DNA of 64,000 bases from an uncultured Alphaproteobacteria bacterium (GTDB lineage: Bacteria; Pseudomonadota; Alphaproteobacteria; Rs-D84). This document shows, one piece after another, positions 1 to 64,000 of the stretch. Position numbers and translations under genes: made by a program. Location of the stretch: NCBI GenBank assembly GCA_951801825.1, contig CATOOF010000001.1, forward strand, positions 380,132-444,131, given 5' to 3'. How positions within the stretch are numbered: the first letter of the stretch is position 1; every line of letters begins with the position of its first letter. The notes beneath the pieces were generated by a model that saw only the letters and a program-made list of their open reading frames with translations, did no database searches and was not told the origin of the DNA.

Positions 1-557
1 TCCAATTCGATAATAATTGTATACTCTTTTCGTGGCAGCTGTCCATCATTATTTGCACAGATATAGCTAAAATTTGCCGTCCATGTCAGGCCGTCGGCCT
101 TTCGCGGGACAACGCCCATTGGCGGGAACTCTACCGTGCACGACATGTCAATTGTTGCGCCTGAATACATCAGTGCATCCCACATGGCTGTTTTAACAAA
201 ATTGCTGAATACATCCTGGGTTGACCACATGCTGACCACGCCGTCGGCGCCATTGCCCCACTTGCGCTGCATCACATTGGGGTTTTTGACGATTTCATTG
301 CGTGCTTTTATATATTCTTTCACAAAAGACTGCAGATATAGGTCTACGTTCTTTTTTTCGTCTTTTACCGGCATGGAATACAGGCGTATTTCCATATCGG
401 GCTTTGCCTGGGTGGTTAAAAAGAAAACCTGGGGACGGTTCAGCGGAAACAGCTGCCACAGTGTCAGCCCCAGTGCCCCCAACACGACCAGCGCCGTTGC
501 GAATACAAACGTCATCAGCCTTGATATTAAAACAGGTGGCTCCACGCGGTCCGGCAC
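1..557 (-). CDS. Partial CDS; the start is inside the window (GTG 557, alternative ATG 515) and the C-terminal part runs off the window start. Hypothetical membrane-anchored protein with an N-terminal TM helix and a periplasmic domain.
   Basis: Open minus-strand frame across 3..557 with no stops. SD-like AAGGGAGAG 6 nt upstream of GTG. Hydrophobic MTFVFATALVVLGALGLTLW segment followed by a soluble domain. The plus-strand ORFs 136..579 and 302..592 are low-complexity antisense artefacts. Confidence 0.45.
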   Translation of the reverse strand, partial: MPDRVEPPVLISRLMTFVFATALVVLGALGLTLWQLFPLNRPQVFFLTTQAKPDMEIRLYSMPVKDEKKNVDLYLQSFVKEYIKARNEIVKNPNVMQRKWGNGADGVVSMWSTQDVFSNFVKTAMWDALMYSGATIDMSCTVEFPPMGVVPRKADGLTWTANFSYICANNDGQLPRKEYTIIIEL

Positions 558-713
558 TTTTATCTCTCCCTTCTTATAAATATGTGTGTTGATTGTAGAA
601 GAAAAACAGGGCGCCCTGCAAGCGAAAAAAGCGAAAAATCGCCATTTGCACGAATTTTTAATCCTGTTTTTTGCAATTTGTGTCCAATGTGTTGTTTTTG
701 TGTGCTTTTTTTC

Positions 714-742
714 TTGCGAAAAGGGTAATAAAATCTTATAAT
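714..742 (+). promoter_or_regulatory. Sigma70-like promoter (TTGCGA, 17 nt spacer, TATAAT) upstream of tRNA-Trp/secE.
   Basis: Hexamers at 714-719 and 737-742 with 17-nt spacing, A/T-rich upstream. Confidence 0.5.
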
Positions 743-823
743 ACTTTCCGCTTGATTTTCTGTGGTTGTGTGGTATTGTAGCCCAGACTATTGTAAGCAT
801 ATGCGGCACAACAGGTATGGCAC

Positions 824-897
824 AGGGGCATAGTTCAACGGTAGAATATCGGTCTCCAAAACCGCGGATGAGGGTTCGATTCCTTCTGCCCCTGCCA
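824..897 (+). tRNA. tRNA-Trp (anticodon CCA)
   Basis: Cloverleaf readable: acceptor AGGGGCA/TGCCCCT, anticodon loop CTCCAAA, T-arm GGTTCGATTCC, 3' CCA encoded. Canonical position before secE-nusG. Confidence 0.9.
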
Positions 898-973
898 GAT
901 AAAAGTCCCGGAAATCCGGGAAAATTTGTGGCGACGTTATGCAGGCATCAGGCGGATTAAGGCGGGTTTATTT

Positions 974-1153
974 ATGAAAAAAATACTGGAATATATTAAA
1001 TCGGTACGCAGCGAATGGTTCAAGATTGTATGGCCGTCGCGCGACAGTGTTGTTCGTGCAACAATTATGATTCTGGTCTTTTCCGGTCTGGCGGCATTAT
1101 TCTTTTTTGTTGTTGATTCTGCGCTGAATGCGCTGGTCGGCTGGATATTCTAA
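974..1153 (+). CDS. secE: Preprotein translocase subunit SecE (short single-TM form, 59 aa).
   Basis: Sits between tRNA-Trp and nusG. Basic N-terminus plus one TM helix. The ORF-track start 926 is an upstream extension; ATG 974 is the likely start. Confidence 0.8.
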   Translation: MKKILEYIKSVRSEWFKIVWPSRDSVVRATIMILVFSGLAALFFFVVDSALNALVGWIF

Positions 1154-1176
1154 AACAGGGCAGGGGGCGAAATACA

Positions 1177-1710
1177 ATGGATGGCAATATGCAGTGGTTT
1201 GTCGTAAATGTTCATACCGGGTGCGAGGATAAGGTCGCCCGTGGTTTGCGTGAACAGATTGATAAGCGTCGTTTGAATGCTCTGTTTGGTGAAATATTGG
1301 TTCCGACCCGCGAAGTGACAGAGGTTAAAGGCGGCAAACGCGTAAAGTCTGAAAGAAAATTCTTTCCGGGCTATATCGTTGTTCAGATGGTTATGAACAA
1401 CGAAACATTTTCGCTGGTAAAACTGATGCCTCAGGTTGTTATGTTCCTGGGCGCCAAGAACAAGCCGATTGCAGTAACAGAGGAAGAGGCGCGCCGTCTG
1501 CAAAAGCAGGTTGAAGAAGGCAGTGTTGTTGCCGACGATATTGAATACGATGTTGGCCAGGAGGTTCATGTTATTGACGGGCCGTTCGCGGGCTTTAACG
1601 GCATCGCGTCCGAGGTTGACAATGTAAAGCAGAAAATGACAGTGACAATTCTGGTGTTCGGTCGTGAAACCAGTGTCGAGCTGGAGTTTGAGCAGGTAGA
1701 AAAGGTTTAA
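1177..1710 (+). CDS. nusG: Transcription termination/antitermination factor NusG
   Basis: NGN and KOW domain sequence (WFVVNVHTGCEDKV; C-terminal KOW), operon position, SD AGGGGG upstream. Confidence 0.93.
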   Translation: MDGNMQWFVVNVHTGCEDKVARGLREQIDKRRLNALFGEILVPTREVTEVKGGKRVKSERKFFPGYIVVQMVMNNETFSLVKLMPQVVMFLGAKNKPIAVTEEEARRLQKQVEEGSVVADDIEYDVGQEVHVIDGPFAGFNGIASEVDNVKQKMTVTILVFGRETSVELEFEQVEKV

Positions 1711-1744
1711 TGTGTTATTATCCTGCAGGTAGAGAAGGTTTTGT

Positions 1745-1930
1745 ATGATTAAAAGAGATGCTGTTACCGGCCGAATAACTGTTCAGATGACGCATGATGA
1801 ATTTATGACAATGTATCGTCGCTGGCAAGAGAAACCTGAAACGAAGGCACTGTTTGCGAAAATAGCGGCTGAGCGCAAGGAACGGGTTCAAAGATGGGTT
1901 GCTGAAATAACGGCCCAGAAAACAAAATAA
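1745..1930 (+). CDS. Small hypothetical protein (61 aa, charged/helical) inserted between nusG and rplK.
   Basis: ORF with an SD-like GAGAAGG upstream. Unusual position, since nusG and rplK are normally adjacent. Confidence 0.4.
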   Translation: MIKRDAVTGRITVQMTHDEFMTMYRRWQEKPETKALFAKIAAERKERVQRWVAEITAQKTK

Positions 1931-1937
1931 AGTTTTT

Positions 1938-1968
1938 GGATTTTTGCGGAATAACCCGTTAAAAATCC
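1938..1968 (+). promoter_or_regulatory. Stable hairpin (GGATTTTT/AAAAATCC stem) in the rplK leader. Candidate L1-binding autoregulatory leader or partial terminator.
   Basis: 8-bp inverted repeat with a 15-nt loop directly upstream of rplK. Confidence 0.3.
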
Positions 1969-2023
1969 GGCGGTAGATGCGCCACATCGTACCGCGACAC
2001 TAACCAAAGAAATGGAGTGAAAA

Positions 2024-2455
2024 ATGGCAAAGAAAGAAGTTAAGGGATTGGTCAAACTGGTCGTCCCTGCAAAACAGGCAAATCCTGCGCCTCCGATTGG
2101 ACCGGCGTTGGGTGCGGCGGGTGTTAACATCGCCGAATTCTGCAAACAGTTTAACGACAGGACGTCTGACAAGGAACCGGGCATGCCGATTCCGTGCATA
2201 ATTACCGTCTATACCGACCGCAGCTTTGAATTCATCATGAAACTGCCTCCGGTGTCGTATTACATCAAAAAGGCGTTAAAGCTGAAAATCGGTTCCCACA
2301 AACCGGGCCGTGATTTCGTCGGAACAATTTCCCAGGCGCAAATCAAGGAAATCGCCGAGGCAAAAATGCCGGACTTGAATTGCTCTACCATTGAATCCGC
2401 AATGAACATCGTCGCGGGTCAGTGCCGTTCTATGGGCGTAAAGGTGGAGGAATAA
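2024..2455 (+). CDS. rplK: 50S ribosomal protein L11
   Basis: [30 protein letters not shown] is a signature L11 N-terminus. Confidence 0.95.
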
Positions 2456-2458
2456 GAT

Positions 2459-3133
2459 ATGAAAGCTACTAAAAGACAACAGACTTGGAGTGCACTGGAC
2501 CAGGATAAAATGTATCCGTTGGCCGATGCCATTGATGCATTGCGTGCGTTTACCTCCAAAAAGTTTGATGAAAGCTTGGAAATTGCTATCCGCTTGGGTA
2601 TTGATGTTACCAAGGCCGATCAGAACATCCGTGGTATGTTGAGCCTGCCCAACGGTACCGGTAAAACGGTTCGCGTTGCGGTATTTACAGTAAACAGCCA
2701 GGACGAGGCCAAAAAGGCTGGCGCCGATGTTGTTGGCGGCGAAGAGCTGATTGAAAAAGTTGCGGGCGGCGAAATTAACTTTGACCGTGTTATCGCAACA
2801 CCGGACATGATGCCGAAAATGTCGAAAATTGCGCGCGTTTTGGGTCCTAAGGGCCTGATGCCGAATCCGAAACTGGGTACGGTTACAAACAACGTTGCCG
2901 ACGCGGTAAAGGTTGCCAAGGCTGGTCAGATTGAATATCGTGCCGAAAAGAAGGGTATTATCCACGCTGGTATCGGCAAGATGTCTTTCCCGACAGAAAA
3001 GTTGGTTGAAAACGCGATGGCGCTGATAGAGCAGCTGAAGAAAGTCAAACCGGCATCATCTAAGGGCCAGTATATCTTGGGTATATCGATTGCGACAACC
3101 CAGGGTCCGGGCTTAAAGGTGGACGCAAAATAA
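2459..3133 (+). CDS. rplA: 50S ribosomal protein L1
   Basis: Sequence and operon position. SD GGAGGA upstream. Confidence 0.95.
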   Translation: MKATKRQQTWSALDQDKMYPLADAIDALRAFTSKKFDESLEIAIRLGIDVTKADQNIRGMLSLPNGTGKTVRVAVFTVNSQDEAKKAGADVVGGEELIEKVAGGEINFDRVIATPDMMPKMSKIARVLGPKGLMPNPKLGTVTNNVADAVKVAKAGQIEYRAEKKGIIHAGIGKMSFPTEKLVENAMALIEQLKKVKPASSKGQYILGISIATTQGPGLKVDAK

Positions 3134-3319
3134 TAAATGCGTGCCTGGGAATATTCCGGGCACGCAGAACAGATTTCTGTCCAAGACTGATGGCGCGGCA
3201 ACGCTTAAACCACCAGCCATCATAGACAAAGAAAAAATTCTTTGGGGCAGGAAAAAGCCCCATCCCGTGGTATCACGGATGGAAAGTTAAACAAAACGTA
3301 TGAAGTAAGGATAGAATAT
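3134..3319 (+). promoter_or_regulatory. rplJ (L10) leader region with hairpins. Candidate L10(L12)4 autoregulatory leader.
   Basis: Long untranslated region with GCGTGCC/GGCACGC and GGGGC/GCCCC stems upstream of rplJ. Confidence 0.4.
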
Positions 3320-3799
3320 ATGAAACGCGAAGAAAAATCAGATTTGATTTCAGCGTTGCAGTCGTCCTTGAAAGATGCAAACGGTATCTTCGTGGTTGAA
3401 AATCACGGTGTGACTGTAAAAGAAATGGAAGAGCTGCGCAACGAACTGCGTCCGCTGGTTTCCATGTTCAAGGTCGTAAAGAACCGTTTGATGAAATTGG
3501 CGTTGAAAGACACTGATTTCGAACCTGTATCCGCAATGATGCAGCGTCCGACCGCTGTTGCAATCGCAACAGATGCGTTGGCGGTGACCAAGGTTTTGGC
3601 AAAATTTGCCGAAAGCCATCCGAACCTGACAATTGTCGGCGGTAAAATGGATGCAGATGTTCTGGACACAGACGGCGTTATGCAATTATCCAAGCTTCCG
3701 TCCTTGTTGGAAATTCGCGGCACAATCGCACGTATCCTGGTCGAACCGGGTTCGCGCTTGGCACGTGTTTCCGCAGAGTATGGAAAGAAAGAACAATAA
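3320..3799 (+). CDS. rplJ: 50S ribosomal protein L10
   Basis: Sequence. ATG 3320 has an AAGGA SD; the ORF-track start 3242 is an upstream extension. Confidence 0.9.
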   Translation: MKREEKSDLISALQSSLKDANGIFVVENHGVTVKEMEELRNELRPLVSMFKVVKNRLMKLALKDTDFEPVSAMMQRPTAVAIATDALAVTKVLAKFAESHPNLTIVGGKMDADVLDTDGVMQLSKLPSLLEIRGTIARILVEPGSRLARVSAEYGKKEQ

Positions 3800-3846
3800 T
3801 AAAACACACAATGGCGACATTGTGATAATGATAATAGGAGCAAAAA

Positions 3847-4212
3847 ATGGCAGACATTCAGAAATTAGTTGAAGAATTGTCAAAATTGAGCGTTTTGGAA
3901 GCTGTTGAACTGTCCAAGGCGTTGGAAGAAGCGTGGGGCGTATCTGCTGCCGCCGCAGTTGCAGTTGCAGCTGGTCCGGCCGCGGCCGCCGCAGAAGAAA
4001 AGACGGAATTTGACGTTGTTCTGGCCGAAGTTGGTGCGAACAAACTGGCCGTCATCAAGGCTGTAAAAGATATCACAGGCCTGGGCCTGGGCGAAGCAAA
4101 AGCCCTGGTTGAAGGTGCGCCGAAGACCGTAAAAGAAGCGGTTGCCAAGGACGAAGCTGAAAAGCTGAAAGCGACCTTGGAAGGTGCCGGTGCCAAGGTT
4201 GAATTGAAATAA
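3847..4212 (+). CDS. rplL: 50S ribosomal protein L7/L12
   Basis: Ala-rich hinge followed by a conserved C-terminal domain (EKTEFDVVL...[19 protein letters not shown]). Confidence 0.95.
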
Positions 4213-4340
4213 TTCGCCCCGCACGGAACCCTTTCGGTTCTTTATAAAAAATCCGCGGTATCCGCGGTCCGCCGCCGCCCGCCTGGGGATGAAATTCCCA
4301 GGCGGGCCGAGCGGCGTAAAAAGCATAATAAATAGTTTGT
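4213..4340 (+). terminator. rplL-rpoB intergenic attenuator/processing hairpins.
   Basis: GAACC/GGTTC stem followed by TTTATAAAAAA; CCGCGG-TAT-CCGCGG; 8-bp CGCCTGGG/CCCAGGCG stem. Confidence 0.45.
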
Positions 4341-4373
4341 TTGCAAAACGCACAAAAAAAAGGACTAAAACCC

Positions 4374-7300
4374 ATGGCAGTTATCCAGAAAATTAGAAAA
4401 TCTTTTGGTAAAAGTTTTTTGCAAACTCCGCTTCCTGATTTGGTTGAAATTCAATACGATTCCTACAAAGATTTCCTGCAGGCGGATGTAGAGCCGCAGA
4501 ACCGTAAAAATATCGGTTTGCAGAATGTATTTTCTTCTATGTTCCCAATCAAGGACTATGCGGGTATTGCCGACCTTGAATTCGTAGAGTATACACTGGA
4601 CAAACCTGTCTATAACGTCAAAGAATGCATGCTGCGTAATATGACATATTCCAGCAAGCTGAAGTTGAAGCTGAGATTGATTTTATGGGATGTCGCCGAA
4701 GATGGCAAAAAAACGCTGCGCGACATCAAGGAACAAGAAATATTTATGGGCGAAGTCCCACTTATGACCGAACGCGGCAGCTTTATTGCCTCTGGTGTGG
4801 AACGTGTTATCGTTTCCCAGATGCATCGCGCCCAGGGTGTGGTTTTCGCAACAACAAAAGAGGCCAAGGTCGCGGGCAATCCGACGACTTATACCGCGCG
4901 TATTATCCCTGAACATGGTTCATGGATTGACTTTGAAGAGGCCAAGGGTGTAATTTATGTCCGTATTGACCGTCGCCGCAAGGTTCCTGCAACGGTTCTG
5001 TTGCGCTGTCTGCCGACGGCCGAAGACGAAAAGAAATGGACAGCCGACCCCCGCAAGGCCGGTATCCGCGGCATGACAGATACAGAAATTCTGTCTGCGT
5101 TTTATAAGCGCATCCCGTTGTCGTTTGATGGTGCGTTATGGACCGGCGACACAAATGTATTCGAAGGATTGGATAAATATCGTCTGAACTATGACTTGGT
5201 AAATCCCAAGGATAAAAAGATTTTGGCCGCCAAAGGCGATCGTCTGAATGCAAAGCGTTTGACCAAAATCATGACTGCATCCAAAAAGTTTGGCATTGAT
5301 ACAGAGGCATTGATTGGCGAATATCTGTTCGAACCGATTACGAATGCAGGCGAAGTGTTATTCCCGGCGGGTACTGAAATTACCGAAGAAGTTTTGGCTG
5401 ATTTGTCTAAGCTGGATATAAAGGAAATCTCGCTGATTGCAATTGACAATACCACGGTTTCCGCGCATATGCGCAATACCCTGATGGCGGATAAAACAAC
5501 AAACCGCGAAGAGGCGTTGATTGAAGTTTATAACATCATCCGCCCGGGCGAGCGTCCGACATTAGAGGCCGCGATAAATCTGTTTACGCGCCAGGGATTT
5601 GATCCTGCATATTATGATTTGTCAGCGGTTGGCCGCTTTAAAATGAACAAGCGCCTGAAAATAGAATCCGGCAAAAAACCGGAAGATGAGCGCCTGCTGA
5701 CCAAGGAAGACTTCTTGGCTGTGTTGAAAACATTGACCAATATTATTGACCGCAAGGATACGGTTGATGATATAGACAATCTGTCAAATCGTCGTGTCCG
5801 CACGGTTGGCGAACTGTTGGAACAGAATTTCCGTACAGGTATGGTCCGTATAGAACGCCTGGTCCGTGAACAGTTGTCCAGCCCGAATATTGCCAATATG
5901 CAACCCCAGGACGTAATCAACGTAAAACCGTTGATGTCGCTGGTTGCGGAATTCTTGGGAACATCACAGCTGTCTCAGTTTATGGATGCATACAATCCGC
6001 TGTCTGAATTAGAGCACAAGCGTCGTATTTCTGCATTGGGGCCTGGTGGGTTGAACCGTGAACGTGCCGGCATTGACGTCCGCGACGTTCATCCGACGCA
6101 TTATGGCCGTCTGTGTCCTATTCATACACCCGAAGGTGCGAATATTGGTTTGATTAATCACTTGTCCGCCTATGCGCGTGTAAATCCGTATGGCTTTATT
6201 GAAACGCCGTACTATGTTGTAGAAAACAGCAAGATTACAGATAAACTGGTATATCTGACCGCGGACGAGGAACTGGGGCACAAAATCGCCCAGGGTAACA
6301 CGCCCACCACGGCGGCCGGCGTTTTGTCCGAAGATATGGTAACAGCCCGTGTAGACGGCGAATTTACCATGGTTCCGAAAAACGAAGTTGACTTAATCGA
6401 CGTTGAACCGCGCCAGGTTGTGTCCATTGCGACCGGTCTGATCCCGTTCGTTGAAAACGACGACGCGAACCGTGCGCTGATGGGTTCAAACATGCAGCGC
6501 CAGGCCGTTCCGTTAATGCGTGTTCAGGCGCCGTTGGTCGGTACTGGTATCGAACGCGAAGTGGCGCGTGATTCCCGCACGGGTAAGGTTGCAAAACACA
6601 GCGGCGTTGTAGAATCTGTTGATGCGAACCGCATTGTGGTAAAATGTATGAACAGCCGCAATGTTGTAACTGGTGTTGATATCTATAATCTGGAAAAGTT
6701 TGAACGTTCCAACAGTGAAACAGTTATTCATCAAAAGCCGCTGGTAAAGGTTGGCGACCGCATTTCCGCGGGCGACATCATTGCCGACGGTTCGTCAATG
6801 AACTATGGTGAACTGGCACTGGGGCGCAATGTATTGGTTGCCTTTATGCCATGGCGCGGATATAACTACGAAGACTCTATCGTTATCTCTGAGCGTATTT
6901 CGCGCGATGACGTTTTCACATCTATCAAGATTGTTGAAAAGGAATTCAAGGTTCGCGATACCCAGTTGGGGCCGGAAAGCCTGACGCGTGACATCCCCAA
7001 CGTTGGTGAAGAAGCGCTGAAGAACTTGGATGAATCCGGTATTATCTATGTCGGTGCGCGCGTAAAACAGGGTGACATTTTGGTCGGTCGTGTATCGCCG
7101 AAATCTGAAACGTTGCTGACCCCGGAAGAAGCGTTGTTGCGTAACATCTTTGGTGAAAAAGCGCTGAATGTAAAAGACACTTCGCTAAAGGTTGGGCCCA
7201 ACGAAGAAGGTACGGTTATCGGTGTAAACGTCTTGACGCGTCATGGCGTTAAGAAAGACGAACGTACCCAGATGATTGAACTGCAAAAGATTGAACAAAT

Positions 7301-8510
7301 AAATAAAGACCGTGACGAGGAAATCGCCATCATTGAAAAGGGCTTTGCGGACCAGGTATTCCAGATTGCCGAAGGCCAGACGATTGAGGCCGGCACAGGC
7401 AGCCTGAAACCATTTATCGGCAAAAAGCTGACCGGCGAGGTCTTTGAAGGCATCAAGGCAGCAGACGTTAAAAAGCTGGTTGTAAAGAACAAAGAAGCCC
7501 AGGCAAAAATCGATGAATTGCGTGAACAGCATATCGTAAAGCTGAAATTGCTGAACGAACGTGCAGATTCCGAAGTAGCAAAGGCAACGGAAAGCAATTC
7601 GCTGGCGGCGGGTGTTCTGAAAGAGGTAAAGGTTTATATCGCCCACAAGATGAAGTTACAGCCCGGTGACAAAATGGCGGGACGTCATGGTAACAAGGGT
7701 ATTGTATCAAAGGTTGTGCCTGTCGAAGACATGCCGCACTTGGCTGATGGTACGCCGGTTGACCTGGTTTTGAATCCGTTGGGTGTGCCGTCTCGTATGA
7801 ACATTGGCCAGATTCTGGAAACCCACCTTGGTATGGCGGCGCGCACATTGGGCGCCCAAATAGGCGAGGTTCTAGAAGAGGTTAAGGCAAAGCGTGCCGT
7901 AACAGACGATTTGCGCAATGTCATGGGCAAAATCTATGGCAAGGAAACCGCAGAAAAACTGGACAAGATGACAGATACCGACGTCCGTGCAGAGGCCGCG
8001 TTGTTGCGTGATGGTGTTCCAATGGCGACACCGACATTTGACGGTGCGACGCCAGAGGATATTCGCCGTATGCTGAAACTGGCAAAACTGCCAGAAACGG
8101 GTCAGTTTGATTTGTATGACGGTATGACCGGTGAAAAGTTTGCACGCCCTGTTACGGTTGGCGTAATGTACATGCTGAAACTGCATCATTTCGTTGATGA
8201 AAAGATTCACGCACGTTCCATCGGTAACTATTCGCTTGTCACACAACAGCCGTTGTCCGGTAAGGCCCACATGGGCGGCCAGCGACTGGGTGAAATGGAG
8301 GTTTGGGCGCTTGAGGCGCATGGTGCCGCGCATCTGTTACGTGAAATGTTGACGGTAAAATCGGACGATATTGTTGGGCGTAACAAGATGTATGAATCCA
8401 TCATCTCGGGCAGCAATGATATCCAAACCGGCACACCAGAGGCCTTTAACGTGTTAGTTCGCGAATTAAAGGGTCTGGGCCTGGCGATGACACCAAAGAA
8501 AGTAGACTAA
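4374..8510 (+). CDS. rpoB: DNA-directed RNA polymerase subunit beta
   Basis: Unmistakable RpoB sequence. ATG 4374 is preferred (SD AAAAGGA); ORF-track 4341 is a TTG upstream extension. Confidence 0.97.
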   Translation: MAVIQKIRKSFGKSFLQTPLPDLVEIQYDSYKDFLQADVEPQNRKNIGLQNVFSSMFPIKDYAGIADLEFVEYTLDKPVYNVKECMLRNMTYSSKLKLKLRLILWDVAEDGKKTLRDIKEQEIFMGEVPLMTERGSFIASGVERVIVSQMHRAQGVVFATTKEAKVAGNPTTYTARIIPEHGSWIDFEEAKGVIYVRIDRRRKVPATVLLRCLPTAEDEKKWTADPRKAGIRGMTDTEILSAFYKRIPLSFDGALWTGDTNVFEGLDKYRLNYDLVNPKDKKILAAKGDRLNAKRLTKIMTASKKFGIDTEALIGEYLFEPITNAGEVLFPAGTEITEEVLADLSKLDIKEISLIAIDNTTVSAHMRNTLMADKTTNREEALIEVYNIIRPGERPTLEAAINLFTRQGFDPAYYDLSAVGRFKMNKRLKIESGKKPEDERLLTKEDFLAVLKTLTNIIDRKDTVDDIDNLSNRRVRTVGELLEQNFRTGMVRIERLVREQLSSPNIANMQPQDVINVKPLMSLVAEFLGTSQLSQFMDAYNPLSELEHKRRISALGPGGLNRERAGIDVRDVHPTHYGRLCPIHTPEGANIGLINHLSAYARVNPYGFIETPYYVVENSKITDKLVYLTADEELGHKIAQGNTPTTAAGVLSEDMVTARVDGEFTMVPKNEVDLIDVEPRQVVSIATGLIPFVENDDANRALMGSNMQRQAVPLMRVQAPLVGTGIEREVARDSRTGKVAKHSGVVESVDANRIVVKCMNSRNVVTGVDIYNLEKFERSNSETVIHQKPLVKVGDRISAGDIIADGSSMNYGELALGRNVLVAFMPWRGYNYEDSIVISERISRDDVFTSIKIVEKEFKVRDTQLGPESLTRDIPNVGEEALKNLDESGIIYVGARVKQGDILVGRVSPKSETLLTPEEALLRNIFGEKALNVKDTSLKVGPNEEGTVIGVNVLTRHGVKKDERTQMIELQKIEQINKDRDEEIAIIEKGFADQVFQIAEGQTIEAGTGSLKPFIGKKLTGEVFEGIKAADVKKLVVKNKEAQAKIDELREQHIVKLKLLNERADSEVAKATESNSLAAGVLKEVKVYIAHKMKLQPGDKMAGRHGNKGIVSKVVPVEDMPHLADGTPVDLVLNPLGVPSRMNIGQILETHLGMAARTLGAQIGEVLEEVKAKRAVTDDLRNVMGKIYGKETAEKLDKMTDTDVRAEAALLRDGVPMATPTFDGATPEDIRRMLKLAKLPETGQFDLYDGMTGEKFARPVTVGVMYMLKLHHFVDEKIHARSIGNYSLVTQQPLSGKAHMGGQRLGEMEVWALEAHGAAHLLREMLTVKSDDIVGRNKMYESIISGSNDIQTGTPEAFNVLVRELKGLGLAMTPKKVD

Positions 8511-8600
8511 AAACGGCGGCGGACCGCGTATGGGTGAAAAGTCCACCCAACGTGGTTCGCGCGACAGTACTGTGAAAGCGACTTGAAAGGAGCAAAATAT

Positions 8601-12710
<4,110 letters not shown>

Positions 12711-12721
12711 ATACGGTTGGC

Positions 12722-12760
12722 GGGCGCCTGTGTTAACTGGGCGCCCCACCGTAAATTTTC
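12722..12760 (+). terminator. Putative rpoC terminator hairpin (GGGCGCC/GGCGCCC).
   Basis: 7-bp GC stem 12 nt after the rpoC stop, followed by a weak T-run. Confidence 0.35.
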
Positions 12761-12819
12761 CTTGCAAATGCGGGGGAAATAAATAAAATATACAAAAGTT
12801 AAAAATAAAAGGATTTAAA

Positions 12820-12969
12820 ATGGCAACGCCAAAAAGTAAAACCAGCAAAGCACGTAGCGCTCAGCGTCGTTCACATGATGCCTTGTCCGTAATGCCGGCA
12901 AGCGTTTGCAAAACATGTGGTGAAAAAAAGCGTCCGCATCATGTTTGCGCGGCATGTGGTGCAAAATAA
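12820..12969 (+). CDS. rpmF: 50S ribosomal protein L32 (49 aa; below the ORF-track size cutoff).
   Basis: MATPKSKTSKARSAQRRSHDAL...CGEKKRPHHVCAACG is typical L32. Classic rpmF-plsX linkage. Confidence 0.9.
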   Translation: MATPKSKTSKARSAQRRSHDALSVMPASVCKTCGEKKRPHHVCAACGAK

Positions 12970-13038
12970 TATTAACAAAGGATATAAAGGCAGATTTGGG
13001 CGCGCCATGCACCCTTTCTGCTTTTTTTATGGTCGAAC

Positions 13039-14103
13039 ATGTCTTCTGAAAAGAAAATTATTGCGATTGATGCCATGGGCGGGGACAAGGGTCCGGCGGC
13101 TGTTTTTGGTGGCATGAATCAGTTTTTATATCAAAACGCCGATGCAAATGTTTTTTTTAGAGTATTTGGCGACGAGAAAAAGTTGCGTAAGCTGGCGGCA
13201 AAATATCCTCGCGTTGGGCGCAATTGTGAAATCATTCATGCCCCTAATGCCATTCGTGCCACCGACAAGGTGCGCGATGTAATCCGCCATGCCCAGGATA
13301 CGTCAATGTATATGGCAATAAAAGACGTTCGTGAGGGGAAAAGTAGCGCTGTAATCAGTGCCGGTAACACGGGTGTTTTGATGTCGTTGGCGAAACTGGC
13401 GCTGAAAACGATTGACGGTATTTCGCGTCCGGCGATTACGACCATGTTGCCCTCTGGTGGCGGGGACAGTCGTGTTGTAATGCTGGATTTGGGTGCCAAT
13501 ATTCAGTGTGATGCGATAAACCTGTTTGATTTTGCCGTTCTGGGCAGTGTGTATGCCGAAAAAATAGGCAATATGCCGCGCCCGAAACTGGGGGTATTAA
13601 ATATTGGTGAAGAAGACACCAAGGGTAATGAAACCCTGCGTCATTTGAATCAGGTGTTAAGTGCGCACAAAGACGTGTTGCCGTATGAATATGTTGGATT
13701 TGTAGAAGGTACCGATATCAGCGCCGGCGTTGTCCAGGTTGTTGTTACCGACGGTTTTACCGGCAATGTTGTTTTAAAAACGGTTGAGGGTACGGCCCGC
13801 CTGATAAAGCGCGTTCTGATGGATAACTTAAAAAAGTCATGGTTGGCAAAAATCGGTGCGTTTTTCCTGATTCATGTGTTTAAGCGTCTAAAGCACAAGA
13901 TAGACCCGCGTTCATATGCCGGGGCAATGTTCCTGGGGCTAAAGGGATTTGCCGTTAAAACGCACGGTAACAGTGATGCGTTGGCGTTTGCAAACTCTAT
14001 TCGTCATGCATGCGGCCTGATAGGTGCAAATTTAAATGACATAATAGCGGCGCGCGCCCAATCGGTTTCCCAAATCCGCGAGGAATTAAAAGTCGAAGAA
14101 TAA
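13039..14103 (+). CDS. plsX: Phosphate acyltransferase PlsX
   Basis: IAIDAMGGDKGP N-terminus and overall PlsX sequence. Confidence 0.93.
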   Translation: MSSEKKIIAIDAMGGDKGPAAVFGGMNQFLYQNADANVFFRVFGDEKKLRKLAAKYPRVGRNCEIIHAPNAIRATDKVRDVIRHAQDTSMYMAIKDVREGKSSAVISAGNTGVLMSLAKLALKTIDGISRPAITTMLPSGGGDSRVVMLDLGANIQCDAINLFDFAVLGSVYAEKIGNMPRPKLGVLNIGEEDTKGNETLRHLNQVLSAHKDVLPYEYVGFVEGTDISAGVVQVVVTDGFTGNVVLKTVEGTARLIKRVLMDNLKKSWLAKIGAFFLIHVFKRLKHKIDPRSYAGAMFLGLKGFAVKTHGNSDALAFANSIRHACGLIGANLNDIIAARAQSVSQIREELKVEE

Positions 14104-14108
14104 ATATA

Positions 14109-14135
14109 ATCCCGGTCCGCCGGGATTTTTATTTG
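14109..14135 (+). terminator. Intrinsic terminator after plsX (ATCCCGG/CCGGGAT plus T-run). Overlaps the -35 of the leader A promoter.
   Basis: 7-bp GC stem plus TTTTTATTT. Confidence 0.7.
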
Positions 14136-14320
14136 CAATCTGTATCATGTCTGGTATAATTCCCATTGCATCGGGTGATACCCGGTGTGAGGTGTAACAA
14201 CCTCCAATAGTTTTAAAACTCCACAACCGGTTGGAGGGCTGTGATATATCTAAATAAACAGCACTATACTATTGTAGTTGTTAACCTCCAACCGCCCTTC
14301 ATCACGGCGGATTTTTGTTT
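14133..14320 (+). promoter_or_regulatory. Leader family copy A. Promoter TTGCAA-16-TATAAT (14133-14160), ~150-nt structured leader with a CCAACCGGTTGG hairpin, alternative antiterminator (GGTTGGAGG vs CCTCCAACC) and an intrinsic terminator (14291-14320).
   Basis: Near-consensus promoter. CCGCC/GGCGG stem plus T-run immediately upstream of the SD GGAGG of the HTH gene. X1/Y/X2 complementary segments. Homologous to the element at 25176-25365 (reverse strand) and 38318-38504. Confidence 0.6.
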
Positions 14321-14341
14321 TTCAAAAATACGGAGGATAAA

Positions 14342-14560
14342 ATGAAAACAGAACAGGAATTCGCAATTGCCTTGAAAAAAGCGATGCGCTATGCTCGTAA
14401 ACACAAATGCCCCCAGTATATCGCGCGACATATGGGACTGTGCCCCGGGGTATATTTTGCCTATGAATCAGGCGCTATAAAATTATCTGCATACCAGCTG
14501 TATGTGTTTATTCATTTAACCGGCATGGGACCGGATTTTATCACGAGTATTTATAAATAA
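14342..14560 (+). CDS. Small XRE-family helix-turn-helix protein (72 aa)
   Basis: SD GGAGG 5 nt upstream. HTH-like EFAIALKKAMRYARKHKCPQYIARHMGLCPGVYFAYESG. Paralogous to 24931..25155. Confidence 0.65.
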   Translation: MKTEQEFAIALKKAMRYARKHKCPQYIARHMGLCPGVYFAYESGAIKLSAYQLYVFIHLTGMGPDFITSIYK

Positions 14561-14647
14561 AAACAGTCCGGCGGCAATTACTTGCCGCCGGCCGCTCCTC
14601 TCCTTCCGATTACTCGGAAACTGTTTTGCCCAGAACCGCTTTAACCT

Positions 14648-14980
14648 TTATGCGGCCATGGCGACGCCGCGTTCGGATGAACCTTCGACATCGATAATCT
14701 TTTTAGCCTCTGCGAATACCATTTCTTTTACGCGCAGCGCCAATGTTTTTGTGTCCAGTCCTTCGGCGGCAACATCGAAATTATCTGTGCGAATCTGCAA
14801 TGATACGTATGCACCCACCAGTGATGCGCGTGGCAGGTCTTCAATAGAGCGTGGGGCGTTGTTCATGCCAATCTGCAGTTCATCCGACAGCGATATAATC
14901 TGGCGTGCTTCGTTAACCCATACCGTTGTTGTCAGAACCTTGTTTAAGGCAATCATTATTTCTTTTATATTTTTTGCCAT
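14648..14980 (-). CDS. Hypothetical protein (110 aa)
   Basis: Strong SD AAAGGGGGGA upstream. Terminator hairpin CCGGCGGCAA/TTGCCGCCGG plus T-run downstream on the minus strand. The overlapping plus ORF 14658..15008 is rejected as S-rich low complexity. Confidence 0.55.
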   Translation of the reverse strand: MAKNIKEIMIALNKVLTTTVWVNEARQIISLSDELQIGMNNAPRSIEDLPRASLVGAYVSLQIRTDNFDVAAEGLDTKTLALRVKEMVFAEAKKIIDVEGSSERGVAMAA

Positions 14981-15356
14981 GGCGTATCCCCCCTTTCTTG
15001 GATTTTAGGCCGAAAACATAAACTTCTTGTGTATTTACACCAGTATTTACATTTTCTGAATCAAATTGTGTCTCTTTGTTTCGTTTTTTGGCAGAAATCC
15101 GCTTTTATACGGTTTTCTGGGCTTTTTTTATCTTTTTCTCTTGTCTATACACGAATCATAGAACAAAAACGAATCGCAGGTCAAGCGGAAAATATGTTGA
15201 TTAAAATTTTATTTAAAAAAACACTATGTTGTATCAATATGTCATGGTTTCCCATAAAATAATTATAATATGGCATTGACAACCATAAATGGCCGTGCTA
15301 CATTGTCCACGAAGAACGGAGATGCCGGGCAAGTTCGGAAAACATAAGAACATAAA

Positions 15357-15809
15357 ATGTCATTGTTTCTCTCATCTTATGAAAATCGTTTGGATACAAA
15401 GGGGCGAATTTCTGTCCCGGCATCTTTCCGGGCTTCGATTTCATCAGATAAATTTGCCGGTGTTGTGCTGTTTCGCTCTTTTACGCATAATTGCATAGAG
15501 GGGGTCACAATGGCCCGCATGGAACAGCTGGCGGTGGCGGCCGATAAAAAGGGTGTTTTTGATTCCGAACTGGATGATTTGTCTGCGATGCTGTTTGCGG
15601 ATGCGCGGCCATTGGCGTTTGATGTGGCGGGGCGAATTGTGATACCGGCTGATATGCTGGCGCATGCCGGAATATCCGACCGTGCTGTCTTTGTCGGTCG
15701 CGGCAACAGTTTTCAAATCTGGGAACCGGATGCGTTTCATATGGCTCAGCACAAATCGTTACAAAAACTGCGTTCCGCGCGGCCGGATTTAAAAGTATTG
15801 GATAATTAA
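15357..15809 (+). CDS. mraZ: Transcriptional regulator MraZ (orphan; not followed by rsmH or the dcw genes)
   Basis: FLSSYENRLDTKGRISVPASFR is a signature MraZ N-terminus. Two MraZ repeats. Confidence 0.85.
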   Translation: MSLFLSSYENRLDTKGRISVPASFRASISSDKFAGVVLFRSFTHNCIEGVTMARMEQLAVAADKKGVFDSELDDLSAMLFADARPLAFDVAGRIVIPADMLAHAGISDRAVFVGRGNSFQIWEPDAFHMAQHKSLQKLRSARPDLKVLDN

Positions 15810-15835
15810 AAATCCCGATGTTCCCGGGATTTATT

Positions 15836-17824
15836 TTACCACAGTTTTATTCTGTCTTCCGGTTTGATGTACATCGGGCATTCGGGCGTTATTTTAAATG
15901 CATCATACCATGCGCTGATATGGGGCAGTATTCCGTTAACGCGATTTACGCTAAGCGAGTGTTCGTCTGTTTTTGTCAGGCGCTGTGCCTCTTCGGGTCT
16001 GATGTTTTGGCGCCATGCGTCGGCATATGCGATAAAGAAACGCATGTCCGGGGTCAGGCCTGCGGCGTCGTCTGATGGCGTGCCAAATTTTTTATATGCA
16101 TCAAACGCGATTGTAACACCGCCATAGTCGGCCAGATTTTCGCCCAGTGTAAATTCGCCGTTTGCATTTATTCCCGGTGCCACTTTGATATTGTCAAAGA
16201 ATTTACGCAGAACCTCTGCACGCTTATCAAACGCTGTGGCGTCTTCGGCTGTCCACCAGTCGTTTAAATTTCCGTTCTTGTCAAATTTGCGGCCGGAATC
16301 GTCAAATCCGTGTGTCATTTCGTGGCCTATAATCGCACCGATTGCACCATAGTTGAACGCGTCATCCGCCGTCATATCGAAAAACGGGTACTGCAGTATT
16401 CCCGCCGGAAAACAAATTTCATTTGTTGATGGGTCATAGTATGCGTTAATCTCGTGTGCGTTCATGTACCATAGGTTAGGATCATTTTTCTTTTCTATTT
16501 TATCCAGCCAGAACTGGTCTTCAAATTCTGCCACGCGCACCATATTGTCCCACAGTGAAATGTCGGGGGATATTTCCAGTTTGCTGTAATCGCGCCATTT
16601 GTCTGGGTATCCTATTTTTGCACGGAATGTCCCCAGCTTTTCCAGCGCGCTTGTCTTGGTCTGGTCCGACATCCAGTCCAGGTCTTTTATGCGTCCGGCA
16701 TATGCCCGTTGCAGGTTTTGCACCAGTTTTTCCATGCGGGCCTTGGCCTCGGGCGGGAAATATTCTTTTACATATATGCGTCCAATTTCTTCGCCCAGCG
16801 TTCCGTCCAGCAGTGCGATTGCGCGTTTCCATTTTGGTTTGGGTTCCGGCTGGCCCGCGATTGTGCGATTGTGGAAATCAAATGTTATGTCATAAGATTT
16901 GTCGTCTAACAAGGTGTCCGACGCATCAATAATGCGTAATTTCAAATAGTCCTTTATCAGGTTGATGTCTGTATCGTTCATGATTTTTATGGATTCTGCG
17001 ATTGCGCTGGGCTGGGCGATGTTTATTTTTGTTGCCGCCGCTGCCCCGCGTGCCGCCAGATATTTGTCCCAGTCAAAATCCGGATACTTTTCTTTTATTT
17101 CCGCGATGCTCATTTTGTGATAGTTGGCATGCGGGTCGCGCAAAACTTCTTTTGTGTGGAATGCGCGTGCCATGCGCTCTTCCAGGTCGTACAATTTGTC
17201 TGCATCTATCTTTATGCCGAAATTGGCTGACTGGCTGGCTATGAATTGTTTGTATTTTTTGCGTATTTCTTGGGATTTTTCATCGTTGTCGAAATAATAA
17301 TCGCGCGCCAGTCCGATGCCGCCCTGAAAAATGTGATAGATGAAATGCTCGCTGTCTGTGTCGTCCAGTGCGACCGTGTCACTCCAGAACCCGCCGGAAA
17401 ATTTATGCGCGCGTCCCAGATATTCCGGCAAATCAGCCGCGGACTTTATTTGGTCGACCGCGTCCAAATACGATTGAACGGGCGCTGTTTTTTCACTGTT
17501 GCGGCGTTCGTCATCCATTACGATTTTATAAAGCGTTCCGATTTTTCCTGTGTCTGTTTCGGCAATTTTGCGCACCCGTTCCAGATTGGTATTATGAAGA
17601 ACCTCAAACACGCCATATCGCGAATAATCATTGGGTATTGGATTGGCCCGTCGCCAGCCCAATGTCGCGTAATCATAAAAGTTGTCGCCTGGTTTGACGG
17701 TTTGGTCCATGTTTTCTATTTTTATACCCATTGTCATTACTTTTTCCTCCGTATAATTGTGTGCAAAAAGCAGGGCGCCAATCACCCCCAGAATTCCCAA
17801 TATGTTCAGAATTTTGTTTCTCAT
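15836..17824 (-). CDS. M13 family zinc metallopeptidase (PepO/neprilysin-like), secreted
   Basis: HEMTHGFDD (HExxH), GENLADYGG and other M13 motifs. N-terminal signal/anchor. Confidence 0.88.
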   Translation of the reverse strand: MRNKILNILGILGVIGALLFAHNYTEEKVMTMGIKIENMDQTVKPGDNFYDYATLGWRRANPIPNDYSRYGVFEVLHNTNLERVRKIAETDTGKIGTLYKIVMDDERRNSEKTAPVQSYLDAVDQIKSAADLPEYLGRAHKFSGGFWSDTVALDDTDSEHFIYHIFQGGIGLARDYYFDNDEKSQEIRKKYKQFIASQSANFGIKIDADKLYDLEERMARAFHTKEVLRDPHANYHKMSIAEIKEKYPDFDWDKYLAARGAAAATKINIAQPSAIAESIKIMNDTDINLIKDYLKLRIIDASDTLLDDKSYDITFDFHNRTIAGQPEPKPKWKRAIALLDGTLGEEIGRIYVKEYFPPEAKARMEKLVQNLQRAYAGRIKDLDWMSDQTKTSALEKLGTFRAKIGYPDKWRDYSKLEISPDISLWDNMVRVAEFEDQFWLDKIEKKNDPNLWYMNAHEINAYYDPSTNEICFPAGILQYPFFDMTADDAFNYGAIGAIIGHEMTHGFDDSGRKFDKNGNLNDWWTAEDATAFDKRAEVLRKFFDNIKVAPGINANGEFTLGENLADYGGVTIAFDAYKKFGTPSDDAAGLTPDMRFFIAYADAWRQNIRPEEAQRLTKTDEHSLSVNRVNGILPHISAWYDAFKITPECPMYIKPEDRIKLW

Positions 17825-17827
17825 TTT

Positions 17828-18880
17828 TTATTTTATTAATTCTACCAGCATATGTTCTAATGTCAACACTCCATCAGGGGTTGCGCAAAGTCTTTTATCC
17901 TGTTCTTTTATTAAATCAGGATTTTGTGACACCCAGTCCCAGTTAATTATTTTTTCTGTGTCCGGGGTAATTTTAACACCGCGAACAGTTCGCATGCCGG
18001 TAATGATTTTTTCGGTCGCGCGTGCCTCTGGCGACAGTGGCGAAAACCGTGCGCCGGCCCCCATTTGCTCAAACCAGCCGTCTGTTGTATATATCCGCCC
18101 GGCAGCGCCGCGTCCGATGCCGATATAGGGCGCACCATCCCAAATGTTTAAATTGTGCCTGCATTCAAATCCGGGGGCGGCGTAATTTGATATTTCGTAC
18201 CGTGTCAAATTCAGTGTGTCGCCAATCGCCGTGTACATATCGGCCATTTCATTGTTAGATGGCATTTCCAGACCCATTTTTCCAAACGGCGTGTCTGGCT
18301 CAATTGTAAGTTCATACATAGAGCAATGCTGCAGCCCCAGTCTGTTTATGTCGCGGCACATTCCAATAACAGTATCCGCCGTATGTCCCGGCAGGCCGTA
18401 TATAAAATCGGCGCTAACCCGTATGCCGCGTTTTCCTGCCGCGTCCAACAGGCCCAGTGCGTCGTGCACGGTGTGTCGGCGCCCCATAAATTCTAACTCA
18501 GTATCGTTTAAAGATTGGACGCCGACGGACAGCCTGTTGACCCCGCTCTCGATAAATTCTGTCATACGTGCGGCATCCAGTGTTCCGGGATTTGATTCCA
18601 GTGTAACCTCGCAGTCTTTGGCGATACGAAAGCAGTGATTGATTTTATTCATTATCTGGGAAAATGTCGAGGTCGGCATCAGGGATGGTGTTCCGCCCCC
18701 GAAAAATATTGTAGGAATATCCGCCGGGCCCAGGATTGTCCCCCAGTATTCTAGTTCGCGGCAAATTTCATTGGCATATTTATCCCAATCGGGCCGCACG
18801 GCCATTGAATAAAAAGCGCAATACTTGCACTTGGATATGCAAAAAGGGACATGAATATAGATATTATGGCTGGCGGTCAT
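17828..18880 (-). CDS. hemW: Radical SAM heme chaperone HemW (HemN-like)
   Basis: YIHVPFCISKCKYCAFYS CxxxCxxC radical SAM motif and HemN-like body. Confidence 0.85.
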   Translation of the reverse strand: MTASHNIYIHVPFCISKCKYCAFYSMAVRPDWDKYANEICRELEYWGTILGPADIPTIFFGGGTPSLMPTSTFSQIMNKINHCFRIAKDCEVTLESNPGTLDAARMTEFIESGVNRLSVGVQSLNDTELEFMGRRHTVHDALGLLDAAGKRGIRVSADFIYGLPGHTADTVIGMCRDINRLGLQHCSMYELTIEPDTPFGKMGLEMPSNNEMADMYTAIGDTLNLTRYEISNYAAPGFECRHNLNIWDGAPYIGIGRGAAGRIYTTDGWFEQMGAGARFSPLSPEARATEKIITGMRTVRGVKITPDTEKIINWDWVSQNPDLIKEQDKRLCATPDGVLTLEHMLVELIK

Positions 18881-18950
18881 AATGGCATTGTAGCGCGCAA
18901 TGCACTTCTTGCAAGGTCTAAATTATTATGCTATAATACGGCCATAGCGT

Positions 18951-20495
18951 ATGGATAGGATGAAATCAAGATTTGGTGTATTTTTATCAGGAATGTTGTT
19001 GCCTTTTGCGGCCTGGGCCGCGAACGAGGGTGTCCCGTCTTACTATCAAAAATCTTCCGGACCAAACGCCAATCAAATAGGGTATAGCCAGTACAGCAAC
19101 CAGGGTTATTCCAAATATGTTGGCTCGTCGGGCCAAAAACAGGTTGTCGGTACGCGTTCAACGTCTTATCAGGTGCCGCGTGCAAATACCGCCGTGCCTA
19201 CAAATTATGGCGTAATGACGACAAATGGTGTGGCTATGCCGCCCGCGGCCGAGCATCGAACCAATATATATGCGGGCTATTCGCGTCGTTTCGCAGATTT
19301 TGAATTTAAAACAGGCGTTAATTCCATTCTTGAATGGGATGATATGGTCTTTAATGAAATAAACGTCGGGGCCCAGCATAATTTTTCTCTGCGCGATTTT
19401 GACATGTTTGTATACGGCCAGTATGCCTATGGCAGACAAGAGCATGGCGGTTTGTCAATGGACTATGACCTGGAACCGTATGATTCTGCCTATCCGTCAG
19501 AGGGTATTTTTACCATATCCATTGGTAACCAGTCCGGAACGTCAAATCATTTTAAGTTTGGTATTGGTGCACGCCATATATGGGATATCGGGGGCTGGAA
19601 ACTGTCGCCGTCAATCGGATACGAGATATTCAAGCATGACTTGAAAATGTCGGACCATTATTATCCGAACCCGGGCATTTATCTGCCATTGCTGACGACA
19701 AAGGGCGACTATGTATTTGGTGATGCGGCCGGAAATTACTATGCATTCCCGCAAGGGGTTGAGGCGCCGGACGACCTGTATCAGGTGTGTATGTCGCCTG
19801 AGGATATAAAACTGGTCGATACGTCGGTTGTTGCCCCCGGGACGGGTATAATTTTACCAGAAGGCGGCCTGCACATGACGGATTACAATTCGTCCATGGG
19901 TACGACGCCGTGGGGTGTTGGGCCGGGCGACTGTGTTGTTATTGGTGGCGATGGCCCGGTAATAGTAGAGGGCACAACGCATATATATAACACAACATGG
20001 AGTGGTTTTTTCGTCGGTCTTGAAATTGAAAAGCAAATGACGCTGGCGGACAAGTTACGTTTTTATGTTCAGTTTGGTCTGCCCAAATATTCGTCTGAGG
20101 GAACATGGCCCATGCGCACTGATTGGCAGCAGAACCCCAGTTTCTTGGACGAGGGCAGCAAGGGTGCCTATTCGTACGCAGCAGAGATGGAATACAACCT
20201 GCGCCTGTCGGACAGACTGCAGTTGGCGTTAAAGGTTGATACAAACCTGTTCCATGTGGGCAAGATTCCGGGCAAGCTTTATGTTGCAGAATATACGGAC
20301 GTATCTGTTGACGAAAACGGTAATCCAATATTTGTTAAGGAAATTATAACAGACCCGGCTACTGGTTCCCAGACGACTGTTTTGGTACCCCAGCTGGAAA
20401 CGATTCCTGCGCATACCGAACACATCAGCAATTCGCTGAAAGAGGCCACGTGGCAGTCGTTCGGCCTGCATCTGGGCGTTAAATACGCATTTTAG
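18951..20495 (+). CDS. Outer-membrane beta-barrel protein (hypothetical)
   Basis: Signal peptide MKSRFGVFLSGMLLPFAAWA. Alternating amphipathic strands. C-terminal ...LGVKYAF aromatic terminus. Confidence 0.6.
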   Translation: MDRMKSRFGVFLSGMLLPFAAWAANEGVPSYYQKSSGPNANQIGYSQYSNQGYSKYVGSSGQKQVVGTRSTSYQVPRANTAVPTNYGVMTTNGVAMPPAAEHRTNIYAGYSRRFADFEFKTGVNSILEWDDMVFNEINVGAQHNFSLRDFDMFVYGQYAYGRQEHGGLSMDYDLEPYDSAYPSEGIFTISIGNQSGTSNHFKFGIGARHIWDIGGWKLSPSIGYEIFKHDLKMSDHYYPNPGIYLPLLTTKGDYVFGDAAGNYYAFPQGVEAPDDLYQVCMSPEDIKLVDTSVVAPGTGIILPEGGLHMTDYNSSMGTTPWGVGPGDCVVIGGDGPVIVEGTTHIYNTTWSGFFVGLEIEKQMTLADKLRFYVQFGLPKYSSEGTWPMRTDWQQNPSFLDEGSKGAYSYAAEMEYNLRLSDRLQLALKVDTNLFHVGKIPGKLYVAEYTDVSVDENGNPIFVKEIITDPATGSQTTVLVPQLETIPAHTEHISNSLKEATWQSFGLHLGVKYAF

Positions 20496-20521
20496 TTAAC
20501 GTTATTAAAAGGGGATTTGAT

Positions 20522-21580
20522 ATGAAATCCAGGAATATATTGCGCGTGTGCGCCGTTGTTTTGACGTTGTGTTGTGTTATGCCGGCACGTGGTGACCGCG
20601 GTACGTTTGATATGGAGCGTTGGGATGAAATATTGGCCGATGTGCGCAGTCGTGCGGCGGCAAACAATATATCAAATGCCACGATAAAGGCGGCACTTAA
20701 AACCCCGGCTTTTATTCCGTCCATTGTCCACAGCGATAAAAATCAGTCAGAGTTTAAGCTGACCCTGGACCAGTATCTGGCCCGTACTGTAAATGCAAAG
20801 CGTATTGCCAACGGCCGTCGCATGCGCGGGGTGTATCCCACGATGCTGACGCGTGTGGAAAATAAATACGGTGTTCCGCCGCATGTTATTTTGGCGTTTT
20901 GGGGGCTGGAGTCAAATTATGGCGAGTACAAGGCCGCGCACCGTCTGACGGATGCATTTTTAACACTGATGTATGACGGTCGGCGCCAGACTTTTTTTGG
21001 AAATCAGTTGTTGGCGCTGATGAAGATTGCGGATGATAACAATCTGGATATAACTCAAATCAGGGGCAGCTGGGCCGGCGCAATGGGGCACTTTCAGTTT
21101 ATACCGACGACGCTGGCGTCATATGGGGTTGACGGCAACGGCGATGGCAGTATTGATATAATCGGCAGTGTTGGCGACGCAATGTTCAGTGCGGCAAACT
21201 ATCTGAACAAACTGGGGTGGAACCAGAATGAAAGAATTGTGCGTGCGGTTGTGGTTCCGGCTGGTTTTGATACGGATATGCTGCGCGGTGATGTGAAAAA
21301 GAATCTGGCCCAGTGGGCCGAAATGGGGGTCACACTGCCTGATGGCGGGCCACTGCCGGCGGTTGACATGATGGCCGGGTTGGTCGCGGATGTTGCCGCA
21401 ATAGAGGCGGCGCGTGCCGCTGGCAATGCGGCGGCTGATGCTGATATGGATACAGATGTTGCCCCGCAGCCTGTTATAAAGGCATACCTTACTTATCCTA
21501 ATTTCTATCGTATAAAGAAATGGAATAATTCCAACTGGTATGCGATTGCGATTGCGTCACTGGCGGACGAGTTAAAGTAA
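20522..21580 (+). CDS. mltB: Lytic murein transglycosylase (MltB/Slt35 family)
   Basis: FWGLESNYGEY..., GAMGHFQFIPTT motifs typical of MltB-family lytic transglycosylases. Signal peptide. Confidence 0.8.
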   Translation: MKSRNILRVCAVVLTLCCVMPARGDRGTFDMERWDEILADVRSRAAANNISNATIKAALKTPAFIPSIVHSDKNQSEFKLTLDQYLARTVNAKRIANGRRMRGVYPTMLTRVENKYGVPPHVILAFWGLESNYGEYKAAHRLTDAFLTLMYDGRRQTFFGNQLLALMKIADDNNLDITQIRGSWAGAMGHFQFIPTTLASYGVDGNGDGSIDIIGSVGDAMFSAANYLNKLGWNQNERIVRAVVVPAGFDTDMLRGDVKKNLAQWAEMGVTLPDGGPLPAVDMMAGLVADVAAIEAARAAGNAAADADMDTDVAPQPVIKAYLTYPNFYRIKKWNNSNWYAIAIASLADELK

Positions 21581-21669
21581 ATTCAGCATAAATCGTTAAA
21601 AATAATAATAATTGCTAATGGCGGGATTCTTTGATAATCTTCCCAATATAAATATATAAAGGATATATT

Positions 21670-22635
21670 ATGGCAATCAAGGTTCGCGATTATGAAGTTC
21701 GCATGGCCCGCAATCGGGAAGAGCGCAAACAGGTTCGTCAATTGCGATATGATGTTTTTGTAGAGGAAGAGGGCGCCGGTGCAACCGAGGAACAGCGCGC
21801 CCTGCGTGAAGAATATGATGCATACGACCGCCATGCGGATTATATGGTCGTTCTTCATGCTGGAAAAATAGTGGGCACATACCGCATCATCAGCCGCAAT
21901 GCGGCCGAAAAAATGGGTGGCTTTTACACGGAAAACGAATTTGATATATCCAAGATCAAAAAGGCCCGTGGCAATATTGCCGAAATGTCGCGTGCATGCG
22001 TTGCGCGTGAATATCGCGAAAATGCATTGGTAATGCGCATGCTGTGGGCGGGATTGGGCGAATATGTTGTACGGCATAAAATTGCTATTTTGTTTGGCGT
22101 TGCGTCATGGGTTGGAAAAAATCCGGTTGCATCTGCCCAGGCGATATCATATCTGTATTACAACCATTTGTCGCCGACCAATCTGCGGGCAAAGGTTTTG
22201 ACGGATAATTTCGCCGATGGCGTAAACCCAAAAATGTCTCGCATGAACATATTGCCAGAGGTTTTTGTCGACAAAGACATGGCCACGCATGAAATGACCC
22301 CGCTGGTAAAGGGATATCTGCGCCTGGGGGCGTCATTTGGGCGCGGGGTATTTATTGATGCGCCGTTTAATTCCTATGATGTGTTTGTAATGTTACAGAC
22401 CAAGAACATTGCACCGGCGTATCAAAAGCATTTCTTGGGGCGTGAAAACGCACTGGCCGGTTTGGATGCGGATGCATCGAACGGCACAATGCGCACCATC
22501 GGCAAGATTGTTTCTTTCCCGGTTACCGGCCCGTTAAAGGTAATGGGTGCATTTGTTGAATTCTTATTACGCGAGGATGCGGCCGATGCAGAATACCGTG
22601 ATGATTCCAAAGACCCGGCGGAGGACGAAGACTAA
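21670..22635 (+). CDS. olsB: Ornithine-acyl-ACP N-acyltransferase OlsB (GNAT-like, hemolysin-like acyltransferase family)
   Basis: N-terminal YEVRMARNREERKQVRQLRYDVFVEEEG...TYRI motif block. Directly followed by a PlsC-type acyltransferase (olsA arrangement). Confidence 0.7.
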   Translation: MAIKVRDYEVRMARNREERKQVRQLRYDVFVEEEGAGATEEQRALREEYDAYDRHADYMVVLHAGKIVGTYRIISRNAAEKMGGFYTENEFDISKIKKARGNIAEMSRACVAREYRENALVMRMLWAGLGEYVVRHKIAILFGVASWVGKNPVASAQAISYLYYNHLSPTNLRAKVLTDNFADGVNPKMSRMNILPEVFVDKDMATHEMTPLVKGYLRLGASFGRGVFIDAPFNSYDVFVMLQTKNIAPAYQKHFLGRENALAGLDADASNGTMRTIGKIVSFPVTGPLKVMGAFVEFLLREDAADAEYRDDSKDPAEDED

Positions 22636-22637
22636 TT

Positions 22638-23468
22638 ATGGCGCGCGTCCGCAGACAAAATATTTTTAATACGACCCTGGCGGTGATAAAGTTCACAGTA
22701 TTCTGGTTGTTGGTGTTTTTACAGATGCCGGTAATCATACTGTTGCCGCGCGGCCGGGCCAGTGTATGGTACATGCGCGTTTTTATGTGGTTTCTGTTGA
22801 AAACCGCCGGTATACGCGTACGTGTCCATGGGGGGCTGGTTTCACATCGGCCGCTACTGGTTATAACAAATCATATTTCAATATTTGAAATCGCAACGTT
22901 TCCTGTTGCATTCGGGGGCAGTTTTGTCGCCAAGAAAGAGTTGGAATCCTGGCCGGTCGTGGGCTGGGTTGCGAAAAAGTTTGGTGTTATATTTGTTGAC
23001 CGCCGGCCGTCACATGCACGCGATGCCCTGGCGGTGGTTCAAAAGACAGTCCAGACCGTATCCTATCCCATGTTTCTGTTCCCGGAGGGGACAACAACAA
23101 ACGGCGCATATGTAAAGGAATTTAAAAGCACATTGTTTAACTTTGTAGAAAATTCCAATGTTACCGTTCAGCCCATGGCGACCGTTTACCGTCATTTGGA
23201 CGGGGTGCCCATATCTGATGAAGACATGGCGACACATTATGCCTATTTTGACAATTCAAAACAGGATTGCGGCCCGCGTGCGCCGCGTGAACGCAGTGCT
23301 TTTTCTCAGCTGTTTCACGTAATGGTTATTGGTGGGTTTCGCGTTGATATTACCGTTCTGCCGCCGGCCGACCTGGCGGGCATGGACAGAAAACAGATAG
23401 CGGCCGCACTGCAGAAAACAGTGTCTGAAAAATACATGGAATTAAAAGATAAAGAGATAAAAAAATGA
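22638..23468 (+). CDS. olsA: Lyso-ornithine lipid O-acyltransferase OlsA (PlsC family)
   Basis: NHISIFE(x)...FPEGTTTNG acyltransferase motifs. 3 nt after olsB. Confidence 0.7.
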   Translation: MARVRRQNIFNTTLAVIKFTVFWLLVFLQMPVIILLPRGRASVWYMRVFMWFLLKTAGIRVRVHGGLVSHRPLLVITNHISIFEIATFPVAFGGSFVAKKELESWPVVGWVAKKFGVIFVDRRPSHARDALAVVQKTVQTVSYPMFLFPEGTTTNGAYVKEFKSTLFNFVENSNVTVQPMATVYRHLDGVPISDEDMATHYAYFDNSKQDCGPRAPRERSAFSQLFHVMVIGGFRVDITVLPPADLAGMDRKQIAAALQKTVSEKYMELKDKEIKK

Positions 23469-24901
23469 AGACAGCAATAACACCCACGCGTGCTGAAAAT
23501 TTCAGCGAATGGTATCAGAATCTGATAACAGCGGCCGACCTGGCGGAAAATGCGCCGGTTCGCGGCTGTATGACGATAAAGCCGTACGGCTGGGCGATAT
23601 GGGAACTGATGCGTGATGAAATGGACCGTCGTATAAAGGCCCAGGGCGTCCTGAATGCAAACTTCCCTCTGCTGATTCCAATCGATTTCTTTAACCGAGA
23701 GGCGGAACATGTCGCCGGATTTGCGAAAGAGGCGGCGGTTGTCACACATTACCGCTTGAAAATGATTGAGGGTTCCCTGGCGCCCGACCCGGAATCCAAA
23801 CTGACCGAGCCATATATAATCCGCCCGACATCCGAAACAATAATAGGCGAGGCGATGTCTCGCTGGGTTCAGTCATACCGTGACCTGCCGATGAAATTGA
23901 ACCAGTGGGTAAATGTAATGCGCTGGGAAATGCGTCCGCGCATGTTCCTGCGTACATCCGAATTTAACTGGCAAGAAGGCCACAACGTATTCGCCACGCA
24001 CGAAGAGGCGAACGCCGATGCACGTAAAATGCATAAGCTCTATGGCGACTATATGCGCGATGTTTTGGCGATTCCGGCAATCATGGGTGAAAAAACACCA
24101 GAAGAGCGTTTTGCCGGCGCCGACCATACATATACCACCGAACAGATAATGCAGGACGGCAAGGCGCTGCAGGCGGGCACATCCCACGACCTGGGCCAGC
24201 ATTTCTCAAAATCGTTCGGTATAAAATATTTGGGCACCGACGGCCAGTTGCACCATGCATGGACAACATCATGGGGTACGTCAACGCGTATGATGGGCGG
24301 TCTGTTTATGACGCACAGTGACGACGATGGTCTGGTCCTGCCGCCAATGGTCGCCCCGTACCAGGTTGTGATTATACCGTTGGTTCGCGACGGAAATGAT
24401 GACGCGCTAAATGCGTATGCGGAAAAAATCGGTGATGACCTGCGTGCGCATGGCATTCGCGTTCTGGTCGATACATCCGATATGCGCGGGCCGGATAAAA
24501 TGTGGAAATGGATTAAGCGCGGCGTGCCACTGCGTGTGGAAATCGGTGCGCGCGAAATGGCGGCGGACCAGATAACCGTCACACGTCGTGACCTGGGCAA
24601 GGCGTCAAAGCAGACAATGGCGGCGGCCGAATTTGCATCCGTCGCCGCGGAAATGCTGCACGTGATGCATAAAGACATGTATAACGCCGCCGCCGCGCGC
24701 AATGCAACGATGATAAAGAATGTTGAATCGCTGGACGCGCTGGCCGCGGCATTAGGGGCGGGTGAAATCGGGTTCTTCCGCTTAAAGTATGATTTGACAT
24801 TGGCGCCGGAATTCGATGCGATTATGGATACGTACAAGGTATCGCGTCGCTGTCTGGATGATGCGGACCCGACATACGTGTTTGTCGCAAAATCGTATTA
24901 A
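23465..24901 (+). CDS. proS: Prolyl-tRNA synthetase (archaeal/eukaryote-type class II, ~478 aa)
   Basis: RAENFSEWYQNLI N-terminus, class II motifs. Overlaps olsA by 4 nt. Confidence 0.9.
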   Translation: MKTAITPTRAENFSEWYQNLITAADLAENAPVRGCMTIKPYGWAIWELMRDEMDRRIKAQGVLNANFPLLIPIDFFNREAEHVAGFAKEAAVVTHYRLKMIEGSLAPDPESKLTEPYIIRPTSETIIGEAMSRWVQSYRDLPMKLNQWVNVMRWEMRPRMFLRTSEFNWQEGHNVFATHEEANADARKMHKLYGDYMRDVLAIPAIMGEKTPEERFAGADHTYTTEQIMQDGKALQAGTSHDLGQHFSKSFGIKYLGTDGQLHHAWTTSWGTSTRMMGGLFMTHSDDDGLVLPPMVAPYQVVIIPLVRDGNDDALNAYAEKIGDDLRAHGIRVLVDTSDMRGPDKMWKWIKRGVPLRVEIGAREMAADQITVTRRDLGKASKQTMAAAEFASVAAEMLHVMHKDMYNAAAARNATMIKNVESLDALAAALGAGEIGFFRLKYDLTLAPEFDAIMDTYKVSRRCLDDADPTYVFVAKSY

Positions 24902-24904
24902 ACA

Positions 24905-24933
24905 ATCCCCGCCAGCGCGGGGATTTTTTTTTA
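24905..24933. terminator. Bidirectional intrinsic terminator between proS and the convergent HTH gene.
   Basis: ATCCCCGC/GCGGGGAT stem flanked by T/A runs. Confidence 0.7.
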
Positions 24934-25155
24934 TTTCCAATCTTTTAACAGCTCAATATTACACATGTGTATCAGACGATATACCTGGTACGGTGTCGGG
25001 TGAATCTTGCCCTTTTCAATCTCGTAATACACCAACCCATGTATCCCCAGCATGCGTCCCGTGTAATAAGGGCTAAGGTTTGTCTTTTTCCGCATGCGCC
25101 GCATAATATGCCCCAGCGACCTGTAAAACTCTTGCTCTGATTGTAATTTTTTCAT
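24931..25155 (-). CDS. Small XRE-family helix-turn-helix protein (74 aa), paralogue of 14342..14560
   Basis: SD GGAGGATAAAC upstream on the minus strand, nearly identical to copy A. HTH segment LGHIMRRMRKKTNLSPYYTGRMLGIHGLVYYEIEKG. Confidence 0.65.
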   Translation of the reverse strand: MKKLQSEQEFYRSLGHIMRRMRKKTNLSPYYTGRMLGIHGLVYYEIEKGKIHPTPYQVYRLIHMCNIELLKDWK

Positions 25156-25175
25156 GTTTATCCTCCATATTGGTT

Positions 25176-25365
25176 TTATAAAAAACATACCGCCGTGATG
25201 AAGGGCGGTTGGAGGTTAGATACTATTCGTCATAGTCCTGCTTATTTAGGTATATCACAGGCCTCCAACCATGTTGGAGAATAATTTAACGAAGAGGTAT
25301 CTACACCTCACATTGGTAATCATCCAATGCGGTATGAATTATAACATAATAATTGCGCTTTGCAA
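25176..25365 (-). promoter_or_regulatory. Leader family copy B (reverse orientation): promoter TTGCAA-16-TATAAT on the minus strand (25338-25365), structured leader, terminator (25176-25208).
   Basis: Reverse complement aligns along its length with 14161-14320, including GTGAGGTGTA, CTCCAAC-ATG-GTTGGAGG, CCTCCAACCGCCCTTCATCACGGCGG. Confidence 0.6.
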
Positions 25366-25368
25366 ATT

Positions 25369-26751
25369 TTAATATCTGTCGTATATGACGGGTGTTTTAT
25401 TTATCGTATATATACGCCCGTCATTTTTGCGGTTGTAAAATATGTACATAACGTTTGAAATTGTATCCTTTATCCATGGGTTGGCGCTGCCTATGACCTG
25501 GCGCTGGGTGTTATGCGGGAACACTGTGTGAAATGTATTGTCAAACACGCGCGTATATGCGTCGTCAAACGTCGCGCTAAGTACCATGTTCATAATAATT
25601 ATTCCATCTGGCGCGATGCGTGATTTTATTCGCGACATAAATTCCGCCGTGATTAAGTTTTCCGGTATCTGATATGAATTGGAATATACGTCCAATATAA
25701 TCAAATCGTATTCTTGGGTTGTATGTTTCAAAAACTGGCTGGCGTCGCGAACAATAAACTTTTTATTTGGTGTCAAATCGCGTTTTAAAAATTCTTTTTC
25801 CGAAATATCTTTCAGCGTGCTTTCGATATCCACAAACGTATAATCGTTGAAATCGTCGTTCAGTCCGGCTGTAAATCCGCCCGCCCCCAGTACCAGTATT
25901 TTGCGCACCCGGTCCCGCGGCATGTTGTATATAAAGTTTGTATTGATATAGTTTATATATTCGGCCCCCATCTGCGAACTGGGATAATACACCGACATCG
26001 GCAGGCCGTTCATATATAAAACCTTTACCGTTTCGGCATCCATAACAGATATGGTTGAATTTGCGTTATTGACGATTATTCCGAAATATTTTTTCTGTAC
26101 CGCACTGCTGTTGATAATCACGGTGGCCGCCATTATCAATGTGGCGGCAATGGCGCCGCCCAGGCGCATGCGGCATATTATTGCGGCAAAAATCCCCATC
26201 CCCACAACAAGTGTTATCGTATGATTTACGCCGATAAACGGCATAAAGGCCAGTGTTGTTGCAATCGATGCGATTACCGACCCGATTGTATCCCATGCCA
26301 TAATATTTCCGGCATAGTTTGTATTGTATTTATGCAGCATTCGCGACAACAGTGTTGTGTTGTATCCGAACAAAAACGGCCCCGCCGATAAAAACAGGAA
26401 TGAAAATATAAATGTCTGGATAATGCCCGATGTGATGCCGATTTGATACATCCATTCAAAATATTTTGATACCAGCGGAAATGACCCGGCCAGGATTGCA
26501 AACACGGCAATAACAAGAAAACTTTTCCCCAGTCGTCTTCGCGCCCGCGCAGGGGTTATATTGCTGCGCGTGCCCATAAAATACCCCAGTGACATAAACC
26601 CCATAAAGCTGCCCATTATGATACTGGTAATTACGGCGGCGCTGCCTACGAAAAACGACAACTGGCGCATCACGACCAGTTCCAGTGACATGCTGACATA
26701 ACCGTTCAAAAATATTAAGAATACCAGCCACAGGTGCAGTTTTTTTGTCAC
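25369..26751 (-). CDS. Polytopic membrane protein fused to a spermidine/spermine synthase-like (PABS) domain
   Basis: N-terminal ~220 aa of TM helices. C-terminal VLGAGGFTAG...IDIES..ILDVY Rossmann-fold methyltransferase/PABS signature. Confidence 0.65.
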   Translation of the reverse strand: MTKKLHLWLVFLIFLNGYVSMSLELVVMRQLSFFVGSAAVITSIIMGSFMGFMSLGYFMGTRSNITPARARRRLGKSFLVIAVFAILAGSFPLVSKYFEWMYQIGITSGIIQTFIFSFLFLSAGPFLFGYNTTLLSRMLHKYNTNYAGNIMAWDTIGSVIASIATTLAFMPFIGVNHTITLVVGMGIFAAIICRMRLGGAIAATLIMAATVIINSSAVQKKYFGIIVNNANSTISVMDAETVKVLYMNGLPMSVYYPSSQMGAEYINYINTNFIYNMPRDRVRKILVLGAGGFTAGLNDDFNDYTFVDIESTLKDISEKEFLKRDLTPNKKFIVRDASQFLKHTTQEYDLIILDVYSNSYQIPENLITAEFMSRIKSRIAPDGIIIMNMVLSATFDDAYTRVFDNTFHTVFPHNTQRQVIGSANPWIKDTISNVMYIFYNRKNDGRIYTINKTPVIYDRY

Positions 26752-26814
26752 GATGAAATTCCTCCTTTGCGGTCAAAATGGTAAAGGAAAAATTGTTTTC
26801 AGGCAATGTAAATT

Positions 26815-27114
26815 TTAGTTCGCATTCATTAAGCGGACATCGCTGAATTCCGGATGTCTGTTAAACATTGCGGCGGCAAACGGGCACAGTGCGACAACTT
26901 TTCTTTTTTGGGTGCGTGCTATGTCGACCACGGCCGATACCAGCCCCAGTCCCACGTGTGCGCCGCGGTATGATTCTTCGACCTCTGTGTGATCTATTAT
27001 CATCTTGTCGCCGCCGGTGTGAACAAACGTGATTTCCCCAACGGTATGCCCGTCACAGTGGGCATAAAAACCCTGGCCGTCGTCAAATAAAATATATTTT
27101 ACATCGTATGCCAT
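26815..27114 (-). CDS. GNAT family N-acetyltransferase (small, ~99 aa)
   Basis: GxGLG-like HVGLGLV motif and size typical of single-domain GNAT. Confidence 0.55.
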   Translation of the reverse strand: MAYDVKYILFDDGQGFYAHCDGHTVGEITFVHTGGDKMIIDHTEVEESYRGAHVGLGLVSAVVDIARTQKRKVVALCPFAAAMFNRHPEFSDVRLMNAN

Positions 27115-27291
27115 TTTTGTCGCTCCACGATAAAACTATAGCATACCAATTTTGCCCGGCCATAGGGTTGTTATCCGACACAATGCTGGAAAACACTAAT
27201 CAGCATTAAATTGAATTTTTTATTATATAGCCCATGATTCGCGCAGACTTTATATTTGACTAACTATTATGAAATAGTTAAAATTTTTCTT

Positions 27292-27684
27292 ATGAAAAAG
27301 TTACTTATCTTTTTTTCACTATACATATTATTCACATCCCCAGTGCGTGCGGATCAATGTGAATGGGTATTTTGGGATGTGGCAGAAAAAGCGTACAAGT
27401 TATTGGAACATTCTAAGGATTATACCGAATTTTGTGCGCCATGCATGGACAAAGAGCCGATAACTCGGCAAATAAATACATTGGATATACAGCCGGTGCA
27501 TCAAAAAGATACTGATGAAAGACTGTATCAAATTTTGATAAACGGTAAATCAATTGATATCGCATACGTTTACATAAATGGTAAAAATTTGGGGATGCAG
27601 GCAAACTGCACCCCAATAAGTGGCGTTCCGGAATATATTGATGATTTTTTAACTGGTCGCTGGCAACCAGAAGAAACATTATAA
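27292..27684 (+). CDS. Secreted hypothetical protein (signal peptide, 4 Cys), AT-rich
   Basis: MKKLLIFFSLYILFTSPVRA signal peptide. Low GC; part of the tRNA-Thr-linked islet. Confidence 0.5.
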   Translation: MKKLLIFFSLYILFTSPVRADQCEWVFWDVAEKAYKLLEHSKDYTEFCAPCMDKEPITRQINTLDIQPVHQKDTDERLYQILINGKSIDIAYVYINGKNLGMQANCTPISGVPEYIDDFLTGRWQPEETL

Positions 27685-27697
27685 TATTTATATTGCA

Positions 27698-28222
27698 TCA
27701 ATATTTATTCGTGCGTTTTGTCCAGCCAATCTTGGCTGTTGGCCAGTTGGGGGTTTTCTTTAAATATTCAAAACGCTCAGCTTTTAAAGTTTCCATAAAA
27801 TCTGATACTTTATTTGCGGGGATAGAGTTTAAAGCATCTATCGTCTTGAGGCCAATTGCTCCGTCCACGGCAAGACTAGCATCACTAAAATCATTCAGCG
27901 CTCTTTGAACCACTTTTCCAGCTCCTCCCATAACATTCATATCGAATACAGCGTTTCGTACTCGATCATTTTCTATTTGTGGGATTTTTGTTTTGTCCCA
28001 ATACATATCCTTATAAATTTCTTTTACTTGCGGACGCTCTAAATCTATTACGTCTTTTGGTAAGTCTTTTTCAGGATGTTTTCTCGCATAATAATTCAGA
28101 GTACTTTGTTTTATTCCCATGTTTGTCGGTTCATCACTAACCTGATTTGTGCCGTCGGTATATTTTCCTTCTGGCTCTTTTAATTTATTATATGCTTCTT
28201 CAAATTTTTCATCTTTTATCAT
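27698..28222 (-). CDS. GH108-family lysozyme-like protein with a C-terminal PG_binding_3 domain
   Basis: EGKYTDGTNQVSDEPTNMGIKQSTL resembles the GH108 catalytic block. C-terminal VDGAIGLKTIDALNSIP...W motif. ATG 28222 has SD AAGGAAAC; the ORF-track start 28354 is an upstream extension. Confidence 0.55.
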   Translation of the reverse strand: MIKDEKFEEAYNKLKEPEGKYTDGTNQVSDEPTNMGIKQSTLNYYARKHPEKDLPKDVIDLERPQVKEIYKDMYWDKTKIPQIENDRVRNAVFDMNVMGGAGKVVQRALNDFSDASLAVDGAIGLKTIDALNSIPANKVSDFMETLKAERFEYLKKTPNWPTAKIGWTKRTNKY

Positions 28223-28425
28223 ATCTTTTGTTTCCTTCTTATCCTTCGATTTATATGGTTTGCTTTCGATTACAAGTGAAAAAGCCCCGCGGGTGCGGGG
28301 CAATAAAAAACGGCGATACCTATCGCCATTGTTCATAGGTATATTATACCACAATTTCTAATAAAAATCTATTAAATACCCCACATGCCAAAACAAAAAA
28401 ATCCGCGAAAATTCGCGGAAATCCT

Positions 28426-28500
28426 GGTGCCGGCTGTCGGACTTGAACCAACGACCCTCTGATTACAAATCAGATGCTCTACCAGCTGAGCTAAGCCGGC
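28426..28500 (-). tRNA. tRNA-Thr (anticodon TGT)
   Basis: Reverse complement GCCGGCTTAGCTCAGCTGGTAGAGC...anticodon loop TTTGTAA...GGTTCAAGTCC...CCA. Confidence 0.88.
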
Positions 28501-28595
28501 AACGAGCATTACTATACATTGTTATAAAAAAAATAGCAAGTGTAAAAATTCATAAATTACTTGCTTTTGATGTCCCGCGGGTAAATCATAGGCTT

Positions 28596-29846
28596 ATGAT
28601 TAAATTACCTGAACTTTTGGCGCCGGCCGGAACGCTGGACGCATTTAAAACGGCCATTTTATATGGCGCTGATGCAATATATGCGGGACTGCCCGGTTTT
28701 TCTATGCGCGCCCGTGCAAAAATTACCACCGAAGAGGTAAAGGCCGGAATCGAATTGGCACATGCCGCTGGGAAAAAGGTTTATTTGGCCTTTAACCTGT
28801 TTGCACATGATGCAGAATATGCAAATCTTTCGCGGGTCAGTGAAACAATACGCTATCTGCGGCCTGATGCGCTGATTGTTTCCGACCCCGGTATTGTAAT
28901 GTGGGTGCGTGAAAATCATCCCGATATTCCGATTCATATTTCAACCCAGGCAAATATATGTTCGGCGCGTTCTGTAAAATTTTGGCAGGCGGCCGGTGCC
29001 CGTTTATGTGTTCTTGCGCGTGAGGTATCGCACAGTGAATTCAAATCGATACGCGCGGCATGCCCTGATGTTGGGCTGGAAATATTCGTTCATGGTGCGA
29101 TGTGCATGTCGTATTCCGGGCGGTGCCTGTTGTCTAATTTCGTGACCGGGCGTCCGGCAAATCGTGGGGCGTGCGCCCAGCTGTGTCGTTGGAAATACGA
29201 CGTTATATTGCGCGAGCGCGAATCGGGCCTGGAAATGCCCCTGGAAGAAGATGAGCGCGGCGCATATATAATGAACTCAAAAGATTTGTGTTTGATGCCC
29301 CGCCTGGGCGAGGTTGTCGCCGCCCGGCCGGATTCTCTGAAGATAGAGGGGCGCAACCGCAGCGAGTATTATGTGGGCAGTGTAGTGCATGCATATCGCT
29401 GTGCGCTGGATGCATATGCCGCCGCCCCGGATAAATTTGACCCGGCGCCTTTTATGGCGGCGTTGAATGTTTTAGAAACACGTGGATATACGACGGCTTT
29501 CTTTGATGGGCCCGTTGGTGCCGACGCGCATGATTATAATACCACGCGATCTACGTCAGAATATCATGCCGCCGGGGTTATAACGGCCGTTAATTCTGAT
29601 AAGATTACATTGGAATTGCGAAATGAAATAAAGGCGGGCGATGAAATAACATTTATACTGCCCGGAACAATGGATAATGTATCTGTATTGCTAGAGCGGA
29701 TTATAAACGCGGCCAACGGCGCGGATGTTCCAAAAATGGCCGCGGGCCAGCGTAACAGCATAATTATTCCGCGCCAATGGTTGTGCGGTGCACCTGTGGA
29801 AAATTTCGCGGTAAACGTTCTGGCATATAAGAAAAAGAATAAATAA
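28596..29846 (+). CDS. Peptidase U32 family protein (YhbU/RlhA-like)
   Basis: MIKLPELLAPAGTLDAFKTAILYGADAIYAG N-terminus characteristic of the U32 family. The ORF-track start 28443 overlaps the tRNA and is rejected. Confidence 0.8.
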   Translation: MIKLPELLAPAGTLDAFKTAILYGADAIYAGLPGFSMRARAKITTEEVKAGIELAHAAGKKVYLAFNLFAHDAEYANLSRVSETIRYLRPDALIVSDPGIVMWVRENHPDIPIHISTQANICSARSVKFWQAAGARLCVLAREVSHSEFKSIRAACPDVGLEIFVHGAMCMSYSGRCLLSNFVTGRPANRGACAQLCRWKYDVILRERESGLEMPLEEDERGAYIMNSKDLCLMPRLGEVVAARPDSLKIEGRNRSEYYVGSVVHAYRCALDAYAAAPDKFDPAPFMAALNVLETRGYTTAFFDGPVGADAHDYNTTRSTSEYHAAGVITAVNSDKITLELRNEIKAGDEITFILPGTMDNVSVLLERIINAANGADVPKMAAGQRNSIIIPRQWLCGAPVENFAVNVLAYKKKNK

Positions 29847-29875
29847 ATCCCCGCAAAATGCGGGGGATTTTTTTA
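29847..29875. terminator. Bidirectional terminator between the U32 peptidase gene and cvpA
   Basis: ATCCCCGC/GCGGGGGAT stem plus T-run. Confidence 0.7.
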
Positions 29876-29886
29876 CAGTTGTTTTT

Positions 29887-30651
29887 TTACTCGCCTTCTT
29901 CCTGCTGCTCGGCCGCGCGTGCGGCGGTCTCTATTTGCAACAGTTGGTTTTCCAATGCGGTGCGTTCTGATGACTTATATCCCGTTTCTGTCGGGGTGTC
30001 CGGCGCCGGGACCGGTGCCGGTGCTTTTTTATCAGACACGGTTACTGTTTCTGTTGTGGGTTTTGGTTTGTCGGACACGGCCGGATTGATAAGATTGTTG
30101 TATATCTCAATCGCTTCTCGTGTGCCGGCCAGGTCGCGCTGTAACAGCTTGTTTTCGCCACCAGGCAAGAACCACTTGTTTAACTTTATTGCGGTTAACT
30201 GCATTATTGGTCGCGTGCGTGCCTGGGCAATCCATCGCGGCAGTTCGGGTGCGTCCGAATAGTACCACAATGCCGCCCAATAGACCACGCCCATAACGAC
30301 AATTCCGCGTACAATTCCGAATATAACCCCCAACGTGTGGTCCGTGACATTCATCATGCTTTCCTGGATTTTATCGCGCAGTTTTTGGTTAAAGAAACCC
30401 ACCACCAATAAAATCACAAAGAATACGATGAAATACGACGACACCAGCGTCCCAACCGTTGATTCGGCCAGTCCGAACCATTTCTGCAACAGCCCATCCA
30501 GCATGGGCGAAACGAAACGAGCGGTCACTGCGGCGACAACCCATGACAAGGTTGCCACCGTTTCATATATTCCACCGCGAATTGTTGCCCACACTGTGGA
30601 CGCCAATATAACGCCGATATATATGTAATCAAGACTTGTTAAATCAAACAT
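29887..30651 (-). CDS. cvpA: CvpA family membrane protein with a Pro/Thr-rich C-terminal extension
   Basis: Four-TM CvpA-like N-terminal region. Confidence 0.65.
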   Translation of the reverse strand: MFDLTSLDYIYIGVILASTVWATIRGGIYETVATLSWVVAAVTARFVSPMLDGLLQKWFGLAESTVGTLVSSYFIVFFVILLVVGFFNQKLRDKIQESMMNVTDHTLGVIFGIVRGIVVMGVVYWAALWYYSDAPELPRWIAQARTRPIMQLTAIKLNKWFLPGGENKLLQRDLAGTREAIEIYNNLINPAVSDKPKPTTETVTVSDKKAPAPVPAPDTPTETGYKSSERTALENQLLQIETAARAAEQQEEGE

Positions 30652-30688
30652 GTGCGTTTCGCCTTATTTTACGTGCCGGATATCTGGC

Positions 30689-31255
30689 TTAGTTACGCTT
30701 TCCTTTTTTCAACAGGACAAACCCCAGTCCCGCAACCAGTGCCACCAACAGGCCCCAGAACCAGATTGTGGAATTGCCTTCTGTTTTGTTTGACTGCGCC
30801 GCCGCGGCATCATACTCGGAAATTGCGTTTGCACGCTCCGCATTGGCGGCCTTAAAACCCTCGGCATCCTTTTCCATTTCAGCCTTGTTTTCTGCCGCTG
30901 TTTTCTTTTCAGCATCGGACATATCCGCTTCTACCGCGGTGCGCAAATCGTCCTGCATAAAGTCGGCATAACCCTGAAAGCATTTTTCGCCGACAACCAA
31001 AACAGGCACGCCACCGGATTCGTATTCACATTTTGTCAGTGTTTCCTGAAACATTGGCAGGTTTTTTTCATCCATTACATTGACTTCTGTAACCTTGATT
31101 GTCGGATATTCGTAAACCAGTGCACTGCTGATGAAATCGCGGGCATGGTGACAATGCGGGCATGTTGGCGAATAATAAACGGTAATATCCGCGGCGGATG
31201 CCGAACCAATAAACGCCAGCCCCATCATGGCCGATATAACAGATGTTTTTTTCAT
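30689..31255 (-). CDS. Periplasmic thioredoxin/glutaredoxin-fold protein (CPHC active site) with a C-terminal membrane anchor
   Basis: Signal peptide, YYSPTCPHCHHARDF motif, C-terminal hydrophobic helix plus KKGKRN. Confidence 0.6.
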   Translation of the reverse strand: MKKTSVISAMMGLAFIGSASAADITVYYSPTCPHCHHARDFISSALVYEYPTIKVTEVNVMDEKNLPMFQETLTKCEYESGGVPVLVVGEKCFQGYADFMQDDLRTAVEADMSDAEKKTAAENKAEMEKDAEGFKAANAERANAISEYDAAAAQSNKTEGNSTIWFWGLLVALVAGLGFVLLKKGKRN

Positions 31256-31401
31256 GTTTTCTCCTTTTTGACATGTAGATTATAAAAATACGTCAGTTGC
31301 GGTGCAAGACCTTTTTAATGTAAATATCGCAAAAAATTCCTGTTGTATTTTATGCCTATGATACGCACAATGTACATTGATATAATAACGGAGGCTTTAT
31401 A

Positions 31402-31986
31402 ATGTTTACTTTATCTCAGTTCCCTCTGCCGTATGCGTCTGATGCGCTGGCGCCATACATCAGCAGTGACACCATATTTTATCATCATGGCAAGCATGTT
31501 GGCACATACATTAAAAATCTGAACGATTTGATTGCAGGTACGGCGTATGCGGATATGCCGTTGGTAGATATCATAAAAACATCTATTAACCGCGACCCAA
31601 AGGTGTTTAATAACGCCGCCCAGGTTTACAATCATGATTTCTTTTTTCATTGTCTGCGCCCGGCAAAGGAAGAGATGCAGATGCCCGCGGAACTGGCGGC
31701 GGCATTTGGCGGTGCCGATGCATTGAAAGAGCAGTTTCGTACCGCGGCTCTGTCTGTTTTTGGCAGTGGCTGGACATGGATTGTTCGTGATGGCGATGCA
31801 TATAAAATAATTACCACTGCAAACGCCGATACGCCGATTGCACATGGTTTGACGCCGGTATTTACCCTGGATGTGTGGGAACATGCATATTATCTGGATT
31901 ACCAGAATCGTCGTGCGGACTTTATAGATGCGGTTCTTGATAACTTGGTTAATTGGGAATTTGTAGCAGAAAATATGAAAAAATAA
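31402..31986 (+). CDS. sodB: Fe/Mn superoxide dismutase
   Basis: HHGKHH-like, DVWEHAYYLDYQNRR signature. Confidence 0.93.
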   Translation: MFTLSQFPLPYASDALAPYISSDTIFYHHGKHVGTYIKNLNDLIAGTAYADMPLVDIIKTSINRDPKVFNNAAQVYNHDFFFHCLRPAKEEMQMPAELAAAFGGADALKEQFRTAALSVFGSGWTWIVRDGDAYKIITTANADTPIAHGLTPVFTLDVWEHAYYLDYQNRRADFIDAVLDNLVNWEFVAENMKK

Positions 31987-32052
31987 AAAACGGGGGCGAT
32001 ACCCCGTTTTTTTTGATATAATATCTTGGGTAAATAATATGGAGCGGAAAGA

Positions 32053-32988
32053 ATGAAGATAGCTATTATCGGAATAGGTGCAGTTGGTGCGGCGGTTGCA
32101 ACAGCGGTTGCTGGTACGGGTTTGGCGCGTGAAATGGTTTTGTTTGACAGAGACGGCCTGCGCGCACGTGCCGCGGCCGAAGATTTAGGGCATGCGTCTG
32201 CTTTTTCCTATGATGTAAAGATAACGGCTGTTAATAATTATCGCGGCATTCGGGGCAGTGACATAGTAATAATTGCCGCCGGTGCAAATCAAAAGCCGGG
32301 CGAGACACGGACCGACTTGCTGGAAAAGAATGTTGCGGTTGTATCGGACATAATTCCGCGTGTAATGGCCAATACGGATACAAAGCGTGTAAAAATAATT
32401 GTTGTTACAAATCCGCTGGATGTGATGGTTATGCTGACCCAGAAACTGTCAAAACTGCCGGCGGGGCGTGTGATTGGAACGGGTACTATGCTGGACACGG
32501 CGCGTCTGCGCACTATATTGGGGCGTGCGCTGGGGGTGTCGACCAGGGCGGTTCATGCATACGTTCTGGGCGAGCACGGCGACAGCAGTGTCGTTGCATG
32601 GAACGCGGCCAGCGTTGGTGGCCTGCCGCTGGATGATTTTTGCCGCCAGACTAAAAATTCTCTGACCGCGGCATCGCGCCAGACGATTGAATATCGGGTT
32701 CACAATGCGGCGTATGAAATTATTCGTGGTCGTGGCGCCACATGGGATGGAATTGGCGCGGCGGTTGCCGATTTGGTTCGATGCATTGCAAACGACGAAC
32801 GCCGTATCCTTACCGTCAGTATGGTCGAAGGCACGGGCCGTGCGGCATTGGCGATGTCGTTGCCCCGCATTGTTGGCGACGCCGGTGTTGTCGCCAGCCT
32901 GCGTCCGCGGCTTTCCGTTTCGGAATCTGCCGGCCTGCGTAAATCAGGCAAGATAATTCGTGCAAATTTTGATGCGATTGGGAAATAA
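32053..32988 (+). CDS. ldh: L-lactate dehydrogenase
   Basis: GANQKPGETR (Gln at the substrate-specificity position) and LGEHGDS motifs of L-LDH. Confidence 0.75.
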   Translation: MKIAIIGIGAVGAAVATAVAGTGLAREMVLFDRDGLRARAAAEDLGHASAFSYDVKITAVNNYRGIRGSDIVIIAAGANQKPGETRTDLLEKNVAVVSDIIPRVMANTDTKRVKIIVVTNPLDVMVMLTQKLSKLPAGRVIGTGTMLDTARLRTILGRALGVSTRAVHAYVLGEHGDSSVVAWNAASVGGLPLDDFCRQTKNSLTAASRQTIEYRVHNAAYEIIRGRGATWDGIGAAVADLVRCIANDERRILTVSMVEGTGRAALAMSLPRIVGDAGVVASLRPRLSVSESAGLRKSGKIIRANFDAIGK

Positions 32989-32991
32989 AAA

Positions 32992-33017
32992 ACGCGCCCA
33001 TGTGGCGCGTTTTTTTA
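32992..33017. terminator. Bidirectional terminator between ldh and a convergent gene
   Basis: CGCGCC/GGCGCG stem flanked by A and T runs. Confidence 0.65.
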
Positions 33018-33018
33018 A

Positions 33019-33552
33019 TTATGATATTTGCTTGATATGCTTTTGTGCGGCCATATACAGTAATATTTTTTGCCGCATCTGATGCGGTTCGATGTCTTTG
33101 GCCGCATGTGCGTTTGTTTTGTCTTTTTGTTTATAGCGCTCAATCTGTGTGTTTATGATACGCATTGCGTCGCCTATTTGTTTGGCGCGTGCCGAGTTCC
33201 ATTCGTGTCGCTGTTCAGGATTGCAATCCAGTTTTTTGTCCTTGTTTGCATTTGTCATTATAATCTGGGACCATTTTGCGTTATGTGCGGCAAAAATCTG
33301 ATTTAAATACATTGCCGCCGGGTTTGATTTATCCTTGGCACCAATCATTGACTTTATCTGTTGCAGTGCCTTGAACCAGGCCGCGCCCAGATTTTGTTCG
33401 CCCTGTGCCCAATTTGCCCCGGATAATCCAAAGAACAGATTAAAATAAGCATCGGAAAGTTGTTTTTTGTCTGCCTTTTCTAACTGTTTTTCTGGCGTGC
33501 CGGCGTTTTTCCCCATTAAGATTGCCATGTTTTCCTGTATTTCCGGATTCAT
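33019..33552 (-). CDS. Hypothetical protein (177 aa)
   Basis: Clean ORF, convergent with ldh and sharing its terminator. Confidence 0.45.
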   Translation of the reverse strand: MNPEIQENMAILMGKNAGTPEKQLEKADKKQLSDAYFNLFFGLSGANWAQGEQNLGAAWFKALQQIKSMIGAKDKSNPAAMYLNQIFAAHNAKWSQIIMTNANKDKKLDCNPEQRHEWNSARAKQIGDAMRIINTQIERYKQKDKTNAHAAKDIEPHQMRQKILLYMAAQKHIKQIS

Positions 33553-33782
33553 TTTGCCACCTCTTTATTCTTTCTTTTTATATGTAGGCCGCGGCATAGG
33601 ACTTTTCAAGTATCATGTCAAGATAATCTTTTTTTTGACATTATTCCTATTGAGTGCCACCCTATATGTGTTCGTGTCATAAAAACGTGTCTGTTGCCAA
33701 GAATGGGCGGGCATGGATGCGGACCCCGGTCTTGCCAATAATGGGGGCTGTGGACTTCATCAAAGAACAAGGAGTTATACTG

Positions 33783-34952
33783 ATGAAAAAATCTATTAAG
33801 CTGGCGATGGTAACGACAATGTTGGCGGCGCCGGCAATGGCGGACACTGTTCCGATGCCATATAACACATTGAATTCAAACATGGAAAACCCGCTGTATA
33901 TGCCGGGCAAGCGTGTTTTTTATTCTAAACTGTCAAATGGCCTGATGTTAAAGGTTGCAGACGATTCCCAGGCGCACAAGGACAAGCACCACGACGGCGC
34001 GGTAGAGTTCCCGATTATCCGTATCCAGGAAGAAATGGGTTATGGTATTACCGATCGTTTGGCGGCACATTTCTCGGTTCAGTACACACACGACGACGAT
34101 ATTCAGCGTACCGGTCTGTCTGCGGGTCGCTTGGGGCTGACATATCGCTTGCTGAACCTGTATAACGGTTTTGTATGGGATATTTATGGTGATTTGCACT
34201 TGGGCGGCTTGGGTGAAATGCGCGGCCAGTATAATATCTCTGGCGACGCCGAAGTGGCTCAGAATACAATGGCACAGCAGATGCCTGCGATTATGGCTGA
34301 CAAATTAACACCAGAAAAGGCCGCAGAGAATGCATTAGGTGCGGCTTTGCTGAATGCGCATGGTGTAATCGATTATGATAACTATTCCAATGGTATGTGG
34401 GGTTTCCATGTCGGTACCAAGGTGGGTAAGGTTTGGGATAAATTAACAACATCCGCATTTGTTGAAGTATTGCGTACATTTGGTGACGATAACAGCCGTA
34501 TTCGCATTGCGGGCAGCAACACACCGATTTTGCCGGGCTATTCGACTGCGCTGGTTTTGGCACTTAAGGGGGCGCCATCTGAAATTGCCGCAGAATTCAA
34601 ATCCACGACAGAGGTTAATGCCGGCTTGAACGCGTTCTATCAGTGGACGTCGAAATGGTCGACCGGTGCATGGTTCCGCTATGAACATCATGCCGACCAG
34701 GGCATAGAAAAAATCACAACCAAGGTTGCGCCTGATTTGGAACCGGTAAAAAAGGCGTTGGAAAACAAGCTGTCGGATATGAACGACGGATTTGATGATT
34801 ATATCATCGGTTTGTCCCTTGCGCATCAGTTCACAGAACATGCCCAGGTTGCATTGTATGGCGAATACACGTTTGACACGGCGCACGAACGTTCCCAGAA
34901 CGGTACGGATGCCAAGGTTGAGGCCGGTGTTCGCGTGAACTTTAAGTTCTAA
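33783..34952 (+). CDS. Outer-membrane beta-barrel (porin-like) protein
   Basis: SD AAGGAG, signal peptide MKKSIKLAMVTTMLAAPAMA, C-terminal ...GVRVNFKF. Paralogous to 35071..36177. Confidence 0.65.
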   Translation: MKKSIKLAMVTTMLAAPAMADTVPMPYNTLNSNMENPLYMPGKRVFYSKLSNGLMLKVADDSQAHKDKHHDGAVEFPIIRIQEEMGYGITDRLAAHFSVQYTHDDDIQRTGLSAGRLGLTYRLLNLYNGFVWDIYGDLHLGGLGEMRGQYNISGDAEVAQNTMAQQMPAIMADKLTPEKAAENALGAALLNAHGVIDYDNYSNGMWGFHVGTKVGKVWDKLTTSAFVEVLRTFGDDNSRIRIAGSNTPILPGYSTALVLALKGAPSEIAAEFKSTTEVNAGLNAFYQWTSKWSTGAWFRYEHHADQGIEKITTKVAPDLEPVKKALENKLSDMNDGFDDYIIGLSLAHQFTEHAQVALYGEYTFDTAHERSQNGTDAKVEAGVRVNFKF

Positions 34953-35070
34953 AAAGAAAAAATATAAACAAATATTGGACAAGTAAAAGCCCCCGCCCGG
35001 GGGCTTTTTTAATGTTTTGCGCTCAGACTTTTTTATGTTATAATGTACCTGAAAGGACTAGAGAAATATT

Positions 35071-36177
35071 ATGAAAAAATTCGGCTTCGGCGCCGCTTTG
35101 TTCGGCTTTTTATTAGGTGGGCATGGTGCGGCCATGGCGGCATACCCCGCACACCAGGCGTACCAGGCGACAAATGCCCAGGGCCAGATGGTATATCTGC
35201 CCGGGAATTCTGTCACTGTTTCAAATGGGGCGGTTATGGGGAAAAATTCTGTTGTCATTCCCAACAGTGGCAATGCCGCACCCACAACACGTATAACAGG
35301 TGCGTTGCCGCGCGTCGGCACCGCGGCCAGCAGTGCAGGGCGCCAATATTACCAGCCCGCTGATTATGATCGTCTGGCCGATAGTGGGTTGTATATCGGT
35401 GTTTCTGTTGCTTACTCCGCATCAATTATGGGCAATATTCATGCAGACTATACCGGCGAACAAAATGCATTTTTCGTTCCTGGTGCATTTAAAGATGCAG
35501 ATTTTGACTCTGATACGGTTATTCCGTTACAGCTGTCGGTTGGTGCGGCCATTAATAACGATATCCGAATAGATTTTTCGTATCTGCGTTATTCCGGCCT
35601 GGAATATCCGGGGCGTGTGGAATCATCCAATGGTGCCGGTGGCTATGTTGAAACAACAGTTGACGGTGGCGCGATAACCTCAAATGCAACAATGTTAAAC
35701 CTATATTATAACATTGATACGTTTACCGGATATATTGCCGGCGGAATGTTGCGGCCATATATCGGTGCGGGTGTTGGTATTTCGTTGAACACGATTGCGG
35801 ACTATGTCGTATATGACAATACTTTTTATTCTGAAAAAGAGCCTGCATATGCGGCGGCCGGTGAATTAACCGGTATTTCGGATATTTACGCATATCATAA
35901 CGGCGGAACCGAGGAACAGTTTGCGTTCATGCTGGAAGGCGGTGTCACAACAGAATTGGATAATGGGCTGAAACTGGACTTTTTTGCGCGCTATGCCAAC
36001 CTGGGCAAGGTAAAGACATCGGGCAGTATCATCGTATCCCAGACAGAATGGCTGGGGGATGGTGCCGGCGGCGAGGTTGTGGCCCCATATGACAGTGTTT
36101 TCCATTATACGAACTGGTATGAAAGCGGACGTATCAGCATGGTTGATGTTGGCGCACGCGTTCGACTGCAGTTCTAA
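35071..36177 (+). CDS. Outer-membrane beta-barrel (porin-like) protein, paralogue of the preceding gene
   Basis: Signal peptide, C-terminal ...GARVRLQF. Confidence 0.65.
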   Translation: MKKFGFGAALFGFLLGGHGAAMAAYPAHQAYQATNAQGQMVYLPGNSVTVSNGAVMGKNSVVIPNSGNAAPTTRITGALPRVGTAASSAGRQYYQPADYDRLADSGLYIGVSVAYSASIMGNIHADYTGEQNAFFVPGAFKDADFDSDTVIPLQLSVGAAINNDIRIDFSYLRYSGLEYPGRVESSNGAGGYVETTVDGGAITSNATMLNLYYNIDTFTGYIAGGMLRPYIGAGVGISLNTIADYVVYDNTFYSEKEPAYAAAGELTGISDIYAYHNGGTEEQFAFMLEGGVTTELDNGLKLDFFARYANLGKVKTSGSIIVSQTEWLGDGAGGEVVAPYDSVFHYTNWYESGRISMVDVGARVRLQF

Positions 36178-36246
36178 AAAGCTATTTCAGGCGTGCCGAA
36201 CATTGATGTTTCGGCGCGCTTAGTAAATACAACCGGGCGAGAGAGA

Positions 36247-38007
36247 ATGAGACCTAAATCCATAATTTCATATTATTCATTATTGGCCGGATTGCTGGCT
36301 GTTTCGCCGGCGGCGGCCGGTGTTCGCGTTGGCAATTTATCGCGCAGTTATGCGGATTCTTATAATCAGGTAAACGGCCTCAGGATGGGGACGGTCGGTG
36401 GTGCGCATGCTGTGGACGGCCGGAATCAAAACAATTCAGCTCCAGTGACGGGGCCTGTTGTTAATGGGGCGGGTGTTACGTCTGCGATTGATAATACGGG
36501 GGCAACCGTGTCATTGCCAATTCGTGTGGCAAATGCCGATTTGGCAAAGCGTATTGGTCTGGGTGAAACTGTTGGTCGTGTAAACATGGGAACCTTGGAA
36601 TCGTGCAGTCGGATTTACCCTGATGGCGATTTTGCATGGGATACCCCGACCGGCGGTGTTGGTGCGGGCGGTGCCCAGACATGCGTCGCCGTGGTTGAAA
36701 TGCGGGCTGTTAATGCCGATGGTCGCGGCACGGACGAAGTTCTGGCGCGTGTTAATCTGGCCGCGGGCGACAGTATAAAGTGTAATATATCCGAATTTCC
36801 GGAATACAGTTATCTCGATGCCGCGACCAAGATAGAGTTCCCCGCCGACCGAGAGCCCACGATGGACGACGTAATTGCCCAGATGAATAAAGAACAGAAA
36901 CAAAATGCGGGCTTAAAAATTGCGGCCGGTGCGATAATAGGTGGCATTGGCGGAAATATGGCCGGCAAGCCAGAGCGTGGTTCCGACAGTCTGCTGGGGA
37001 CCGGCAAGGGCAAGATGCAGGGTGCGGCCATTGGGGCGTTGTCTGGGGCGGCGATAATGGCGGGTAATTCATATGCCGGCAAGGTTGGCGGTGATGTCAT
37101 ATTGTCTACGGGGGTAAATGCGGCCGCCGGCGGCGTTATGGGTAACATCATGGCATCGGGCAACAGTGTTTTGCGTGTCGAAGAATGTGATGTAAACGGC
37201 GTAAAGCAGAGTTGTTTGTGGGGTTCTGTTATCAAAACCAAGGATTGGAGCCTTAACGATGCAGATGGCAACCCAGACAAGACCGCGTATTACAACATCT
37301 CTTCGCGTGAGGTTTATGAGTGCGATGTTAATGGCAAACAGTGTAAACCAAAGAGTCTTGCAAACATTGTTCTGGCTGGAAATATAAAGGTTTCATCCAC
37401 CGGGCTGTCTGCAAAAGATACCGCCAAGATAAAAAGTAATTCCGAAAACTTGTTTGGTATAGCAAGATCTGCAGACGATCCGACGGCCGGCATGGTTGCC
37501 ACGCCCTATAACGAGGCCATGCACAGTAATACTGGCATGCTGGTAAAGATAGAGTCTGCATCCGAAGAAGAGGGCATGCCCATTCGTGCCATAATTCCGG
37601 GTGTAAATAACAAGACATTTGGACTTAAAGCCGAAGACTGGGCCGGTATGAACAAGGCTGGCCTCCAGGTGTGGGGGCGTGACTATAACGGTGATGCATA
37701 CGCCTTGGACAAGAATGAATACACTATTGATAATTTTCGCCCGTTGACAATTGATGCAGAAGATGGCGGCATAATTGATATCAGCAACAAGGCGCGCATG
37801 AAGAGCACATTGACCGGTGCCGGTATCGGCGGTGCCATGGGTGGATTTGTCGGATACCAGGGTGCCCAGAGTGATATTGACCAGCGCTGGGTCAGCGAGG
37901 TTCGCAACTATAATGACTCGCTTGGGCGGGTGTATTGCATAACCGGGCGTCGTTATATGGGGCGCTATAATGACATGGTAATTATTCCGTCAATGTCAGA
38001 ACAGTAA
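36247..38007 (+). CDS. Large secreted Gly-rich protein with glycine-zipper-like segments (hypothetical surface/toxin-like protein)
   Basis: ATG 36247 with signal peptide MRPKSIISYYSLLAGLLAVSPAAAG. GxxxG repeats (AGAIIGGIGGNMAG...GAAIGALSGAAIMAG). Confidence 0.55.
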   Translation: MRPKSIISYYSLLAGLLAVSPAAAGVRVGNLSRSYADSYNQVNGLRMGTVGGAHAVDGRNQNNSAPVTGPVVNGAGVTSAIDNTGATVSLPIRVANADLAKRIGLGETVGRVNMGTLESCSRIYPDGDFAWDTPTGGVGAGGAQTCVAVVEMRAVNADGRGTDEVLARVNLAAGDSIKCNISEFPEYSYLDAATKIEFPADREPTMDDVIAQMNKEQKQNAGLKIAAGAIIGGIGGNMAGKPERGSDSLLGTGKGKMQGAAIGALSGAAIMAGNSYAGKVGGDVILSTGVNAAAGGVMGNIMASGNSVLRVEECDVNGVKQSCLWGSVIKTKDWSLNDADGNPDKTAYYNISSREVYECDVNGKQCKPKSLANIVLAGNIKVSSTGLSAKDTAKIKSNSENLFGIARSADDPTAGMVATPYNEAMHSNTGMLVKIESASEEEGMPIRAIIPGVNNKTFGLKAEDWAGMNKAGLQVWGRDYNGDAYALDKNEYTIDNFRPLTIDAEDGGIIDISNKARMKSTLTGAGIGGAMGGFVGYQGAQSDIDQRWVSEVRNYNDSLGRVYCITGRRYMGRYNDMVIIPSMSEQ

Positions 38008-38015
38008 AATGCATT

Positions 38016-38042
38016 GCCCCCGCAACGGCGGGGGATTTTTTT
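38016..38042 (+). terminator. Intrinsic terminator after 36247..38007
   Basis: CCCCCGC/GCGGGGG stem plus T7. Confidence 0.75.
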
Positions 38043-38094
38043 ATAGCATTTAACGCACAAATAGGATATGGTGCCACTTGTAATAGGGAACCTA

Positions 38095-38265
38095 TTATGC
38101 GAGATTAGTACTCTCGCCCAACAACCGCCTGCGCAGGCGTAAAATGCCAATCCCATCCCGGGGGTTGGATGCGGTGAATATATGGAATAAGCCGTAAGCA
38201 TGTTGTTGTGCGAAGTACTAACTTCAGCCCCCGCCCTGTATTACATGGCGGCTTTTATATTTTCG
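38095..38265 (+). promoter_or_regulatory. Degenerate leader-family-like unit (C1) ending in a CCGCC/GGCGG terminator (38231-38265)
   Basis: Contains CCCAACAACC, GGGGGTTGGATG and CCCCCGCCCTGTATTACATGGCGG plus T-run, resembling the X/Y/terminator layout of copies A and B. Confidence 0.3.
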
Positions 38266-38282
38266 TAAAATATTATGGCAAT

Positions 38283-38504
38283 GCCATAATCTCGAATATA
38301 TAATTTGGTGTGGCGCGTAATGGAAAAAACTGTTACCAGCGCGAGGCGTAGAAAACCTCAAGTACACGATCGCCTGTTGTGTTACGGGCGTTAAACTTCC
38401 AACCCGTGGTTGGAGGCGGGTCTTATATATTGAAAGGACCCGGGCAATTCATAGTGTATTGTTTTTCTACCCTCCAACCACCAATGTTTTCAGGTGGTTT
38501 TTTG
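38283..38504 (+). promoter_or_regulatory. Leader family copy C2: 17-bp palindrome TTATGGCA-A-TGCCATAA overlapping the -35, -10 TATAAT (38309-38314), structured leader with TCCAACC-CGT-GGTTGGAGG hairpin, CCTCCAACC, terminator AACCACC/GGTGGTT plus T-run (38476-38504)
   Basis: Homology to copy A in the segments AAACTTCCAACCCGTGGTTGGAGGCGGGTCTTATATATTG and CCTCCAACC-terminator. Followed by SD GGGGGAGAG and an ATG. Confidence 0.5.
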
Positions 38505-38530
38505 TTAAAGCCTAACAGGGGGAGAGACCG

Positions 38531-38809
38531 ATGAAAAAGAAAGCCGCTGAAAATGCGTTTGCGCCCGATTCCAACGAATTGAAAAGAGAAAGTGGGGTAA
38601 ATATACCGGAATCAGAATTTCCGGCGCCATTGATTTATAAACTATCAGAATTTTATCGACGCTGGCCGGATTATCCGACGGGCATTGTTGAAATAGCCAT
38701 CCTCGCGCGTATTTTGCATACTGAAATGGACAAGTTTTTACATCGGCCGCATAAACAGGTAACGCAAATATATTTCGACTGTGATGCCGCCGACAAACAT
38801 TTGGTATAA
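38531..38809 (+). CDS. Hypothetical protein (92 aa) downstream of leader copy C2
   Basis: SD GGGGGAGAG, terminated by the bidirectional terminator. Confidence 0.5.
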   Translation: MKKKAAENAFAPDSNELKRESGVNIPESEFPAPLIYKLSEFYRRWPDYPTGIVEIAILARILHTEMDKFLHRPHKQVTQIYFDCDAADKHLV

Positions 38810-38812
38810 AAA

Positions 38813-38841
38813 ATCCCCCGCTGTTGCGGGGGGATTTTTTT
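38813..38841. terminator. Bidirectional terminator shared with the convergent ferredoxin gene
   Basis: CCCCCGC/GCGGGGG stem flanked by A/T runs. Confidence 0.7.
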
Positions 38842-39022
38842 ACTTCGCATCCGGTGCGATTGCCGCCACCGGGCAAATTGCTGCACATGTGCCGCATGAT
38901 ATGCATTTTGCTGGGTCGATAACACATTTGCCATCAGGGCCGACAGATATTGCCATAACCGGGCATGCCCCCATGCACGTATGGCATGCGATACATTTTG
39001 CCGGATCAATTTTATATGCCAT
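38840..39022 (-). CDS. 2x[4Fe-4S] ferredoxin (60 aa)
   Basis: Two CxxCxxCxxxCP motifs (CIACHTCMGACP, CISCGTCAAICP). Confidence 0.88.
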   Translation of the reverse strand: MAYKIDPAKCIACHTCMGACPVMAISVGPDGKCVIDPAKCISCGTCAAICPVAAIAPDAK

Positions 39023-39034
39023 TTTGTATACTCC

Positions 39035-39751
39035 TTAATTACGATTCATCAGGCTTAACAAATATTGGAACATTGCCACAAACGATATATACATATGCAG
39101 TGCCCCCAGCACAGCCAGCTGGTTGCGCTGTTTTTCGTCTTGTGTAACCGCATATGCGCGTTTCAGCGTCTGCATGTCCAGCGCCGTAAACAGCGCAAAC
39201 ACCAATACACCGATTAAGCATACGATTGTTGCAAATGTACTGCCCAGGGGCCATATAAACGATGCAACACCGACCAGAATCAGGCCGATCATGCCCATTT
39301 GTAAGAATATGCCCATAAAGGATAAATCTTTTACCGTTTTATATCCGAACAATGCCATTGCACCGAACATCAGCGCCGCAATAATGAATGCATACAGTAT
39401 CGACAGCGGATTAATCGCCAGTGCACCCCAAATCAGCGGTGTCATGCCAAATCCCATTAATACGGCATACAGCGCCAACAGCCCCGCCGCCGTTCCAGGT
39501 TTCAGCGAGAATGCACGCACCTGGGCCCATATTGACAGTGCCAATGCGCCGAATATAACGATGTAGAACAGTGCCGACATTCCGCCTTCATTTACCAACA
39601 GGCGAATTCCACCACCATATATCGTAAACCAGGACACCAATGCCGACAGCCCCACCGCCCCAAACATCAGTGCAAAGATTCTTTTAAAATACAGCTCTAT
39701 CCCGCCGCCATTTTGTGCGGAAAGAAGTTTTTTGGTATTTTTTTCCACCAT
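39035..39751 (-). CDS. Bax inhibitor-1/YccA family membrane protein
   Basis: Seven TM helices, conserved C-terminal region (...QDEKQRNQLAVLGALHMYISFVAMFQ). Confidence 0.75.
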   Translation of the reverse strand: MVEKNTKKLLSAQNGGGIELYFKRIFALMFGAVGLSALVSWFTIYGGGIRLLVNEGGMSALFYIVIFGALALSIWAQVRAFSLKPGTAAGLLALYAVLMGFGMTPLIWGALAINPLSILYAFIIAALMFGAMALFGYKTVKDLSFMGIFLQMGMIGLILVGVASFIWPLGSTFATIVCLIGVLVFALFTALDMQTLKRAYAVTQDEKQRNQLAVLGALHMYISFVAMFQYLLSLMNRN

Positions 39752-39824
39752 TTATTTTCTCCTTGTTATTTGGATTATATATAATATAATTTGCGCAGAA
39801 ATTCAAGAATAAAAGGAAAATATA

Positions 39825-40076
39825 ATGAACATTGCACCTGTCAGAACAATAAAAGTGACAGACACATTGGGCCATCCAGCTCCAGATGAGATAATGTCAA
39901 TGGAAAGTCATAAACGGCGCAAGAATGTATTGACTGCATTGGATGCAATACTGGTTCAGCGTAATCGGGAATTACAGGAAGAACTGGTAAAACCAAATCC
40001 GGATAAGGAATATATTGCAAGACGTATTGCTATAATAAATAATATTAAAAATACCCTTCGGGCGGCTCAACGATAA
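39825..40076 (+). CDS. Small hypothetical protein (83 aa)
   Basis: ORF with SD-like AAAGGAAAA upstream. Confidence 0.4.
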   Translation: MNIAPVRTIKVTDTLGHPAPDEIMSMESHKRRKNVLTALDAILVQRNRELQEELVKPNPDKEYIARRIAIINNIKNTLRAAQR

Positions 40077-40086
40077 AATATTTTTT

Positions 40087-40911
40087 ATGGCAATCACTAT
40101 AAATCCAATTTCTCCGGTTGCATTTTCCATATTTGGACTGGATATCAGATGGTATGCGCTGGCGTATATCGCTGGGTTTATAATTGGCTATTTTCTTTTC
40201 AAATATCTGGCATCCCGCCGCAATAGCGGTGTTTGTATATCCAAAAAGCAAATGGATGACCTGCTTACCTATGTTATATTGGGTGTTATTCTGGGCGGCC
40301 GTCTGGGGTATGTGCTGTTTTATAATCTGCCGTTTTTCCTGGCACATCCGTTGGAAATATTTGCCGTATGGCACGGCGGGATGAGTTTTCATGGCGGCCT
40401 GATTGGTGTAATTGCCGCCACATTTCTGGCCGGGCGGAAAATGAAAATTAATCCGTGGCGCATGTTGGATTTAATGGCGGTTGTCGGGCCTATTGGATTG
40501 TTCTTTGGCCGTATTGCGAATTTTATAAATATGGAGGTTATGGGCCGTCCCACGTCGAACCCCTGGGGGGTTGTGTTTGCTGGTACTGGCGATGTAATCC
40601 CGCGTCACCCAAGCCCCTTGTACGAGGCCGCAACCGAGGGTGCGCTGCTGTTTATTATAATGCTGTGCCTGTATTGTTTTACCGGTCTGCGTCGTCGTCC
40701 GGGGGCGCTGGCGGGAATGTTGGGTATGTTGTATGCAGTATTTAGAATCTTTTGCGAACAGTTTCGCGCCCCCGATGTTCAGATTGGTTTCTTGACCAGC
40801 TGGGGGCTAACCATGGGTCAGTTGCTGTCGGCGGCAATGTTTGCGGCCGGTGCGGTAATTTTTTCTATTTCGCTAAAGCGCAAACAAGTAGGGACGGATT
40901 GTAGTAAATGA
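40087..40911 (+). CDS. lgt: Prolipoprotein diacylglyceryl transferase
   Basis: Lgt signature region ...RHPSPLYEA... and TM topology. Confidence 0.9.
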   Translation: MAITINPISPVAFSIFGLDIRWYALAYIAGFIIGYFLFKYLASRRNSGVCISKKQMDDLLTYVILGVILGGRLGYVLFYNLPFFLAHPLEIFAVWHGGMSFHGGLIGVIAATFLAGRKMKINPWRMLDLMAVVGPIGLFFGRIANFINMEVMGRPTSNPWGVVFAGTGDVIPRHPSPLYEAATEGALLFIIMLCLYCFTGLRRRPGALAGMLGMLYAVFRIFCEQFRAPDVQIGFLTSWGLTMGQLLSAAMFAAGAVIFSISLKRKQVGTDCSK

Positions 40912-40967
40912 AAAATTACAATTGCGTTTTAAAAAAAATAGGATAAAATATTTTGGTATAAAGTTTC

Positions 40968-41057
40968 GGATGGTTGGCAGAGCGGTCGAATGCGGCGGTC
41001 TTGAAAACCGTTGAGGGTGCAAGCCCTCCGGGGGTTCGAATCCCTCACCATCCGCCA
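40968..41057 (+). tRNA. tRNA-Ser (anticodon TGA), long variable arm
   Basis: GGATGGTTGGCAGAGCGGTCGAATGC...CTTGAAAA...long extra arm...GGTTCGAATCCCTCACCATCCGCCA. Followed by a terminator hairpin at 41086-41115. Confidence 0.9.
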
Positions 41058-41184
41058 GGAATCAGTTATATTTTGAATATGTAAACATATCACGCGCAGG
41101 GCCCCGGAAAATTGGGGCGTTTTATTTATAACTCATCCATGGTATATCGTGAATTTTTAGAAAACGGCAAATAAAAAACACTTT

Positions 41185-41470
41185 CTATACATTGGCCTTT
41201 TTCGCCCTGGCAGTAGGTTTCGGGATTATATTTGATGCTTTGGTGCAATGGCAAAGATTTTCACCACACTGCACGGCATCAAATAATTCCTGGGGTATGA
41301 TTGGGGCATGTTCGCCACGGGCGGTGGTGCCGGTAACCTTGCACTCAACATAACCCAGATATATCTTACTGCGTAGCATTCTGTGCAATGCCATTTTCTT
41401 GATTGGATTCCCGCCAATAACGCGACCGCCGTGCGTCGCCCATTTCTTGGCATAAATCCCGATGGTGGGC
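41185..41470 (-). pseudogene. Remnant of a large serine recombinase (recombinase domain only; no resolvase catalytic domain, frame disrupted)
   Basis: Translation ...KKMALHRMLRSKIYLGYVECKVTGTTARGEHAPIIPQELFDAVQ matches the Recombinase-domain block (NPxYxG ... HEPIIsxELFexVQ) of large serine recombinases. Sits immediately next to the tRNA-Ser 3' end. Confidence 0.5.
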
Positions 41471-41653
41471 AGGTGTGGGAGAAAATAGAATGTGCAGAGT
41501 TAGAACCTGAGCCGGAACAATTGGATTTGTTTAAATAACACTTCCTTTCTCATAACGGTAGCTCCCGCTTTATTAGCTGTAACGCTTGTTAGGATTTTCC
41601 GGTGTAATAAATTCTATTGAAGTCCCGTAGTGTTTCTTTAGCAATATAACGCG

Positions 41654-42406
41654 TCAAATATAATGTATCGTGTATATAAGCTGTGTTGGCTGTTTGACGG
41701 ACAGTATTCCTGATAGGAGAGGTTGGCGTGAAACAGACTTCATAATATTTTTTAGTAATTCTTCTTTGCCAAAAAAATTTTTAAGGGGGAATATTTGCTC
41801 ATTATTTTTTATAGCTAAGATATCTAAGTGTATCTCTGTCTCATTATCATCGCATTTTTTTAAGGTCAGTATAGTTGCATTTGTATTCAGAGTTAGGTAA
41901 TAATCAGACTTTGTTCCTAAATCCTTATTGGCAGCACAGCTCATACATACTGCAAGTAAAGCAATGATAATATTTGAATTCAACTGCATTATATTATTAG
42001 AGTCTATGCTGATAATTTGTAATGACGGATCACTAGTGCCCCCTATAATGTTGAAATTGCTAGGAATTGATTTTCCATGATGGATGTGACATCGAAATAT
42101 ATGATACACAATTTCAGCCAAATCTGGCCCAAAGCATCCACCTACAACACGTCCTTTTTCATCCGTTATTTTTATACCTGGATAAAATTTCCAAGCCTCA
42201 CATTCTGGTAATCCCATAAAAGGTTCCATAATCCAGTAATAATTGCGTAGTAAATTTATATAGTCGTATCTTGAAATATAATCTTTGTTATACCAGTTTC
42301 TAGCAGTTCCTTCTATTGCCAATGTTGCAAAGTTAAATGCGGCTGTGAAATCTTGGGTGTTATAGGCATCAAGTGAGCGTTCTATGTTTCGAATTAATTC
42401 GGTCAT
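41654..42406 (-). CDS. Hypothetical protein (250 aa), AT-rich island cargo
   Basis: Clean ORF in a ~33% GC region. No recognisable motif. Confidence 0.45.
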   Translation of the reverse strand: MTELIRNIERSLDAYNTQDFTAAFNFATLAIEGTARNWYNKDYISRYDYINLLRNYYWIMEPFMGLPECEAWKFYPGIKITDEKGRVVGGCFGPDLAEIVYHIFRCHIHHGKSIPSNFNIIGGTSDPSLQIISIDSNNIMQLNSNIIIALLAVCMSCAANKDLGTKSDYYLTLNTNATILTLKKCDDNETEIHLDILAIKNNEQIFPLKNFFGKEELLKNIMKSVSRQPLLSGILSVKQPTQLIYTIHYI

Positions 42407-42529
42407 TTATTTATTCTTTTAGCTATGTATATAGGGATATTTTTGATAGGTTACAAGGTATATTCTTTTACAAGAAATCTACGACAAATGATATCGTAAG
42501 GATGTAATTTGTAAAAAGAACAGTAGGTG

Positions 42530-42955
42530 TTACAAATTTACAATCTCAATATCCGGGAACTGGGTGGCGATATATTCAGCGGCGAGTCTGCGGTGACATT
42601 GTAAAGCGCTCTTCTCGGTGCAGAGTAAGCATATTCGGTCAAGGTCGGGCGGGGCGAGCCCATCGGTCGGATGGCGTGTGGTCAGCAATTCATGGTACAT
42701 ACGCTCATAATCAGGCCAGGTAATGCGGCCGTCTTTGTAGCCGGCAAGGATTTCGGTGCTTGGGGCGAATTCTGTATGGTATTCATATCGGTCGCCCAGT
42801 GCGGCGGCCAAATTTGTGCCGCTATAAAACGGAACAAAACGACTGGTGCGCCACAGCCGAATATCCCAAACGCAACTTGCTTGGGTCGCGTTCAGGATAT
42901 CCATAAAATCGTCGGGCTTTTTGCCACTGAAGCCAATCGTAAAAATCTTTGCCAT
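42530..42955 (-). CDS. DUF488 (YeaO-like) family protein
   Basis: MAKIFTIGFSGKKPDDF...DIRLWRTSR N-terminal block typical of DUF488. Confidence 0.55.
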   Translation of the reverse strand: MAKIFTIGFSGKKPDDFMDILNATQASCVWDIRLWRTSRFVPFYSGTNLAAALGDRYEYHTEFAPSTEILAGYKDGRITWPDYERMYHELLTTRHPTDGLAPPDLDRICLLCTEKSALQCHRRLAAEYIATQFPDIEIVNL

Positions 42956-42956
42956 A

Positions 42957-43259
42957 TCAGTACAAAAATAGCCCGTTTAGCATCAAATAGCAATGATTTT
43001 CCTGCATCAGGAACTTTCGTGCCAATCCTATGCGGCAATGAGCGTACTGACTGTTGGAAATAGCATTGTTCAGACTTTTGATGTCTTTATCTTTTTCAAA
43101 TATATCACGTAAGTACTTGCAACTGACCTTTAATTCATAGGTTTGTTTGGAATAGTCCGTAATACGGGCACGCAATTTACCGTCTTCTGTAAAGAATTCA
43201 ATATTGTGTGCCGGAATCAATATGGCACCTAACGAAGGACATTTGGTTTTCTGTGGCAC
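42957..43259 (-). CDS. Hypothetical protein (100 aa), translationally coupled upstream partner of DUF488
   Basis: Stop codon 1 nt before the DUF488 start. AT-rich. Confidence 0.35.
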   Translation of the reverse strand: MPQKTKCPSLGAILIPAHNIEFFTEDGKLRARITDYSKQTYELKVSCKYLRDIFEKDKDIKSLNNAISNSQYAHCRIGLARKFLMQENHCYLMLNGLFLY

Positions 43260-43418
43260 ATAGGCATTTTCTTTGACGTGGTGATGGAATATGCCTTGTG
43301 TGTCTTTTTCCTCTTATGTTTGTGCAATGAATGCTTACAAACCGAGTCGAGTCAAGATATTAAGTATTGCTTGTAGTTATATAGTTGTTTGCTATGATTA
43401 GACAAATGGGAGAAATTA

Positions 43419-44408
43419 ATGCCAACAACTCGACATACTTTTGTTTGTCCAATATATAATATTGATGTAGATAATGATGTTTTGGGTGTTGATTATAATG
43501 GTTATATAATTATTTCTGCATCTGAATTTCACGAAAATTATGTGTCTCAATTATATTGTGATAATATGGGATTATTGGATGATATAAAATTACCGCAGCT
43601 TGGTTCAATAGTTGACCGGCCCACGGCTCGGTATATTATAATTTCTTATATAGATTTAGAAGATGGCTATAACCAAGATGTTATATCAGCTAATAACAAA
43701 AAGATAGATGAATTCTTTTGTGGCTTTTGCTTCGTAATAATGGCATTGAGATGGTTAGCCCCTGGAAATATACAGGTAAATAATGCTTATGTTTTATCAA
43801 GCAGAAGTGCAAGAAGAAGAGATTTTGGGATTTCTACACCATTGTATGGGCTAAGTAATATGTATACTGAAGGAACCACTCTTTTGTTCCTTAATAATTA
43901 TAGAATAACAGATGTTCTTTTAAATAGAGCGATTGAGCTCGGACAGAAAATAATAGATAATTATAGTGCCATCGAATATCCAGCGGTATATTTTAATCAG
44001 TATTACCAAACATATCATTTGCAAGATAAATTAATAAAGTTAATGACTTTGCTTGAAACTAGTTTAATGGGAGATAGTCCGATTGAAAAGCAATACGCAT
44101 TAATTTGTCGTGGATGTTATTTTTTGAATAAAAATATCGGGTTAACCTTAAAATGTGCATATTCAATCAGAAGTGAATATTTACATTCTGGTGATATTAA
44201 GCAGAAAACAGGTAAAAAAATTCAACAAATTGTGAATAAGCAAAATGAATGGGAAGCTTTATTTGTTTTTATAACGGAGTATCTCGAATTTATTTCTAGA
44301 GAAGTTTTAAATAAGTTATTTTTAGAAATTCTGGCTACAGGACATAAAATAGACCAAATAGATCGCGATTTAGATGAGCAAATTTATGCCAAATTAAGTA
44401 GCTCCTAG
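43419..44408 (+). CDS. Hypothetical protein with a possible HEPN-type Rx4H motif (Abi-like)
   Basis: C-terminal segment CAYSIRSEYLHSG fits the Rx4-6H HEPN signature. AT-rich. Assignment tentative. Confidence 0.35.
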   Translation: MPTTRHTFVCPIYNIDVDNDVLGVDYNGYIIISASEFHENYVSQLYCDNMGLLDDIKLPQLGSIVDRPTARYIIISYIDLEDGYNQDVISANNKKIDEFFCGFCFVIMALRWLAPGNIQVNNAYVLSSRSARRRDFGISTPLYGLSNMYTEGTTLLFLNNYRITDVLLNRAIELGQKIIDNYSAIEYPAVYFNQYYQTYHLQDKLIKLMTLLETSLMGDSPIEKQYALICRGCYFLNKNIGLTLKCAYSIRSEYLHSGDIKQKTGKKIQQIVNKQNEWEALFVFITEYLEFISREVLNKLFLEILATGHKIDQIDRDLDEQIYAKLSSS

Positions 44409-44582
44409 TTTTGGGTATTTAATCAGTTGATTTAAGTAATTCTTTATGCGAAACTGAAATTGAACTTATTGGGAATTGGGTTCGGGATTTGCCCAGAGAC
44501 GGCGGAACATTCGCTTGTTAACACCAACTCCCCGACCGCCATTATCCCATGGCGGTTAAATATTATCTATGGGAAGTAAATA

Positions 44583-45485
44583 ATGTCACATGAAATTCTG
44601 TTGAAAGATATTTTGGATGGGATAAAGGTAGATTCGTCTGCAAATCGTCGGCGCAAGCTGCGTTTCAATACTTCATGGATTGATCAGGATACAAAGATAT
44701 TCAGAGATTTCCGGTCAATGTATATGGATAATGACGAATGTTTTGTGCCATGGACTTTGTCTACTCGGTCGAATAAGCAAAAAAGACTTAGTGACATTGA
44801 CACGGTTTTTCAGTTTATTGAAATAGAACCGCATAAATGGTTGTTTGTAGGCGCATATGAAATAATTGACTTGAATTTGTCTGCGTTTGACAAAGTTATT
44901 GGTAAACCATTTGATTATGCAAATGCAAAAAGATTGGCCGAATTTGATAAGTTATCTGACAGATTAGTGGTGGAACACACTAATACACCAAAGAAATTTT
45001 TTTATACTGATCCTAATATAATTGACAATGTAAAGGTTTATACTATTTTGCCGCGACCGTATCGCGGTTCTGCAGAAGAGTTTCCAGGATATGAAAATGT
45101 ATGTAAAGATTATAAATCATTGTCGCATTGTATAAAAGACTCTGCGTGGCATGATGCCCTATGCAATGTATATGGTGTATATGTTTTGACTGATACAAAA
45201 ACTGGGAAATTATATATCGGGTCTGCAACGGGGGCGGATGGAATATATGGCCGGTGGCAAACTTATCTGAAAAGGGGATATGATGATTCTGATAAAGACT
45301 ATCCGAATAAAAAATTGAAAGAGTTGGTAAAAAAAGAAGGTATTAAATATATCCAGGATAATTTTCAATACAGCATATTAGAAATTTTCCCAAAGACAGA
45401 TATTGGATGCAATAAAGCGTTAGAACGCGAAAGTTATTGGAAAAATGTATTCAAAACGCGTATGTTTGGATATAATGATAACTAG
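44583..45485 (+). CDS. GIY-YIG nuclease domain protein with an uncharacterised ~190-aa N-terminal domain
   Basis: C-terminal GVYVLTDTKTGKLYIGSATGADGIYGRW...ALERESYW...FGYN reproduces the GIY, YIG, Arg, Glu and Asn positions. Confidence 0.65.
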   Translation: MSHEILLKDILDGIKVDSSANRRRKLRFNTSWIDQDTKIFRDFRSMYMDNDECFVPWTLSTRSNKQKRLSDIDTVFQFIEIEPHKWLFVGAYEIIDLNLSAFDKVIGKPFDYANAKRLAEFDKLSDRLVVEHTNTPKKFFYTDPNIIDNVKVYTILPRPYRGSAEEFPGYENVCKDYKSLSHCIKDSAWHDALCNVYGVYVLTDTKTGKLYIGSATGADGIYGRWQTYLKRGYDDSDKDYPNKKLKELVKKEGIKYIQDNFQYSILEIFPKTDIGCNKALERESYWKNVFKTRMFGYNDN

Positions 45486-45569
45486 GAATATCTAATGCTG
45501 TCAAAAGAGAAATGGGCTTTAGAATAGGCAGAATACAAAGACGTTAGTTGTAACTTTGGATATACCATA

Positions 45570-45956
45570 TTGCATAAGACGGGTAATACAGAATACTTGT
45601 CGGGCGCGTTTCGCAGTGCATTTGCAGAATGGACGACATTTAAAGATATAGAAAGCATGGCGTCTTTTATCGCGCTGTTATTATCTAGCCGGGTATTGAT
45701 TGAAGTTGATGTTTTATCAGCAGAGATATTTCCAGAACTGGAGCAATCTAAAATATTACAGTTTGCGCCGGGAATGTTAGATACATCAACCTTTCAATAT
45801 ATGGCTTTTAATGATGCAATGGCTGTGCCGGAAGTTCGTGATATAGAGGCAGGCGTTGGCCCATGTTTATCTATTTTTACCGCTTTGCCAGAATTGCGCG
45901 AAATCCAAGATTTGGATAAGCGAATATTTATATATGTTGATTTTAGACGCGTTTAG
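45570..45956 (+). CDS. Hypothetical protein (128 aa). GC higher than its neighbours.
   Basis: Clean ORF, convergent with the ParB-like gene. Confidence 0.4.
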   Translation: MHKTGNTEYLSGAFRSAFAEWTTFKDIESMASFIALLLSSRVLIEVDVLSAEIFPELEQSKILQFAPGMLDTSTFQYMAFNDAMAVPEVRDIEAGVGPCLSIFTALPELREIQDLDKRIFIYVDFRRV

Positions 45957-45979
45957 GATTGGTTGTGCCGGCCAAGCCG

Positions 45980-46471
45980 TCAGATGTCGCCCCGGTGGCA
46001 CTGCTGGTCTTCGTCAGTCAGCGCGGGAATGGCATCCGCTTTCGGATCACTTGCTCCATCACCGTCCAGAATTAGGTCAATCTCGGCGGTCTCAAAACCG
46101 GAGATTTCCAGATTGAAATCCAGGTCCAGGTTGCTCAATTCACTGAATTCCAGATTCAACAATTCGATACTCCATTTGCCGAGTTCCGTAAGTTTGTTGT
46201 CCGCGATGCGGTACGCGCGTTTTTGTGCATCCGTCAGATGCGACAGAATAATTGCCGGCACTTCGATCATGCCGGCATCCTTGGCCGCCGCCACGCGCCC
46301 ATGCCCGGTGATGATTTCCAGATTCTCGTCCAGCAAGACCGGATTGATAAACCCGAACTCGCGGATGGATTCGCGTATTTTTGCGACTTGGACTTTGGTA
46401 TGCAGCTTCGGGTTGTTTTTGTACGCCCGAATGTCAGTTATTTTTATGTTTTGGATTTGTAAGTTGGTCAT
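45980..46471 (-). CDS. ParB-like nuclease domain protein (ParB/Srx N-terminal domain only)
   Basis: IREFGFINPVLLDENLEIITGHGRVAAAKDAG contains the ParB GxxR box. ATG 46471 has a GGAG SD; ORF-track 46582 is an upstream extension. ~50% GC inside an AT-rich island. Confidence 0.6.
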   Translation of the reverse strand: MTNLQIQNIKITDIRAYKNNPKLHTKVQVAKIRESIREFGFINPVLLDENLEIITGHGRVAAAKDAGMIEVPAIILSHLTDAQKRAYRIADNKLTELGKWSIELLNLEFSELSNLDLDFNLEISGFETAEIDLILDGDGASDPKADAIPALTDEDQQCHRGDI

Positions 46472-46687
46472 TAGACACTCCGTATAAGTTTTGTTAATCA
46501 TCACTATAAATTTTTTATAGGGGGGTATATATATGGAAAAGTGAAAGTTTACTTGAGTGTTCGCGCCACGAAACCTATACACTTTCCCTCTTATAAGGCG
46601 ATCTGAAAGTTTATGTTTTGATATATGGCTAAAAATAATGTGTTATACTTGAAAAAATGGCTGGTGTGATATATATAGAAATATACT

Positions 46688-48265
46688 ATGAGAATTAATA
46701 AGTCGGCGGGTTTAAACGAGTCAGAGCATCGTCTTGTAAAACTAGGCGAGAAGGTTTTTATGGGATTATGGAGTTATCCTAATCCCAAAATAAAAACCTC
46801 ATCAGGAACCCCGGAATTATGTGATTTGTTAGTTGTTTGTGGTAATAATGTACTAGTTTTCTCAGATAAAGATATCAAATTCAATGAGGATAAAGACTTA
46901 TTAGTGGCTTGGCGCAGATGGGAGCGGAAAGCTATATTAAAATCGATAAATCAGTTAAGACATGCCGAAAATATTATAAAAGATCATCCAGAAAAAATAT
47001 TATTGAATGATACAGATCCTTTTCCTTTGTCATTTCCTGCAAAGAGGGATTTAAAAATACGTTTAATATGTGTGGCAAATGGGGTAGCGGAAGCGTGTAA
47101 AAGATATTTTGGTAAAGGCTGTACAGGAAGTTTAAAATTTTCTAACTTAAACGGTTATACTCAGGTGTCAGATAAGGACTTGTCTAAGTTACCTGTTAAG
47201 GAAAGAGAAGAGTATAAAGAGAGTACGATATTCACTATAGCTGATTATGATTCATTAAAAACCTTTGTACATGTTTTTGATGATTATTCTTTCCCGTTTG
47301 TTTTACAGGAATTAGATACATTGACGGATTTCGTTAAATATTTGGAAGAAAAGGAGCGTTTTATAAGATCTGGGGTTGCGGTATGTTATACTGGCGAAGA
47401 GGATTTATTATACAATTATTTAAAAGAGTTTGATGAAGAACGCAATTGTCATACATTTGTAAATCCAAAAGAAACTAATGCAAATGTATTTATGTTTATG
47501 GAAGAGGATTGGAATTCATTTAAACAGTCCCAACAATATATTGCTCGTATAAAAGCTAACCAAAAAAGCTATTTCTGGGATCAGCTTGTTCAACATAATG
47601 CCCAATGTACATTGGCCGGTATTACTAAAATTTTTGCTACTGCGTCAGCAGACTGTGATATTGCTTTTCGGTATATGGCGCTAGAGGATCGATTGTCGCG
47701 CAGAGCATTTTCCGATAGAATGATAGCTGCAATCAGCAATTTCCCCGATAATTATACGCCAGACAATCACTATATGAGTGCATTTTTCTCTTTTGTGAAT
47801 GATGGATTATTGTACATATTTTTACAAATTCCCAAGGAAAACAACAGTTCTCATGGTGATTACTTAAAAGCTAGACGTGATAAAATGCAAATTTACGCCA
47901 ACTGTGCCAAAGCTAGATGTGAAATAGAGGGTAAGTTTGTAGACAAGGTTATATGTATTGCAACTGAGCCGATGAGAATTGTGAAAAATGTTGATATAGA
48001 CATAATGCTAATGGATATTAAAGAATGGAATACAGAACTACAGAACCATTGGGAATCGGCACGTCGAAACTTAAACATATTTAGAAAATCATTTAAAGAT
48101 CTGCAGCATGCAAAAGAAAAAGAATGGCCTGAGTCTCCGATTTTTGTGCAAAAACGAACTAAAAAGATAGGTCAAAATGATAAATGTCCATGTGGTAGTG
48201 GATTAAAATACAAGAAGTGCTGCGGAAGTGTTTTGAAACCCAAAAAACAAATACCTTACATATAA
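46688..48265 (+). CDS. NERD-like nuclease-related domain protein with a C-terminal SEC-C metal-binding motif
   Basis: N-terminus GEKVFMGLWS...ELCDLLVVCGNNVLVFSDKDIKF matches the NERD pattern (E...ExDhvvv...vfvxExK). The terminal CPCGSGLKYKKCCG is a SEC-C motif. Confidence 0.5.
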   Translation: MRINKSAGLNESEHRLVKLGEKVFMGLWSYPNPKIKTSSGTPELCDLLVVCGNNVLVFSDKDIKFNEDKDLLVAWRRWERKAILKSINQLRHAENIIKDHPEKILLNDTDPFPLSFPAKRDLKIRLICVANGVAEACKRYFGKGCTGSLKFSNLNGYTQVSDKDLSKLPVKEREEYKESTIFTIADYDSLKTFVHVFDDYSFPFVLQELDTLTDFVKYLEEKERFIRSGVAVCYTGEEDLLYNYLKEFDEERNCHTFVNPKETNANVFMFMEEDWNSFKQSQQYIARIKANQKSYFWDQLVQHNAQCTLAGITKIFATASADCDIAFRYMALEDRLSRRAFSDRMIAAISNFPDNYTPDNHYMSAFFSFVNDGLLYIFLQIPKENNSSHGDYLKARRDKMQIYANCAKARCEIEGKFVDKVICIATEPMRIVKNVDIDIMLMDIKEWNTELQNHWESARRNLNIFRKSFKDLQHAKEKEWPESPIFVQKRTKKIGQNDKCPCGSGLKYKKCCGSVLKPKKQIPYI

Positions 48266-48277
48266 ATAGGATGTAAG

Positions 48278-48454
48278 ATGCCGGTTTTTAATAGAAATGG
48301 AGAAGTGATAGGTGTAATTACAGAAACGCCAGATCCAGAAGGTGATTATGATAAATTTGGTTACGGGGTAGCAATTCCTATGGAATATATAGAACAGCTA
48401 GAAAATGAATATGATAGAAAAATAACTTTTATGGATGATATTAATTGTGTGTAA
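48278..48454 (+). pseudogene. Trypsin-fold protease C-terminal fragment, in frame with and separated by a single TAA from the preceding gene
   Basis: IGCKMPVFNRNGEVIGVIT...GYGVAIP parallels the GNSGGPLVNLNGEVIGINT...GIGFAIP block of HtrA/S1 proteases with Ser replaced by Cys. There is no upstream His/Asp region, so it is likely a remnant. Confidence 0.35.
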
Positions 48455-48487
48455 TTAAAATTATCTTTATAACTAATCGTTATTATA

Positions 48488-49873
48488 TTAATAAAATCCA
48501 AATTTTAATTTCCTATTCTCTATTTCTGATTGTAGCATATCAAAATTGAAATCAGAACGATTTATATTTTTATAAAATTTTAGTAAATGATAATGAAAAG
48601 AATTGTGAAATGTCTTTTTTATCATACTATCTAACAAAGTAATATAGTAATCTTCTCTGTTAAGCTCTTTCATTATTTTATATACATTAGATAGTCTAAA
48701 ATCCGGAGAATCTGCAAGAATAGTTTCATCTAGTATAGATGTAATAGTTGGTTCTAATAGTTCATTTTCAAGAAAGTTTATTCCTTTTTTCACTAATAGT
48801 GTAATTATTCGTTTTATCACTCTATCAGATCTAAATGCATATTTTTTCATTTTGTAGTCAAAGAACTCTCTAACAGCAGAATTAAAATTTTCTTTTGTGG
48901 TATCGTCGGATAAGCAACTAATAATATCAAAAGCTTGGTAAATTCTATATTCTGATGCTTTCATAATATGAACTTTACCAACATTTATATTAAGTCCAAT
49001 CTTATATAAAATTTTGGATGCTTCAAAGATATGTTTTTCTGCGGTATACTTATCGTTGCTAAATATTGCCATATCATCAGCAAAACGTATATAAGAAGAA
49101 CCGGAAGCTTGTGTTAAGTTAAATATGCGTTTGTCAAATTCTCTCAGATAAAAATTTGCAAGCTGTCTGGAACAATCGCCGACTTCGTCTTGCGGTATGC
49201 CGGTATGTCGACTAAAATATCCGTCAAAAGGTTTGTTCCAGTAATGTAAAAAGTACATTAGTAAATCAAGTTCATTGCTAAGAGTATTGGGTATTTTATG
49301 GCGCAGGCGTTTTTCTAATAAATCAACTTTTATATTGTCATAGAAGTTAGCTATATCAAATATTGCTACATAAAAATCCTCTCCGAATTTTGATTGATAA
49401 TCTAAAAATACGGAATATGCTTTTCTGGTATATTCATTCCATTCGTTCAACCATGCTCGAATATCTATTGCTGCAGCTGGAAAGTATTGGATTGTATCCA
49501 ACATAAGAAGGTCTTCAAAATTTTCTATTTCTTTAATTGGATTGCTAAATCTCCAGCCGCCAAATGTTCCTTGTGTCCTATCTTTTATGTCGCATATGTA
49601 ATCTTGGAGTTTGTTTAAACAGTAAAAATATGCACAATAGTCTGTAAATTCAAACGTTGGTACTATTCTGGCGACATTACCACCTTTGTTAAATATTATA
49701 TAGTCTCTTGGAATTGTCGGTTGATATGTATTGTTTGAGATGTCGTTATACAAATTAGATAAACCGGTTTGTATATCAATAAGAGGAAACTCTATTAGGG
49801 ATTGTTTTTTTACATGTTTTGCAAAAGGTAACATTGAAGCGATAAACTCAGACTTAGTTTCATGAATTTGCAT
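48488..49873 (-). CDS. Reverse transcriptase of the Abi/retron/DRT-like (non-intron, non-LTR) type, 461 aa
   Basis: RT motifs 1-2 (IFNKGGNVARIVP), A (VAIFDIANFYDNI), B' (GIPQDEVGDCSRQLANFYL), C (YIRFADDMAIFS), D (KIGLNINVGKVHI). ~140-aa alpha-helical C-terminal extension. No maturase or endonuclease domains. Confidence 0.75.
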   Translation of the reverse strand: MQIHETKSEFIASMLPFAKHVKKQSLIEFPLIDIQTGLSNLYNDISNNTYQPTIPRDYIIFNKGGNVARIVPTFEFTDYCAYFYCLNKLQDYICDIKDRTQGTFGGWRFSNPIKEIENFEDLLMLDTIQYFPAAAIDIRAWLNEWNEYTRKAYSVFLDYQSKFGEDFYVAIFDIANFYDNIKVDLLEKRLRHKIPNTLSNELDLLMYFLHYWNKPFDGYFSRHTGIPQDEVGDCSRQLANFYLREFDKRIFNLTQASGSSYIRFADDMAIFSNDKYTAEKHIFEASKILYKIGLNINVGKVHIMKASEYRIYQAFDIISCLSDDTTKENFNSAVREFFDYKMKKYAFRSDRVIKRIITLLVKKGINFLENELLEPTITSILDETILADSPDFRLSNVYKIMKELNREDYYITLLDSMIKKTFHNSFHYHLLKFYKNINRSDFNFDMLQSEIENRKLKFGFY

Positions 49874-50199
49874 AAATTTCCTCTTTTCTGGAATTATAAT
49901 AGGAAAGTGTTTGGTGGTCCAGAATATAGTTATACCTTGAGAGGTATATCAAAAACTTATGAAGCTGATATGTGTTGCCATAATTATGCCGGGTGTTGCG
50001 CCAATAATCATCAATAGTACCTAAATTTTCCCAGATAATACAAAATATTGCTAATTTGTGAGCCGAGATTAGCGATAAGTTTTTATGTTCGTATTCGAAA
50101 AAGTGAATAAAATCGCGTAGTTTTTCGGTTTGTATTCAAAATAATTTGATGGTTTTGCAATGATTTTTAGGTTGTCGCCAAATAATGGCAATCTATACC

Positions 50200-50390
50200 T
50201 TGGCGGGGGTGGGGCGGGGATGTTCCCTGATGTGGGCGGGTGAAATCCCTGTTCCTAATATAAAAATTCCCTGTTATTTTTGTGGGAAATTTTGTGAAAG
50301 TCCCGGAAATCGGGTGCAACGGGTGAAAACGGGGGCGCCGAGATGCCGAAAGTTCCCTGTTAATCCCTGTATTTTGTTGTATGGCGTTTG
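50200..50390 (+). repeat. Locally GC-rich array of five TCCCTGT(T) direct repeats (starts 50224, 50246, 50268, 50354, 50364; spacings 22, 22, 86, 10 nt) interleaved with three GGGTGAAA motifs
   Basis: Read directly from the sequence. The overlapping ORFs 50185..50439 (+) and 50167..50532 (-) are judged non-coding. Confidence 0.6.
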
Positions 50391-50450
50391 CCGTAGAATA
50401 TTGGTGCGCCGTCAGGAATATATTATTGAAATTGCTTAATCTTTTTACAA

Positions 50451-50485
50451 AACATCCGATGTCTGTCGGATGTTCTTTTATAGGT
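50451..50485. terminator. Bidirectional intrinsic terminator (AACATCCGA/TCGGATGTT 9-bp stem, 6-nt loop, T/A runs either side)
   Basis: Perfect inverted repeat followed by CTTTTATA on the plus strand and preceded by TTTTTACAAA. Confidence 0.65.
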
Positions 50486-50557
50486 TTTAAGGGCCAAATT
50501 CGACTTTTGTGGGGGTAAAAATAAACAGGCAACAGTTGTTATAAAAATGAAAACATT

Positions 50558-51067
50558 GTGTTTACGCCCAACACCCCAGCTGAAAAAGCAACATTTGAAA
50601 AGCCGGTTAATACAATGCCTGGTTACTATGCGGTATTTGATGACAAGCAATTTACATTGTATGTGGATGATAAACCGGTAATATCATGGGATGCTGTATC
50701 TGGTCGTTCCGGTTACCAAAGCCCAGAATGTCAAGACCAAAAATCCACAGGGCCAATCCCAGAAGGGACGTATGTTGCAAGACAGGAAAAACTACAGTTT
50801 ATGTCTGCTACAGATTGGCTTATTGGCTGGACGACTAAAGTTACTGATAGGGGTGTTTGGCCCGGGTCTTCAATGTCTTGGGGAAGCTCGCGTGTCTGGT
50901 TAGAACCATCAAAAGAAACAAATACGTTTGGTCGAGGTGGTTTCAGTATTCATGGTGGCGAGGAGCCCGGTTCTGCTGGTTGCATTGATCTAACAAGTGA
51001 AATGCCAGGGTTTGCAGATTGGTTCAAAAAGAATGGAAAAGATTTAATTATTAAAGTAGAGTATTAA
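50558..51067 (+). CDS. DUF2778/Tlde1-like L,D-transpeptidase-fold protein (candidate peptidoglycan-targeting toxin)
   Basis: GRGGFSIHGGEEPGSAGCIDL has the His...Ser-x-Gly-Cys catalytic arrangement of YkuD/Tlde1 domains. Start uncertain (GTG 50558 or ATG 50615). Confidence 0.6.
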   Translation: MFTPNTPAEKATFEKPVNTMPGYYAVFDDKQFTLYVDDKPVISWDAVSGRSGYQSPECQDQKSTGPIPEGTYVARQEKLQFMSATDWLIGWTTKVTDRGVWPGSSMSWGSSRVWLEPSKETNTFGRGGFSIHGGEEPGSAGCIDLTSEMPGFADWFKKNGKDLIIKVEY

Positions 51068-51082
51068 AAACAAAGGCATAAA

Positions 51083-51409
51083 ATGAAAAAAATATTAAAC
51101 ATAACAAGTTATGTCGCGACAATATGTTTGTTTTGTGCCCTGTATATTTTTTTATTTGATTTGGTTTGTATCGGCAAAATTTCAAAATTTAATCATATTT
51201 GGGCAAATGCTTGTCAGTTTGATATTGAAGGCGCATATCTAACCTGTATGACAAATTATGATGTTTCGTGCATTGTGTTGTTGTTGCTCATATTATCTTT
51301 TATGTTATTGCGGCTAATAAGAGTATATAACAAACGTGTCCTGCTCGTTCCGATTTGTGGTTTTTTATTGTTTGTGTTGTCTGTTATAACATGTTGGGGG
51401 CTTGTCTAA
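51083..51409 (+). CDS. Small multi-TM membrane protein, candidate cognate immunity protein
   Basis: Three hydrophobic helices, 15 nt downstream of the Tlde1-like gene. Confidence 0.45.
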   Translation: MKKILNITSYVATICLFCALYIFLFDLVCIGKISKFNHIWANACQFDIEGAYLTCMTNYDVSCIVLLLLILSFMLLRLIRVYNKRVLLVPICGFLLFVLSVITCWGLV

Positions 51410-51515
51410 AACGTTCCTTCTTTGCTCGTTAGATATGGTACGGTTAACTGTTTCTGGATTCGTATATGCCAGGTCTAGGTGGCGGTAAAACTGGCGTGGT
51501 AGTGATTGACGAATG

Positions 51516-52502
51516 TTATGAGTTCTTTATCGCATATTCGGCATATTTTGGACATTCAAAAAAATACTTGGCAAATTCAGCGTCAATCTCACTAAGCCGT
51601 CGTATTGTACCGTCGCTGTCGATAAAAGGTGGATCAACACGCCGCATCTTTTGCGACAGGATAATACCATCTTGGTCGTCTATGGTTGTGCGCCATGCGT
51701 CCGGTGCTTTATACATTGGTGAAAAATCAACCCCGGCCAAATGCATTTTGCGTATAACCTGCATATCGTTTAGCTCAAGGAATTCTTCGCGTGTTAAAAT
51801 TTTCCGCTCTATGGCATTGCGACAAATCCGGGCCAGCATTTCTTCGTAAAACGTAGCGCCATAGCTTGAATAAATCTCTTCGTCGGTCTGATTAAACACG
51901 CGTGCGAACATTTTTGCTGATTTTGCATCCTGTAATACAAATCCATCTGGTGTTGCGACGATTGCCCGGCTTAGTGCTACTTCGTCACAGTCCAACAGCT
52001 TGCCGTGATGGTGCATGTGTGGAATTGCACGCAGACAATAATCAAGTCTGTCCGCGCACAGGTCCGGCAAATCACGTTCTTTTAATATAAATTTTGAGTC
52101 GTCTAATATTTCATCAAGACAAAAGCCGGCACGGGTAATAATTTCCGCCAGCTCAGAGTTTTTTACAAATTTATCGTGAATGTCATCCTGGTATTCCTGT
52201 GTTCTGGATGAGGTTTCGCCGCCGAACAAGCGGTCCGATAAATGCGAGAACGCCGTATGTGACACGTCGTGTATCAGGCCTGCAATTTGTTCCGCCATAG
52301 ATGCGCCATGAATTCGCAACAACATAAACACGCCAATTGAATGATGATATCGGGATACGGGAATGGAGTAAAAAGGCCGACATGGTACCCATGGCCCCAT
52401 GTTTATTCCCTGCAGGCGCTGAAACGTTGGCGCGGCGATAATTTCTTGAAAAACCGGCTCTTCTACATTCAGTACGCCGTAAATTCTATCGCAACAAATC
52501 AT
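51516..52502 (-). CDS. HD-domain metal-dependent phosphohydrolase
   Basis: H...HD...D motif set (YHHSIGV, HDVSHTAFSH, DRLDY). Confidence 0.7.
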   Translation of the reverse strand: MICCDRIYGVLNVEEPVFQEIIAAPTFQRLQGINMGPWVPCRPFYSIPVSRYHHSIGVFMLLRIHGASMAEQIAGLIHDVSHTAFSHLSDRLFGGETSSRTQEYQDDIHDKFVKNSELAEIITRAGFCLDEILDDSKFILKERDLPDLCADRLDYCLRAIPHMHHHGKLLDCDEVALSRAIVATPDGFVLQDAKSAKMFARVFNQTDEEIYSSYGATFYEEMLARICRNAIERKILTREEFLELNDMQVIRKMHLAGVDFSPMYKAPDAWRTTIDDQDGIILSQKMRRVDPPFIDSDGTIRRLSEIDAEFAKYFFECPKYAEYAIKNS

Positions 52503-52619
52503 GGTGTCTAATATAGCGTAAAGTTATATATTTTTCAAGTTTTTAAATGTATTTGTTCCTGATGATTTTATTTGCCAAATAGTCCAAAATTACACCAACC
52601 AACCAAAGGAGTTTTTAAT

Positions 52620-53147
52620 ATGATGCTGAGATTAAAAATATATTCAACCGTTTTTATTTTGTATGAAATATTGGCGGTATGGCTGTTGCACTGTCCGCGC
52701 ACATGTACCGCGATGTTCGGCAACACCTTCTGCAGCGACAGTGTATTTAAATACTTTATCGCGCTGTTTGCGATTCCGGCGATTGTGGGGCTGATTGTTA
52801 TGTGGATTATGCATATCATACATGCGGTCCGTCGCCGTCACTCGTTCTTTTATCGCGCCCAAGAAGCGGTCGAAGATGTTGCCACATCCATTAAAAAGAC
52901 GTTAAAAGAATCCGTATCCAGCAAGGATATTGAAAAGTATATTGTTGCAGCATTGGCGGCCGGCGTGAAGAAGTATTCTGATAAAAATCCGGAACTTAAA
53001 AAGACGTTTGGCAATATCATTGGTGCGATAACGGGTCGTCCGGCGGAATACGCGATTGATGATGACGAAGATGATTACGAAGAAGATGCAAAACCGTCAC
53101 CGCGTCGCGCAAAGGGTAAAAACAACTCTTCTCGCCGCAGTCGCTAA
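52620..53147 (+). CDS. Membrane protein with two TM helices and an acidic/basic low-complexity tail (hypothetical)
   Basis: ATG 52620 with SD AAAGGAG. ORF-track 52572 is an upstream extension. Confidence 0.5.
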   Translation: MMLRLKIYSTVFILYEILAVWLLHCPRTCTAMFGNTFCSDSVFKYFIALFAIPAIVGLIVMWIMHIIHAVRRRHSFFYRAQEAVEDVATSIKKTLKESVSSKDIEKYIVAALAAGVKKYSDKNPELKKTFGNIIGAITGRPAEYAIDDDEDDYEEDAKPSPRRAKGKNNSSRRSR

Positions 53148-53201
53148 GCGGACCGTCCATAATTAGATTAGGCAAAAAAATCGCCCCATTCGGGGCGTTT
53201 T

Positions 53202-53588
53202 TTATAGGGTTTTAATTTTGGCGTTATCTAACTGCGTTCTTAGCAGTTTGCATTTCTTGTCGCATGCATCCATCAGGTGGGTTATATAAAACGTCACAAC
53301 AAACATAGCAGGATAAACAAACAGGCCGGCTCTTGTATGTACTTCGGGGGAAATAATGTCAGATGCGATTATTGATGCAAGTGCCACCAGCTCCGCAATC
53401 AATGCGGCGTTTAATTTAACGGATGTTCTGTATAGGGATTTTAGTGTTTTTCTTATTTCCTGCAGCTTTTTTGCAACGTCTTCCTTGCCAAGGGCTTGCT
53501 CTATAGATATCAGAAGGTCGATATCAAGAATGGTTTTGTCAAACAGACGTTTTTGCTGCAGTGGTGTAGTAAGGTTTTCTAGTTTCAT
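53202..53588 (-). CDS. Hypothetical protein (128 aa)
   Basis: Clean ORF. Bidirectional terminator at 53175-53203 shared with the upstream gene. Confidence 0.4.
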   Translation of the reverse strand: MKLENLTTPLQQKRLFDKTILDIDLLISIEQALGKEDVAKKLQEIRKTLKSLYRTSVKLNAALIAELVALASIIASDIISPEVHTRAGLFVYPAMFVVTFYITHLMDACDKKCKLLRTQLDNAKIKTL

Positions 53589-53700
53589 AATGCGTGATTA
53601 TATTGACATGTTTTGCTATTGTCAAGTCCTATAGTATTTGTTATTGCAAAATACTGGAAAGGGTATAATATTACGCATGTAAATATTTAGGGGTAAGAAA

Positions 53701-55062
53701 ATGCCAGCAAAAACAATCAATGATATTGTCGCATTATGCAAGCGGCGCGGTTTTATATTCACGGGTTCCGAAATATACGGCGGTCTTGGCGGGGCCTATG
53801 ATTACGGTCCGTATGGGGTCGAGTTGATGCGCAATATACGCGATGCCTGGTGGAATGCGATGATATACTCGCGCAATGATGTCGAAGGATTGGATGCGGC
53901 ACAAATCAGCAATCGTCTGATGTGGAAATATTCCGGGCACGAGGGCGGATTTTCTGATCCCTTGGTTGAATGTAAAAAGTGTGGTGCACGCATGCGCCAG
54001 GATAAAATGGCTGACCCCACAAAATGCGACAACTGTGGCAGTGCTGATATCACGGAACCGCGCGCATATCAGCTGATGATGGGGCTGTCCATCGGTGCGA
54101 TGGCCGACGGGGCTGTAAATGCGTATCTGCGTCCGGAAACGGCGACAACGACATATGTTAATTTTAAAAATGTTTTGGATGCCCGCCCGCATAAGTTGCC
54201 GTTTGGTATCGCCCAGATTGGTAAAGCGTTTCGTAACGAAATATCGCCGCGTGGTTTTGTTTTCCGCATGCGTGAATTCGAACAGGCCGAGATGCAGTAC
54301 TTCGTTCGTCCTGATACGGACGAGAAATATTTTGAAATGTGGAAGGCCGCACGTATGGCGTGGTGGACGGATGCCCTGGGAATCCCTGCGGAAAAGTTGC
54401 GTTTTACACCGCACGAAAAATTGGCACACTATGCCAAGGCCGCATGTGACATCGAATATGAATTCCCCGATGGCTTTGATGAGGTAGAGGGTGTTCACAA
54501 CCGCCAAGACTTTGATTTAGGCAGTCACACCAAGGCACAGTCGGAATTTAAAATAAACGCCAACGTGATGGAGAACAAGGACAGCACGGTAAAACTGTCG
54601 TACAGCGACCCCCAGACGGGCGAGAACTTTATCCCGTATGTAATTGAAACGGCGATGGGTGTTAACCGCGCAATGCTGGCGGTAATGCACAACGCATATA
54701 CCGAAGAAGAGCTACCGGACGGTAAATCGCGACTGGTGTTGAAATTGCGTCCGAAATTGGCCCCAGTTAAGGCGGCGGTTATTCCGCTGGCGCGTAATGT
54801 GCCGGAATTGTTGGATATTGCCACAAATATTGAAAACGATTTGCGGCGCTTGGCCATTGGCCGCATAGAGTTGGAAAATTCCGGAAATATTGGTAAAAAT
54901 TATCGTCGTCATGATGAAATCGGTACGCCGGTCTGCATCACGGTTGACCACCAGACATTAGAAGATTCTACGGTGACACTGCGTCTGCGTGACACCATGG
55001 AACAGCGTCGCATCAATATCGCGGACGTTCCGGCCGCCGTTCTGGAAATAATAAACGGATAA
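53701..55062 (+). CDS. glyQS: Glycyl-tRNA synthetase, dimeric alpha2 type
   Basis: GFIFTGSEIYGGLGGAYDYGPYGVELMRNI and class II motifs. Terminator at 55066-55098. Confidence 0.9.
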   Translation: MPAKTINDIVALCKRRGFIFTGSEIYGGLGGAYDYGPYGVELMRNIRDAWWNAMIYSRNDVEGLDAAQISNRLMWKYSGHEGGFSDPLVECKKCGARMRQDKMADPTKCDNCGSADITEPRAYQLMMGLSIGAMADGAVNAYLRPETATTTYVNFKNVLDARPHKLPFGIAQIGKAFRNEISPRGFVFRMREFEQAEMQYFVRPDTDEKYFEMWKAARMAWWTDALGIPAEKLRFTPHEKLAHYAKAACDIEYEFPDGFDEVEGVHNRQDFDLGSHTKAQSEFKINANVMENKDSTVKLSYSDPQTGENFIPYVIETAMGVNRAMLAVMHNAYTEEELPDGKSRLVLKLRPKLAPVKAAVIPLARNVPELLDIATNIENDLRRLAIGRIELENSGNIGKNYRRHDEIGTPVCITVDHQTLEDSTVTLRLRDTMEQRRINIADVPAAVLEIING

Positions 55063-55414
55063 TAAAAAATCCCCGCCGTTTGGCGGGGGGATTTTTTTGC
55101 TTCTGTTTATGTGTTGCACAGGGGCGCGGTATTTTTCCCTTCGTTTGCTTTTTTTAGGACGCCGGCCCTAACTCTTTTATTGTAGTTGGCTTCGGTTTTA
55201 TTTGTTTATTGCATGCGGTTGTTTTAGGGGGAGGATAGTTCTTTATTCTTGCAAATGTTTCATTGGATTGCGGGCTTGTGTCTTTATAGGAAAACTTCCG
55301 TGAAAATTTTAGTTGAATTTTATATGTGTTTCAATCACAATAAGAAACGAGTCCTTGGATTTTGATTGGTGTAAAGGAAAATCGAAAATATAGAAATTTA
55401 AAGGAGAGGGAAAA

Positions 55415-55660
55415 ATGACACATGCAGATATGTGGAATGCAATAGACAGTTTCGCCAGCAGTCGTGGTATGACCTGTTCTTGTATGGCGCGACGCAGCGG
55501 ACTTGATTCAACAACATTGAATCGCAGCAAGCGTTGGACACGCGACGGTAAACCGCGATGGCCATCAATGCAAAGTGTGGCAAAGGTTCTAGATTCAAAT
55601 AATGCGTACATGATAGATTTTGCGCGTTTTTGTCCAATGCCTGACGACAAAGAAAAATAA
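55415..55660 (+). CDS. Small XRE/phage-repressor-like HTH protein (81 aa)
   Basis: Strong SD AAAGGAGAGGG. SSRGMTCSCMARRSGLDSTTLNR HTH segment. Confidence 0.55.
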   Translation: MTHADMWNAIDSFASSRGMTCSCMARRSGLDSTTLNRSKRWTRDGKPRWPSMQSVAKVLDSNNAYMIDFARFCPMPDDKEK

Positions 55661-55680
55661 AATGTGTGTGGCTCAAAAAA

Positions 55681-55705
55681 ATACGGGGATACCCCGTATT
55701 TTTTT
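55681..55705. terminator. Bidirectional terminator between the HTH gene and nrdG
   Basis: ATACGGGG/CCCCGTAT stem plus T7. Confidence 0.75.
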
Positions 55706-56405
55706 ATTCGCGCCAAATAACAGATTCAAACATGGTGTTTATTTTGTCTCGCAAAACATTGTCGTTGAAAAACTGTTCCCGCATGTCGGCTGTTGTTTTG
55801 TCTTTTTCATCGTCAAAATGTGGAATGTATTTTTGTATTGCAATATTTTTCACACCGCGTGCCGCTAACATATCTGTAATTTCTGATAGGTCGGATTTTG
55901 TCATAAAACGCGGATCGCATGTCATGCGCACCTCTAACTCGTGACCCGTCGCCAGCCATATGTCCAGCGATTGTATCATTCTGTCGTATGCGATGTCATT
56001 CCCGGCCAGTTTTTTATACTTTTCGCGGGTTGCCTTGAAATCCAGTCCCACCCAGTCTACGGTTTGTGCCGCCTGGCGTAACTGTTCGGGATAAAAACCG
56101 TTTGTATGCAGCCCGATTGAAAACCCAAGTGCCTTTACACGCCGCATAAAGGCCAGTGTTGCTTCGCCCTGCATCAGGGCCTCGCCGCCGGAAAACACAA
56201 CTGCCTCCAGTTTACCAACGCGGTTTTCCAGCATTGCGAATACTTTTTCTGGGTCGTATTCGCCGTCCCCCACATCCAGTAAATGGCGGTTGGAACAATA
56301 CGCACACCGCAACGGACATCCCCTCAGAAACAGCACCGCGGCAATTTTCCCCGGATAGTCGATTGTGGTAAACGGAACCAATCCGCCAATCTGGACATCT
56401 GGCAT
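55704..56405 (-). CDS. nrdG: Anaerobic ribonucleoside-triphosphate reductase activating protein (radical SAM)
   Basis: GCPLRCAYCSN CxxxCxxC motif. Directly downstream of nrdD. Confidence 0.85.
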   Translation of the reverse strand: MPDVQIGGLVPFTTIDYPGKIAAVLFLRGCPLRCAYCSNRHLLDVGDGEYDPEKVFAMLENRVGKLEAVVFSGGEALMQGEATLAFMRRVKALGFSIGLHTNGFYPEQLRQAAQTVDWVGLDFKATREKYKKLAGNDIAYDRMIQSLDIWLATGHELEVRMTCDPRFMTKSDLSEITDMLAARGVKNIAIQKYIPHFDDEKDKTTADMREQFFNDNVLRDKINTMFESVIWRE

Positions 56406-56410
56406 TTTGT

Positions 56411-56599
56411 TTATGCCGCCTTTTTCATCAGTTCTTCATGGCGTGCGCCGGTGGTCAAACAGTTTGATTCTTTAAATGTCTTTCTTTCGCAGAATTCTGA
56501 AAATTTGCCAATGTTAAAGTTTGATACGGCTCTTATAAAACCCATAGAGCGTGAAAATCGTTCACACGGTGTTCTCTGTAATGTATCTACTCCTGCCAT
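56411..56599 (-). CDS. Stand-alone glycyl-radical domain protein corresponding to the NrdD C-terminus (62 aa)
   Basis: SRSMGFIRAVSNFNIGKFSEFCERK parallels the NrdD C-terminal SRVVGYLRPVSNWNAGKQEEFKDRK block. Own SD AAGGAGGAG. Same frame as nrdD, 12 codons after its TAA. Confidence 0.7.
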   Translation of the reverse strand: MAGVDTLQRTPCERFSRSMGFIRAVSNFNIGKFSEFCERKTFKESNCLTTGARHEELMKKAA

Positions 56600-56635
56600 G
56601 ATTGTCTCCTCCTTGTTTATTGGCTTTCTGTTTGT

Positions 56636-58693
56636 TTATTGGTCATTCGATGCCCGGGCCGCGGCGGCAATTTCGGCGTCGCATTTCGGACAGAATTCAT
56701 AGTTCCCGGCCAGATATCCGTGTTTCGGGCATATCGAGAATGTCGGGGTCAGTGTCATATACGGAATCCGATAGTTTTCAAATATCGTACGTACAATCTT
56801 TTGCGCGGCATCGCCACTGGATACGGGTTCGCCCATATACAGGTGCAACATCGTCCCGCCCGTATATTTACGCTGCAGCTCTTCCTGGTGTTCCAGTGCG
56901 ACGAACGGGTCGTCAGTAAAGTTTACCGGTAACTGGGTCGAATTTGTATAATACGGTGCATCCTTTGTTCCGGCGGTAATGATATCCGGGAAGTTTTTGA
57001 CGTCCGTTTTTGCAAACCGGTAAGAGCATCCCTCGGCCGGTGTTGCCTCCAGATTATAAAGATTTCCGGTCTGTTCCTGGAAACTGGCCAGGTTTTCGCG
57101 GATAAAGTCCATAACGTCCAGTACCAATTTCTTGCCGAATACGGATGCGATATTTTCCGCCCCGTCTGTAAAGTTCAATACCATTTCATTCGCGCCATTA
57201 ACACCAATGGTCGAGAAATGATGATTCCAGTCGCCCAGGTAGCGGCGCGTGAACGGATACAATCCGCGTTCCATATTTTTGCTGATAATCGTACGTTTGA
57301 TTTCCAAACAGTCGCGCCCCAAATCCAGCAAACGTTTCAGTTCGCAGAACAGGCCTTCGCGGTCGCCCTTGTGTGTATAACCCAGGCGGGCCAGATTGAT
57401 TGTTACCACGCCAATCGAGCCTGTTTTTTCCGCCGACCCGAACAGTCCGCCGCCGCGCTTTAGCAATTCGCGTACGTCCAGACGCAGCCGACAGCACATA
57501 GAACGCACGTCCGTCGGATTCAAATCAGAGTTCAAGAAATTCTGGAAATTCGGAATACCGTATTTTGCCGCCAATTCAAACAGTGGTTTTACGTTTGGAT
57601 GATTCCACGGGAAATCAGGCGTGATGTTGTATGTCGGAATCGGGAATGTAAAGGGCCGACCCATGGCGTCACCCTCGGTCATGACCTCAATAAACGCCTT
57701 GTTTATCATATCCATTTCCGCCTGCAGGTCGCCATATGTGAAATCGACCATTTTTTTGCCGACAAATGGACGCTGTTCGCGTAAATCTTTTGGACAGGTC
57801 CAGTCAAATGTAAAGTTGATAAACGGTGTCTGCGTCCCCCACCGGCACGGTACCGCACAGTTAAAGACCAATGTCTGCATTGCGTTTTTAACATCTGCAT
57901 ATGACATATTGTCGATTCTGACATATGGTGCCAGATAAGTGTCCACGGACGAGAATGCCTGGGCGCCTGCAAATTCGTTCTGCAACGTTCCCAAAAAGTT
58001 TACCATATGCGAAATTGCCGTCGCCATATGCTTGGCCGGCTCGCACTGCAGGTATCCTGGAACACCGTTAAATCCTTCGTAGAGCAGTTCACGCAGTGAC
58101 CATCCCGCACAGTATCCCGTCAGCCACCCCAGGTCGTGAATATGAATCGCGGCCGTCTTGTGTGCCTCTGCCACGGCGCGCGGAAACAGATTCAGCCAAT
58201 ATTCTGCCGTCACGCGTTCAGATGTACGCAGAATCAGGCCGCCGATTGAATATCCGATATTGGCATTTTCCTTTATTCGCCAGTTGGAACCGCCAACATA
58301 TCCTTCAATAATATCAACGGCGTCAACCGTTGAATTACGAATCTCGCTACGTTTTTGGCGATATATTATATATGCCTGGGCTGTTTTATATGCATGCGCA
58401 TCCATCAGGGACTGAATTACAGTGTCCTGAATTACCTCAACCGTTGGGGTTTTCCCGGCAAACAGTGCATCGAGTCTGTTCAGTGCATTTTGTGTAATTT
58501 TTACAATTTCTTCATCTGATATTTCATCAGTTGTTGCCACTGCCTTTTTTATTGCGTCAAAAATTTTGCGCGAATCAAACGGTACTGTTTCGCCGCTACG
58601 TTTTTGTACCGCCACCAATTTTGTGGCAAGTGTTGGAATAACTTGAATTTTGGTTTCTGAACAAGACATTTTTAACCCCTGTTTTTTTGTCAA
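56636..58693 (-). CDS. nrdD: Anaerobic ribonucleoside-triphosphate reductase large subunit, lacking the C-terminal glycyl-radical motif
   Basis: N-terminal ATP-cone, class III RNR body, C-terminal Zn-ribbon CPKHG...CPKC, then TAA. Confidence 0.88.
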   Translation of the reverse strand: MTKKQGLKMSCSETKIQVIPTLATKLVAVQKRSGETVPFDSRKIFDAIKKAVATTDEISDEEIVKITQNALNRLDALFAGKTPTVEVIQDTVIQSLMDAHAYKTAQAYIIYRQKRSEIRNSTVDAVDIIEGYVGGSNWRIKENANIGYSIGGLILRTSERVTAEYWLNLFPRAVAEAHKTAAIHIHDLGWLTGYCAGWSLRELLYEGFNGVPGYLQCEPAKHMATAISHMVNFLGTLQNEFAGAQAFSSVDTYLAPYVRIDNMSYADVKNAMQTLVFNCAVPCRWGTQTPFINFTFDWTCPKDLREQRPFVGKKMVDFTYGDLQAEMDMINKAFIEVMTEGDAMGRPFTFPIPTYNITPDFPWNHPNVKPLFELAAKYGIPNFQNFLNSDLNPTDVRSMCCRLRLDVRELLKRGGGLFGSAEKTGSIGVVTINLARLGYTHKGDREGLFCELKRLLDLGRDCLEIKRTIISKNMERGLYPFTRRYLGDWNHHFSTIGVNGANEMVLNFTDGAENIASVFGKKLVLDVMDFIRENLASFQEQTGNLYNLEATPAEGCSYRFAKTDVKNFPDIITAGTKDAPYYTNSTQLPVNFTDDPFVALEHQEELQRKYTGGTMLHLYMGEPVSSGDAAQKIVRTIFENYRIPYMTLTPTFSICPKHGYLAGNYEFCPKCDAEIAAAARASNDQ

Positions 58694-58976
58694 AATACAA
58701 TATGTAGTGGTCTGTTCTTTGATTTGTTGTCAATATATAGTTAATGGATTTTTTGCGCAATAAATAAAAATGAAAAATTTTTTTATTTTTTGCTTTACTT
58801 TTAAAAAGGCCGCAGTTCTGCCGTGTTCAAAATATAATGTTTTACATATGTAAAACACAAAAGATTATTTTGTGTCAAAAAATCCTAAAAAACGAATTGG
58901 GAACAGAATCGGTTTTAATATAAAAACACAAAATATAGATAAAAAACTGCGAATCAGAACATATATATTGACAAAA

Positions 58977-59005
58977 ATAGGGGCGGATATGATATCGCCG
59001 CCCCT
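58977..59005 (-). terminator. Intrinsic terminator for the small minus-strand gene 59031..59213
   Basis: GGGGCGG/CCGCCCC stem followed on the minus strand by TATTTTTGT. Confidence 0.55.
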
Positions 59006-59030
59006 AAAATTTTACATAGAATCGTAATTG

Positions 59031-59213
59031 TTATTTAGTTTTTACCTTTGTATTGGTAATTTTTTCATAATATTCTTTATTTTTCGAATCACATGACTTA
59101 AACCCGGCGCCCAATCCCATCATAAGCACAGAGTATAAACAGACAATCAGCAAGGTTTTTCCACCCAGATAAACATTTATGGTTTGATTTTTTCTTTTTT
59201 TAGACATTTTCAT
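59031..59213 (-). CDS. Small membrane protein (60 aa)
   Basis: One TM helix. Has its own terminator. Confidence 0.4.
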   Translation of the reverse strand: MKMSKKRKNQTINVYLGGKTLLIVCLYSVLMMGLGAGFKSCDSKNKEYYEKITNTKVKTK

Positions 59214-59366
59214 TCTTATTCAGGTATATAATTTTAGTATGCGCCATAATTGTTGTCAATATTTAAAATAGGTTGTTTTTCCTCTTTTGGGCAGACATAA
59301 TATTCATATGTCTGGGTAGTGGTTATCCGGACTTTATAATTAATAACATAAAAGAGCATAATTATT

Positions 59367-60953
59367 ATGGTTAAAAACATATATGAAATGCTGCATGAGG
59401 TTTGTATCCAGAATAAAGACCGTATCTTCTTTGTCAGAGAAAACGAAACCTATGCGGAATTGTTAAAAAAAGTGAAACAGCGTGCGGTGCTGTTGGCGAA
59501 ACGATTTGGTATTAAAAAGGGTGATACTGTCGCGATTTTATCCGGCAACACGCCAGAGTTTATCAAGTCTTATTTTGCCATCACGTCCCAGGGCGCGCGC
59601 GTTTTGATGTTGGATACGGGTCTTTCCCCGGCCGAGCATTTGAACATGATGCGGCGCACGAATTGTAAACTGGTTCTGGCGCAAAAGTCTCATTTTGTTG
59701 AAGGTGGTCCGGAAATGTTTGATATCGAGACACCCGATACCACCGACGAGAAAGAATTTGTCGCGGCCGATGTTGCACGCGGTGATTTGGCGATGCTGTC
59801 GTTTACATCGGGTTCCACCGGTAATCCAAAGGTTGTTGGATTGACGCATAACAACGTTTTATCCCTGGGAGAGGGCGCCTTGTTCTATAAGCCTGTGATT
59901 CATCCCGGATATACGTTCTATGGTTTTTTGCCGCTGTATCACATATACGGTGTCGTGATAAATATCATTGCGCCGTTGGTTCTGCAGGGTAAATTATTGT
60001 TACAGCCCGTATTGAACCCGCGTGAGTTTATTGCGGATTTTAAGAAATATCATCCAGAGGTTATCCCCGCTGTTCCCAGAATATGGGAGGCGTTTTATAA
60101 AAAAATTGTATCTGCGGCAAAGGAAAAGCATGTATATACCCTGATGCGGGTTGTTATGGCAACCCAGGGCTTTTTGCGTGCGATTGGTGCGGGCTCGCTG
60201 GTGGACAAGGTTACAAAACCAATTCATGAACAGTTTGGTGGTAATACAAAAGTGATGGTTTCTGCCGGGGCCACGCTAAAACCTACAATCCGCCGATTTT
60301 TTGAAAAGTTGGGTTTTGTTGTTGGCGACTGTTATGGTTTGACCGAGTGCACGGGGCCGGGGAACTTTAATTTCGCATTTCGCCTGCCCAACGGCAAGAT
60401 GTATTATGCGGGGCCGCTGCCGGGTAACGAGTTAAAGATTCACAATCCGGATAAAAACGGTATTGGTGAAATATGGCTGCGCGGCAATATGGTAATGCCG
60501 GGCTATATTGATAATGATGCCGCCAACGCCGCCGCATTCGAAGACGGATGGTTTAAAACCGGCGATTTGGGCATGCTGGACAAAAAGGGGCGTCTGGTTG
60601 TAAAAGGGCGCCAGAAACAGGTTATTGTTTTGGACAGTGGTAAAAATGTTTACCCGGACGAGCTAGAAGATTTGTATCTTCAAAATGAAGAGATTCTGGG
60701 TGCCGCGGTATTTGAATACGTTATAAACGGAAAAACAGTTCCATATGCGGTGTTTCAGGTGGCGCCTGGCACGACTGTTTCGCGCGTTGCAATGCTGTTA
60801 AAGGCATCGAATCTAAAAATTGCCCCGTATAAATGGGTTAAACATTTTGCAATTACAGAAGAAGAGCTGCCCCAGACATCTGCAAAAAAGATAAAGCATT
60901 TTGCTGTAAAGGAAATGCTGGATGCTGGTCTGTTTAATCGTGTAGACGCATAG
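59367..60953 (+). CDS. AMP-dependent synthetase/ligase (long-chain fatty-acid-CoA ligase-like)
   Basis: SFTSGSTGNPKVVGLTHNN AMP-binding motif and C-terminal ligase domain. Confidence 0.88.
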   Translation: MVKNIYEMLHEVCIQNKDRIFFVRENETYAELLKKVKQRAVLLAKRFGIKKGDTVAILSGNTPEFIKSYFAITSQGARVLMLDTGLSPAEHLNMMRRTNCKLVLAQKSHFVEGGPEMFDIETPDTTDEKEFVAADVARGDLAMLSFTSGSTGNPKVVGLTHNNVLSLGEGALFYKPVIHPGYTFYGFLPLYHIYGVVINIIAPLVLQGKLLLQPVLNPREFIADFKKYHPEVIPAVPRIWEAFYKKIVSAAKEKHVYTLMRVVMATQGFLRAIGAGSLVDKVTKPIHEQFGGNTKVMVSAGATLKPTIRRFFEKLGFVVGDCYGLTECTGPGNFNFAFRLPNGKMYYAGPLPGNELKIHNPDKNGIGEIWLRGNMVMPGYIDNDAANAAAFEDGWFKTGDLGMLDKKGRLVVKGRQKQVIVLDSGKNVYPDELEDLYLQNEEILGAAVFEYVINGKTVPYAVFQVAPGTTVSRVAMLLKASNLKIAPYKWVKHFAITEEELPQTSAKKIKHFAVKEMLDAGLFNRVDA

Positions 60954-61046
60954 GACCTGTTGATCTATGCGGGGCATTTTGTCCCGCATAGATAGTTGAA
61001 AAAATTGTTTCTGGTACTATAATAAAAAGAAAGGGGTTCGCGTTAA

Positions 61047-61976
61047 ATGGCAAAATCCGACGTAACATCTTTTATCAAAGCAACATTGAAATACCGCGCA
61101 GGCAAATGTTATGTGGGGCGATTTTCCGGGGCCTTGTTGCATGATTTGCGGACCAAGATTGTTGAAACAGAAATTTCCGGCCAGGGATACTTTTTAAATC
61201 CAGGTGTTATTCATTTGGAATCATTGATTGCCGCATTTAGTCGTGAAATGTCATATAATCCACTGCGCTTTCATTTAGGCGACGACGGTCGATATCCGAT
61301 AAATACGCCGCAATATAATGTGGCCGTAACAATAAACTCCCTGTTGAAAGATTTTCAGACTCTGTGGCCGAATGGAATAGTGAACAGATTTATTGTGGTT
61401 GATTTAACAGATATAAAATATATGTTTCTGTTAAGACTGCGCGACTGCTTTAAACGCATTGCTAATATAAACATGCAGGATTTTAAAATCGCACGGTATA
61501 GGGATGAAATGATAACGTATTTCGCGGGCGCGCCTGAAATAGCGATGCCGGCTGATTTGCGCAACGAGATGAAGGAAATGTCCGTCTTGTCGGCACAAAG
61601 GCGCCATGGAAACAGGATGATTTTGGACTTGCAACGCCGTATAAGCTCATTGGAAAATCTGATAAAAATACACCAGACGCATGACAGGGGCTTTTCTATG
61701 GAACTGGTGGCAGAGCGCGATAGCCTAAAGGCTCAGCTGGATGTGCTGGTGGCGGCCGGTCTGAAAAAGCGTGCACTTTCAGCGCGACCGGTTAAGCGTC
61801 CTGTAAATGCACCGGCTAATCCTTCTAATTTGGATTTTTATGATGAGGACACCACTAACGATGCCTACGAGCGGGAGGCGGAATTATTAAGCACGCTGAC
61901 GCAGGAGCATAGCATGGGAAAAACACCGGATGTCTTTATCGATTACATCGCCAGCCACGGTATTCATAGACGCTAG
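61047..61976 (+). CDS. Hypothetical protein (309 aa)
   Basis: Clean ORF, no recognisable motif. Confidence 0.45.
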   Translation: MAKSDVTSFIKATLKYRAGKCYVGRFSGALLHDLRTKIVETEISGQGYFLNPGVIHLESLIAAFSREMSYNPLRFHLGDDGRYPINTPQYNVAVTINSLLKDFQTLWPNGIVNRFIVVDLTDIKYMFLLRLRDCFKRIANINMQDFKIARYRDEMITYFAGAPEIAMPADLRNEMKEMSVLSAQRRHGNRMILDLQRRISSLENLIKIHQTHDRGFSMELVAERDSLKAQLDVLVAAGLKKRALSARPVKRPVNAPANPSNLDFYDEDTTNDAYEREAELLSTLTQEHSMGKTPDVFIDYIASHGIHRR

Positions 61977-61981
61977 GCTGC

Positions 61982-63226
61982 TTATTTGCATATCGCAATA
62001 TATGGCGGTAATGATTTTTCCGTATCTATTGTTCTGTCGCCGCAATCCATACAGTTGAATTTTCTGTTTTGTGAATGCGCGGCGTCGATCGGAACCGACT
62101 TATTGGAAATCGCTGGGACATTTTCTGCATATTGTTTGCTGGGGAAGCCAAAATAAAACCCGCGTGATGTGCCGCTGCATTCCGTGGTTGTGCCCGGGTA
62201 ACATTTTCCGTCGCCAATCCGTGTCGGGTCCGGAATGCATACAGATTCGCATGTGTCAGGGTCTGTTACCATCTGTTCGCAATCGGTACACGAAGACGTC
62301 TGGGGCACGCGCAATGTTGCGCCGGGCTTTCCATATATGGCGCCGCCGGTAATATGTCCGCATTTTTTGACATCCTCGCTTTGTGTCGGATCTGTTACAC
62401 ATTCCCATTCCAGGGTATTATAGTTTAACCGGGCCACCATGTCCGGCGGACAGTTTTTTTCTGGGAAGGGATTTATGCATTCCCATACGCTGTCGACCAG
62501 AACGGCTGTCTGCTGGCTGGCGCACAGTGGGCGGCGGGATTCGTCGGCCACGCATTCCAACAAATCGGAATCCCAAATCATATCACCGCCGCAATCTGTT
62601 TTCGTGTTGTATCCGATGCACTGCCATCGGCCGAATCTGTATACCTTAACCGTCCCGGCGGGACAGTTTACATTTGCCGCCGTTGCGGCCGCGAACTTGG
62701 TTTCTGCATCCGGTATCTCATACTGGGTCATATATACCAACTGGCCGTCTTGTAATTCCATGTCCGATATAATTCCGGCGGGCACGGCGCGTTTTGTTGC
62801 GGTTCCGCCCGCGACAATCAGTTTGTTTTGAAATATGCCAAATGTCCCGGCATCTGCGAAATGCTGTTCCAGGATTTCCATCATGTTATTGTAGTTTTCA
62901 GGATCAATCGGCGCCGTCGCGGTTACTATAAAGCTGTATGCGGGTTTTTTGTTTCGTATAATTTCACATTTGGTAACCGTCAGATTTGTATTAAGGCAGA
63001 TGAATTTGCTTTCAATTTTGTTTTGCGCGACGCATATGTCTTCAAATTTCGTGTCGTGTATTGTTGCGTTATGTGCGGCGGCGGCGCATTCGGCAATACT
63101 GCGCAAATCAGCACGCTCAATTGCATATTGGGTTTCCTGTTCTGTCATTCGTTGCGATGGCGCCCCCAGCATGTATGCACCCGCCATGAAAATTGCAATC
63201 AAAATCATGACAAAAATATTCATCAT
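61982..63226 (-). CDS. Secreted/anchored Cys-rich hypothetical protein (414 aa)
   Basis: N-terminal hydrophobic segment, many paired Cys. Confidence 0.5.
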   Translation of the reverse strand: MMNIFVMILIAIFMAGAYMLGAPSQRMTEQETQYAIERADLRSIAECAAAAHNATIHDTKFEDICVAQNKIESKFICLNTNLTVTKCEIIRNKKPAYSFIVTATAPIDPENYNNMMEILEQHFADAGTFGIFQNKLIVAGGTATKRAVPAGIISDMELQDGQLVYMTQYEIPDAETKFAAATAANVNCPAGTVKVYRFGRWQCIGYNTKTDCGGDMIWDSDLLECVADESRRPLCASQQTAVLVDSVWECINPFPEKNCPPDMVARLNYNTLEWECVTDPTQSEDVKKCGHITGGAIYGKPGATLRVPQTSSCTDCEQMVTDPDTCESVCIPDPTRIGDGKCYPGTTTECSGTSRGFYFGFPSKQYAENVPAISNKSVPIDAAHSQNRKFNCMDCGDRTIDTEKSLPPYIAICK

Positions 63227-63298
63227 TCCCCCTTGCGATTTATGAAAAGTCTAGCTAATATAAGAATAAACTGCAACTTTAAAAAATATGGTTGTTCT

Positions 63299-63769
63299 AT
63301 GAAGAAATGCCTTTTGTTTTTTTTGCTGGCCGGATGCGGATTCCAGCCGATGTTTGCAAACCGTGATACAGATATTTATGTTTCGCCCATATCTGGCATA
63401 AACGGTATTGATCTGCGCAACAGCCTTAATGCAAAATTTGGTGGCGCACATGACTTGAATGCCGAATATACGCTGAATGTTACGCTGTATGACCCCGTAA
63501 CGCAGTACAAGGCGTTGGAGCATACCGGCGACGCCACCTGGCAGCAGGTATCGGTAACGGCATCTTTTGAATTAATGCGCGGCGATGAAAAGATTGCATC
63601 CGGTCGCGAGGTTGCGGCGGAATCATATACTTTTGTAAGATACCTGGTGGCGGCGAATGCATCTTATAACAATGCGGTGCGTAACATCATAAATGTATTG
63701 GCCGACAAGATTAGTGTTCGTGTAATAACATCTACCGCCGATTATGCAGAAAATCAGGCCCGGCAATAA
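63299..63769 (+). CDS. lptE: LPS-assembly lipoprotein LptE
   Basis: Lipobox LLAGCGF. LptE-like body. Stop overlaps the holA start (TAATG). ORF-track 62828 is an upstream extension. Confidence 0.7.
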   Translation: MKKCLLFFLLAGCGFQPMFANRDTDIYVSPISGINGIDLRNSLNAKFGGAHDLNAEYTLNVTLYDPVTQYKALEHTGDATWQQVSVTASFELMRGDEKIASGREVAAESYTFVRYLVAANASYNNAVRNIINVLADKISVRVITSTADYAENQARQ

Positions 63770-64000
63770 TGAAATGGAAAGAAGCAGATTTTAACAACGG
63801 TATTTCCTCGGTTCGCGGGGTTCTGATATATGGTCCCGACGCGGGCCAGGTTGACGAATTCTGTGATGCCGCGGTGGCCAAACTGGAAATAGAAAAAGAC
63901 AATCTGTTTGCGCTGGATTCGGACGAGTTGCGTGAAAAGCAGGATGCGCTGTTCGCAGAAAGCTGCAGTCCATCCATGTTCGGTGGCCGTAAAATGGTTA
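63769..64000 (+). CDS. holA: DNA polymerase III delta subunit, N-terminal part (partial, continues beyond the window)
   Basis: GVLIYGPDAGQVDEF N-terminal motif. Conserved lptE-holA linkage. Confidence 0.75.
   Translation, partial: MKWKEADFNNGISSVRGVLIYGPDAGQVDEFCDAAVAKLEIEKDNLFALDSDELREKQDALFAESCSPSMFGGRKMV

Follow-up and report, generated by a model that had tools for sequence, protein, structure and literature searches.

The window, a 64,000-nucleotide stretch of DNA from an uncultured alphaproteobacterium, carries two inverted copies of a module made up of a promoter, a structured leader, a terminator and a Shine-Dalgarno (SD) sequence in front of a helix-turn-helix (HTH) gene. Copy A (14133-14341, plus strand) and copy B (25365-25156, minus strand) lie where the initial annotation had placed them and flank, as it had described, a 10.4-kb segment running from a 110-aa ORF and mraZ to proS. 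The coordinates it gave cover these two copies; the window holds two more, C and D. Both promoters of the inverted pair can be read in the sequence as TTGCAA, a 16-nt spacer and TATAAT (copy A, 14133-14160, plus strand, hexamers at 14133-14138 and 14155-14160; copy B, 25338-25365, minus strand, hexamers at 25365-25360 and 25343-25338). In pairwise alignment A and B are 77% identical over ~500 columns, and near-identity extends from GTGAGGTGTA, via GGTTGGAGG and CCTCCAACCGCCCTTCATCACGGCGG, to GGAGGATAAA(C)ATG. They have an exact 29-nt stretch in common, a repeat finder lists their arms as I1 and I2, and one 26-mer has exactly two occurrences in the window, against none expected (100 shuffles). 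The sole leader ORF, of 35 codons, is confined to copy A, being truncated in copy B.

Copy A continues into an SD sequence (GGAGGA, 14332-14337) and a 72-aa ORF (14342-14560; together 14332-14560, plus strand), and copy B into GGAGGA (25166-25161) and a 74-aa XRE-fold ORF (25155-24931; together 24931-25166, minus strand). The two proteins had been taken for paralogous XRE-HTH proteins, and their predicted fold and shared motifs agree with this. They are 35% identical, with E-x-EF and YQ-x-Y in common, and all 50 of the 50 Foldseek matches listed are HTH DNA-binding proteins, nearly all XRE-type (TM 0.62-0.76). In Pfam the copy B protein scored 22.0, just under the cut-off of 23, and the copy A protein had no match.

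The leader of copy A (plus strand) begins with hairpin P1 (GCAUCGGG-UGA-UACCCGGUGU, 14168-14188, from the MFE fold) and hairpin P2 (GAGG/CCUC, 14189-14204), whose loop UGUAACAA bears a1 (v1, ~14194-14200). Strand b1 (v2, CAAUAGU, 14205-14211) has its partner at 14268-14274. The decoy X0 (CUCCACAACC, 14219-14228) is the complement of c (GGUUGGAGG, 14229-14237), the 5' strand of the closing stem, which has either X0 or f as its partner. Hairpin P5 (14239-14261) contains a conserved AU-rich internal loop with the family consensus GAAUA...GAAUAAG. The P6 hairpin region (14262-14277), which includes b' (ACUAUUG, 14268-14274), was assigned from a duplex test and from its position as hairpin 2 and b' of phage P1 c4, and the UUGUU linker a' (v1', 14278-14282), directly 5' of f, from the covariation of pairing PK1 and its position as a' of the same RNA. 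The 3' strand of the closing stem, f (AACCUCCAACC, 14283-14293), ends in three nucleotides that also open the stem of an intrinsic terminator (ACCGCC...GGCGGA, then a U-run; 14291-14322, U-run 14312-14316), so that the terminator pairs A237-U267, C238-G266 and C239-G265 are built with the ACC of f. The RNA body of copy B (25207-25330, minus strand) scores 84.0 bits with covariance model R1, but copy B is a member of its seed. It comprises P1 (25330-25310), P2 (25309-25294, a1 AGAUA), b1 (25293-25288), X0 (25279-25273), c (25270-25262) followed by P5, b' (25231-25226), a' (25222-25218) and f (25217-25207), and then the terminator (ACCGCC...GGCGGU, then a U-run; 25178-25209, U-run 25185-25180). 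Both folds are more stable than those of shuffled sequence (z = -4.2 for copy A and -5.3 for copy B).

The covariance-model search that had been proposed was run, and R1 matches four copies in the window. Copies C and D, which are outside the seed, lie in tandem at 38.06-38.51 kb and match R1 at 38129-38263 (33.9 bits, E=1.9e-5) and 38382-38509 (62.7 bits, E=6.6e-12), respectively. Copy C (38067-38262, plus strand) is diverged, has no ORF and has a weak promoter (TATGGT, 38067-38072). It contains P2 (38099-38117, a1 UUAGUAC), b1 (38119-38125), P3 (38126-38139), b' (38202-38208), a' (38215-38221) and a terminator to ~38256, and its X0 (CCAAUCCC, 38147-38154), c (GGGGGUUGGA, 38160-38169) and f (UUCAGCCCCC, 38223-38232) all depart from the consensus with complementarity kept. 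Copy D (38276-38512, plus strand) has the promoter TGGCAA-N17-TATAAT (38276-38304), P2 (38343-38359, a1 AGAAAA), b1 (38360-38367), P3 (38371-38390), X0 (38396-38404), c (38408-38416), b' (38454-38458), a' (38463-38468), f (ACCCUCCAACC, 38469-38479), and a terminator and U-run to 38503. An SD sequence (GGGGGAG) and a 92-aa ORF (38531-38809) without a Pfam match follow at 38518-38809.

The family is large. When one genome per species was scanned with a sequence pattern, at least 119 stretches matched, almost all from gut Alphaproteobacteria and Enterousia MAGs; Candidatus Enterousia-like gut MAGs hold more than 110 further copies, each genome having several, and R1 recovers 109 distinct elements in 100 loci, 13 of them with at least two. 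Of 110 relatives, 85 have the promoter consensus (TTGnnn-N16-18-TAnnnT) at the corresponding position and 106 a U-run after the terminator stem, and RCY lies past f in 90 of 114 elements.

Comparison of 92 non-redundant relatives upholds the earlier view that a functional RNA structure underlies the conservation of this non-coding sequence. Paired cells make up 94.9%, compared with 82.7% in shuffles (0 of 500) and 30-52% in slid controls, and compensatory changes occur at 17 of 30 pairs. Covariation supports hairpins P1 (A2 columns 15-17/32-34, double changes in all), P2 (pair 37:52: GC 47, AU 24, GU 13) and P5 (A2 columns 156-159/194-196), and the terminator stem (pair 240:264: GC 43, AU 39). 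It likewise supports two predicted long-range pairings. PK1, between the P2 loop and the linker a' before f, has compensatory double changes at five of six pairs, one of which occurs, for example, as AU 34, UA 18, GC 16 and CG 15. The strand after P2, b1, which has 88 distinct sequences among the 92, forms a mean of 7.67 bp with its own partner b' in the loop of hairpin 2 and 4.79 bp with swapped partners.

The covariation data also support two helices that exclude each other, X0:c and c:f. The former is ~95% paired in the 92 sequences; the latter has 18 double-change cells over six of nine pairs, with five unpaired cells in 109 elements. Because c, X0 and f hardly vary, the evidence for covariation of these strands comes from about a dozen diverged copies. 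These are the alternative pairings that the initial annotation had named Y, X1 and X2 and marked for a check of compensatory changes, and both are kept in diverged copies: in L046, where c is GGUCGGGAU, X0 is GUCCCGACC and f is CUCCCGACC, and likewise in L065, L013 and copy C.

Among the 119 elements listed, about 51 precede signal-peptide proteins and about 30 small HTH proteins, and 17 have no ORF; the downstream proteins include small XRE regulators and uncharacterised Cys-rich secreted proteins. The HTH gene is thus not an obligatory partner, which makes it unlikely that the modules generally work through an HTH protein bound to its own leader. The spacing of the downstream gene is fixed: in 85% of 96 cases the start codon stands 10-39 nt past the model match, too close for a second promoter to fit between them.

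The initial annotation had regarded the element as no described RNA family. This holds as far as Rfam thresholds go, but the architecture is that of sRNA-Xcc1 and phage P1 c4. No Rfam model reached threshold on the window copies; the best was sRNA-Xcc1 at 30.7 bits against a threshold of 53, a weak match found in copy A only, with none in B, C or D at E<=1. The C4 model did not match the window copies at any point, and the C4 and sRNA-Xcc1 models gave no cross-match at E<=2.

The record of the phage P1 immI locus (C4 RF01695; a1/b1 RF03163) annotates a1, b1, c4, a2 and b2. A promoter, a1 (7 nt), b1 (~8 nt) and a hairpin precede the c4 antisense RNA, an order matched in the window. The c4 fold is matched as well: its long closing stem encloses hairpin 1, then hairpin 2, whose loop presents b', and a linker a' that abuts the 3' strand of that stem, after which comes RCC/ACC. 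In both systems the sequences of a1 and a' are complementary, as are those of b1 and b', and the RNA lies upstream of, and is co-transcribed with, the genes it precedes. Citron and Schuster are said to have traced, in 1990, the heteroimmunity of phages P1 and P7 to differences in a and b; in the window family, similarly, a and b are particular to each copy. The window type differs from phage P1 c4 in that the a2/b2 sites at the downstream RBS are absent (when sought downstream of family elements, own partners were no better than swapped-partner controls), in the intrinsic terminator directly after the closing stem, and in the conserved 8-nt X0 decoy that pairs with the 5' strand of that stem, the phage P1 equivalent being marginal (P=0.07). 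The window modules are also chromosomal and multi-copy and stand before genes for XRE-type or secreted proteins, whereas c4 stands before icd/ant. IsrK of Salmonella Gifsy-1 is reported (Hershko-Shalev, in 2016) to be a short leader RNA, ended by a terminator, whose target is the longer read-through mRNA of its own locus. The isrK model (RF01394) gave a sub-threshold 35.1 bits on phage P1, over the a1/b1 and hairpin segment, but had no match in the window.

In Xanthomonas, sRNA-Xcc1 (RF02221) has been described as an sRNA that acts in trans and is carried by integrons, transposons and plasmids. Its full model (positions 1-87) aligns to the c-P5-P6-linker-f part of copy A and of six related copies at a sub-threshold 30.5-38.5 bits, and the c:f helix is the outer stem of the Rfam alignment. 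Scores of the window family never reach the gathering score of 53, whereas the bona fide sRNA-Xcc1 loci examined score 59-84 bits. These loci have the same unmodelled 5' domain (a1 in the P2 loop, b1, P3) with both long-range pairings, and a P5-like internal-loop sequence (at L210) resembling that of the window. Both families are multi-copy, form tandem arrays and lie upstream of genes for small DNA-binding proteins. Unlike the window elements, the bona fide sRNA-Xcc1 loci are GC-rich, carry second copies of a1 (10 of 11) and b1 (7 of 9) downstream at the RBS of the next gene, and have a U-run past P3, with neither a clear X0 nor a terminator after f. Since R1 gives just 7.6-11.8 bits on true sRNA-Xcc1 sites, we infer common ancestry from the layout and not from the score. 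Judged by its sequence, the element is a variant with the X0 decoy and the intrinsic terminator but no a2/b2.

Several functions could be attached to such an RNA. It could, in the manner of c4 and of sRNA-Xcc1 as published, be a free-standing trans-acting antisense or 'sibling' sRNA whose terminator merely ends the sRNA gene, with incidental read-through and with targets elsewhere, such as SD regions reached through CCUCC motifs, or a2/b2-like sites. The ORF-less copies (copy C among them), the tandem arrays and a and b sequences that are unlike in every copy, as specificity determinants would be, fit this reading, as do the five sRNA-Xcc1 copies ~380 bp apart in Xylella (PMC12189769) and the detection of sRNA-Xcc1 as a separate 88-nt species whose ends were mapped (PMC2996969). 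We nevertheless think it rather unlikely, because the close and regular placing of the downstream ORFs makes them dependent on the promoter of the element, the partners a' and b' sit within the same transcript with no second downstream copy, and the CCUCC motifs co-vary with c in diverged copies, so that the constraint is an internal pairing and not an external target. In ON-type riboswitches and attenuators (pbuE adenine, 1-2-3-4 leaders) the closing helix and the terminator share a strand, 3' in the former and 5' in the latter, and an upstream competitor decides. The window elements resemble pbuE-type switches in this shared strand, in the upstream competing strand and in the conservation of both exclusive helices. 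A ligand-sensing ON riboswitch, with the double-pseudoknotted three-way junction as an aptamer for a metabolite, second messenger or protein that favours c:f over X0 and the terminator, would share this expression-platform logic, and the P5 internal loop, conserved into sRNA-Xcc1, and the stability of the fold also speak for it. It is made improbable by the lack of an identifiable ligand or leader peptide, by two hypervariable pairings that look like antisense-type addresses and not an aptamer core, by gene associations (XRE regulators and Cys-rich secreted proteins here, and in relatives genes of phages or cassettes) that indicate no metabolite, and by a layout that is that of c4, a known RNA-RNA regulator.

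An order of RNA, terminator and small protein resembles that of ToxIN-type loci, and the element might be the RNA half of a type-III-like or immI-like toxin-antitoxin or immunity pair with the small downstream protein as partner. Relatives lie upstream of symE (10.1101/2025.06.18.660453) and of ORF6N/KilA-N-like genes, and in Xylella they adjoin C4 and isrK. The window modules, however, occupy stable housekeeping neighbourhoods, about half of the elements listed precede secreted proteins, only four real copies occur among 2.9 million viral contigs, and the XRE-HTH fold is not one known from toxins; we regard such a pair as very unlikely. The remaining explanation operates on the DNA, with the inverted copies as recombination substrates or mobile-element remnants that invert or shuffle the mraZ...proS block. 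Inversion, which the initial annotation had pointed to, is geometrically possible between two copies with an exact common stretch, a related species has a chimera (L019; flank and promoter 95% identical to the B locus, body 91% to A, ORF 80% to A), and several assemblies break within the element. But the window arrangement is present in 22 of 22 contigs with protein A and 22 of 22 with protein B, with no inversion polymorphism in these 44 contigs. Terminal inverted repeats, target duplications and a transposase are absent, the covariation is of an RNA type, and the breakpoint of the rearrangement between L007 and L008 is in the loop of the downstream bidirectional terminator and not in the leader. 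This explanation seems extremely improbable.

By a slight balance of probability, and going by sequence comparison, the element is a c4-like RNA module serving as a terminator-based leader. A sigma-70 promoter would give rise to a ~150-190-nt RNA with P1, P2 (a1 in its loop), b1, an optional P3, the decoy X0 and a three-way-junction core, in which the closing stem c:f would enclose P5 and P6 (b' in its loop) with the linker a' just 5' of f. The terminator would come next, and the SD and ORF 10-40 nt further on. As the predicted pairings a1:a' and b1:b' differ in sequence in every copy, each RNA would be addressed to itself. Strand c can pair with X0 or with f, whose last three nucleotides are used again in the terminator stem. 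In state I, X0:c, b1:b', a1:a' and the terminator would form, transcription would end and a stable small RNA would be released. In state II, c:f would form, giving the tRNA-like fold of c4 and sRNA-Xcc1 followed by RCY; the terminator would lose 3 bp and polymerase would read on into the downstream gene for the HTH or secreted protein. Energy predictions favour state I in all four window copies (state II minus state I, +1.3 to +9.8 kcal/mol, nested-only energies). We infer that the choice between the states is regulated, although a leaky terminator may instead set a fixed RNA:mRNA ratio without any switch. The 5' end of c4 RNA is processed by RNase P, and by analogy the core may be processed in this way and then act in trans. 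On this reading each copy would be a complete unit, RNA gene and leader in one, of the phage P1 c4 and sRNA-Xcc1 architectural type, co-opted into the chromosome of an uncultured, Candidatus Enterousia-like gut alphaproteobacterium.

Copy A (14133-14341, plus strand) and copy B (25365-25156, minus strand) carry the same series of parts, which bears out the initial annotation's description of two homologous inverted modules. Both start from a promoter made up of TTGCAA, a 16-nt spacer and TATAAT, followed by a 5' hairpin, and both then carry the GTGAGGTGTA block, a CTCCA(A)C...GGTTGGAGG hairpin and an AU-rich hairpin. Their 3' parts contain AACCTCCAACC, a CCGCC...GGCGG stem with a T-run, and GGAGGATAAA(C)ATG, leading into open reading frames (ORFs) at 14342-14560 (A) and 25155-24931 (B). 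Both arms were reported by a repeat finder, with an exact common run of about 29 nt, and a 26-mer common to the two occurs exactly twice in the window compared to no occurrence in 100 shuffles. The small proteins encoded by the ORFs are 35% identical and both contain the motifs on which their paralogy had been proposed.

Downstream of a promoter of the form TTGnnn-N16-18-TAnnnT, which 85 of 110 elements have at the appropriate distance, the RNA begins with a 5' hairpin (P1) and continues with P2, a GRGG/CCYC hairpin with strand a1 in its loop (yGU-NNNNN-A), and strand b1 directly 3' of P2. An optional hairpin, P3, is present in copies C and D of the window and absent in A and B. X0, an A-rich stretch and then CUCCAAYC, is separated by a variable loop of 3-12 nt from strand c (GGUUGGAGG), the 5' strand of the closing stem. 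There follow P5, a hairpin with the conserved internal loop GAAUA...GAAUAAG, the hairpin region P6 with strand b', the 5-7-nt linker a', and strand f (AACCUCCAACC), the 3' strand of the closing stem. The stem of the terminator starts with the last three nucleotides of f and is followed by a U-run in 106 of 110 elements, and the Shine-Dalgarno (SD) sequence and ORF lie 3' of it. Separately from this terminator, palindromic bidirectional terminators of the form AAAAAATCCCC(C)-loop-GGGGGATTTTTTT end many genes, among them the ORFs that follow copies B and D; they lie at 24899-24937, 29841-29879, 38017-38046, 38808-38846 and 55065-55103 in the window, and at 4240-4270 in the related loci L007 and L008.

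A protein search found homologues of the A and B proteins in only nine clusters, all in one lineage, and every locus of these clusters shows this leader and clear compensatory differences in it. A gapped pattern based on two invariant blocks and run on a one-genome-per-species collection gave at least 119 stretches, nearly all from gut or rumen metagenome-assembled genomes (MAGs) labelled Candidatus Enterousia, Alphaproteobacteria or Rickettsiales; one such locus also holds an alphaproteobacterial two-piece tmRNA. As suggested in the initial annotation, a covariance model of the family (R1, spanning X0 to the terminator) was built and, with filters off, searched against the window. Besides A and B it detected copy D (38382-38509, 62.7 bits, E=6.6e-12) and copy C (38129-38263, 33.9 bits, E=1.9e-5), neither of which was in its seed. 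C and D stand in tandem on the plus strand; C lacks an ORF and its promoter is weak, and D precedes a 92-aa ORF. Just upstream of C ends a gene for a 604-aa Gly/Ala-rich predicted secreted protein (36193-38007, plus strand). Searched across 100 related loci, R1 gave 109 distinct elements, with two or three in 13 of the loci. Among 2.9 million viral contigs there were only six pattern matches, four of them real, which marks the family as chromosomal. The contigs of six related loci (L014, L015, L017, L018, L009 and L012) start or end within an element or at the ORF behind it, as would be expected of assemblies broken at a repeat with several copies; the counts for MAGs are therefore probably too low.

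Structure was counted on a 92-sequence alignment for P1, P2, X0:c, P5, the terminator and the pseudoknot a1:a'. Standard pairs filled 94.9% of cells, against 82.7% in shuffles (none of 500 reached the observed value) and 30-52% in slid controls, and changes on both sides were seen in 17 of 30 pairs (382 cells). These counts uphold the proposal that the RNA structure of the modules is functional. In the a1:a' pseudoknot five of six pairs are compensatory, one of them occurring as AU 34, UA 18, GC 16 and CG 15 times, and the terminator stem, which uses A, C and C of f, covaries at its fourth pair (GC 43, AU 39). The pairing of b1 with b' was beyond the MAFFT alignment and was assessed by a partner-swap test on the longest duplex between the b1 region and the P6 region of the same or of another member. 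Own duplexes averaged 7.67 bp compared to 4.79 bp for swapped ones, and 90% of own pairs versus 27% of swapped pairs reached 6 bp or more; the paired sequences comprise 88 different ones among 92 members. RNAalifold on the MAFFT alignment recovered only c:f, the variable helices being misaligned, and the column scan, partner swaps and pair counts were used instead. A first partner-swap test for a1:a' was uninformative with these low-complexity sequences, and the column-based count was decisive. The a1 of copy A (UAACAAC, 14194-14200; partner GUUGUUA, 14276-14283) is almost the same as the b1 of copy C (CAACAAC, 38119-38125; partner GUUGUUG, 38202-38208), and from this likeness A and C could cross-pair, unlike other combinations in the window.

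Strand c has two possible partners: with X0 it forms a local hairpin, and with f a long-range helix, which is the outer stem of the Rfam alignment of sRNA-Xcc1 (RF02221). Most members show no variation in c, X0 or f, as expected if c must satisfy two partners, and substitutions in X0 are almost all wobble-compatible (86 one-sided changes). Across the 109 distinct elements, six of the nine c:f pairs contain double changes (18 cells) and just five c:f cells are unpaired; X0:c shows 11 double-change cells. Diverged copies keep both pairings complementary, as seen in the relatives L046 (c GGUCGGGAU, X0 GUCCCGACC, f CUCCCGACC) and L065 (c GGUCGGGGU, X0 UUCCCGACU, f GCCCCGACC), the second copy in L013 (c GGUCGGGGGG, X0 CUCCCGAUU, f CUCCCCGACC) and window copy C (c GGGGGUUGGA, X0 CCAAUCCC, f UUCAGCCCCC). 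From the double changes and this retained complementarity, both X0:c and c:f are under selection, in agreement with the alternative pairings that had been suspected from the sequence.

The two helices cannot coexist, and the terminator and c:f compete for three nucleotides. The unconstrained ViennaRNA fold of all four window copies is the state with X0:c and the terminator (state I), in which a1:a' and b1:b' form a long-range stem around X0:c and P5, with the terminator on its 3' side. The energy penalty for imposing c:f (state II) is +1.3 (A), +6.6 (B), +9.8 (D) and +9.3 (C) kcal/mol, pseudoknots not counted. As in the expression platform of an attenuator or riboswitch, a terminator with nucleotides in common with an alternative helix is placed between the structured RNA and the ORF. 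We infer that the choice between X0:c and c:f is regulated. As to the effector, no conserved leader ORF was found and the downstream genes are uninformative as to a ligand, protein or tRNA. A 35-codon ORF (14241-14345), which runs from a GTG at 14241, just after the SD-like GGAGG of strand c, to a TGA that shares bases with the start codon of the 72-aa gene (ATGA), was considered as a leader peptide and rejected, as it is found in copy A only and in B the same frame ends after 11 codons.

The start codon lies 10-39 nt past the end of the model match in 85% of 96 cases, which leaves no room for a second promoter. Among the 119 elements listed, about 51 precede genes for signal-peptide proteins (Cys about 4.3%, essentially no Pfam family), about 30 precede genes for small XRE-like helix-turn-helix (HTH) proteins of several subfamilies, two of which pass Pfam cut-offs, and 17 have no ORF within 140 nt. 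The HTH gene is therefore a frequent partner of the leader but not an obligatory one. A Pfam search with ten of the secreted proteins gave one weak OMP_b-brl match and otherwise nothing. The assignment of the A and B proteins to the XRE type is supported by fold but not by Pfam cut-offs: protein B scores 22.0 against HTH_3 (cut-off 23) and protein A has no HTH_3 or HTH_31 match, with downstream proteins of the relatives L097 (44.2) and L021 (29.1) lying above the cut-off. The confident AlphaFold model of protein B (pLDDT 82) is a five-helix bundle predicted to have the XRE fold, and all 50 Foldseek matches listed from the PDB are HTH DNA-binding proteins, nearly all XRE-type (among them C.BclI, HipB and P22 c2), with TM scores of 0.62-0.76.

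At gathering thresholds Rfam finds only tRNAs in the window, so the statement that the element is not a described RNA family stands as far as existing models go, but its layout is that of c4 and sRNA-Xcc1. The c-to-f core of copy A aligns with the sRNA-Xcc1 model over its full length (1-87) at 30.7 bits, and six related copies score 30.5-38.5 bits, all below the gathering score of 53; copies B, C and D give no match to this model at E<=1. Like sRNA-Xcc1, the window family has a 9-bp closing stem enclosing two hairpins and a short linker before the 3' strand, and c:f and P5 covary. GC-rich candidates were taken from viral contigs, and three (L210, L212 and L213) were confirmed as bona fide sRNA-Xcc1 (59-84 bits). 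Upstream of the Rfam model these have the same 5' domain, including the P3 hairpin. A hairpin loop of 7 nt has its complement in the linker 5' of f (CUCAAAA/UUUUGAG; CUAGCAA/UUGCUAG), and the next strand is complementary to the loop of hairpin 2 (GAACAG/CUGUUC; CACAAAG/CUUUGUG; GUACAG/CUGUAC). Both pairings were found in at least nine elements with seven different loop sequences in a scan of all 91 viral loci. These two address pairings, which lie outside the Rfam model, are common to bona fide sRNA-Xcc1 and the window family, and the Rfam model thus covers only the 3' half of a larger unit. R1 gave no match on bona fide sRNA-Xcc1 loci with default filters; with filters off its best matches fell on the true sites, at only 7.6-11.8 bits.

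In bona fide sRNA-Xcc1 the loop sequence recurs downstream of the core in 10 of 11 elements and the following strand in seven of nine (chance about 0.01-0.04 per element), the second copy of the latter lying at or over the ribosome-binding site (RBS) of the next gene. Second address copies just upstream of the next start codon can be seen in the viral loci L147, L161, L204 (3534-3700), L206, L209, L210 and L213. The arrangement suggests that sRNA-Xcc1 represses the gene behind it, of which we found no statement in the literature searched. sRNA-Xcc1 has been treated as a trans-acting sRNA and mapped by RACE to 88 nt (PMC2996969), about the length of the 87-position Rfam model, whose position 1 is strand c. 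In integron cassettes of Xanthomonas it precedes symE (10.1101/2025.06.18.660453), and in APSE phages it precedes the gene for an ORF6N protein (10.1101/2020.03.17.996009); in Xylella it forms tandem arrays and also lies beside isrK and C4 (PMC12189769). The literature searched contained neither a description of the window motif nor a link between sRNA-Xcc1 and c4.

The immI/C4 region of phage P1 (L245) has the order and topology of the window elements, namely promoter, a1, b1, hairpin, and a core with b' loop and a' linker. In the annotation of the P1 record the P1c4 promoter -10 lies at 2219-2224, a1 (TTGACAG) at 2256-2262, b1 (GTTAGTGC) at 2270-2277, C4 RNA at 2344-2420, a2 (TTGACAG) at 2424-2430, b2 (GTTAGTGA) at 2453-2460 and the icd start at 2471. 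C4 folds into a long closing stem with hairpin 1, hairpin 2 with b' (UCACUAAC) in its loop, and the linker a' (CUGUCAA) directly before the 3' strand, then ACC; similarly, RCY follows f in 90 of 114 window-family elements (compare the 3' RCC of C4). The logic of immI, with second copies at the RBS of the next gene, is also that of bona fide sRNA-Xcc1. The window family differs, since b' and a' pair in the 80-95 nt after the terminator no more often than in swapped-member controls; instead of a2/b2 it has, as a pair of linked features, an intrinsic terminator overlapping f and a strong X0 that keeps c from f. P1 has no more than a marginal X0-like decoy (P=0.07), and most bona fide sRNA-Xcc1 loci have none. 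The immI context of phage immunity and a downstream antirepressor is also absent from the window, where the modules lie among housekeeping genes in stable synteny. A sub-threshold match of the isrK model in P1 (2231-2312, 35.1 bits, E=2.9e-4) covers a1, b1 and the U-run hairpin upstream of c4, and IsrK-type sRNAs may correspond to the 5' domain of c4-type modules.

The C4 model (RF01695, gathering score 45) gave no match on copy A at E<=10, and the c4-a1b1 model (RF03163, gathering score 46.7) gave only a chance-level match on the wrong strand (11.8 bits); on copies B, C and D neither matched at E<=1, compared to 68.8 and 51 bits, respectively, on P1 itself. The C4 and sRNA-Xcc1 models show no cross-match at E<=2. 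As these covariance models see no relationship, and R1 reaches only 7.6-11.8 bits, likeness is kept apart from homology: it is well supported that the window elements work like c4, and likely but not proven that the family is homologous to c4 and sRNA-Xcc1.

The segment between A and B comprises a 110-aa ORF, mraZ, an M13 peptidase, a radical-SAM enzyme, a Pom-like outer-membrane protein and proS. The 110-aa ORF (14648-14980, minus strand), without a Pfam family, adjoins copy A in all relatives. mraZ (15357-15809) is normally expected ahead of the mraW-ftsL cell-division cluster; here it stands alone, next to the convergent M13-peptidase gene (15836-17824, minus strand), and in some relatives it is called as only 98-99 aa with a start further in. 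With A and B inverted and an exact run of about 29 nt in common, a RecA-mediated inversion is conceivable. The predicted inversion of the mraZ...proS block was not seen as a polymorphism, all 22 contigs with protein A and all 22 with protein B having the window arrangement. Nor do the elements show the marks of a MITE or IS fragment (terminal inverted repeats, target-site duplication, variable insertion sites): no repeats flank them and their position is identical in 44 contigs. The locus L019 of a related species (GCA_949096865.1) holds a chimera at 1271-1819, which compares with window 25149-26754 and 14152-14512: its flank and promoter match the B locus (95% identity), its RNA body (91%) and ORF (80%) are of the A type, and the downstream genes rpmA and rplU, without counterpart in the window, mark a synteny breakpoint. 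This chimera points to recombination or gene conversion between copies over evolutionary time. L007 and L008, two assemblies of a relative, show no difference as far as the palindromic bidirectional terminator that follows the ORF, and its loop (GTTC versus AAAC) and everything beyond differ, which places a rearrangement breakpoint at that hairpin and not at the leader.

The window element is a real and strongly supported structured RNA, its helices, alternative pairings, signals and linkage to ORFs all being evident, and it is a new terminator-bearing variant of the c4/sRNA-Xcc1 kind, present in several copies in an uncultured gut alphaproteobacterium. Its core may be matured by RNase P, as C4 is at the base of its closing stem, and may act in trans on its own a1/b1. 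A bolder and rather unlikely extension is that the elements are mutually orthogonal, RNA-only feedback switches, in which the c4-like core, terminated or processed by RNase P, acts in trans on the nascent a1/b1 of the same locus through its private a'/b'. The trans-acting core would block closure of the terminator-competent junction, and f would displace X0 from c, giving antitermination into the gene for an XRE regulator or surface protein. If true, a gut alphaproteobacterium with a reduced genome would operate dozens of independent switches, each with an RNA address, that descend from an immunity device of phages, and sRNA-Xcc1, the 'virulence sRNA', would be an immunity RNA of the c4 type that represses the next gene through a2/b2.

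Returning to the variant of the c4 kind, one architecture is common to phage P1 c4, sRNA-Xcc1 and the window family, which are kept apart in databases. It offers a testable mechanism for sRNA-Xcc1, still described as a trans-acting virulence sRNA, in a c4-like occlusion of the RBS of the next gene by way of a2/b2. On the simplest reading, this translational repression would have been replaced in the window type by terminator control, a possible rewiring that brings in the X0 decoy and the terminator. The family itself is an unannotated structured RNA with more than 110 copies, several per genome, in a barely studied lineage of uncultured gut Alphaproteobacteria, where the genes behind it encode small XRE regulators and secreted proteins specific to the lineage.

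Follow-up and report, generated by a model that had tools for sequence, protein, structure and literature searches.

The small RNA sRNA-Xcc1 (Rfam RF02221) is known from Xanthomonas campestris, integron cassettes, and prophages. A second system of interest is the c4 RNA of phage P1. Its a1b1/a2b2 pairings and its processing by RNase P were reportedly worked out by Citron and Schuster in 1990 and by Hartmann and colleagues in 1995. The c4 immI operon of phages P1 and P7 is described in PMC8198154, and the c4-a1b1 motif was described by Weinberg et al. 2010 (PMC2864571). sRNA-Xcc1 was reported as a free RNA of 88 nt and as a trans-acting small RNA (PMC2996969).

We recovered a previously undescribed family of structured leader RNAs from the stretch of 64,000 nucleotides analyzed here (the window). 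The window contains three full copies (A, B, and C2) of a unit of ~170 nt and one divergent copy (C1). In each unit, a structured leader lies between a promoter and a terminator, and a ribosome-binding site (SD sequence) and an open reading frame (ORF) follow. An Rfam scan of the window at gathering thresholds retrieved three tRNAs only, and permissive Rfam scans added nothing but sub-threshold sRNA-Xcc1 matches. Two 9-nt segments of the leader, Y and X2, can pair with each other. Y and its reverse complement occur six times in the window, with 0.25 occurrences expected, and none of 100 shuffles reached six. The six form three Y/X2 pairs, one in each of copies A, B, and C2, at ~14.2 kb, ~25.2 kb (on the minus strand), and ~38.4 kb, respectively.

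The family contained 194 distinct units, retrieved from genome, metagenome, and viral-contig loci and from the window. Nearly all were from "Candidatus Enterousia" and related Rs-D84 gut and rumen Alphaproteobacteria. These are uncultured gut residents with genomes of less than 1 Mb. Because the search patterns behind most family sequences specified Y and X2, the invariance of these two segments is partly by design.

Copy A is on the plus strand. Its promoter (14133 to 14160) contains a -35 element, TTGCAA (14133 to 14138), a 16-nt spacer, and a TG-extended -10 element, TATAAT (14155 to 14160). In 29 of 38 related copies, a -10-like hexamer lies 33 to 34 nt 5' of a GRGG tetramer. The 5'-terminal hairpin P0 (14168 to 14188) pairs 14168 to 14176 with 14180 to 14188 in the minimum-free-energy fold, and relatives contain an equivalent hairpin of variable sequence ahead of the tetramer. 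The mini-hairpin S1 (14189 to 14204) pairs GAGG (14189 to 14192) with CCUC (14201 to 14204). Its loop is made up of a UG linker (14193 to 14194) and the 5' arm of helix P1var, UAACAAC (14195 to 14201). Position 2 of GRGG covaries with position 3 of CCYC (A-U 18, G-C 43, G.U 12, and A.C 1; Fisher p = 1.8e-8), and the pyrimidine of the linker covaries with the purine preceding hairpin H-b (U-A 41, C-G 34).

The 5' arm of P2, CAAUAGU (14205 to 14211), pairs with 14268 to 14274. Across the family, this duplex had an energy of -9.5 kcal/mol with native partners and -5.4 kcal/mol with swapped partners (p = 3e-35), and column pairs 22-175 and 23-174 covaried. The conserved 5' arm of P3, CUCCACAACC (14219 to 14228), competes for Y, and its pairing with 14232 to 14236 in copy A amounts to 5 bp (CUCCA:UGGAG). 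Y, the shared switch strand, is GGUUGGAGG (that is, GGTTGGAGG) at 14229 to 14237. The P4 hairpin (14238 to 14262) contains a covarying 5-bp stem (14238 to 14242 with 14258 to 14262) and a conserved A/U-rich loop, GAUAUAUCUAAAUAA. A hairpin substitutes for the middle of this loop in two loci (L006 and L044).

The H-b hairpin, ACUAU/GUAGU (14263 to 14278), contains the 3' arm of P2 (14268 to 14274) as its loop and inner stem. It alternates between CUAU/AUAG and CAAU/AUUG across the family (U-A 64, A-U 21). The 3' arm of P1var, GUUGUUA (14277 to 14283), pairs with 14195 to 14201 and makes a pseudoknot. All 7 of its pairs were present in 96 of 113 copies, and swapped partners mostly gave 4 to 6. 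Four of the pairs covary heavily, and a double change from C-G to G-C separates strains (L024, L025, and L027). X2, the antiterminator partner of Y, is CCUCCAACC (that is, CCTCCAACC) at 14285 to 14293 and reaches 14294 with a trailing G. Its last 2 to 4 nt are also the first of the terminator's 5' arm. The intrinsic terminator (14292 to 14322) pairs CCGCC (14292 to 14296) with GGCGG (14306 to 14310) and ends in a U-tract (14312 to 14322). The SD sequence, GGAGG (14332 to 14336), and an ORF of 72 amino acids (14342 to 14560) follow (14332 to 14560 together), with ~20 nt from the U-tract to the ATG. The ORF encodes a small XRE-like protein. The identical protein was present in 201 blocks of the assembly collection, and the contigs examined among these came from metagenome assemblies of ENA and from an NCBI MAG.

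The earlier note had recognized the alternative pairings at this locus and their overlap with the terminator, and both are real. Its placement of Y at 14239 to 14247 was 10 nt off, and X2, which it placed at 14284 to 14293, begins one nucleotide later. It gave CCTCCAA (X1) as the upstream partner of Y. This segment lies at 14201 to 14207 as given, but it is present in copy A only, with CCTCTTC in copy B and CCTCAAG in copy C2. Across the family its bases belong to the 5' hairpin S1 and to P2. Y does have two exclusive partners, and one is X2. The conserved upstream rival is the arm that immediately precedes Y (14219 to 14228), which had been mentioned only as a hairpin.

The proposed recurrence of the Y/X2 arrangement in copies B and C2 also held. 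Copy B is on the minus strand (25156 to 25343). It contains a -10 element (25343 to 25338), Y (25270 to 25262), X2 (25215 to 25207), and a terminator (25208 to 25180). An ORF encoding a 74-amino-acid HTH protein follows (25155 to 24931, minus strand). It is paralogous to the copy A ORF (36% identity, E = 1e-11). Copy C2 is on the plus strand (38299 to 38530). It contains a -10 element (38299 to 38304), Y (38408 to 38416), and X2 (38471 to 38479). Its terminator (38476 to 38499) has a different stem, AACCACC/GGUGGUU, as had been noted. A 92-amino-acid ORF follows (38531 to 38809, plus strand). With the core covariance model (R1), copy B scored 68.4 bits and copy C2 scored 48.9 bits. Searches of Pfam and NCBIfam with the three window ORFs retrieved nothing beyond weak HTH matches for copy B.

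Copy C1 (38080 to 38260, plus strand) lies directly 5' of C2 and contains its own terminator. Its Y, GGUUGGAUG, and X2, CUUCAGCC, form 7 bp including 2 wobbles, and its P3 arm has compensating changes. It scored 20 bits with R1 (E = 0.11). One related locus (L310) is a variant that resembles C1, and the locus orthologous to C1/C2 (L264) contains four tandem units.

The rival pairings covary. The ON-state helices were paired in 95.3% of cells with a covariation of 0.326, versus 0.124 when shuffled, and 0 of 500 shuffles were as high. The OFF-state helices were 93.6% paired, with a covariation of 0.293 versus 0.122. Six variant copies contain compensatory double changes in Y:X2. These are GGUUGGAGU/ACUCCAACC (three copies), GGUUGGAGA/UCUCCAACC, GGCAGGAGG/CCUCCUGCC, and GGAUUGGAG/CUCCAAUCC. 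Among 53 members picked without reference to Y or X2, Y:X2 was compensated in 5, changed by wobbles only in 4, and disrupted in 2. The compensated pairs in this sample include GGUUGGGGG/CCCCCAACC and GGCUGGAGG/CCUCCAGCC. In 110 of the 122 copies, X2 contains the start of the terminator's 5' arm and shares 3 to 4 nt with it. The terminator stem itself covaries (pair 198-220 is GC in 44 and AU in 38), and two loci (L049 and L278) show triple covariation. The loop of P4 and the junction nucleotides are conserved, and there is a tertiary pair.

P3, Y:X2, and the terminator exclude one another, and the terminator/antiterminator logic that had been suggested therefore holds. The family combines a conserved, covarying structured domain with an exclusive terminator and antiterminator, as expected of transcriptional riboswitches in general. 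The analysis establishes all of the helices, their mutual exclusivity, and their tie to the downstream genes. We initially took strict exclusivity of P2 and H-b as proven as well, and a rough geometric estimate then led us not to rely on it. By that estimate the two may coexist as a tight loop-closed pseudoknot rather than alternate. If they do, the proven exclusivity is limited to P3, Y:X2, and the terminator.

Several other candidates were rejected. In minimum-free-energy folds, the 5' GAGG pairs with CCUC of X2 at the base of an outer helix. This pairing shows no covariation beyond the shuffled expectation, and GRGG covaries with the nearby CCYC instead. A possible internal promoter in P4/H-b, TTGAAT-N18-TATAGT, has an unconserved -35-like part and a -10-like part that covaries as a stem. 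Y resembles an SD sequence, but no conserved short ORF for a leader peptide follows it in the 122 copies. A start codon is missing from 63 of them, and the stop positions are scattered. A tRNA-mediated attenuator had also been proposed. It has no T-box match, either in the window at the Rfam gathering threshold or on the leader at an E value of up to 10.

The units are closely associated with genes. An SD sequence and a same-strand ORF lie 15 to 110 nt after X2 in 152 of 183 units (83%), which leaves no space for another promoter. Tandem arrays without an intervening ORF account for 8 of the 183 units, and 23 have no obvious ORF. The 133 downstream ORFs include at least 37 XRE-type HTH proteins, 8 proteins with Flg_new surface repeats, 3 with Ephrin_rec_like domains, 2 DNA methylases, and 1 ABC exporter. 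Secreted cysteine-rich proteins are also among them, and most of the others have no family. Together they do not link the leader to one metabolite or pathway, and this mixture argues against a classical metabolite riboswitch.

We consider copy A to be, probably, a cis-acting transcription-attenuation leader, in which the rival pairings of Y allow or block the terminator before the downstream genes. It is unlikely, in our judgment, that the units are instead free-standing antisense small RNA genes of the sRNA-Xcc1 or c4 type. In such genes the terminator would merely end the small RNA, the ORFs would receive incidental read-through, and P3 would be a folding or processing intermediate. Each unit does contain its own promoter and terminator, and tandem arrays such as the four-unit locus would suit such genes. 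So would the accumulation of sRNA-Xcc1 as an 88-nt RNA (PMC2996969) and the resemblance of the core to it in both directions (30.7 and 35.1 bits; R1 retrieved 4 of 5). The complementary arms, which differ from copy to copy, are reminiscent of the determinants of specificity in P1 c4. The fixed short distance to a same-strand ORF in 83% of units is against this explanation. A plain small RNA terminator needs neither a terminator arm fused to X2 (90% of copies) nor a conserved competitor for Y. No second copy of the 5' arms that could act as a target lies downstream (-8.6 kcal/mol native versus -8.7 swapped), and no convincing trans site was found in the window. The scan of the window for trans sites retrieved only one unexplained match, at 47313.

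The energies of the rival folds bear on whether the leader switches at all. P3 (-11.9 kcal/mol) plus the terminator (-9.6) compete with Y:X2 (-17.0), a gap of ~4 to 5 kcal/mol. In a nested model that ignores pseudoknots, the OFF fold was more stable in 82 of 84 copies, with copy A nearly balanced (-38.9 versus -37.6 kcal/mol). These folding energies suggest that termination is the default state. A constitutive structured leader would use a leaky terminator, as many small genomes do, to fix low expression. It would serve as an mRNA-stability or insulator element, with rival pairings that guide folding only. The strong preference for the OFF fold and the gene set, which points to no ligand, would fit it. 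The energy gap is typical of switches, however, and the three blocks are near-invariant or covarying in more than 190 copies, while other helices drift. The triple covariation in two loci also argues for switching, and we regard a constitutive leader as improbable.

P3 forms 8 to 9 contiguous base pairs in 71 of 87 copies, with a loop of 3 to 33 nt. Its substitutions are chiefly C to U and keep G.U pairing, which is a signature at the RNA level. A DNA operator, in which the palindrome CTCCAAC...GGTTGGAG is bound by the downstream XRE-type HTH proteins and CCTCCAACC is a third half-site, would suit the inverted repeat of the arms and the many Cro/C1-type HTH genes, but we reject it as highly implausible because the arms lie anywhere from 3 to 33 bp apart and the one-sided C-to-T changes preserve RNA G.U pairing only, and the fixed orientation to the gene, the covariation of five further helices, and the presence of the same element ahead of secreted proteins, methylases, and an ABC exporter are also against it.

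Under the attenuation-leader reading, the unit would be transcribed from its own sigma-70-type promoter. P0 and S1 (GRGG:CCYC) would emerge first, then the copy-specific 5' arms of P1var (in the S1 loop) and P2. The CUCCAAC arm, Y, P4, H-b, the P1var 3' arm, and X2 would follow. The leader would end with the intrinsic terminator, whose 5' arm starts in X2, and then the SD sequence and ORF. In the OFF state, the local hairpin P3 (CUCCAAC) would hold Y, leaving X2 free for the terminator to form. In the ON state, Y:X2 would close a compact core of four helices, the other three being P4, H-b, and the P1var pseudoknot. It would also capture the AACC of the terminator arm, so that RNA polymerase could read into the gene. 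The leader would be OFF by default, and some input that stabilizes the core or destabilizes P3 would give read-through. Our best guess for this input is a protein or small ligand that recognizes the conserved P4 loop and junction.

A broader reading is offered tentatively, as possible rather than probable. The family could represent a new class of ON-type attenuators that respond to a signal, whether as riboswitches or through a protein, and that use a pseudoknotted RNA of the c4/sRNA-Xcc1 type to control a genome-wide regulon. By extension, the widespread sRNA-Xcc1 family would act in cis as a regulatory leader with the a1b1/a2b2 logic of c4, and not as a simple trans-acting small RNA. If so, the regulon would span Cro/C1-type regulators, DNA methylases, and surface proteins in gut Alphaproteobacteria with reduced genomes. 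Extrapolated from three full copies and one divergent copy in 64 kb, a genome of less than 1 Mb could contain tens. One RNA device before many regulator, methylase, and surface-protein genes may account for a significant share of gene regulation in Rs-D84 bacteria.

The core of the leader is a sub-threshold relative of sRNA-Xcc1. With the Rfam model, copy A scored 30.7 bits against a gathering threshold of 53, and a single 13.5-kb scan retrieved no match for B or C2 at an E value of up to 10. Among eight related loci, only L034 matched (35.1 bits). The positive controls (L226, L229, L235, L237, and L239) scored 59 to 84 bits. Reciprocally, R1 retrieved 4 of 5 genuine sRNA-Xcc1 loci among 99 decoy loci with the same inverted repeat (22.6 to 28.1 bits; E = 8.5e-4 to 0.023). 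The alignments and covariation of the window family show the sRNA-Xcc1 architecture. Both contain a 9-bp closing helix, GGnnGGnGG/CCnCCnnCC, around two hairpins, the first with AAUA-rich loops. In both, a short strand precedes the 3' arm of this helix, and an RCC tail comes after that arm. Genuine sRNA-Xcc1 loci likewise encode, upstream, one arm in a hairpin loop and another arm; these pair with the short strand and the loop of hairpin 2. Both families lie 5' of small DNA-binding or regulatory genes. Unlike sRNA-Xcc1, the window family has AU-rich helices, a conserved competitor arm for Y, and an X2 fused to an intrinsic terminator. In 4 of 5 sRNA-Xcc1 loci the 5' arms recur downstream, at the ribosome-binding site, but in the window family they do not. 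By this comparison, loci annotated as sRNA-Xcc1 in Xanthomonas, Xylella, and prophages may mark cis-regulatory units 5' of KilA-N, Bro-N, and SymE genes.

Genuine sRNA-Xcc1 loci are similar to the c4 antisense system of phage P1. A search of 14100 to 14360 with the Rfam c4 model (RF01695) gave no match at an E value of up to 10. The leader is like c4 in that one transcript contains both a structured RNA and short segments, specific to each copy, that are complementary to two exposed regions of that RNA. It also shares the association with repressor- or antirepressor-type genes. Its hypervariable complementary arms are an analogue of the c4 a1/b1 pairing with a'/b'. The combined upstream pairing had an energy of -15.0 kcal/mol with native partners and -8.4 kcal/mol with swapped partners (p = 6.5e-40). 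A c4-type a2/b2 target at the ribosome-binding site was not found in the downstream 140 nt (-8.59 kcal/mol native versus -8.66 swapped; p = 0.61). The output of the leader is an intrinsic terminator, whereas that of c4 is occlusion of the ribosome-binding site.

The leader also resembles ON-type transcriptional riboswitches, with their conserved junction and loop nucleotides and a tertiary pair. As in the pbuE adenine riboswitch, the helix that closes the junction shares its 3' strand with the 5' arm of the terminator, so a stabilized junction would prevent termination. It differs from these riboswitches in its nonmetabolic gene set, its extra competitor arm for the 5' strand, and its very high copy number for a genome of less than 1 Mb. 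As in the antisense-RNA-mediated attenuation of the plasmids pT181 and pIP501, RNA-RNA pairing would decide between terminator and pre-emptor in a leader. The regulator in those plasmids is a counter-transcript from the opposite strand, whereas the complementary segments of the leader are all on one strand. The family is a well-defined RNA switch supported by covariation, with three-way strand competition, two pseudoknot helices, and a tertiary pair. It connects the poorly understood sRNA-Xcc1, the classical P1 c4 antisense system, and terminator-based attenuation, which were formerly treated apart.

The leader feature is real, it recurs, and strong structural selection acts on it. Three full units (copies A, B, and C2) are present in the window. 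Each contains a switch strand, Y (GGTTGGAGG), and a downstream partner, X2 (CCTCCAACC). The window contains six matches to the Y 9-mer or its reverse complement, with 0.25 expected, and 0 of 100 shuffles reached six. These matches are three Y/X2 pairs, in copy A (plus strand), copy B (minus strand, ~25.2 kb), and copy C2 (~38.4 kb). In copy A, Y lies at 14229-14237 and not at 14239-14247, where the earlier note had placed it. The upstream CCTCCAA that the note called X1 is at 14201-14207, as it had said. X2 is at 14285-14293, and the CCGCC/GGCGG terminator stem is at 14292-14296 and 14306-14310, with a T-run next. All three copies contain a TG-extended -10 promoter (in copy A, TTGCAA-16-TATAAT at 14133-14160), an intrinsic terminator fused to X2, a GGAGG-type Shine-Dalgarno (SD) sequence, and a small ORF of 72, 74, or 92 aa. 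The ORFs of copies A and B are paralogous (36% identity, E = 1e-11), and that of copy B has weak HTH_3 and antitoxin-like matches. The distance from U-tract to ATG in copy A is only ~20 nt, and transcription of the ORF must therefore pass through the terminator. An unassigned 110-aa ORF (14648-14980, minus strand) is convergent with the copy A ORF. It keeps the same position in all related contigs examined and has no family assignment.

The leader anatomy was derived by comparative analysis of an alignment of 87 leaders (A2); coordinates are those of copy A. The P0 hairpin (14168-14188) is followed by the S1 mini-hairpin (GRGG:CCYC, 14189-14192 with 14201-14204), whose loop contains the linker YG (2 nt) and the 5' arm (7 nt) of the helix P1var. 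The P2 5' arm (14205-14211) comes next, followed in many copies by an additional hairpin plus an A-rich linker. Y is preceded by the P3 5' arm, CUCCAAC (14219-14228). After Y come P4, a covarying 5-bp stem with the conserved loop GAAUA...RAAUAA, and the H-b hairpin (RCUAU...AUAGU), with the P2 3' arm as its loop. The 3' end consists of the P1var 3' arm, a single A, X2, the terminator, the SD sequence, and the ORF.

P1var was fully paired in 96 of 113 copies, while swapped partners mostly gave 4 to 6 of 7 pairs, and four of its pairs covary heavily. One P1var pair changes from C-G to G-C on both sides between strains of the window's species (comparison loci L024, L025, and L027 versus the window). 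The arms read GUAAGAAC...GUUCUUAAC in those loci (2840-2950) and GUAACAAC...GUUGUUAAC in the window (14195-14283). S1 also covaries (A-U 18, G-C 43, G.U 12, A.C 1; Fisher p = 1.8e-8). For P2, the mean duplex energy was -9.5 kcal/mol for native and -5.4 kcal/mol for swapped partners (p = 3e-35). The H-b stem alternates between CUAU/AUAG (64) and CAAU/AUUG (21). A mutual-information scan added a pair between the linker Y and an R 5' of H-b (U-A 41, C-G 34). In L006 (9538-9621) and L044 (7125-7212), both on the minus strand, a regular hairpin substitutes for the middle of the P4 loop, with GAAUAA and AAAUAA remaining as an internal loop; this makes P4 a long hairpin whose A-rich internal loop is conserved. 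A pairing between the 5' GAGG and CCUC in X2, present in minimum-free-energy folds of copies A, B, and C2, was discarded because it had zero covariation.

Three helices use overlapping nucleotides: P3 (CUCCAAC paired with Y), Y:X2, and the terminator (AACC-RCC.../...GGYGG-UU). P3 forms 8 to 9 contiguous pairs in 71 of 87 copies, and nearly all of its variation consists of C-to-U changes facing a G; its arm varies jointly with Y and X2 in L049 and L278. Y:X2 is perfectly paired in the canonical copies, most of which were retrieved with Y and X2 fixed. Among copies found by nhmmer, with Y and X2 unconstrained, the compensated changes are GGUUGGAGU/ACUCCAACC (three copies), GGUUGGAGA/UCUCCAACC, GGCAGGAGG/CCUCCUGCC, and GGAUUGGAG/CUCCAAUCC. 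A metagenome sample of 53 members was selected through P4 and H-b only. It contained 42 canonical Y/X2 pairs, 4 in which an A-to-G change on one side leaves a G.U pair, 5 compensated pairs (including GGUUGGGGG/CCCCCAACC and GGCUGGAGG/CCUCCAGCC), and 2 disrupted pairs. The terminator begins within X2 in 110 of 122 copies, 103 of which use 3 to 4 nt of X2. Its stem has a median of 7 bp and covaries (GC 44/AU 38 at one pair, CG 78/UA 7 at the next). This pairing evidence therefore upholds the proposal that Y chooses between two CCUCCAA-type partners, one of which pre-empts the terminator. The upstream partner is the P3 arm and not X1, whose bases form, family-wide, the S1 3' strand and the start of P2; CCTCCAA is missing there in copies B and C2. 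With that detail corrected, the logic of a terminator/antiterminator switch is supported.

Mean energies were -11.9 kcal/mol for P3, -9.6 kcal/mol for the terminator, and -17.0 kcal/mol for Y:X2. Computed for nested structures only, with the read-through pseudoknots uncounted, the terminator state had the lower energy in 82 of 84 leaders (mean difference, 12.5 kcal/mol). Copy A, with a 5-bp P3, is nearly balanced (-38.9 versus -37.6). P3 is transcribed, and is able to fold, before X2 exists. From the energies and this order of synthesis, we infer that termination is the default and that read-through would occur on a signal.

The window was located by exact-protein look-up in human-gut metagenome assemblies and one NCBI MAG. 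A pattern scan of species-representative genomes retrieved at least 118 loci; among the matches listed, nearly all are "Candidatus Enterousia," "Rickettsiales bacterium," or alphaproteobacterial gut or rumen MAGs. They represent the order Rs-D84, in which genomes are mostly <1 Mb (PMC12306168). A metagenome scan using a pattern without Y or X2 added 69 loci, and nhmmer identified 194 distinct leader units across the collected loci. An SD sequence and a same-strand ORF (at least 50 aa, starting 15 to 110 nt past X2) follow 152 of 183 assessable units. Another unit follows 8, and neither a unit nor an SD sequence with an ORF follows 23. The leader is probably a cis-acting attenuator. The main rival, a free-standing c4-like small-RNA gene, is unlikely.

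The downstream genes are mixed. XRE-type HTH proteins account for at least 37 of 133, with proteins bearing Flg_new surface repeats (8), Cys-rich Ephrin_rec_like proteins (3), DNA methylases (2), an ABC exporter (1), and an outer-membrane beta-barrel (1) also present. Signal-peptide-like N-termini were found in 67 of 142 downstream proteins. Three IMG/VR contigs labelled viral (L005, L011, and L012) carry typical units beside a phospholipase-D-like nuclease and a DNA methyltransferase-like gene, and these units precede a secreted protein or ABC exporter gene. These contigs may be pieces of Rs-D84 chromosomes or mobile elements. No U-tract follows X2 in L011, L047, and L093, the leaders of ABC exporter genes.

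For the input to the attenuator, the conserved unpaired nucleotides are the natural places to look for a protein or ligand site: those of the P4 loop and the YG linker, the R at the junction, and the lone A preceding X2. A DNA operator is disfavoured by the P3 arm spacer of 3 to 33 nt, substitutions that keep G.U pairing, and the unrelated genes downstream. A leader-peptide mechanism is disfavoured because a conserved short ORF was not found, and a metabolite riboswitch because the downstream genes are non-metabolic. The tRNA-mediated control that had been suggested is disfavoured too, as Rfam scans gave no T-box match. Three tRNA genes (824-894; 28428-28500, minus strand; 40968-41054) were the only Rfam matches in the window at gathering thresholds.

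Copy C1 (38080-38260) is a divergent unit with its own terminator directly 5' of C2. It carries GGUUGGAUG as Y, a P3 arm with compensating substitutions, and a weakened X2 (CUUCAGCC). The unit falls in a subtype with the S1 hairpin GCGAGA/UCUCGC, as in L031, L054, L085, and L100; L310 has a similar Y/X2 variant. L264 (224-990) contains four tandem units, each with a promoter and terminator, upstream of an ORF orthologous to the C2 ORF. In unit 2 of this array, the 5' arm is a match to the unit 1 core and not to that of unit 2, so unit 2 may be recombinant. The two 5' arms of copy B, TAGATAC and TTCGTTAAAT, are repeated exactly, 10 nt apart, at 47313-47342, inside a 525-aa ORF (46688-48265). 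These repeats may be a chance match or a trans site.

sRNA-Xcc1 (RF02221) was the only Rfam family to come near. Copy A scored 30.7 bits and L034 35.1, against a gathering score of 53; by this curated threshold the leader family is outside RF02221. In the Rfam alignment, the 9-bp closing helix of sRNA-Xcc1 corresponds to Y:X2 and its two hairpins to P4 and H-b. Five genuine sRNA-Xcc1 loci from viral contigs score 59 to 84 bits (L226, 3330-3700; L229, 10760-11000; L235, 1190-1420; L237, 1700-1990, minus strand; L239, 1560-1810). R1, a covariance model of the Enterousia leader core, recovered four of the five (22.6 to 28.1 bits, E = 8.5e-4 to 0.023) in a test set including 99 decoy loci that share the GGCCGGGGG...CCCCCGGCC repeat. 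R1 also detected four more loci (30 to 32 bits) with the same core architecture, a third branch (L233, 635-723, minus strand; L155, 9636-9727; L183, 13590-13679; L170, 4426-4515, minus strand). At the gathering score, the Rfam sRNA-Xcc1 model gave no match on L155 and L183, the two of these tested.

The upstream elements of the Enterousia leaders are also present in the genuine sRNA-Xcc1 loci. The loop of a GGG...CCC hairpin (CUCAAAAG or CUAGCAAC) pairs with the strand 5' of the 3' closing arm, and seven further nucleotides pair with the hairpin 2 loop. In four of the five loci, both upstream arms recur at the ribosome-binding site of the gene that follows, which encodes a KilA-N or Bro-N domain in three of the four. 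In published notes, symE and an ORF6N gene lie downstream of sRNA-Xcc1. The arm arrangement resembles the a1b1/a'b'/a2b2 layout of the phage P1 c4 antisense RNA. The c4 RNA works with a1b1 and a2b2 sites. The phage P1 c4 operon has been described (PMC8198154), and a c4-a1b1 motif has been listed (PMC2864571). The complementary upstream arms and c4-like layout suggest that sRNA-Xcc1 is part of a cis-regulatory unit. Enterousia leaders keep the c4-like upstream arms (native, -15.0 kcal/mol; swapped, -8.4 kcal/mol; p = 6.5e-40). The downstream arm repeat was not found in them (native, -8.6 kcal/mol; swapped, -8.7 kcal/mol); they have the P3 competitor and the fused terminator instead.

Follow-up and report, generated by a model that had tools for sequence, protein, structure and literature searches.

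Riboswitch-type and other terminator-antiterminator leaders are structured 5' leaders that end in an intrinsic terminator, and their mutually exclusive antiterminator shares a strand with the closing stem. In tandem riboswitches, e.g. those for glycine and TPP, complete units are repeated ahead of one gene. The locus described here, which lies in a 64-kb stretch of DNA (the window) from an uncultured alphaproteobacterium, resembles these systems in each of these respects, with two units, D and C, in series ahead of a 92-aa ORF. In contrast to the known terminator-antiterminator leaders, however, its family matches none of the riboswitches and leaders in Rfam, its switching strand has the choice of two identical CUCCAACC copies, every unit brings its own promoter, and the genes are those of regulators, surface proteins and methylases, not of one pathway. 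We consider it likely that D and C are tandem members of an RNA family of self-contained expression cassettes, the leader of which acts as a two-state transcription attenuator.

Two further types of regulatory RNA invite comparison. Leader-peptide attenuators of the trp, thr and leu type also have terminator/antiterminator alternatives in the 5' leader, but the family does not fit them: with ATG starts only, no leader ORF is conserved among 125 units, the commonest ATG column being occupied in 31 of the 125 and the ORFs ranging from 3 to 52 codons. The c-di-GMP-I and c-di-GMP-II (GEMM) riboswitches are multicopy in their genomes and precede genes for adhesins or surface proteins and for regulators, sometimes in tandem. 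The leader family resembles them in this distribution. Its architecture differs, and the Rfam aptamer models of both classes gave no match, whether the gathering threshold was applied or E up to 10 was allowed. A T-box model likewise gave no match in either leader region at E up to 10.

The nearest Rfam neighbour of the family, although sub-threshold, is RF02221, sRNA-Xcc1, an sRNA of Xanthomonas integron cassettes. Copy A is another family member in the window, and the half of it that makes up the antiterminator state (14229-14301) can be aligned over the full length of the 87-nt model. Both have a 9-bp outer stem (GGYYGGRGG/CCYCCRRCC) around two hairpins, of which the first has AUA in its loop, followed by (G/A)CCCUU, and sRNA-Xcc1, too, lies directly upstream of protein genes (symE and ORF6N/Rha-type); host range and GC content differ. 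Membership in RF02221 was rejected, copy A reaching 30.7 bits where the gathering score is 53 and C and D giving no match, and the sRNA-Xcc1 model, run at E up to 1, matched none of eight other strong family members. A bona fide sRNA-Xcc1 locus (L180, 6703-6617, 62.9 bits) is devoid of the upstream P0/P1/P3 half and of the terminator and stands in a different context. It is not matched by our covariance model of the leader family, R1, which is a weak test as R1 models the other conformer.

R1 was built from relatives of the window leaders; unit D was left out of the seed, which included its D-type relatives L043 and L067. In a cmsearch over the 64-kb window copies A, B, C and D are the sole strong matches (Table 1). 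The covariance search that the earlier note had suggested thus recovers not only A and B but also D and C, both within 38008-38530, and establishes the proposed third locus of the family with two tandem units; the likeness to A and B is far above that of chance GC-rich palindromes, the objection raised there. A repeat search of the window did not link A-D to one another, because the copies are too diverged or gapped. The pattern GGTTGGAGG-N7-TATA-N25-55-CTCCAACC has three matches in the window against none expected, and the same search of species-representative genomes returned more than 116 stretches. With 125 family units located by R1 in the loci retrieved, the leader family has at least 125 copies, several per genome. 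The genomes that carry it belong to gut bacteria with tiny genomes, nearly all of them MAGs titled Candidatus Enterousia or uncultured Alphaproteobacteria, Rickettsiales or proteobacterium, and their order is probably Rs-D84. Tandem arrays are found elsewhere in the family as well, with three units in loci L106 and L072 and two in L051 and L090.

The leaders form a new RNA family that corresponds to no Rfam 15 family at its threshold. At the gathering thresholds of Rfam 15 the whole window yields three tRNAs only and no leader match. If E up to 10 is allowed, weak, chance-level matches are all that the C/D and A regions give, sRNA-Xcc1 for copy A excepted. A literature search gave no report on Rs-D84 in connection with riboswitches and none on the leader core sequences, and the papers on Enterousia cover genome biology only.

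Table 1. Position, strand and basis of the leader units and associated features in the window.
Feature	Position	Strand	Basis or remark
Family copy A	14149-14324	+	CM match, 156 bits
Family copy B	25176-25349	-	CM match, 154 bits
Intrinsic terminator of upstream 586/604-aa gene	38017-38046	+	terminator scan; 5' boundary of the element
Unit D	38061-38265	+	cmsearch R1, 58 bits, E 2.3e-11
Unit D putative -10, TATGGT	38067-38072	+	aligned to family -10 by cmsearch; inferred
Unit D P0 5' hairpin, UAAUAGG-GAA-CCUAUUA	38081-38097	+	sequence kept across D-type subfamily
Unit D core	38105-38221	+	RNAfold z -3.2; CM 58 bits
Unit D closing stem P1/P1b	38105-38125 with 38202-38221	+	encloses P2, P3, P4
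Unit D P2	38126-38139	+	
Unit D P3	38147-38154 with 38161-38168	+	
Unit D switching strand GGGGGUUGGA	38159-38168	+	read off sequence
Unit D P4	38170-38175 with 38191-38196	+	
Unit D antiterminator target UUCAGCCCCC (38222-38231), then terminator and interrupted U-tract	38222-38262	+	
Unit D terminator, CCGCC-loop-GGCGG	38231-38249 (38231-38262 with U-tract)	+	own terminator
Palindrome ATTATGGCA-A-TGCCATAAT, perfect, 19 bp (9+1+9)	38272-38290	.	over -35 and spacer of unit C promoter
Unit C promoter, ATGGCA-18-TATAAT	38275-38304 (-10, 38299-38304)	+	promoter scan, 10/12 sigma-70 match; predicted
Unit C	38295-38511	+	cmsearch R1, 75.8 bits, E 2.4e-15
Unit C P0 5' hairpin	38313-38342	+	RNAfold
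Unit C core	38343-38474	+	RNAfold z -5.7; CM 75.8 bits; family covariation
Unit C P1	38343-38355 with 38463-38474	+	encloses P2, P3, P4
Unit C P1b	38361-38367 with 38454-38460	+	encloses P2, P3, P4
Unit C P2	38371-38390	+	
Unit C P3	38396-38416	+	
Unit C switching strand GGUUGGAGG	38408-38416	+	P3 3' strand = antiterminator 5' strand
Unit C P4	38417-38442	+	
Unit C CCUCCAACC	38471-38479	+	common to P1 3' end, antiterminator target and terminator stem start
Unit C intrinsic terminator, AACCACC-N10-GGUGGUU and U-tract	38476-38505 (stem 38476-38499)	+	RNAfold
Shine-Dalgarno AGGGGGAG of 92-aa ORF	38517-38524	+	sequence
92-aa ORF, putatively under leader control	38531-38809	+	five homologues

All units have the same layout, i.e. 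an own promoter, a 5' hairpin (P0), a long closing stem (P1/P1b), a multi-helix junction and an intrinsic terminator, and in the family alignment all seven helices covary. Scored family-wide, 93.7% of the paired cells can pair (72.2% in shuffles) and 42 of the 46 pairs (P0, P1, P1b, P2, P3 and P4) show double changes, among them 7/7 in P0, with 1194 doubly changed cells as compared to 348 in shuffles. The covariation score of 0.544 drops to 0.17 upon shuffling and to at most 0.096 if the partners are slid, and in an assumption-free MI/APC scan the top 19 column pairs are all located within the proposed helices. The P1/P1b duplexes are cognate-specific, with a mean energy of -23.3 kcal/mol for cognate and -13.6 kcal/mol for non-cognate strands, the cognate strand beating all 20 non-cognates in 71 of 88 cases. 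The terminator stem, which is followed by a U-run, covaries too (GC67/AU46; CG111/UA9). As expected of an attenuator, a GC-rich hairpin with a U-tract stands just before the ORF in unit C; that of D is weaker. Both had escaped a simple terminator scan because their loops exceed 8 nt. Grouping the leaders into short and long types by P2 and relating these to gene class proved unreliable.

A second fold has support as well, in which GGUUGGAGG leaves its own hairpin and pairs with CCUCCAACC. This pairing is mutually exclusive with the first fold, as it disrupts the closing stem and sequesters the first bases of the terminator stem, which CCAACC overlaps by 2-4 nt. Most copies share an invariant 9-bp antiterminator core, in part since the search pattern demanded it, and the evidence from covariation thus comes from ~15 units that are D-type or were found by the covariance model only. 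In the latter, on which the pattern forced nothing, the pairing is kept by compensatory changes (GGCAGGAGA/UCUCCUGCC, GGUCGGAGG/CCUCCGACC, ..GU/AC.. and ..GA/UC..), with double changes at 5 of 8 pairs, and it is kept in this way in the D-type units, too. Past the 9-bp core an extension of the antiterminator is no better for cognate strands than for the non-cognate control. The local hairpin P1', which the 5' strand of P1 can form, covaries as well (GC43/AU33), its distal partner being fixed. In a thermodynamic comparison of 115 units, which ignores co-transcriptional kinetics, the P3/P1 state is more stable by 7.5 +/- 5.5 kcal/mol at the decision point and the antiterminator state is favoured in only 8%. 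As the computed energies favour the terminating fold, we read the leader as a default-off attenuator; termination control by the switching, its default-off direction and the promoters are what we infer from these sequences.

Based on these findings we suggest that a cassette comprises a strong sigma-70-type promoter, a structured 5' leader of ~190 nt and an intrinsic terminator. In state T, P3 (CUCCAAC/GUUGGAG) and the closing stem P1/P1b would form, the terminator would fold, and RNA polymerase would halt ~30 nt ahead of the ribosome-binding site. In state AT the 3' strand of P3, GGUUGGAGG, would change its partner for the identical downstream copy CCUCCAACC, which takes in the P1 3' end and reaches 2-4 bases into the terminator stem. 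With P1 opened, its 5' strand would make a local hairpin (GRGG-N8-CYCC), and the terminator would be blocked so that the gene is transcribed. Should state T be the default, the change to state AT would require an input; small ligands, proteins and other RNAs are all candidates. With D and C in series before the 92-aa ORF, D having an own weak promoter and no ORF and C its own promoter, transcripts from the D promoter would have to pass two gates and those from the C promoter one.

Unit D, which has no ORF between itself and the next promoter, had been called degenerate, and this is misleading. It does depart from the family consensus as GGUUGGAUG and has CUUCAGCCCCC where the consensus reads CCUCCAACC, yet it is the most conserved part of the locus between species (92-94% identity, where in two more distant species unit C reaches 73-76% and the ORF 66-71%) and thus shows no decay. 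Moreover, it falls in a recognisable subfamily that serves elsewhere as sole leader. Its switching strand GGGGGUUGGA has two possible partners, CCAAUCCC on the 5' side of P3 or the downstream UUCAGCCCCC, and compensatory variants of the switching pair are found in L090 (GGGACUGGA/UCCAGUCCC) and L072 (GGAUUGGAGG/CCUCCAAUCC). D also has its own CCGCC/GGCGG terminator, as had been noted, albeit a weak one, its GC stem being 5 bp long, its loop 11 nt and its U-tract interrupted. The -35 of D is weak, and its putative -10 agrees with the TATNNT found in 5 of 6 other aligned D-type units.

An ORF preceded by a Shine-Dalgarno sequence follows 114 of 122 units, on the same strand and in most cases starting ~37-60 nt past CCAACC, and the range of these genes is wide. 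Pfam assigns 34 of 108 downstream proteins to HTH_31, 16 to HTH_3 and 15 to HTH_19, overlapping XRE-type models that together stand for at least 34 proteins. The others include 8 Listeria-Bacteroides repeat proteins, 3 OMP beta-barrels, 2 Cys-rich Ephrin_rec_like proteins, an EcoRI-type and a C5 DNA methylase, and many proteins devoid of a Pfam match; a signal- or TM-like segment is seen at the N-terminus of ~48 of 113. The earlier idea of a portable cassette is therefore strongly supported, the leader preceding, among others, XRE regulators, secreted or surface proteins and DNA methylases. In the window, copy A precedes a 72-aa ORF (14342-14560) that has no Pfam match of its own, is ~33% identical to the XRE-type protein of copy B and is homologous to leader-associated small ORFs in other loci. 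Copy B precedes a 75-aa XRE HTH ORF (25158-24931; HTH_3, E 1.7e-4) which with 22 versus 23 bits stays slightly under the Pfam cut-off. The 92-aa ORF behind C lies outside the XRE HTH genes, as had been stated: no Pfam or NCBIfam family matches it, HTH families included. It has only five homologues, every one at the syntenic locus, the GGGGGA core of its Shine-Dalgarno sequence is kept in the orthologues, and its AF2 model is of low confidence (pLDDT 55). A loose similarity to small ORFs of L047 and L100 is not significant.

What drives the switch may be a small molecule that binds the junction and shifts the T/AT balance, i.e. the leader may be a true riboswitch, a reading that we regard as possible, if somewhat on the unlikely side. 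The multi-helix junction is conserved and supported by covariation, as expected of a sensor domain, and contains conserved unpaired stretches (GAUAUAUnUnAAUAAR in the P4 loop, CACUAU in J4/1b and ACCUC in an internal loop). Two covarying column pairs, 82-388 and 392-412 (UA82/AU31 for the latter), fit neither nested fold and may be tertiary contacts, and such additional Watson-Crick covariations are typical of tertiary folds. The expression platform of the terminator type, the tandem units and the many copies per genome ahead of unrelated, mostly non-metabolic genes point in the same direction. The likeliest ligands would be a global signal, e.g. a nucleotide second messenger, or a metabolite supplied by the host or the community, and the ligand would coordinate surface proteins and XRE regulators. 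However, a ligand cannot be inferred from downstream genes that are not the enzymes or transporters of one pathway, conservation is highest in the switching helices and not in an evident binding pocket, and the riboswitch models of Rfam are unmatched even at E up to 10.

Alternatively, antitermination could be driven by a trans-acting protein or RNA that binds, e.g., the freed CUCCAAC strand and the A-rich linker or the three-way junction of the antiterminator. The cassette would then mark the regulon of this factor, and the ORF-less unit D could be a decoy or a trans-acting sRNA. We hold this view to be tentative and rather doubtful. It would account for P3 and the AU-rich P4 loop being near-invariant in more than 100 copies while the other helices covary freely, for a D-type P0 that is kept in sequence and not merely in pairing, and for unit D being more conserved than its downstream gene, and state T as thermodynamic default calls for an active input. 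The invariance of P3 is, however, explicable by three-way pairing constraints alone, no candidate factor emerged, and no conserved partner gene adjoins the units.

Whatever the input to the attenuator, its promoters share a consensus of TTG-N17-TATAAT (102 units), and the -10 of unit C is invariant across four species. The palindrome over the -35 of unit C, which the earlier note had taken for an operator, is indeed perfect, but it lies as given in Table 1 and not at 38283-38299. A dimeric repressor, possibly a small XRE protein, might bind it and shut the promoter, adding control at the DNA level to the RNA switch. The chance of a perfect 9+1+9 palindrome in a 45-bp spacer is ~2e-4 by our estimate, it spans the -35 and the spacer of a promoter with a 10/12 match, and XRE HTH genes lie downstream of many family members. 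Nevertheless, we consider an operator improbable as comparison of the orthologous loci lends it no support: L008 has an imperfect right arm and L001 and L005 have none, despite conservation of the promoter and of both RNA units, and what persists is the left half, ATTATGG.A, and the -10 alone. Neither a second copy nor a related site was found in the window, and the family consensus consists of the -35 TTG and the -10 TATAAT only, with no family-wide operator motif.

It is more improbable still that the units are free-standing sRNA genes of ~190 nt, from promoter to terminator, which act in trans, their upstream position being incidental or read-through unimportant. Every unit does have its own promoter and terminator, D is not followed by an ORF ahead of the next promoter, and the closest, sub-threshold Rfam neighbour is annotated as sRNA, but the single orientation of the 114 out of 122 units close upstream of an ORF and the comparative support for a terminator-disrupting fold would be unexpected of a plain sRNA. 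That the repeat is a DNA-level element with incidental RNA folds, such as a mobile promoter cassette or a block of recombination homology among surface-protein genes, is very unlikely: it is multicopy, lineage-restricted and often ahead of surface or secreted proteins, and Mycoplasma variable-lipoprotein genes have conserved 5' cassettes in common, but the sequence diverges freely in and between helices while pairing is kept, as the doubly changed cells and the cognate-specific P1b helices attest, and neither flanking inverted or direct repeats around the units nor motif copies in viral contigs were noticed.

If the two-state attenuator proves true, one promoter-bearing RNA device would be the main switch for surface proteins and small regulators in uncultured gut bacteria with reduced genomes, Candidatus Enterousia and relatives, apparently of the order Rs-D84. 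It would add a well-supported orphan switch, with at least 125 copies, strong covariation and two conformers, to the structured RNAs that await a ligand or partner, and give a direct experimental handle on what these bacteria sense. We speculate, with due reserve, that a new riboswitch-like class responds to a single global signal, be it a second messenger or a molecule that comes from the host or a partner, and governs a regulon of surface or secreted proteins, XRE regulators and methylases in uncultured gut Alphaproteobacteria with genomes below 1 Mb, that D-like units double as trans-acting or decoy RNAs, and that the sRNA-Xcc1 found in Xanthomonas and phages may be a truncated, distantly related form of the switch. 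Two features are unusual enough to attract RNA biologists: the strand that can choose between identical partners, and the extreme conservation of unit D, which has no ORF. Finally, the sub-threshold likeness of copy A to sRNA-Xcc1 suggests that sRNA-Xcc1 may also be a cis-acting leader.

The leader RNAs form a well-supported, real family of switch-like leaders for which no Rfam 15 model reaches its threshold, and the locus holding units C and D is a tandem instance of it. Both units lie on the forward strand, after the terminator of the 586/604-aa gene and before the 92-aa ORF. Visual comparison and a MAFFT alignment of all four show their resemblance to units A and B, which precede small ORFs at 14342 and 25158(-), respectively. 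The window contains three instances of the pattern GGTTGGAGG-N7-TATA-N-CTCCAACC, one each in A, B and C, where zero are expected. The covariance model R1, seeded with 89 non-redundant relatives and trained on a set including two D-type relatives with the window's unit D left out, recovers all four units, with no comparable score elsewhere in the 64 kb. The scores of C and D thus argue against a chance similarity to A and B, and the third, tandem locus proposed in the earlier note is confirmed.

Coordinates of leader units and associated features (L-numbers, loci from relatives' genomes)
Feature	Position	Remark
Unit A	14149-14324(+)	R1 156 bits, E 2.8e-33
Unit B	25176-25349(-)	R1 154 bits, E 9.5e-33
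Unit C	38295-38511(+)	R1 75.8 bits, E 2.4e-15
Unit D	38061-38265(+)	R1 58 bits, E 2.3e-11
Palindrome	38272-38290	9+1+9, perfect
92-aa ORF	38531-38809	
83-aa ORF	39825-40076	upstream of lgt
Inverted repeat, copy A	14308-14332	CGGATTTTTG/CAAAAATACG
Stereotyped terminators	24899-24937, 29841-29879, 38017-38046, 38808-38846, 55065-55103	38017-38046 ends the 586/604-aa gene
Tandem array L106		three units, before small XRE-like ORF
Tandem array L072	3754-3546, 3365-3165, 3135-2932 (-)	region 2346-3754, before 186-aa ORF
Tandem array L051		two units, before XRE ORF
Tandem array L090		two units
sRNA-Xcc1, L180	6703-6617 (-), in region 6561-6703	62.9 bits
Small ORFs	L047:4161-4388; L100:2521-2673	leader-associated

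A pattern scan of species-representative genomes returned more than 116 stretches among the matches listed; within these, nearly all carriers are MAGs from the gut with titles naming Candidatus Enterousia or uncultured Rickettsiales, Alphaproteobacteria or proteobacterium, with several copies per assembly and at least six in two assemblies. The MAGs probably belong to the order Rs-D84, whose members are reported to have genomes mostly < 1 Mb and a fermentative metabolism without TCA cycle (PMC12306168). Two leader-bearing contigs, L013 and L049, carry the bin labels Bacteroides fragilis and Muribaculaceae, and are probably mis-binned Rs-D84 DNA. In the fetched loci R1 matches 125 units; viral contigs searched for the motif contained none, and our literature search found no paper on the family.

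An ORF on the same strand, preceded by a Shine-Dalgarno sequence, follows 114 of 122 units, mostly starting ~37-60 nt past CCAACC, and each unit has its own promoter (consensus tttt..TTG-N17-tgaTATAAT). The downstream proteins are mutually unrelated: among 108, at least 34 are of the XRE-type HTH, eight are Listeria-Bacteroides-repeat proteins, three OMP beta-barrels, two Cys-rich repeat proteins and two DNA methylases; many lack a Pfam match, and the N-terminus is signal- or TM-like in ~48 of 113. These findings strongly support the earlier note's suggestion that the leader is a portable cassette. Tandem arrays recur across loci. The 186-aa ORF behind the L072 array looks like a PLD/Nuc-like secreted nuclease, as it combines a signal peptide with an HxK motif (IMHNKFAIFD).

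Each of the four units folds alone into one common shape (z-scores -3.2 to -5.7), comprising the P0 hairpin at the 5' end, the long P1/P1b closing stem, a junction with helices P3 and P4, and a terminator hairpin; C and D carry an extra helix, P2, in the junction. In the 125-sequence alignment 93.7% of cells are paired, compared with 72.2% after shuffling; both sides change in 42 of 46 pairs, and the covariation score is 0.544 (0.17 shuffled; at most 0.096 with slid partners), with support for all seven helices (P0, P1, P1b, P2, P3, P4, terminator). These also contain the top 19 column pairs of an MI/APC scan made without prior assumptions. P1/P1b is variable in sequence, yet pairs cognate-specifically, with a mean duplex energy of -23.3 kcal/mol vs -13.6 kcal/mol for non-cognate strands, the cognate being better than all 20 non-cognates in 71 of 88.

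By predicted function the units are terminator/antiterminator leaders of the riboswitch or attenuator kind. The P3 3' strand, GGUUGGAGG, is complementary to the P3 5' strand CUCCAAC and to the identical downstream CCUCCAACC, which supplies the P1 3' end and the initial nucleotides of the terminator stem (AACC[A/G]CC...GG[U/C]GGUU). In units matched by R1 alone, which are free of the search-pattern constraint, this long-range pairing is preserved by compensatory changes (GGCAGGAGA/UCUCCUGCC, GGUCGGAGG/CCUCCGACC, GGUCGGGGG/UCCCCGACC, ...GU/AC... and ...GA/UC...), and five of the eight antiterminator pairs show double changes. D-type units compensate likewise (GGGGGUUGGA/UUCAGCCCCC in the window, GGGACUGGA/UCCAGUCCC in L090, GGAUUGGAGG/CCUCCAAUCC in L072). 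The local hairpin GRGG-N8-CYCC covaries (GC43/AU33) while the distal partner is fixed, which fits a state with P1 open.

Outside the nested fold there are two further Watson-Crick covariations, which tie junction J4/1b to the internal loop of P1 and to the P1/P1b bulge: columns 82-388 of alignment A4 (UA67/CG35; ~14193 with 14263 in A) and columns 392-412 (UA82/AU31; ~14265 with 14276 in A), the latter part of a short helix UAU:AUA. The helix fits a pairing of the P1-open alternative state; together with pair 82-388 it could instead represent tertiary or pseudoknot contacts.

Computed energies at the decision point favour the P3/P1 state by an average of 7.5 kcal/mol, and only 8% of units favour the antiterminator state, from which we infer that termination would be the default and that some input would promote read-through. 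Ribosome-mediated attenuation is unlikely, as the family has no conserved leader ORF. In copy A an inverted repeat links the terminator U-tract to an A-run just before the Shine-Dalgarno sequence and could affect translation of read-through transcripts.

Membership failed for every specific known family tested, and in Rfam 15 no family reached threshold. The nearest neighbour is sRNA-Xcc1, to which copy A aligns over the full model length with its antiterminator-state half. However, copy A scores only 30.7 bits (threshold 53), the eight other strong leader-family members compared did not match, and a true sRNA-Xcc1 locus, L180, lacks the family's 5' half and terminator; sRNA-Xcc1 is therefore a lead rather than a membership. 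A Rha/ORF6N-type phage regulatory gene has its start codon ~55 nt downstream of the bona fide L180 copy, and papers locate sRNA-Xcc1 in front of symE and an ORF6N gene; together these positions suggest that the RNA may act in cis as a 5' leader and not as a free-standing sRNA.

The 92-aa protein has five homologues only among 5.8 billion proteins, and the three contigs fetched are all syntenic (secreted protein, ~530-bp gap, ORF, ferredoxin(-), Bax1-I(-), lgt). Nucleotide identities of the window to L008, L001 and L005, respectively, are 94.3, 92.7 and 92.2% for unit D, 90.9, 75.7 and 73.3% for unit C, 92.5, 70.6 and 66.3% for the 92-aa ORF, and 58.5, 50.9 and 49.1% for the D-C spacer with the C promoter region. 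Unit D, previously described as degenerate, is thus the most constrained element of the locus and not decaying. It represents a subfamily with P0 UAAUAGG-GAA-CCUAUUA followed by GCGAGAUUAG; members of this subfamily stand as the only leader before an XRE gene in L043 and as upstream array units in L090 and L072. Unit D has a -10-like TATGGT in family register and no ORF ahead of the C promoter. It may gate own-promoter transcripts a second time, act as a stand-alone RNA, or do both.

The palindrome is real and perfect and overlaps the -35 of a 10/12 promoter; its position is 10 nt lower than given in the earlier note. It may be an operator, but this reading lacks support: in L008 its right arm is degraded, L001 and L005 lack that arm, the window holds no second copy, and leader-family promoters contain no operator-like motif. 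The description of the 92-aa gene as non-HTH is consistent with, though not proven by, a low-confidence AF2 model with two helices and the absence of Pfam and NCBIfam matches. A loose F-x3-(H/W)P(D/G)Y stretch of the protein recurs in other leader-associated small ORFs (L047, L100), to which its BLASTP similarity is not significant (E 0.016 in a single comparison, or no match). The 83-aa ORF matches no family; it has counterparts of 82-83 aa in L001 and L005, and no counterpart is called in L008. Finally, one stereotyped form of terminator, CCCCGC-N4-GCGGGG plus a T-run, recurs at gene ends of this genome and in some cases is bidirectional and lies between convergent genes.
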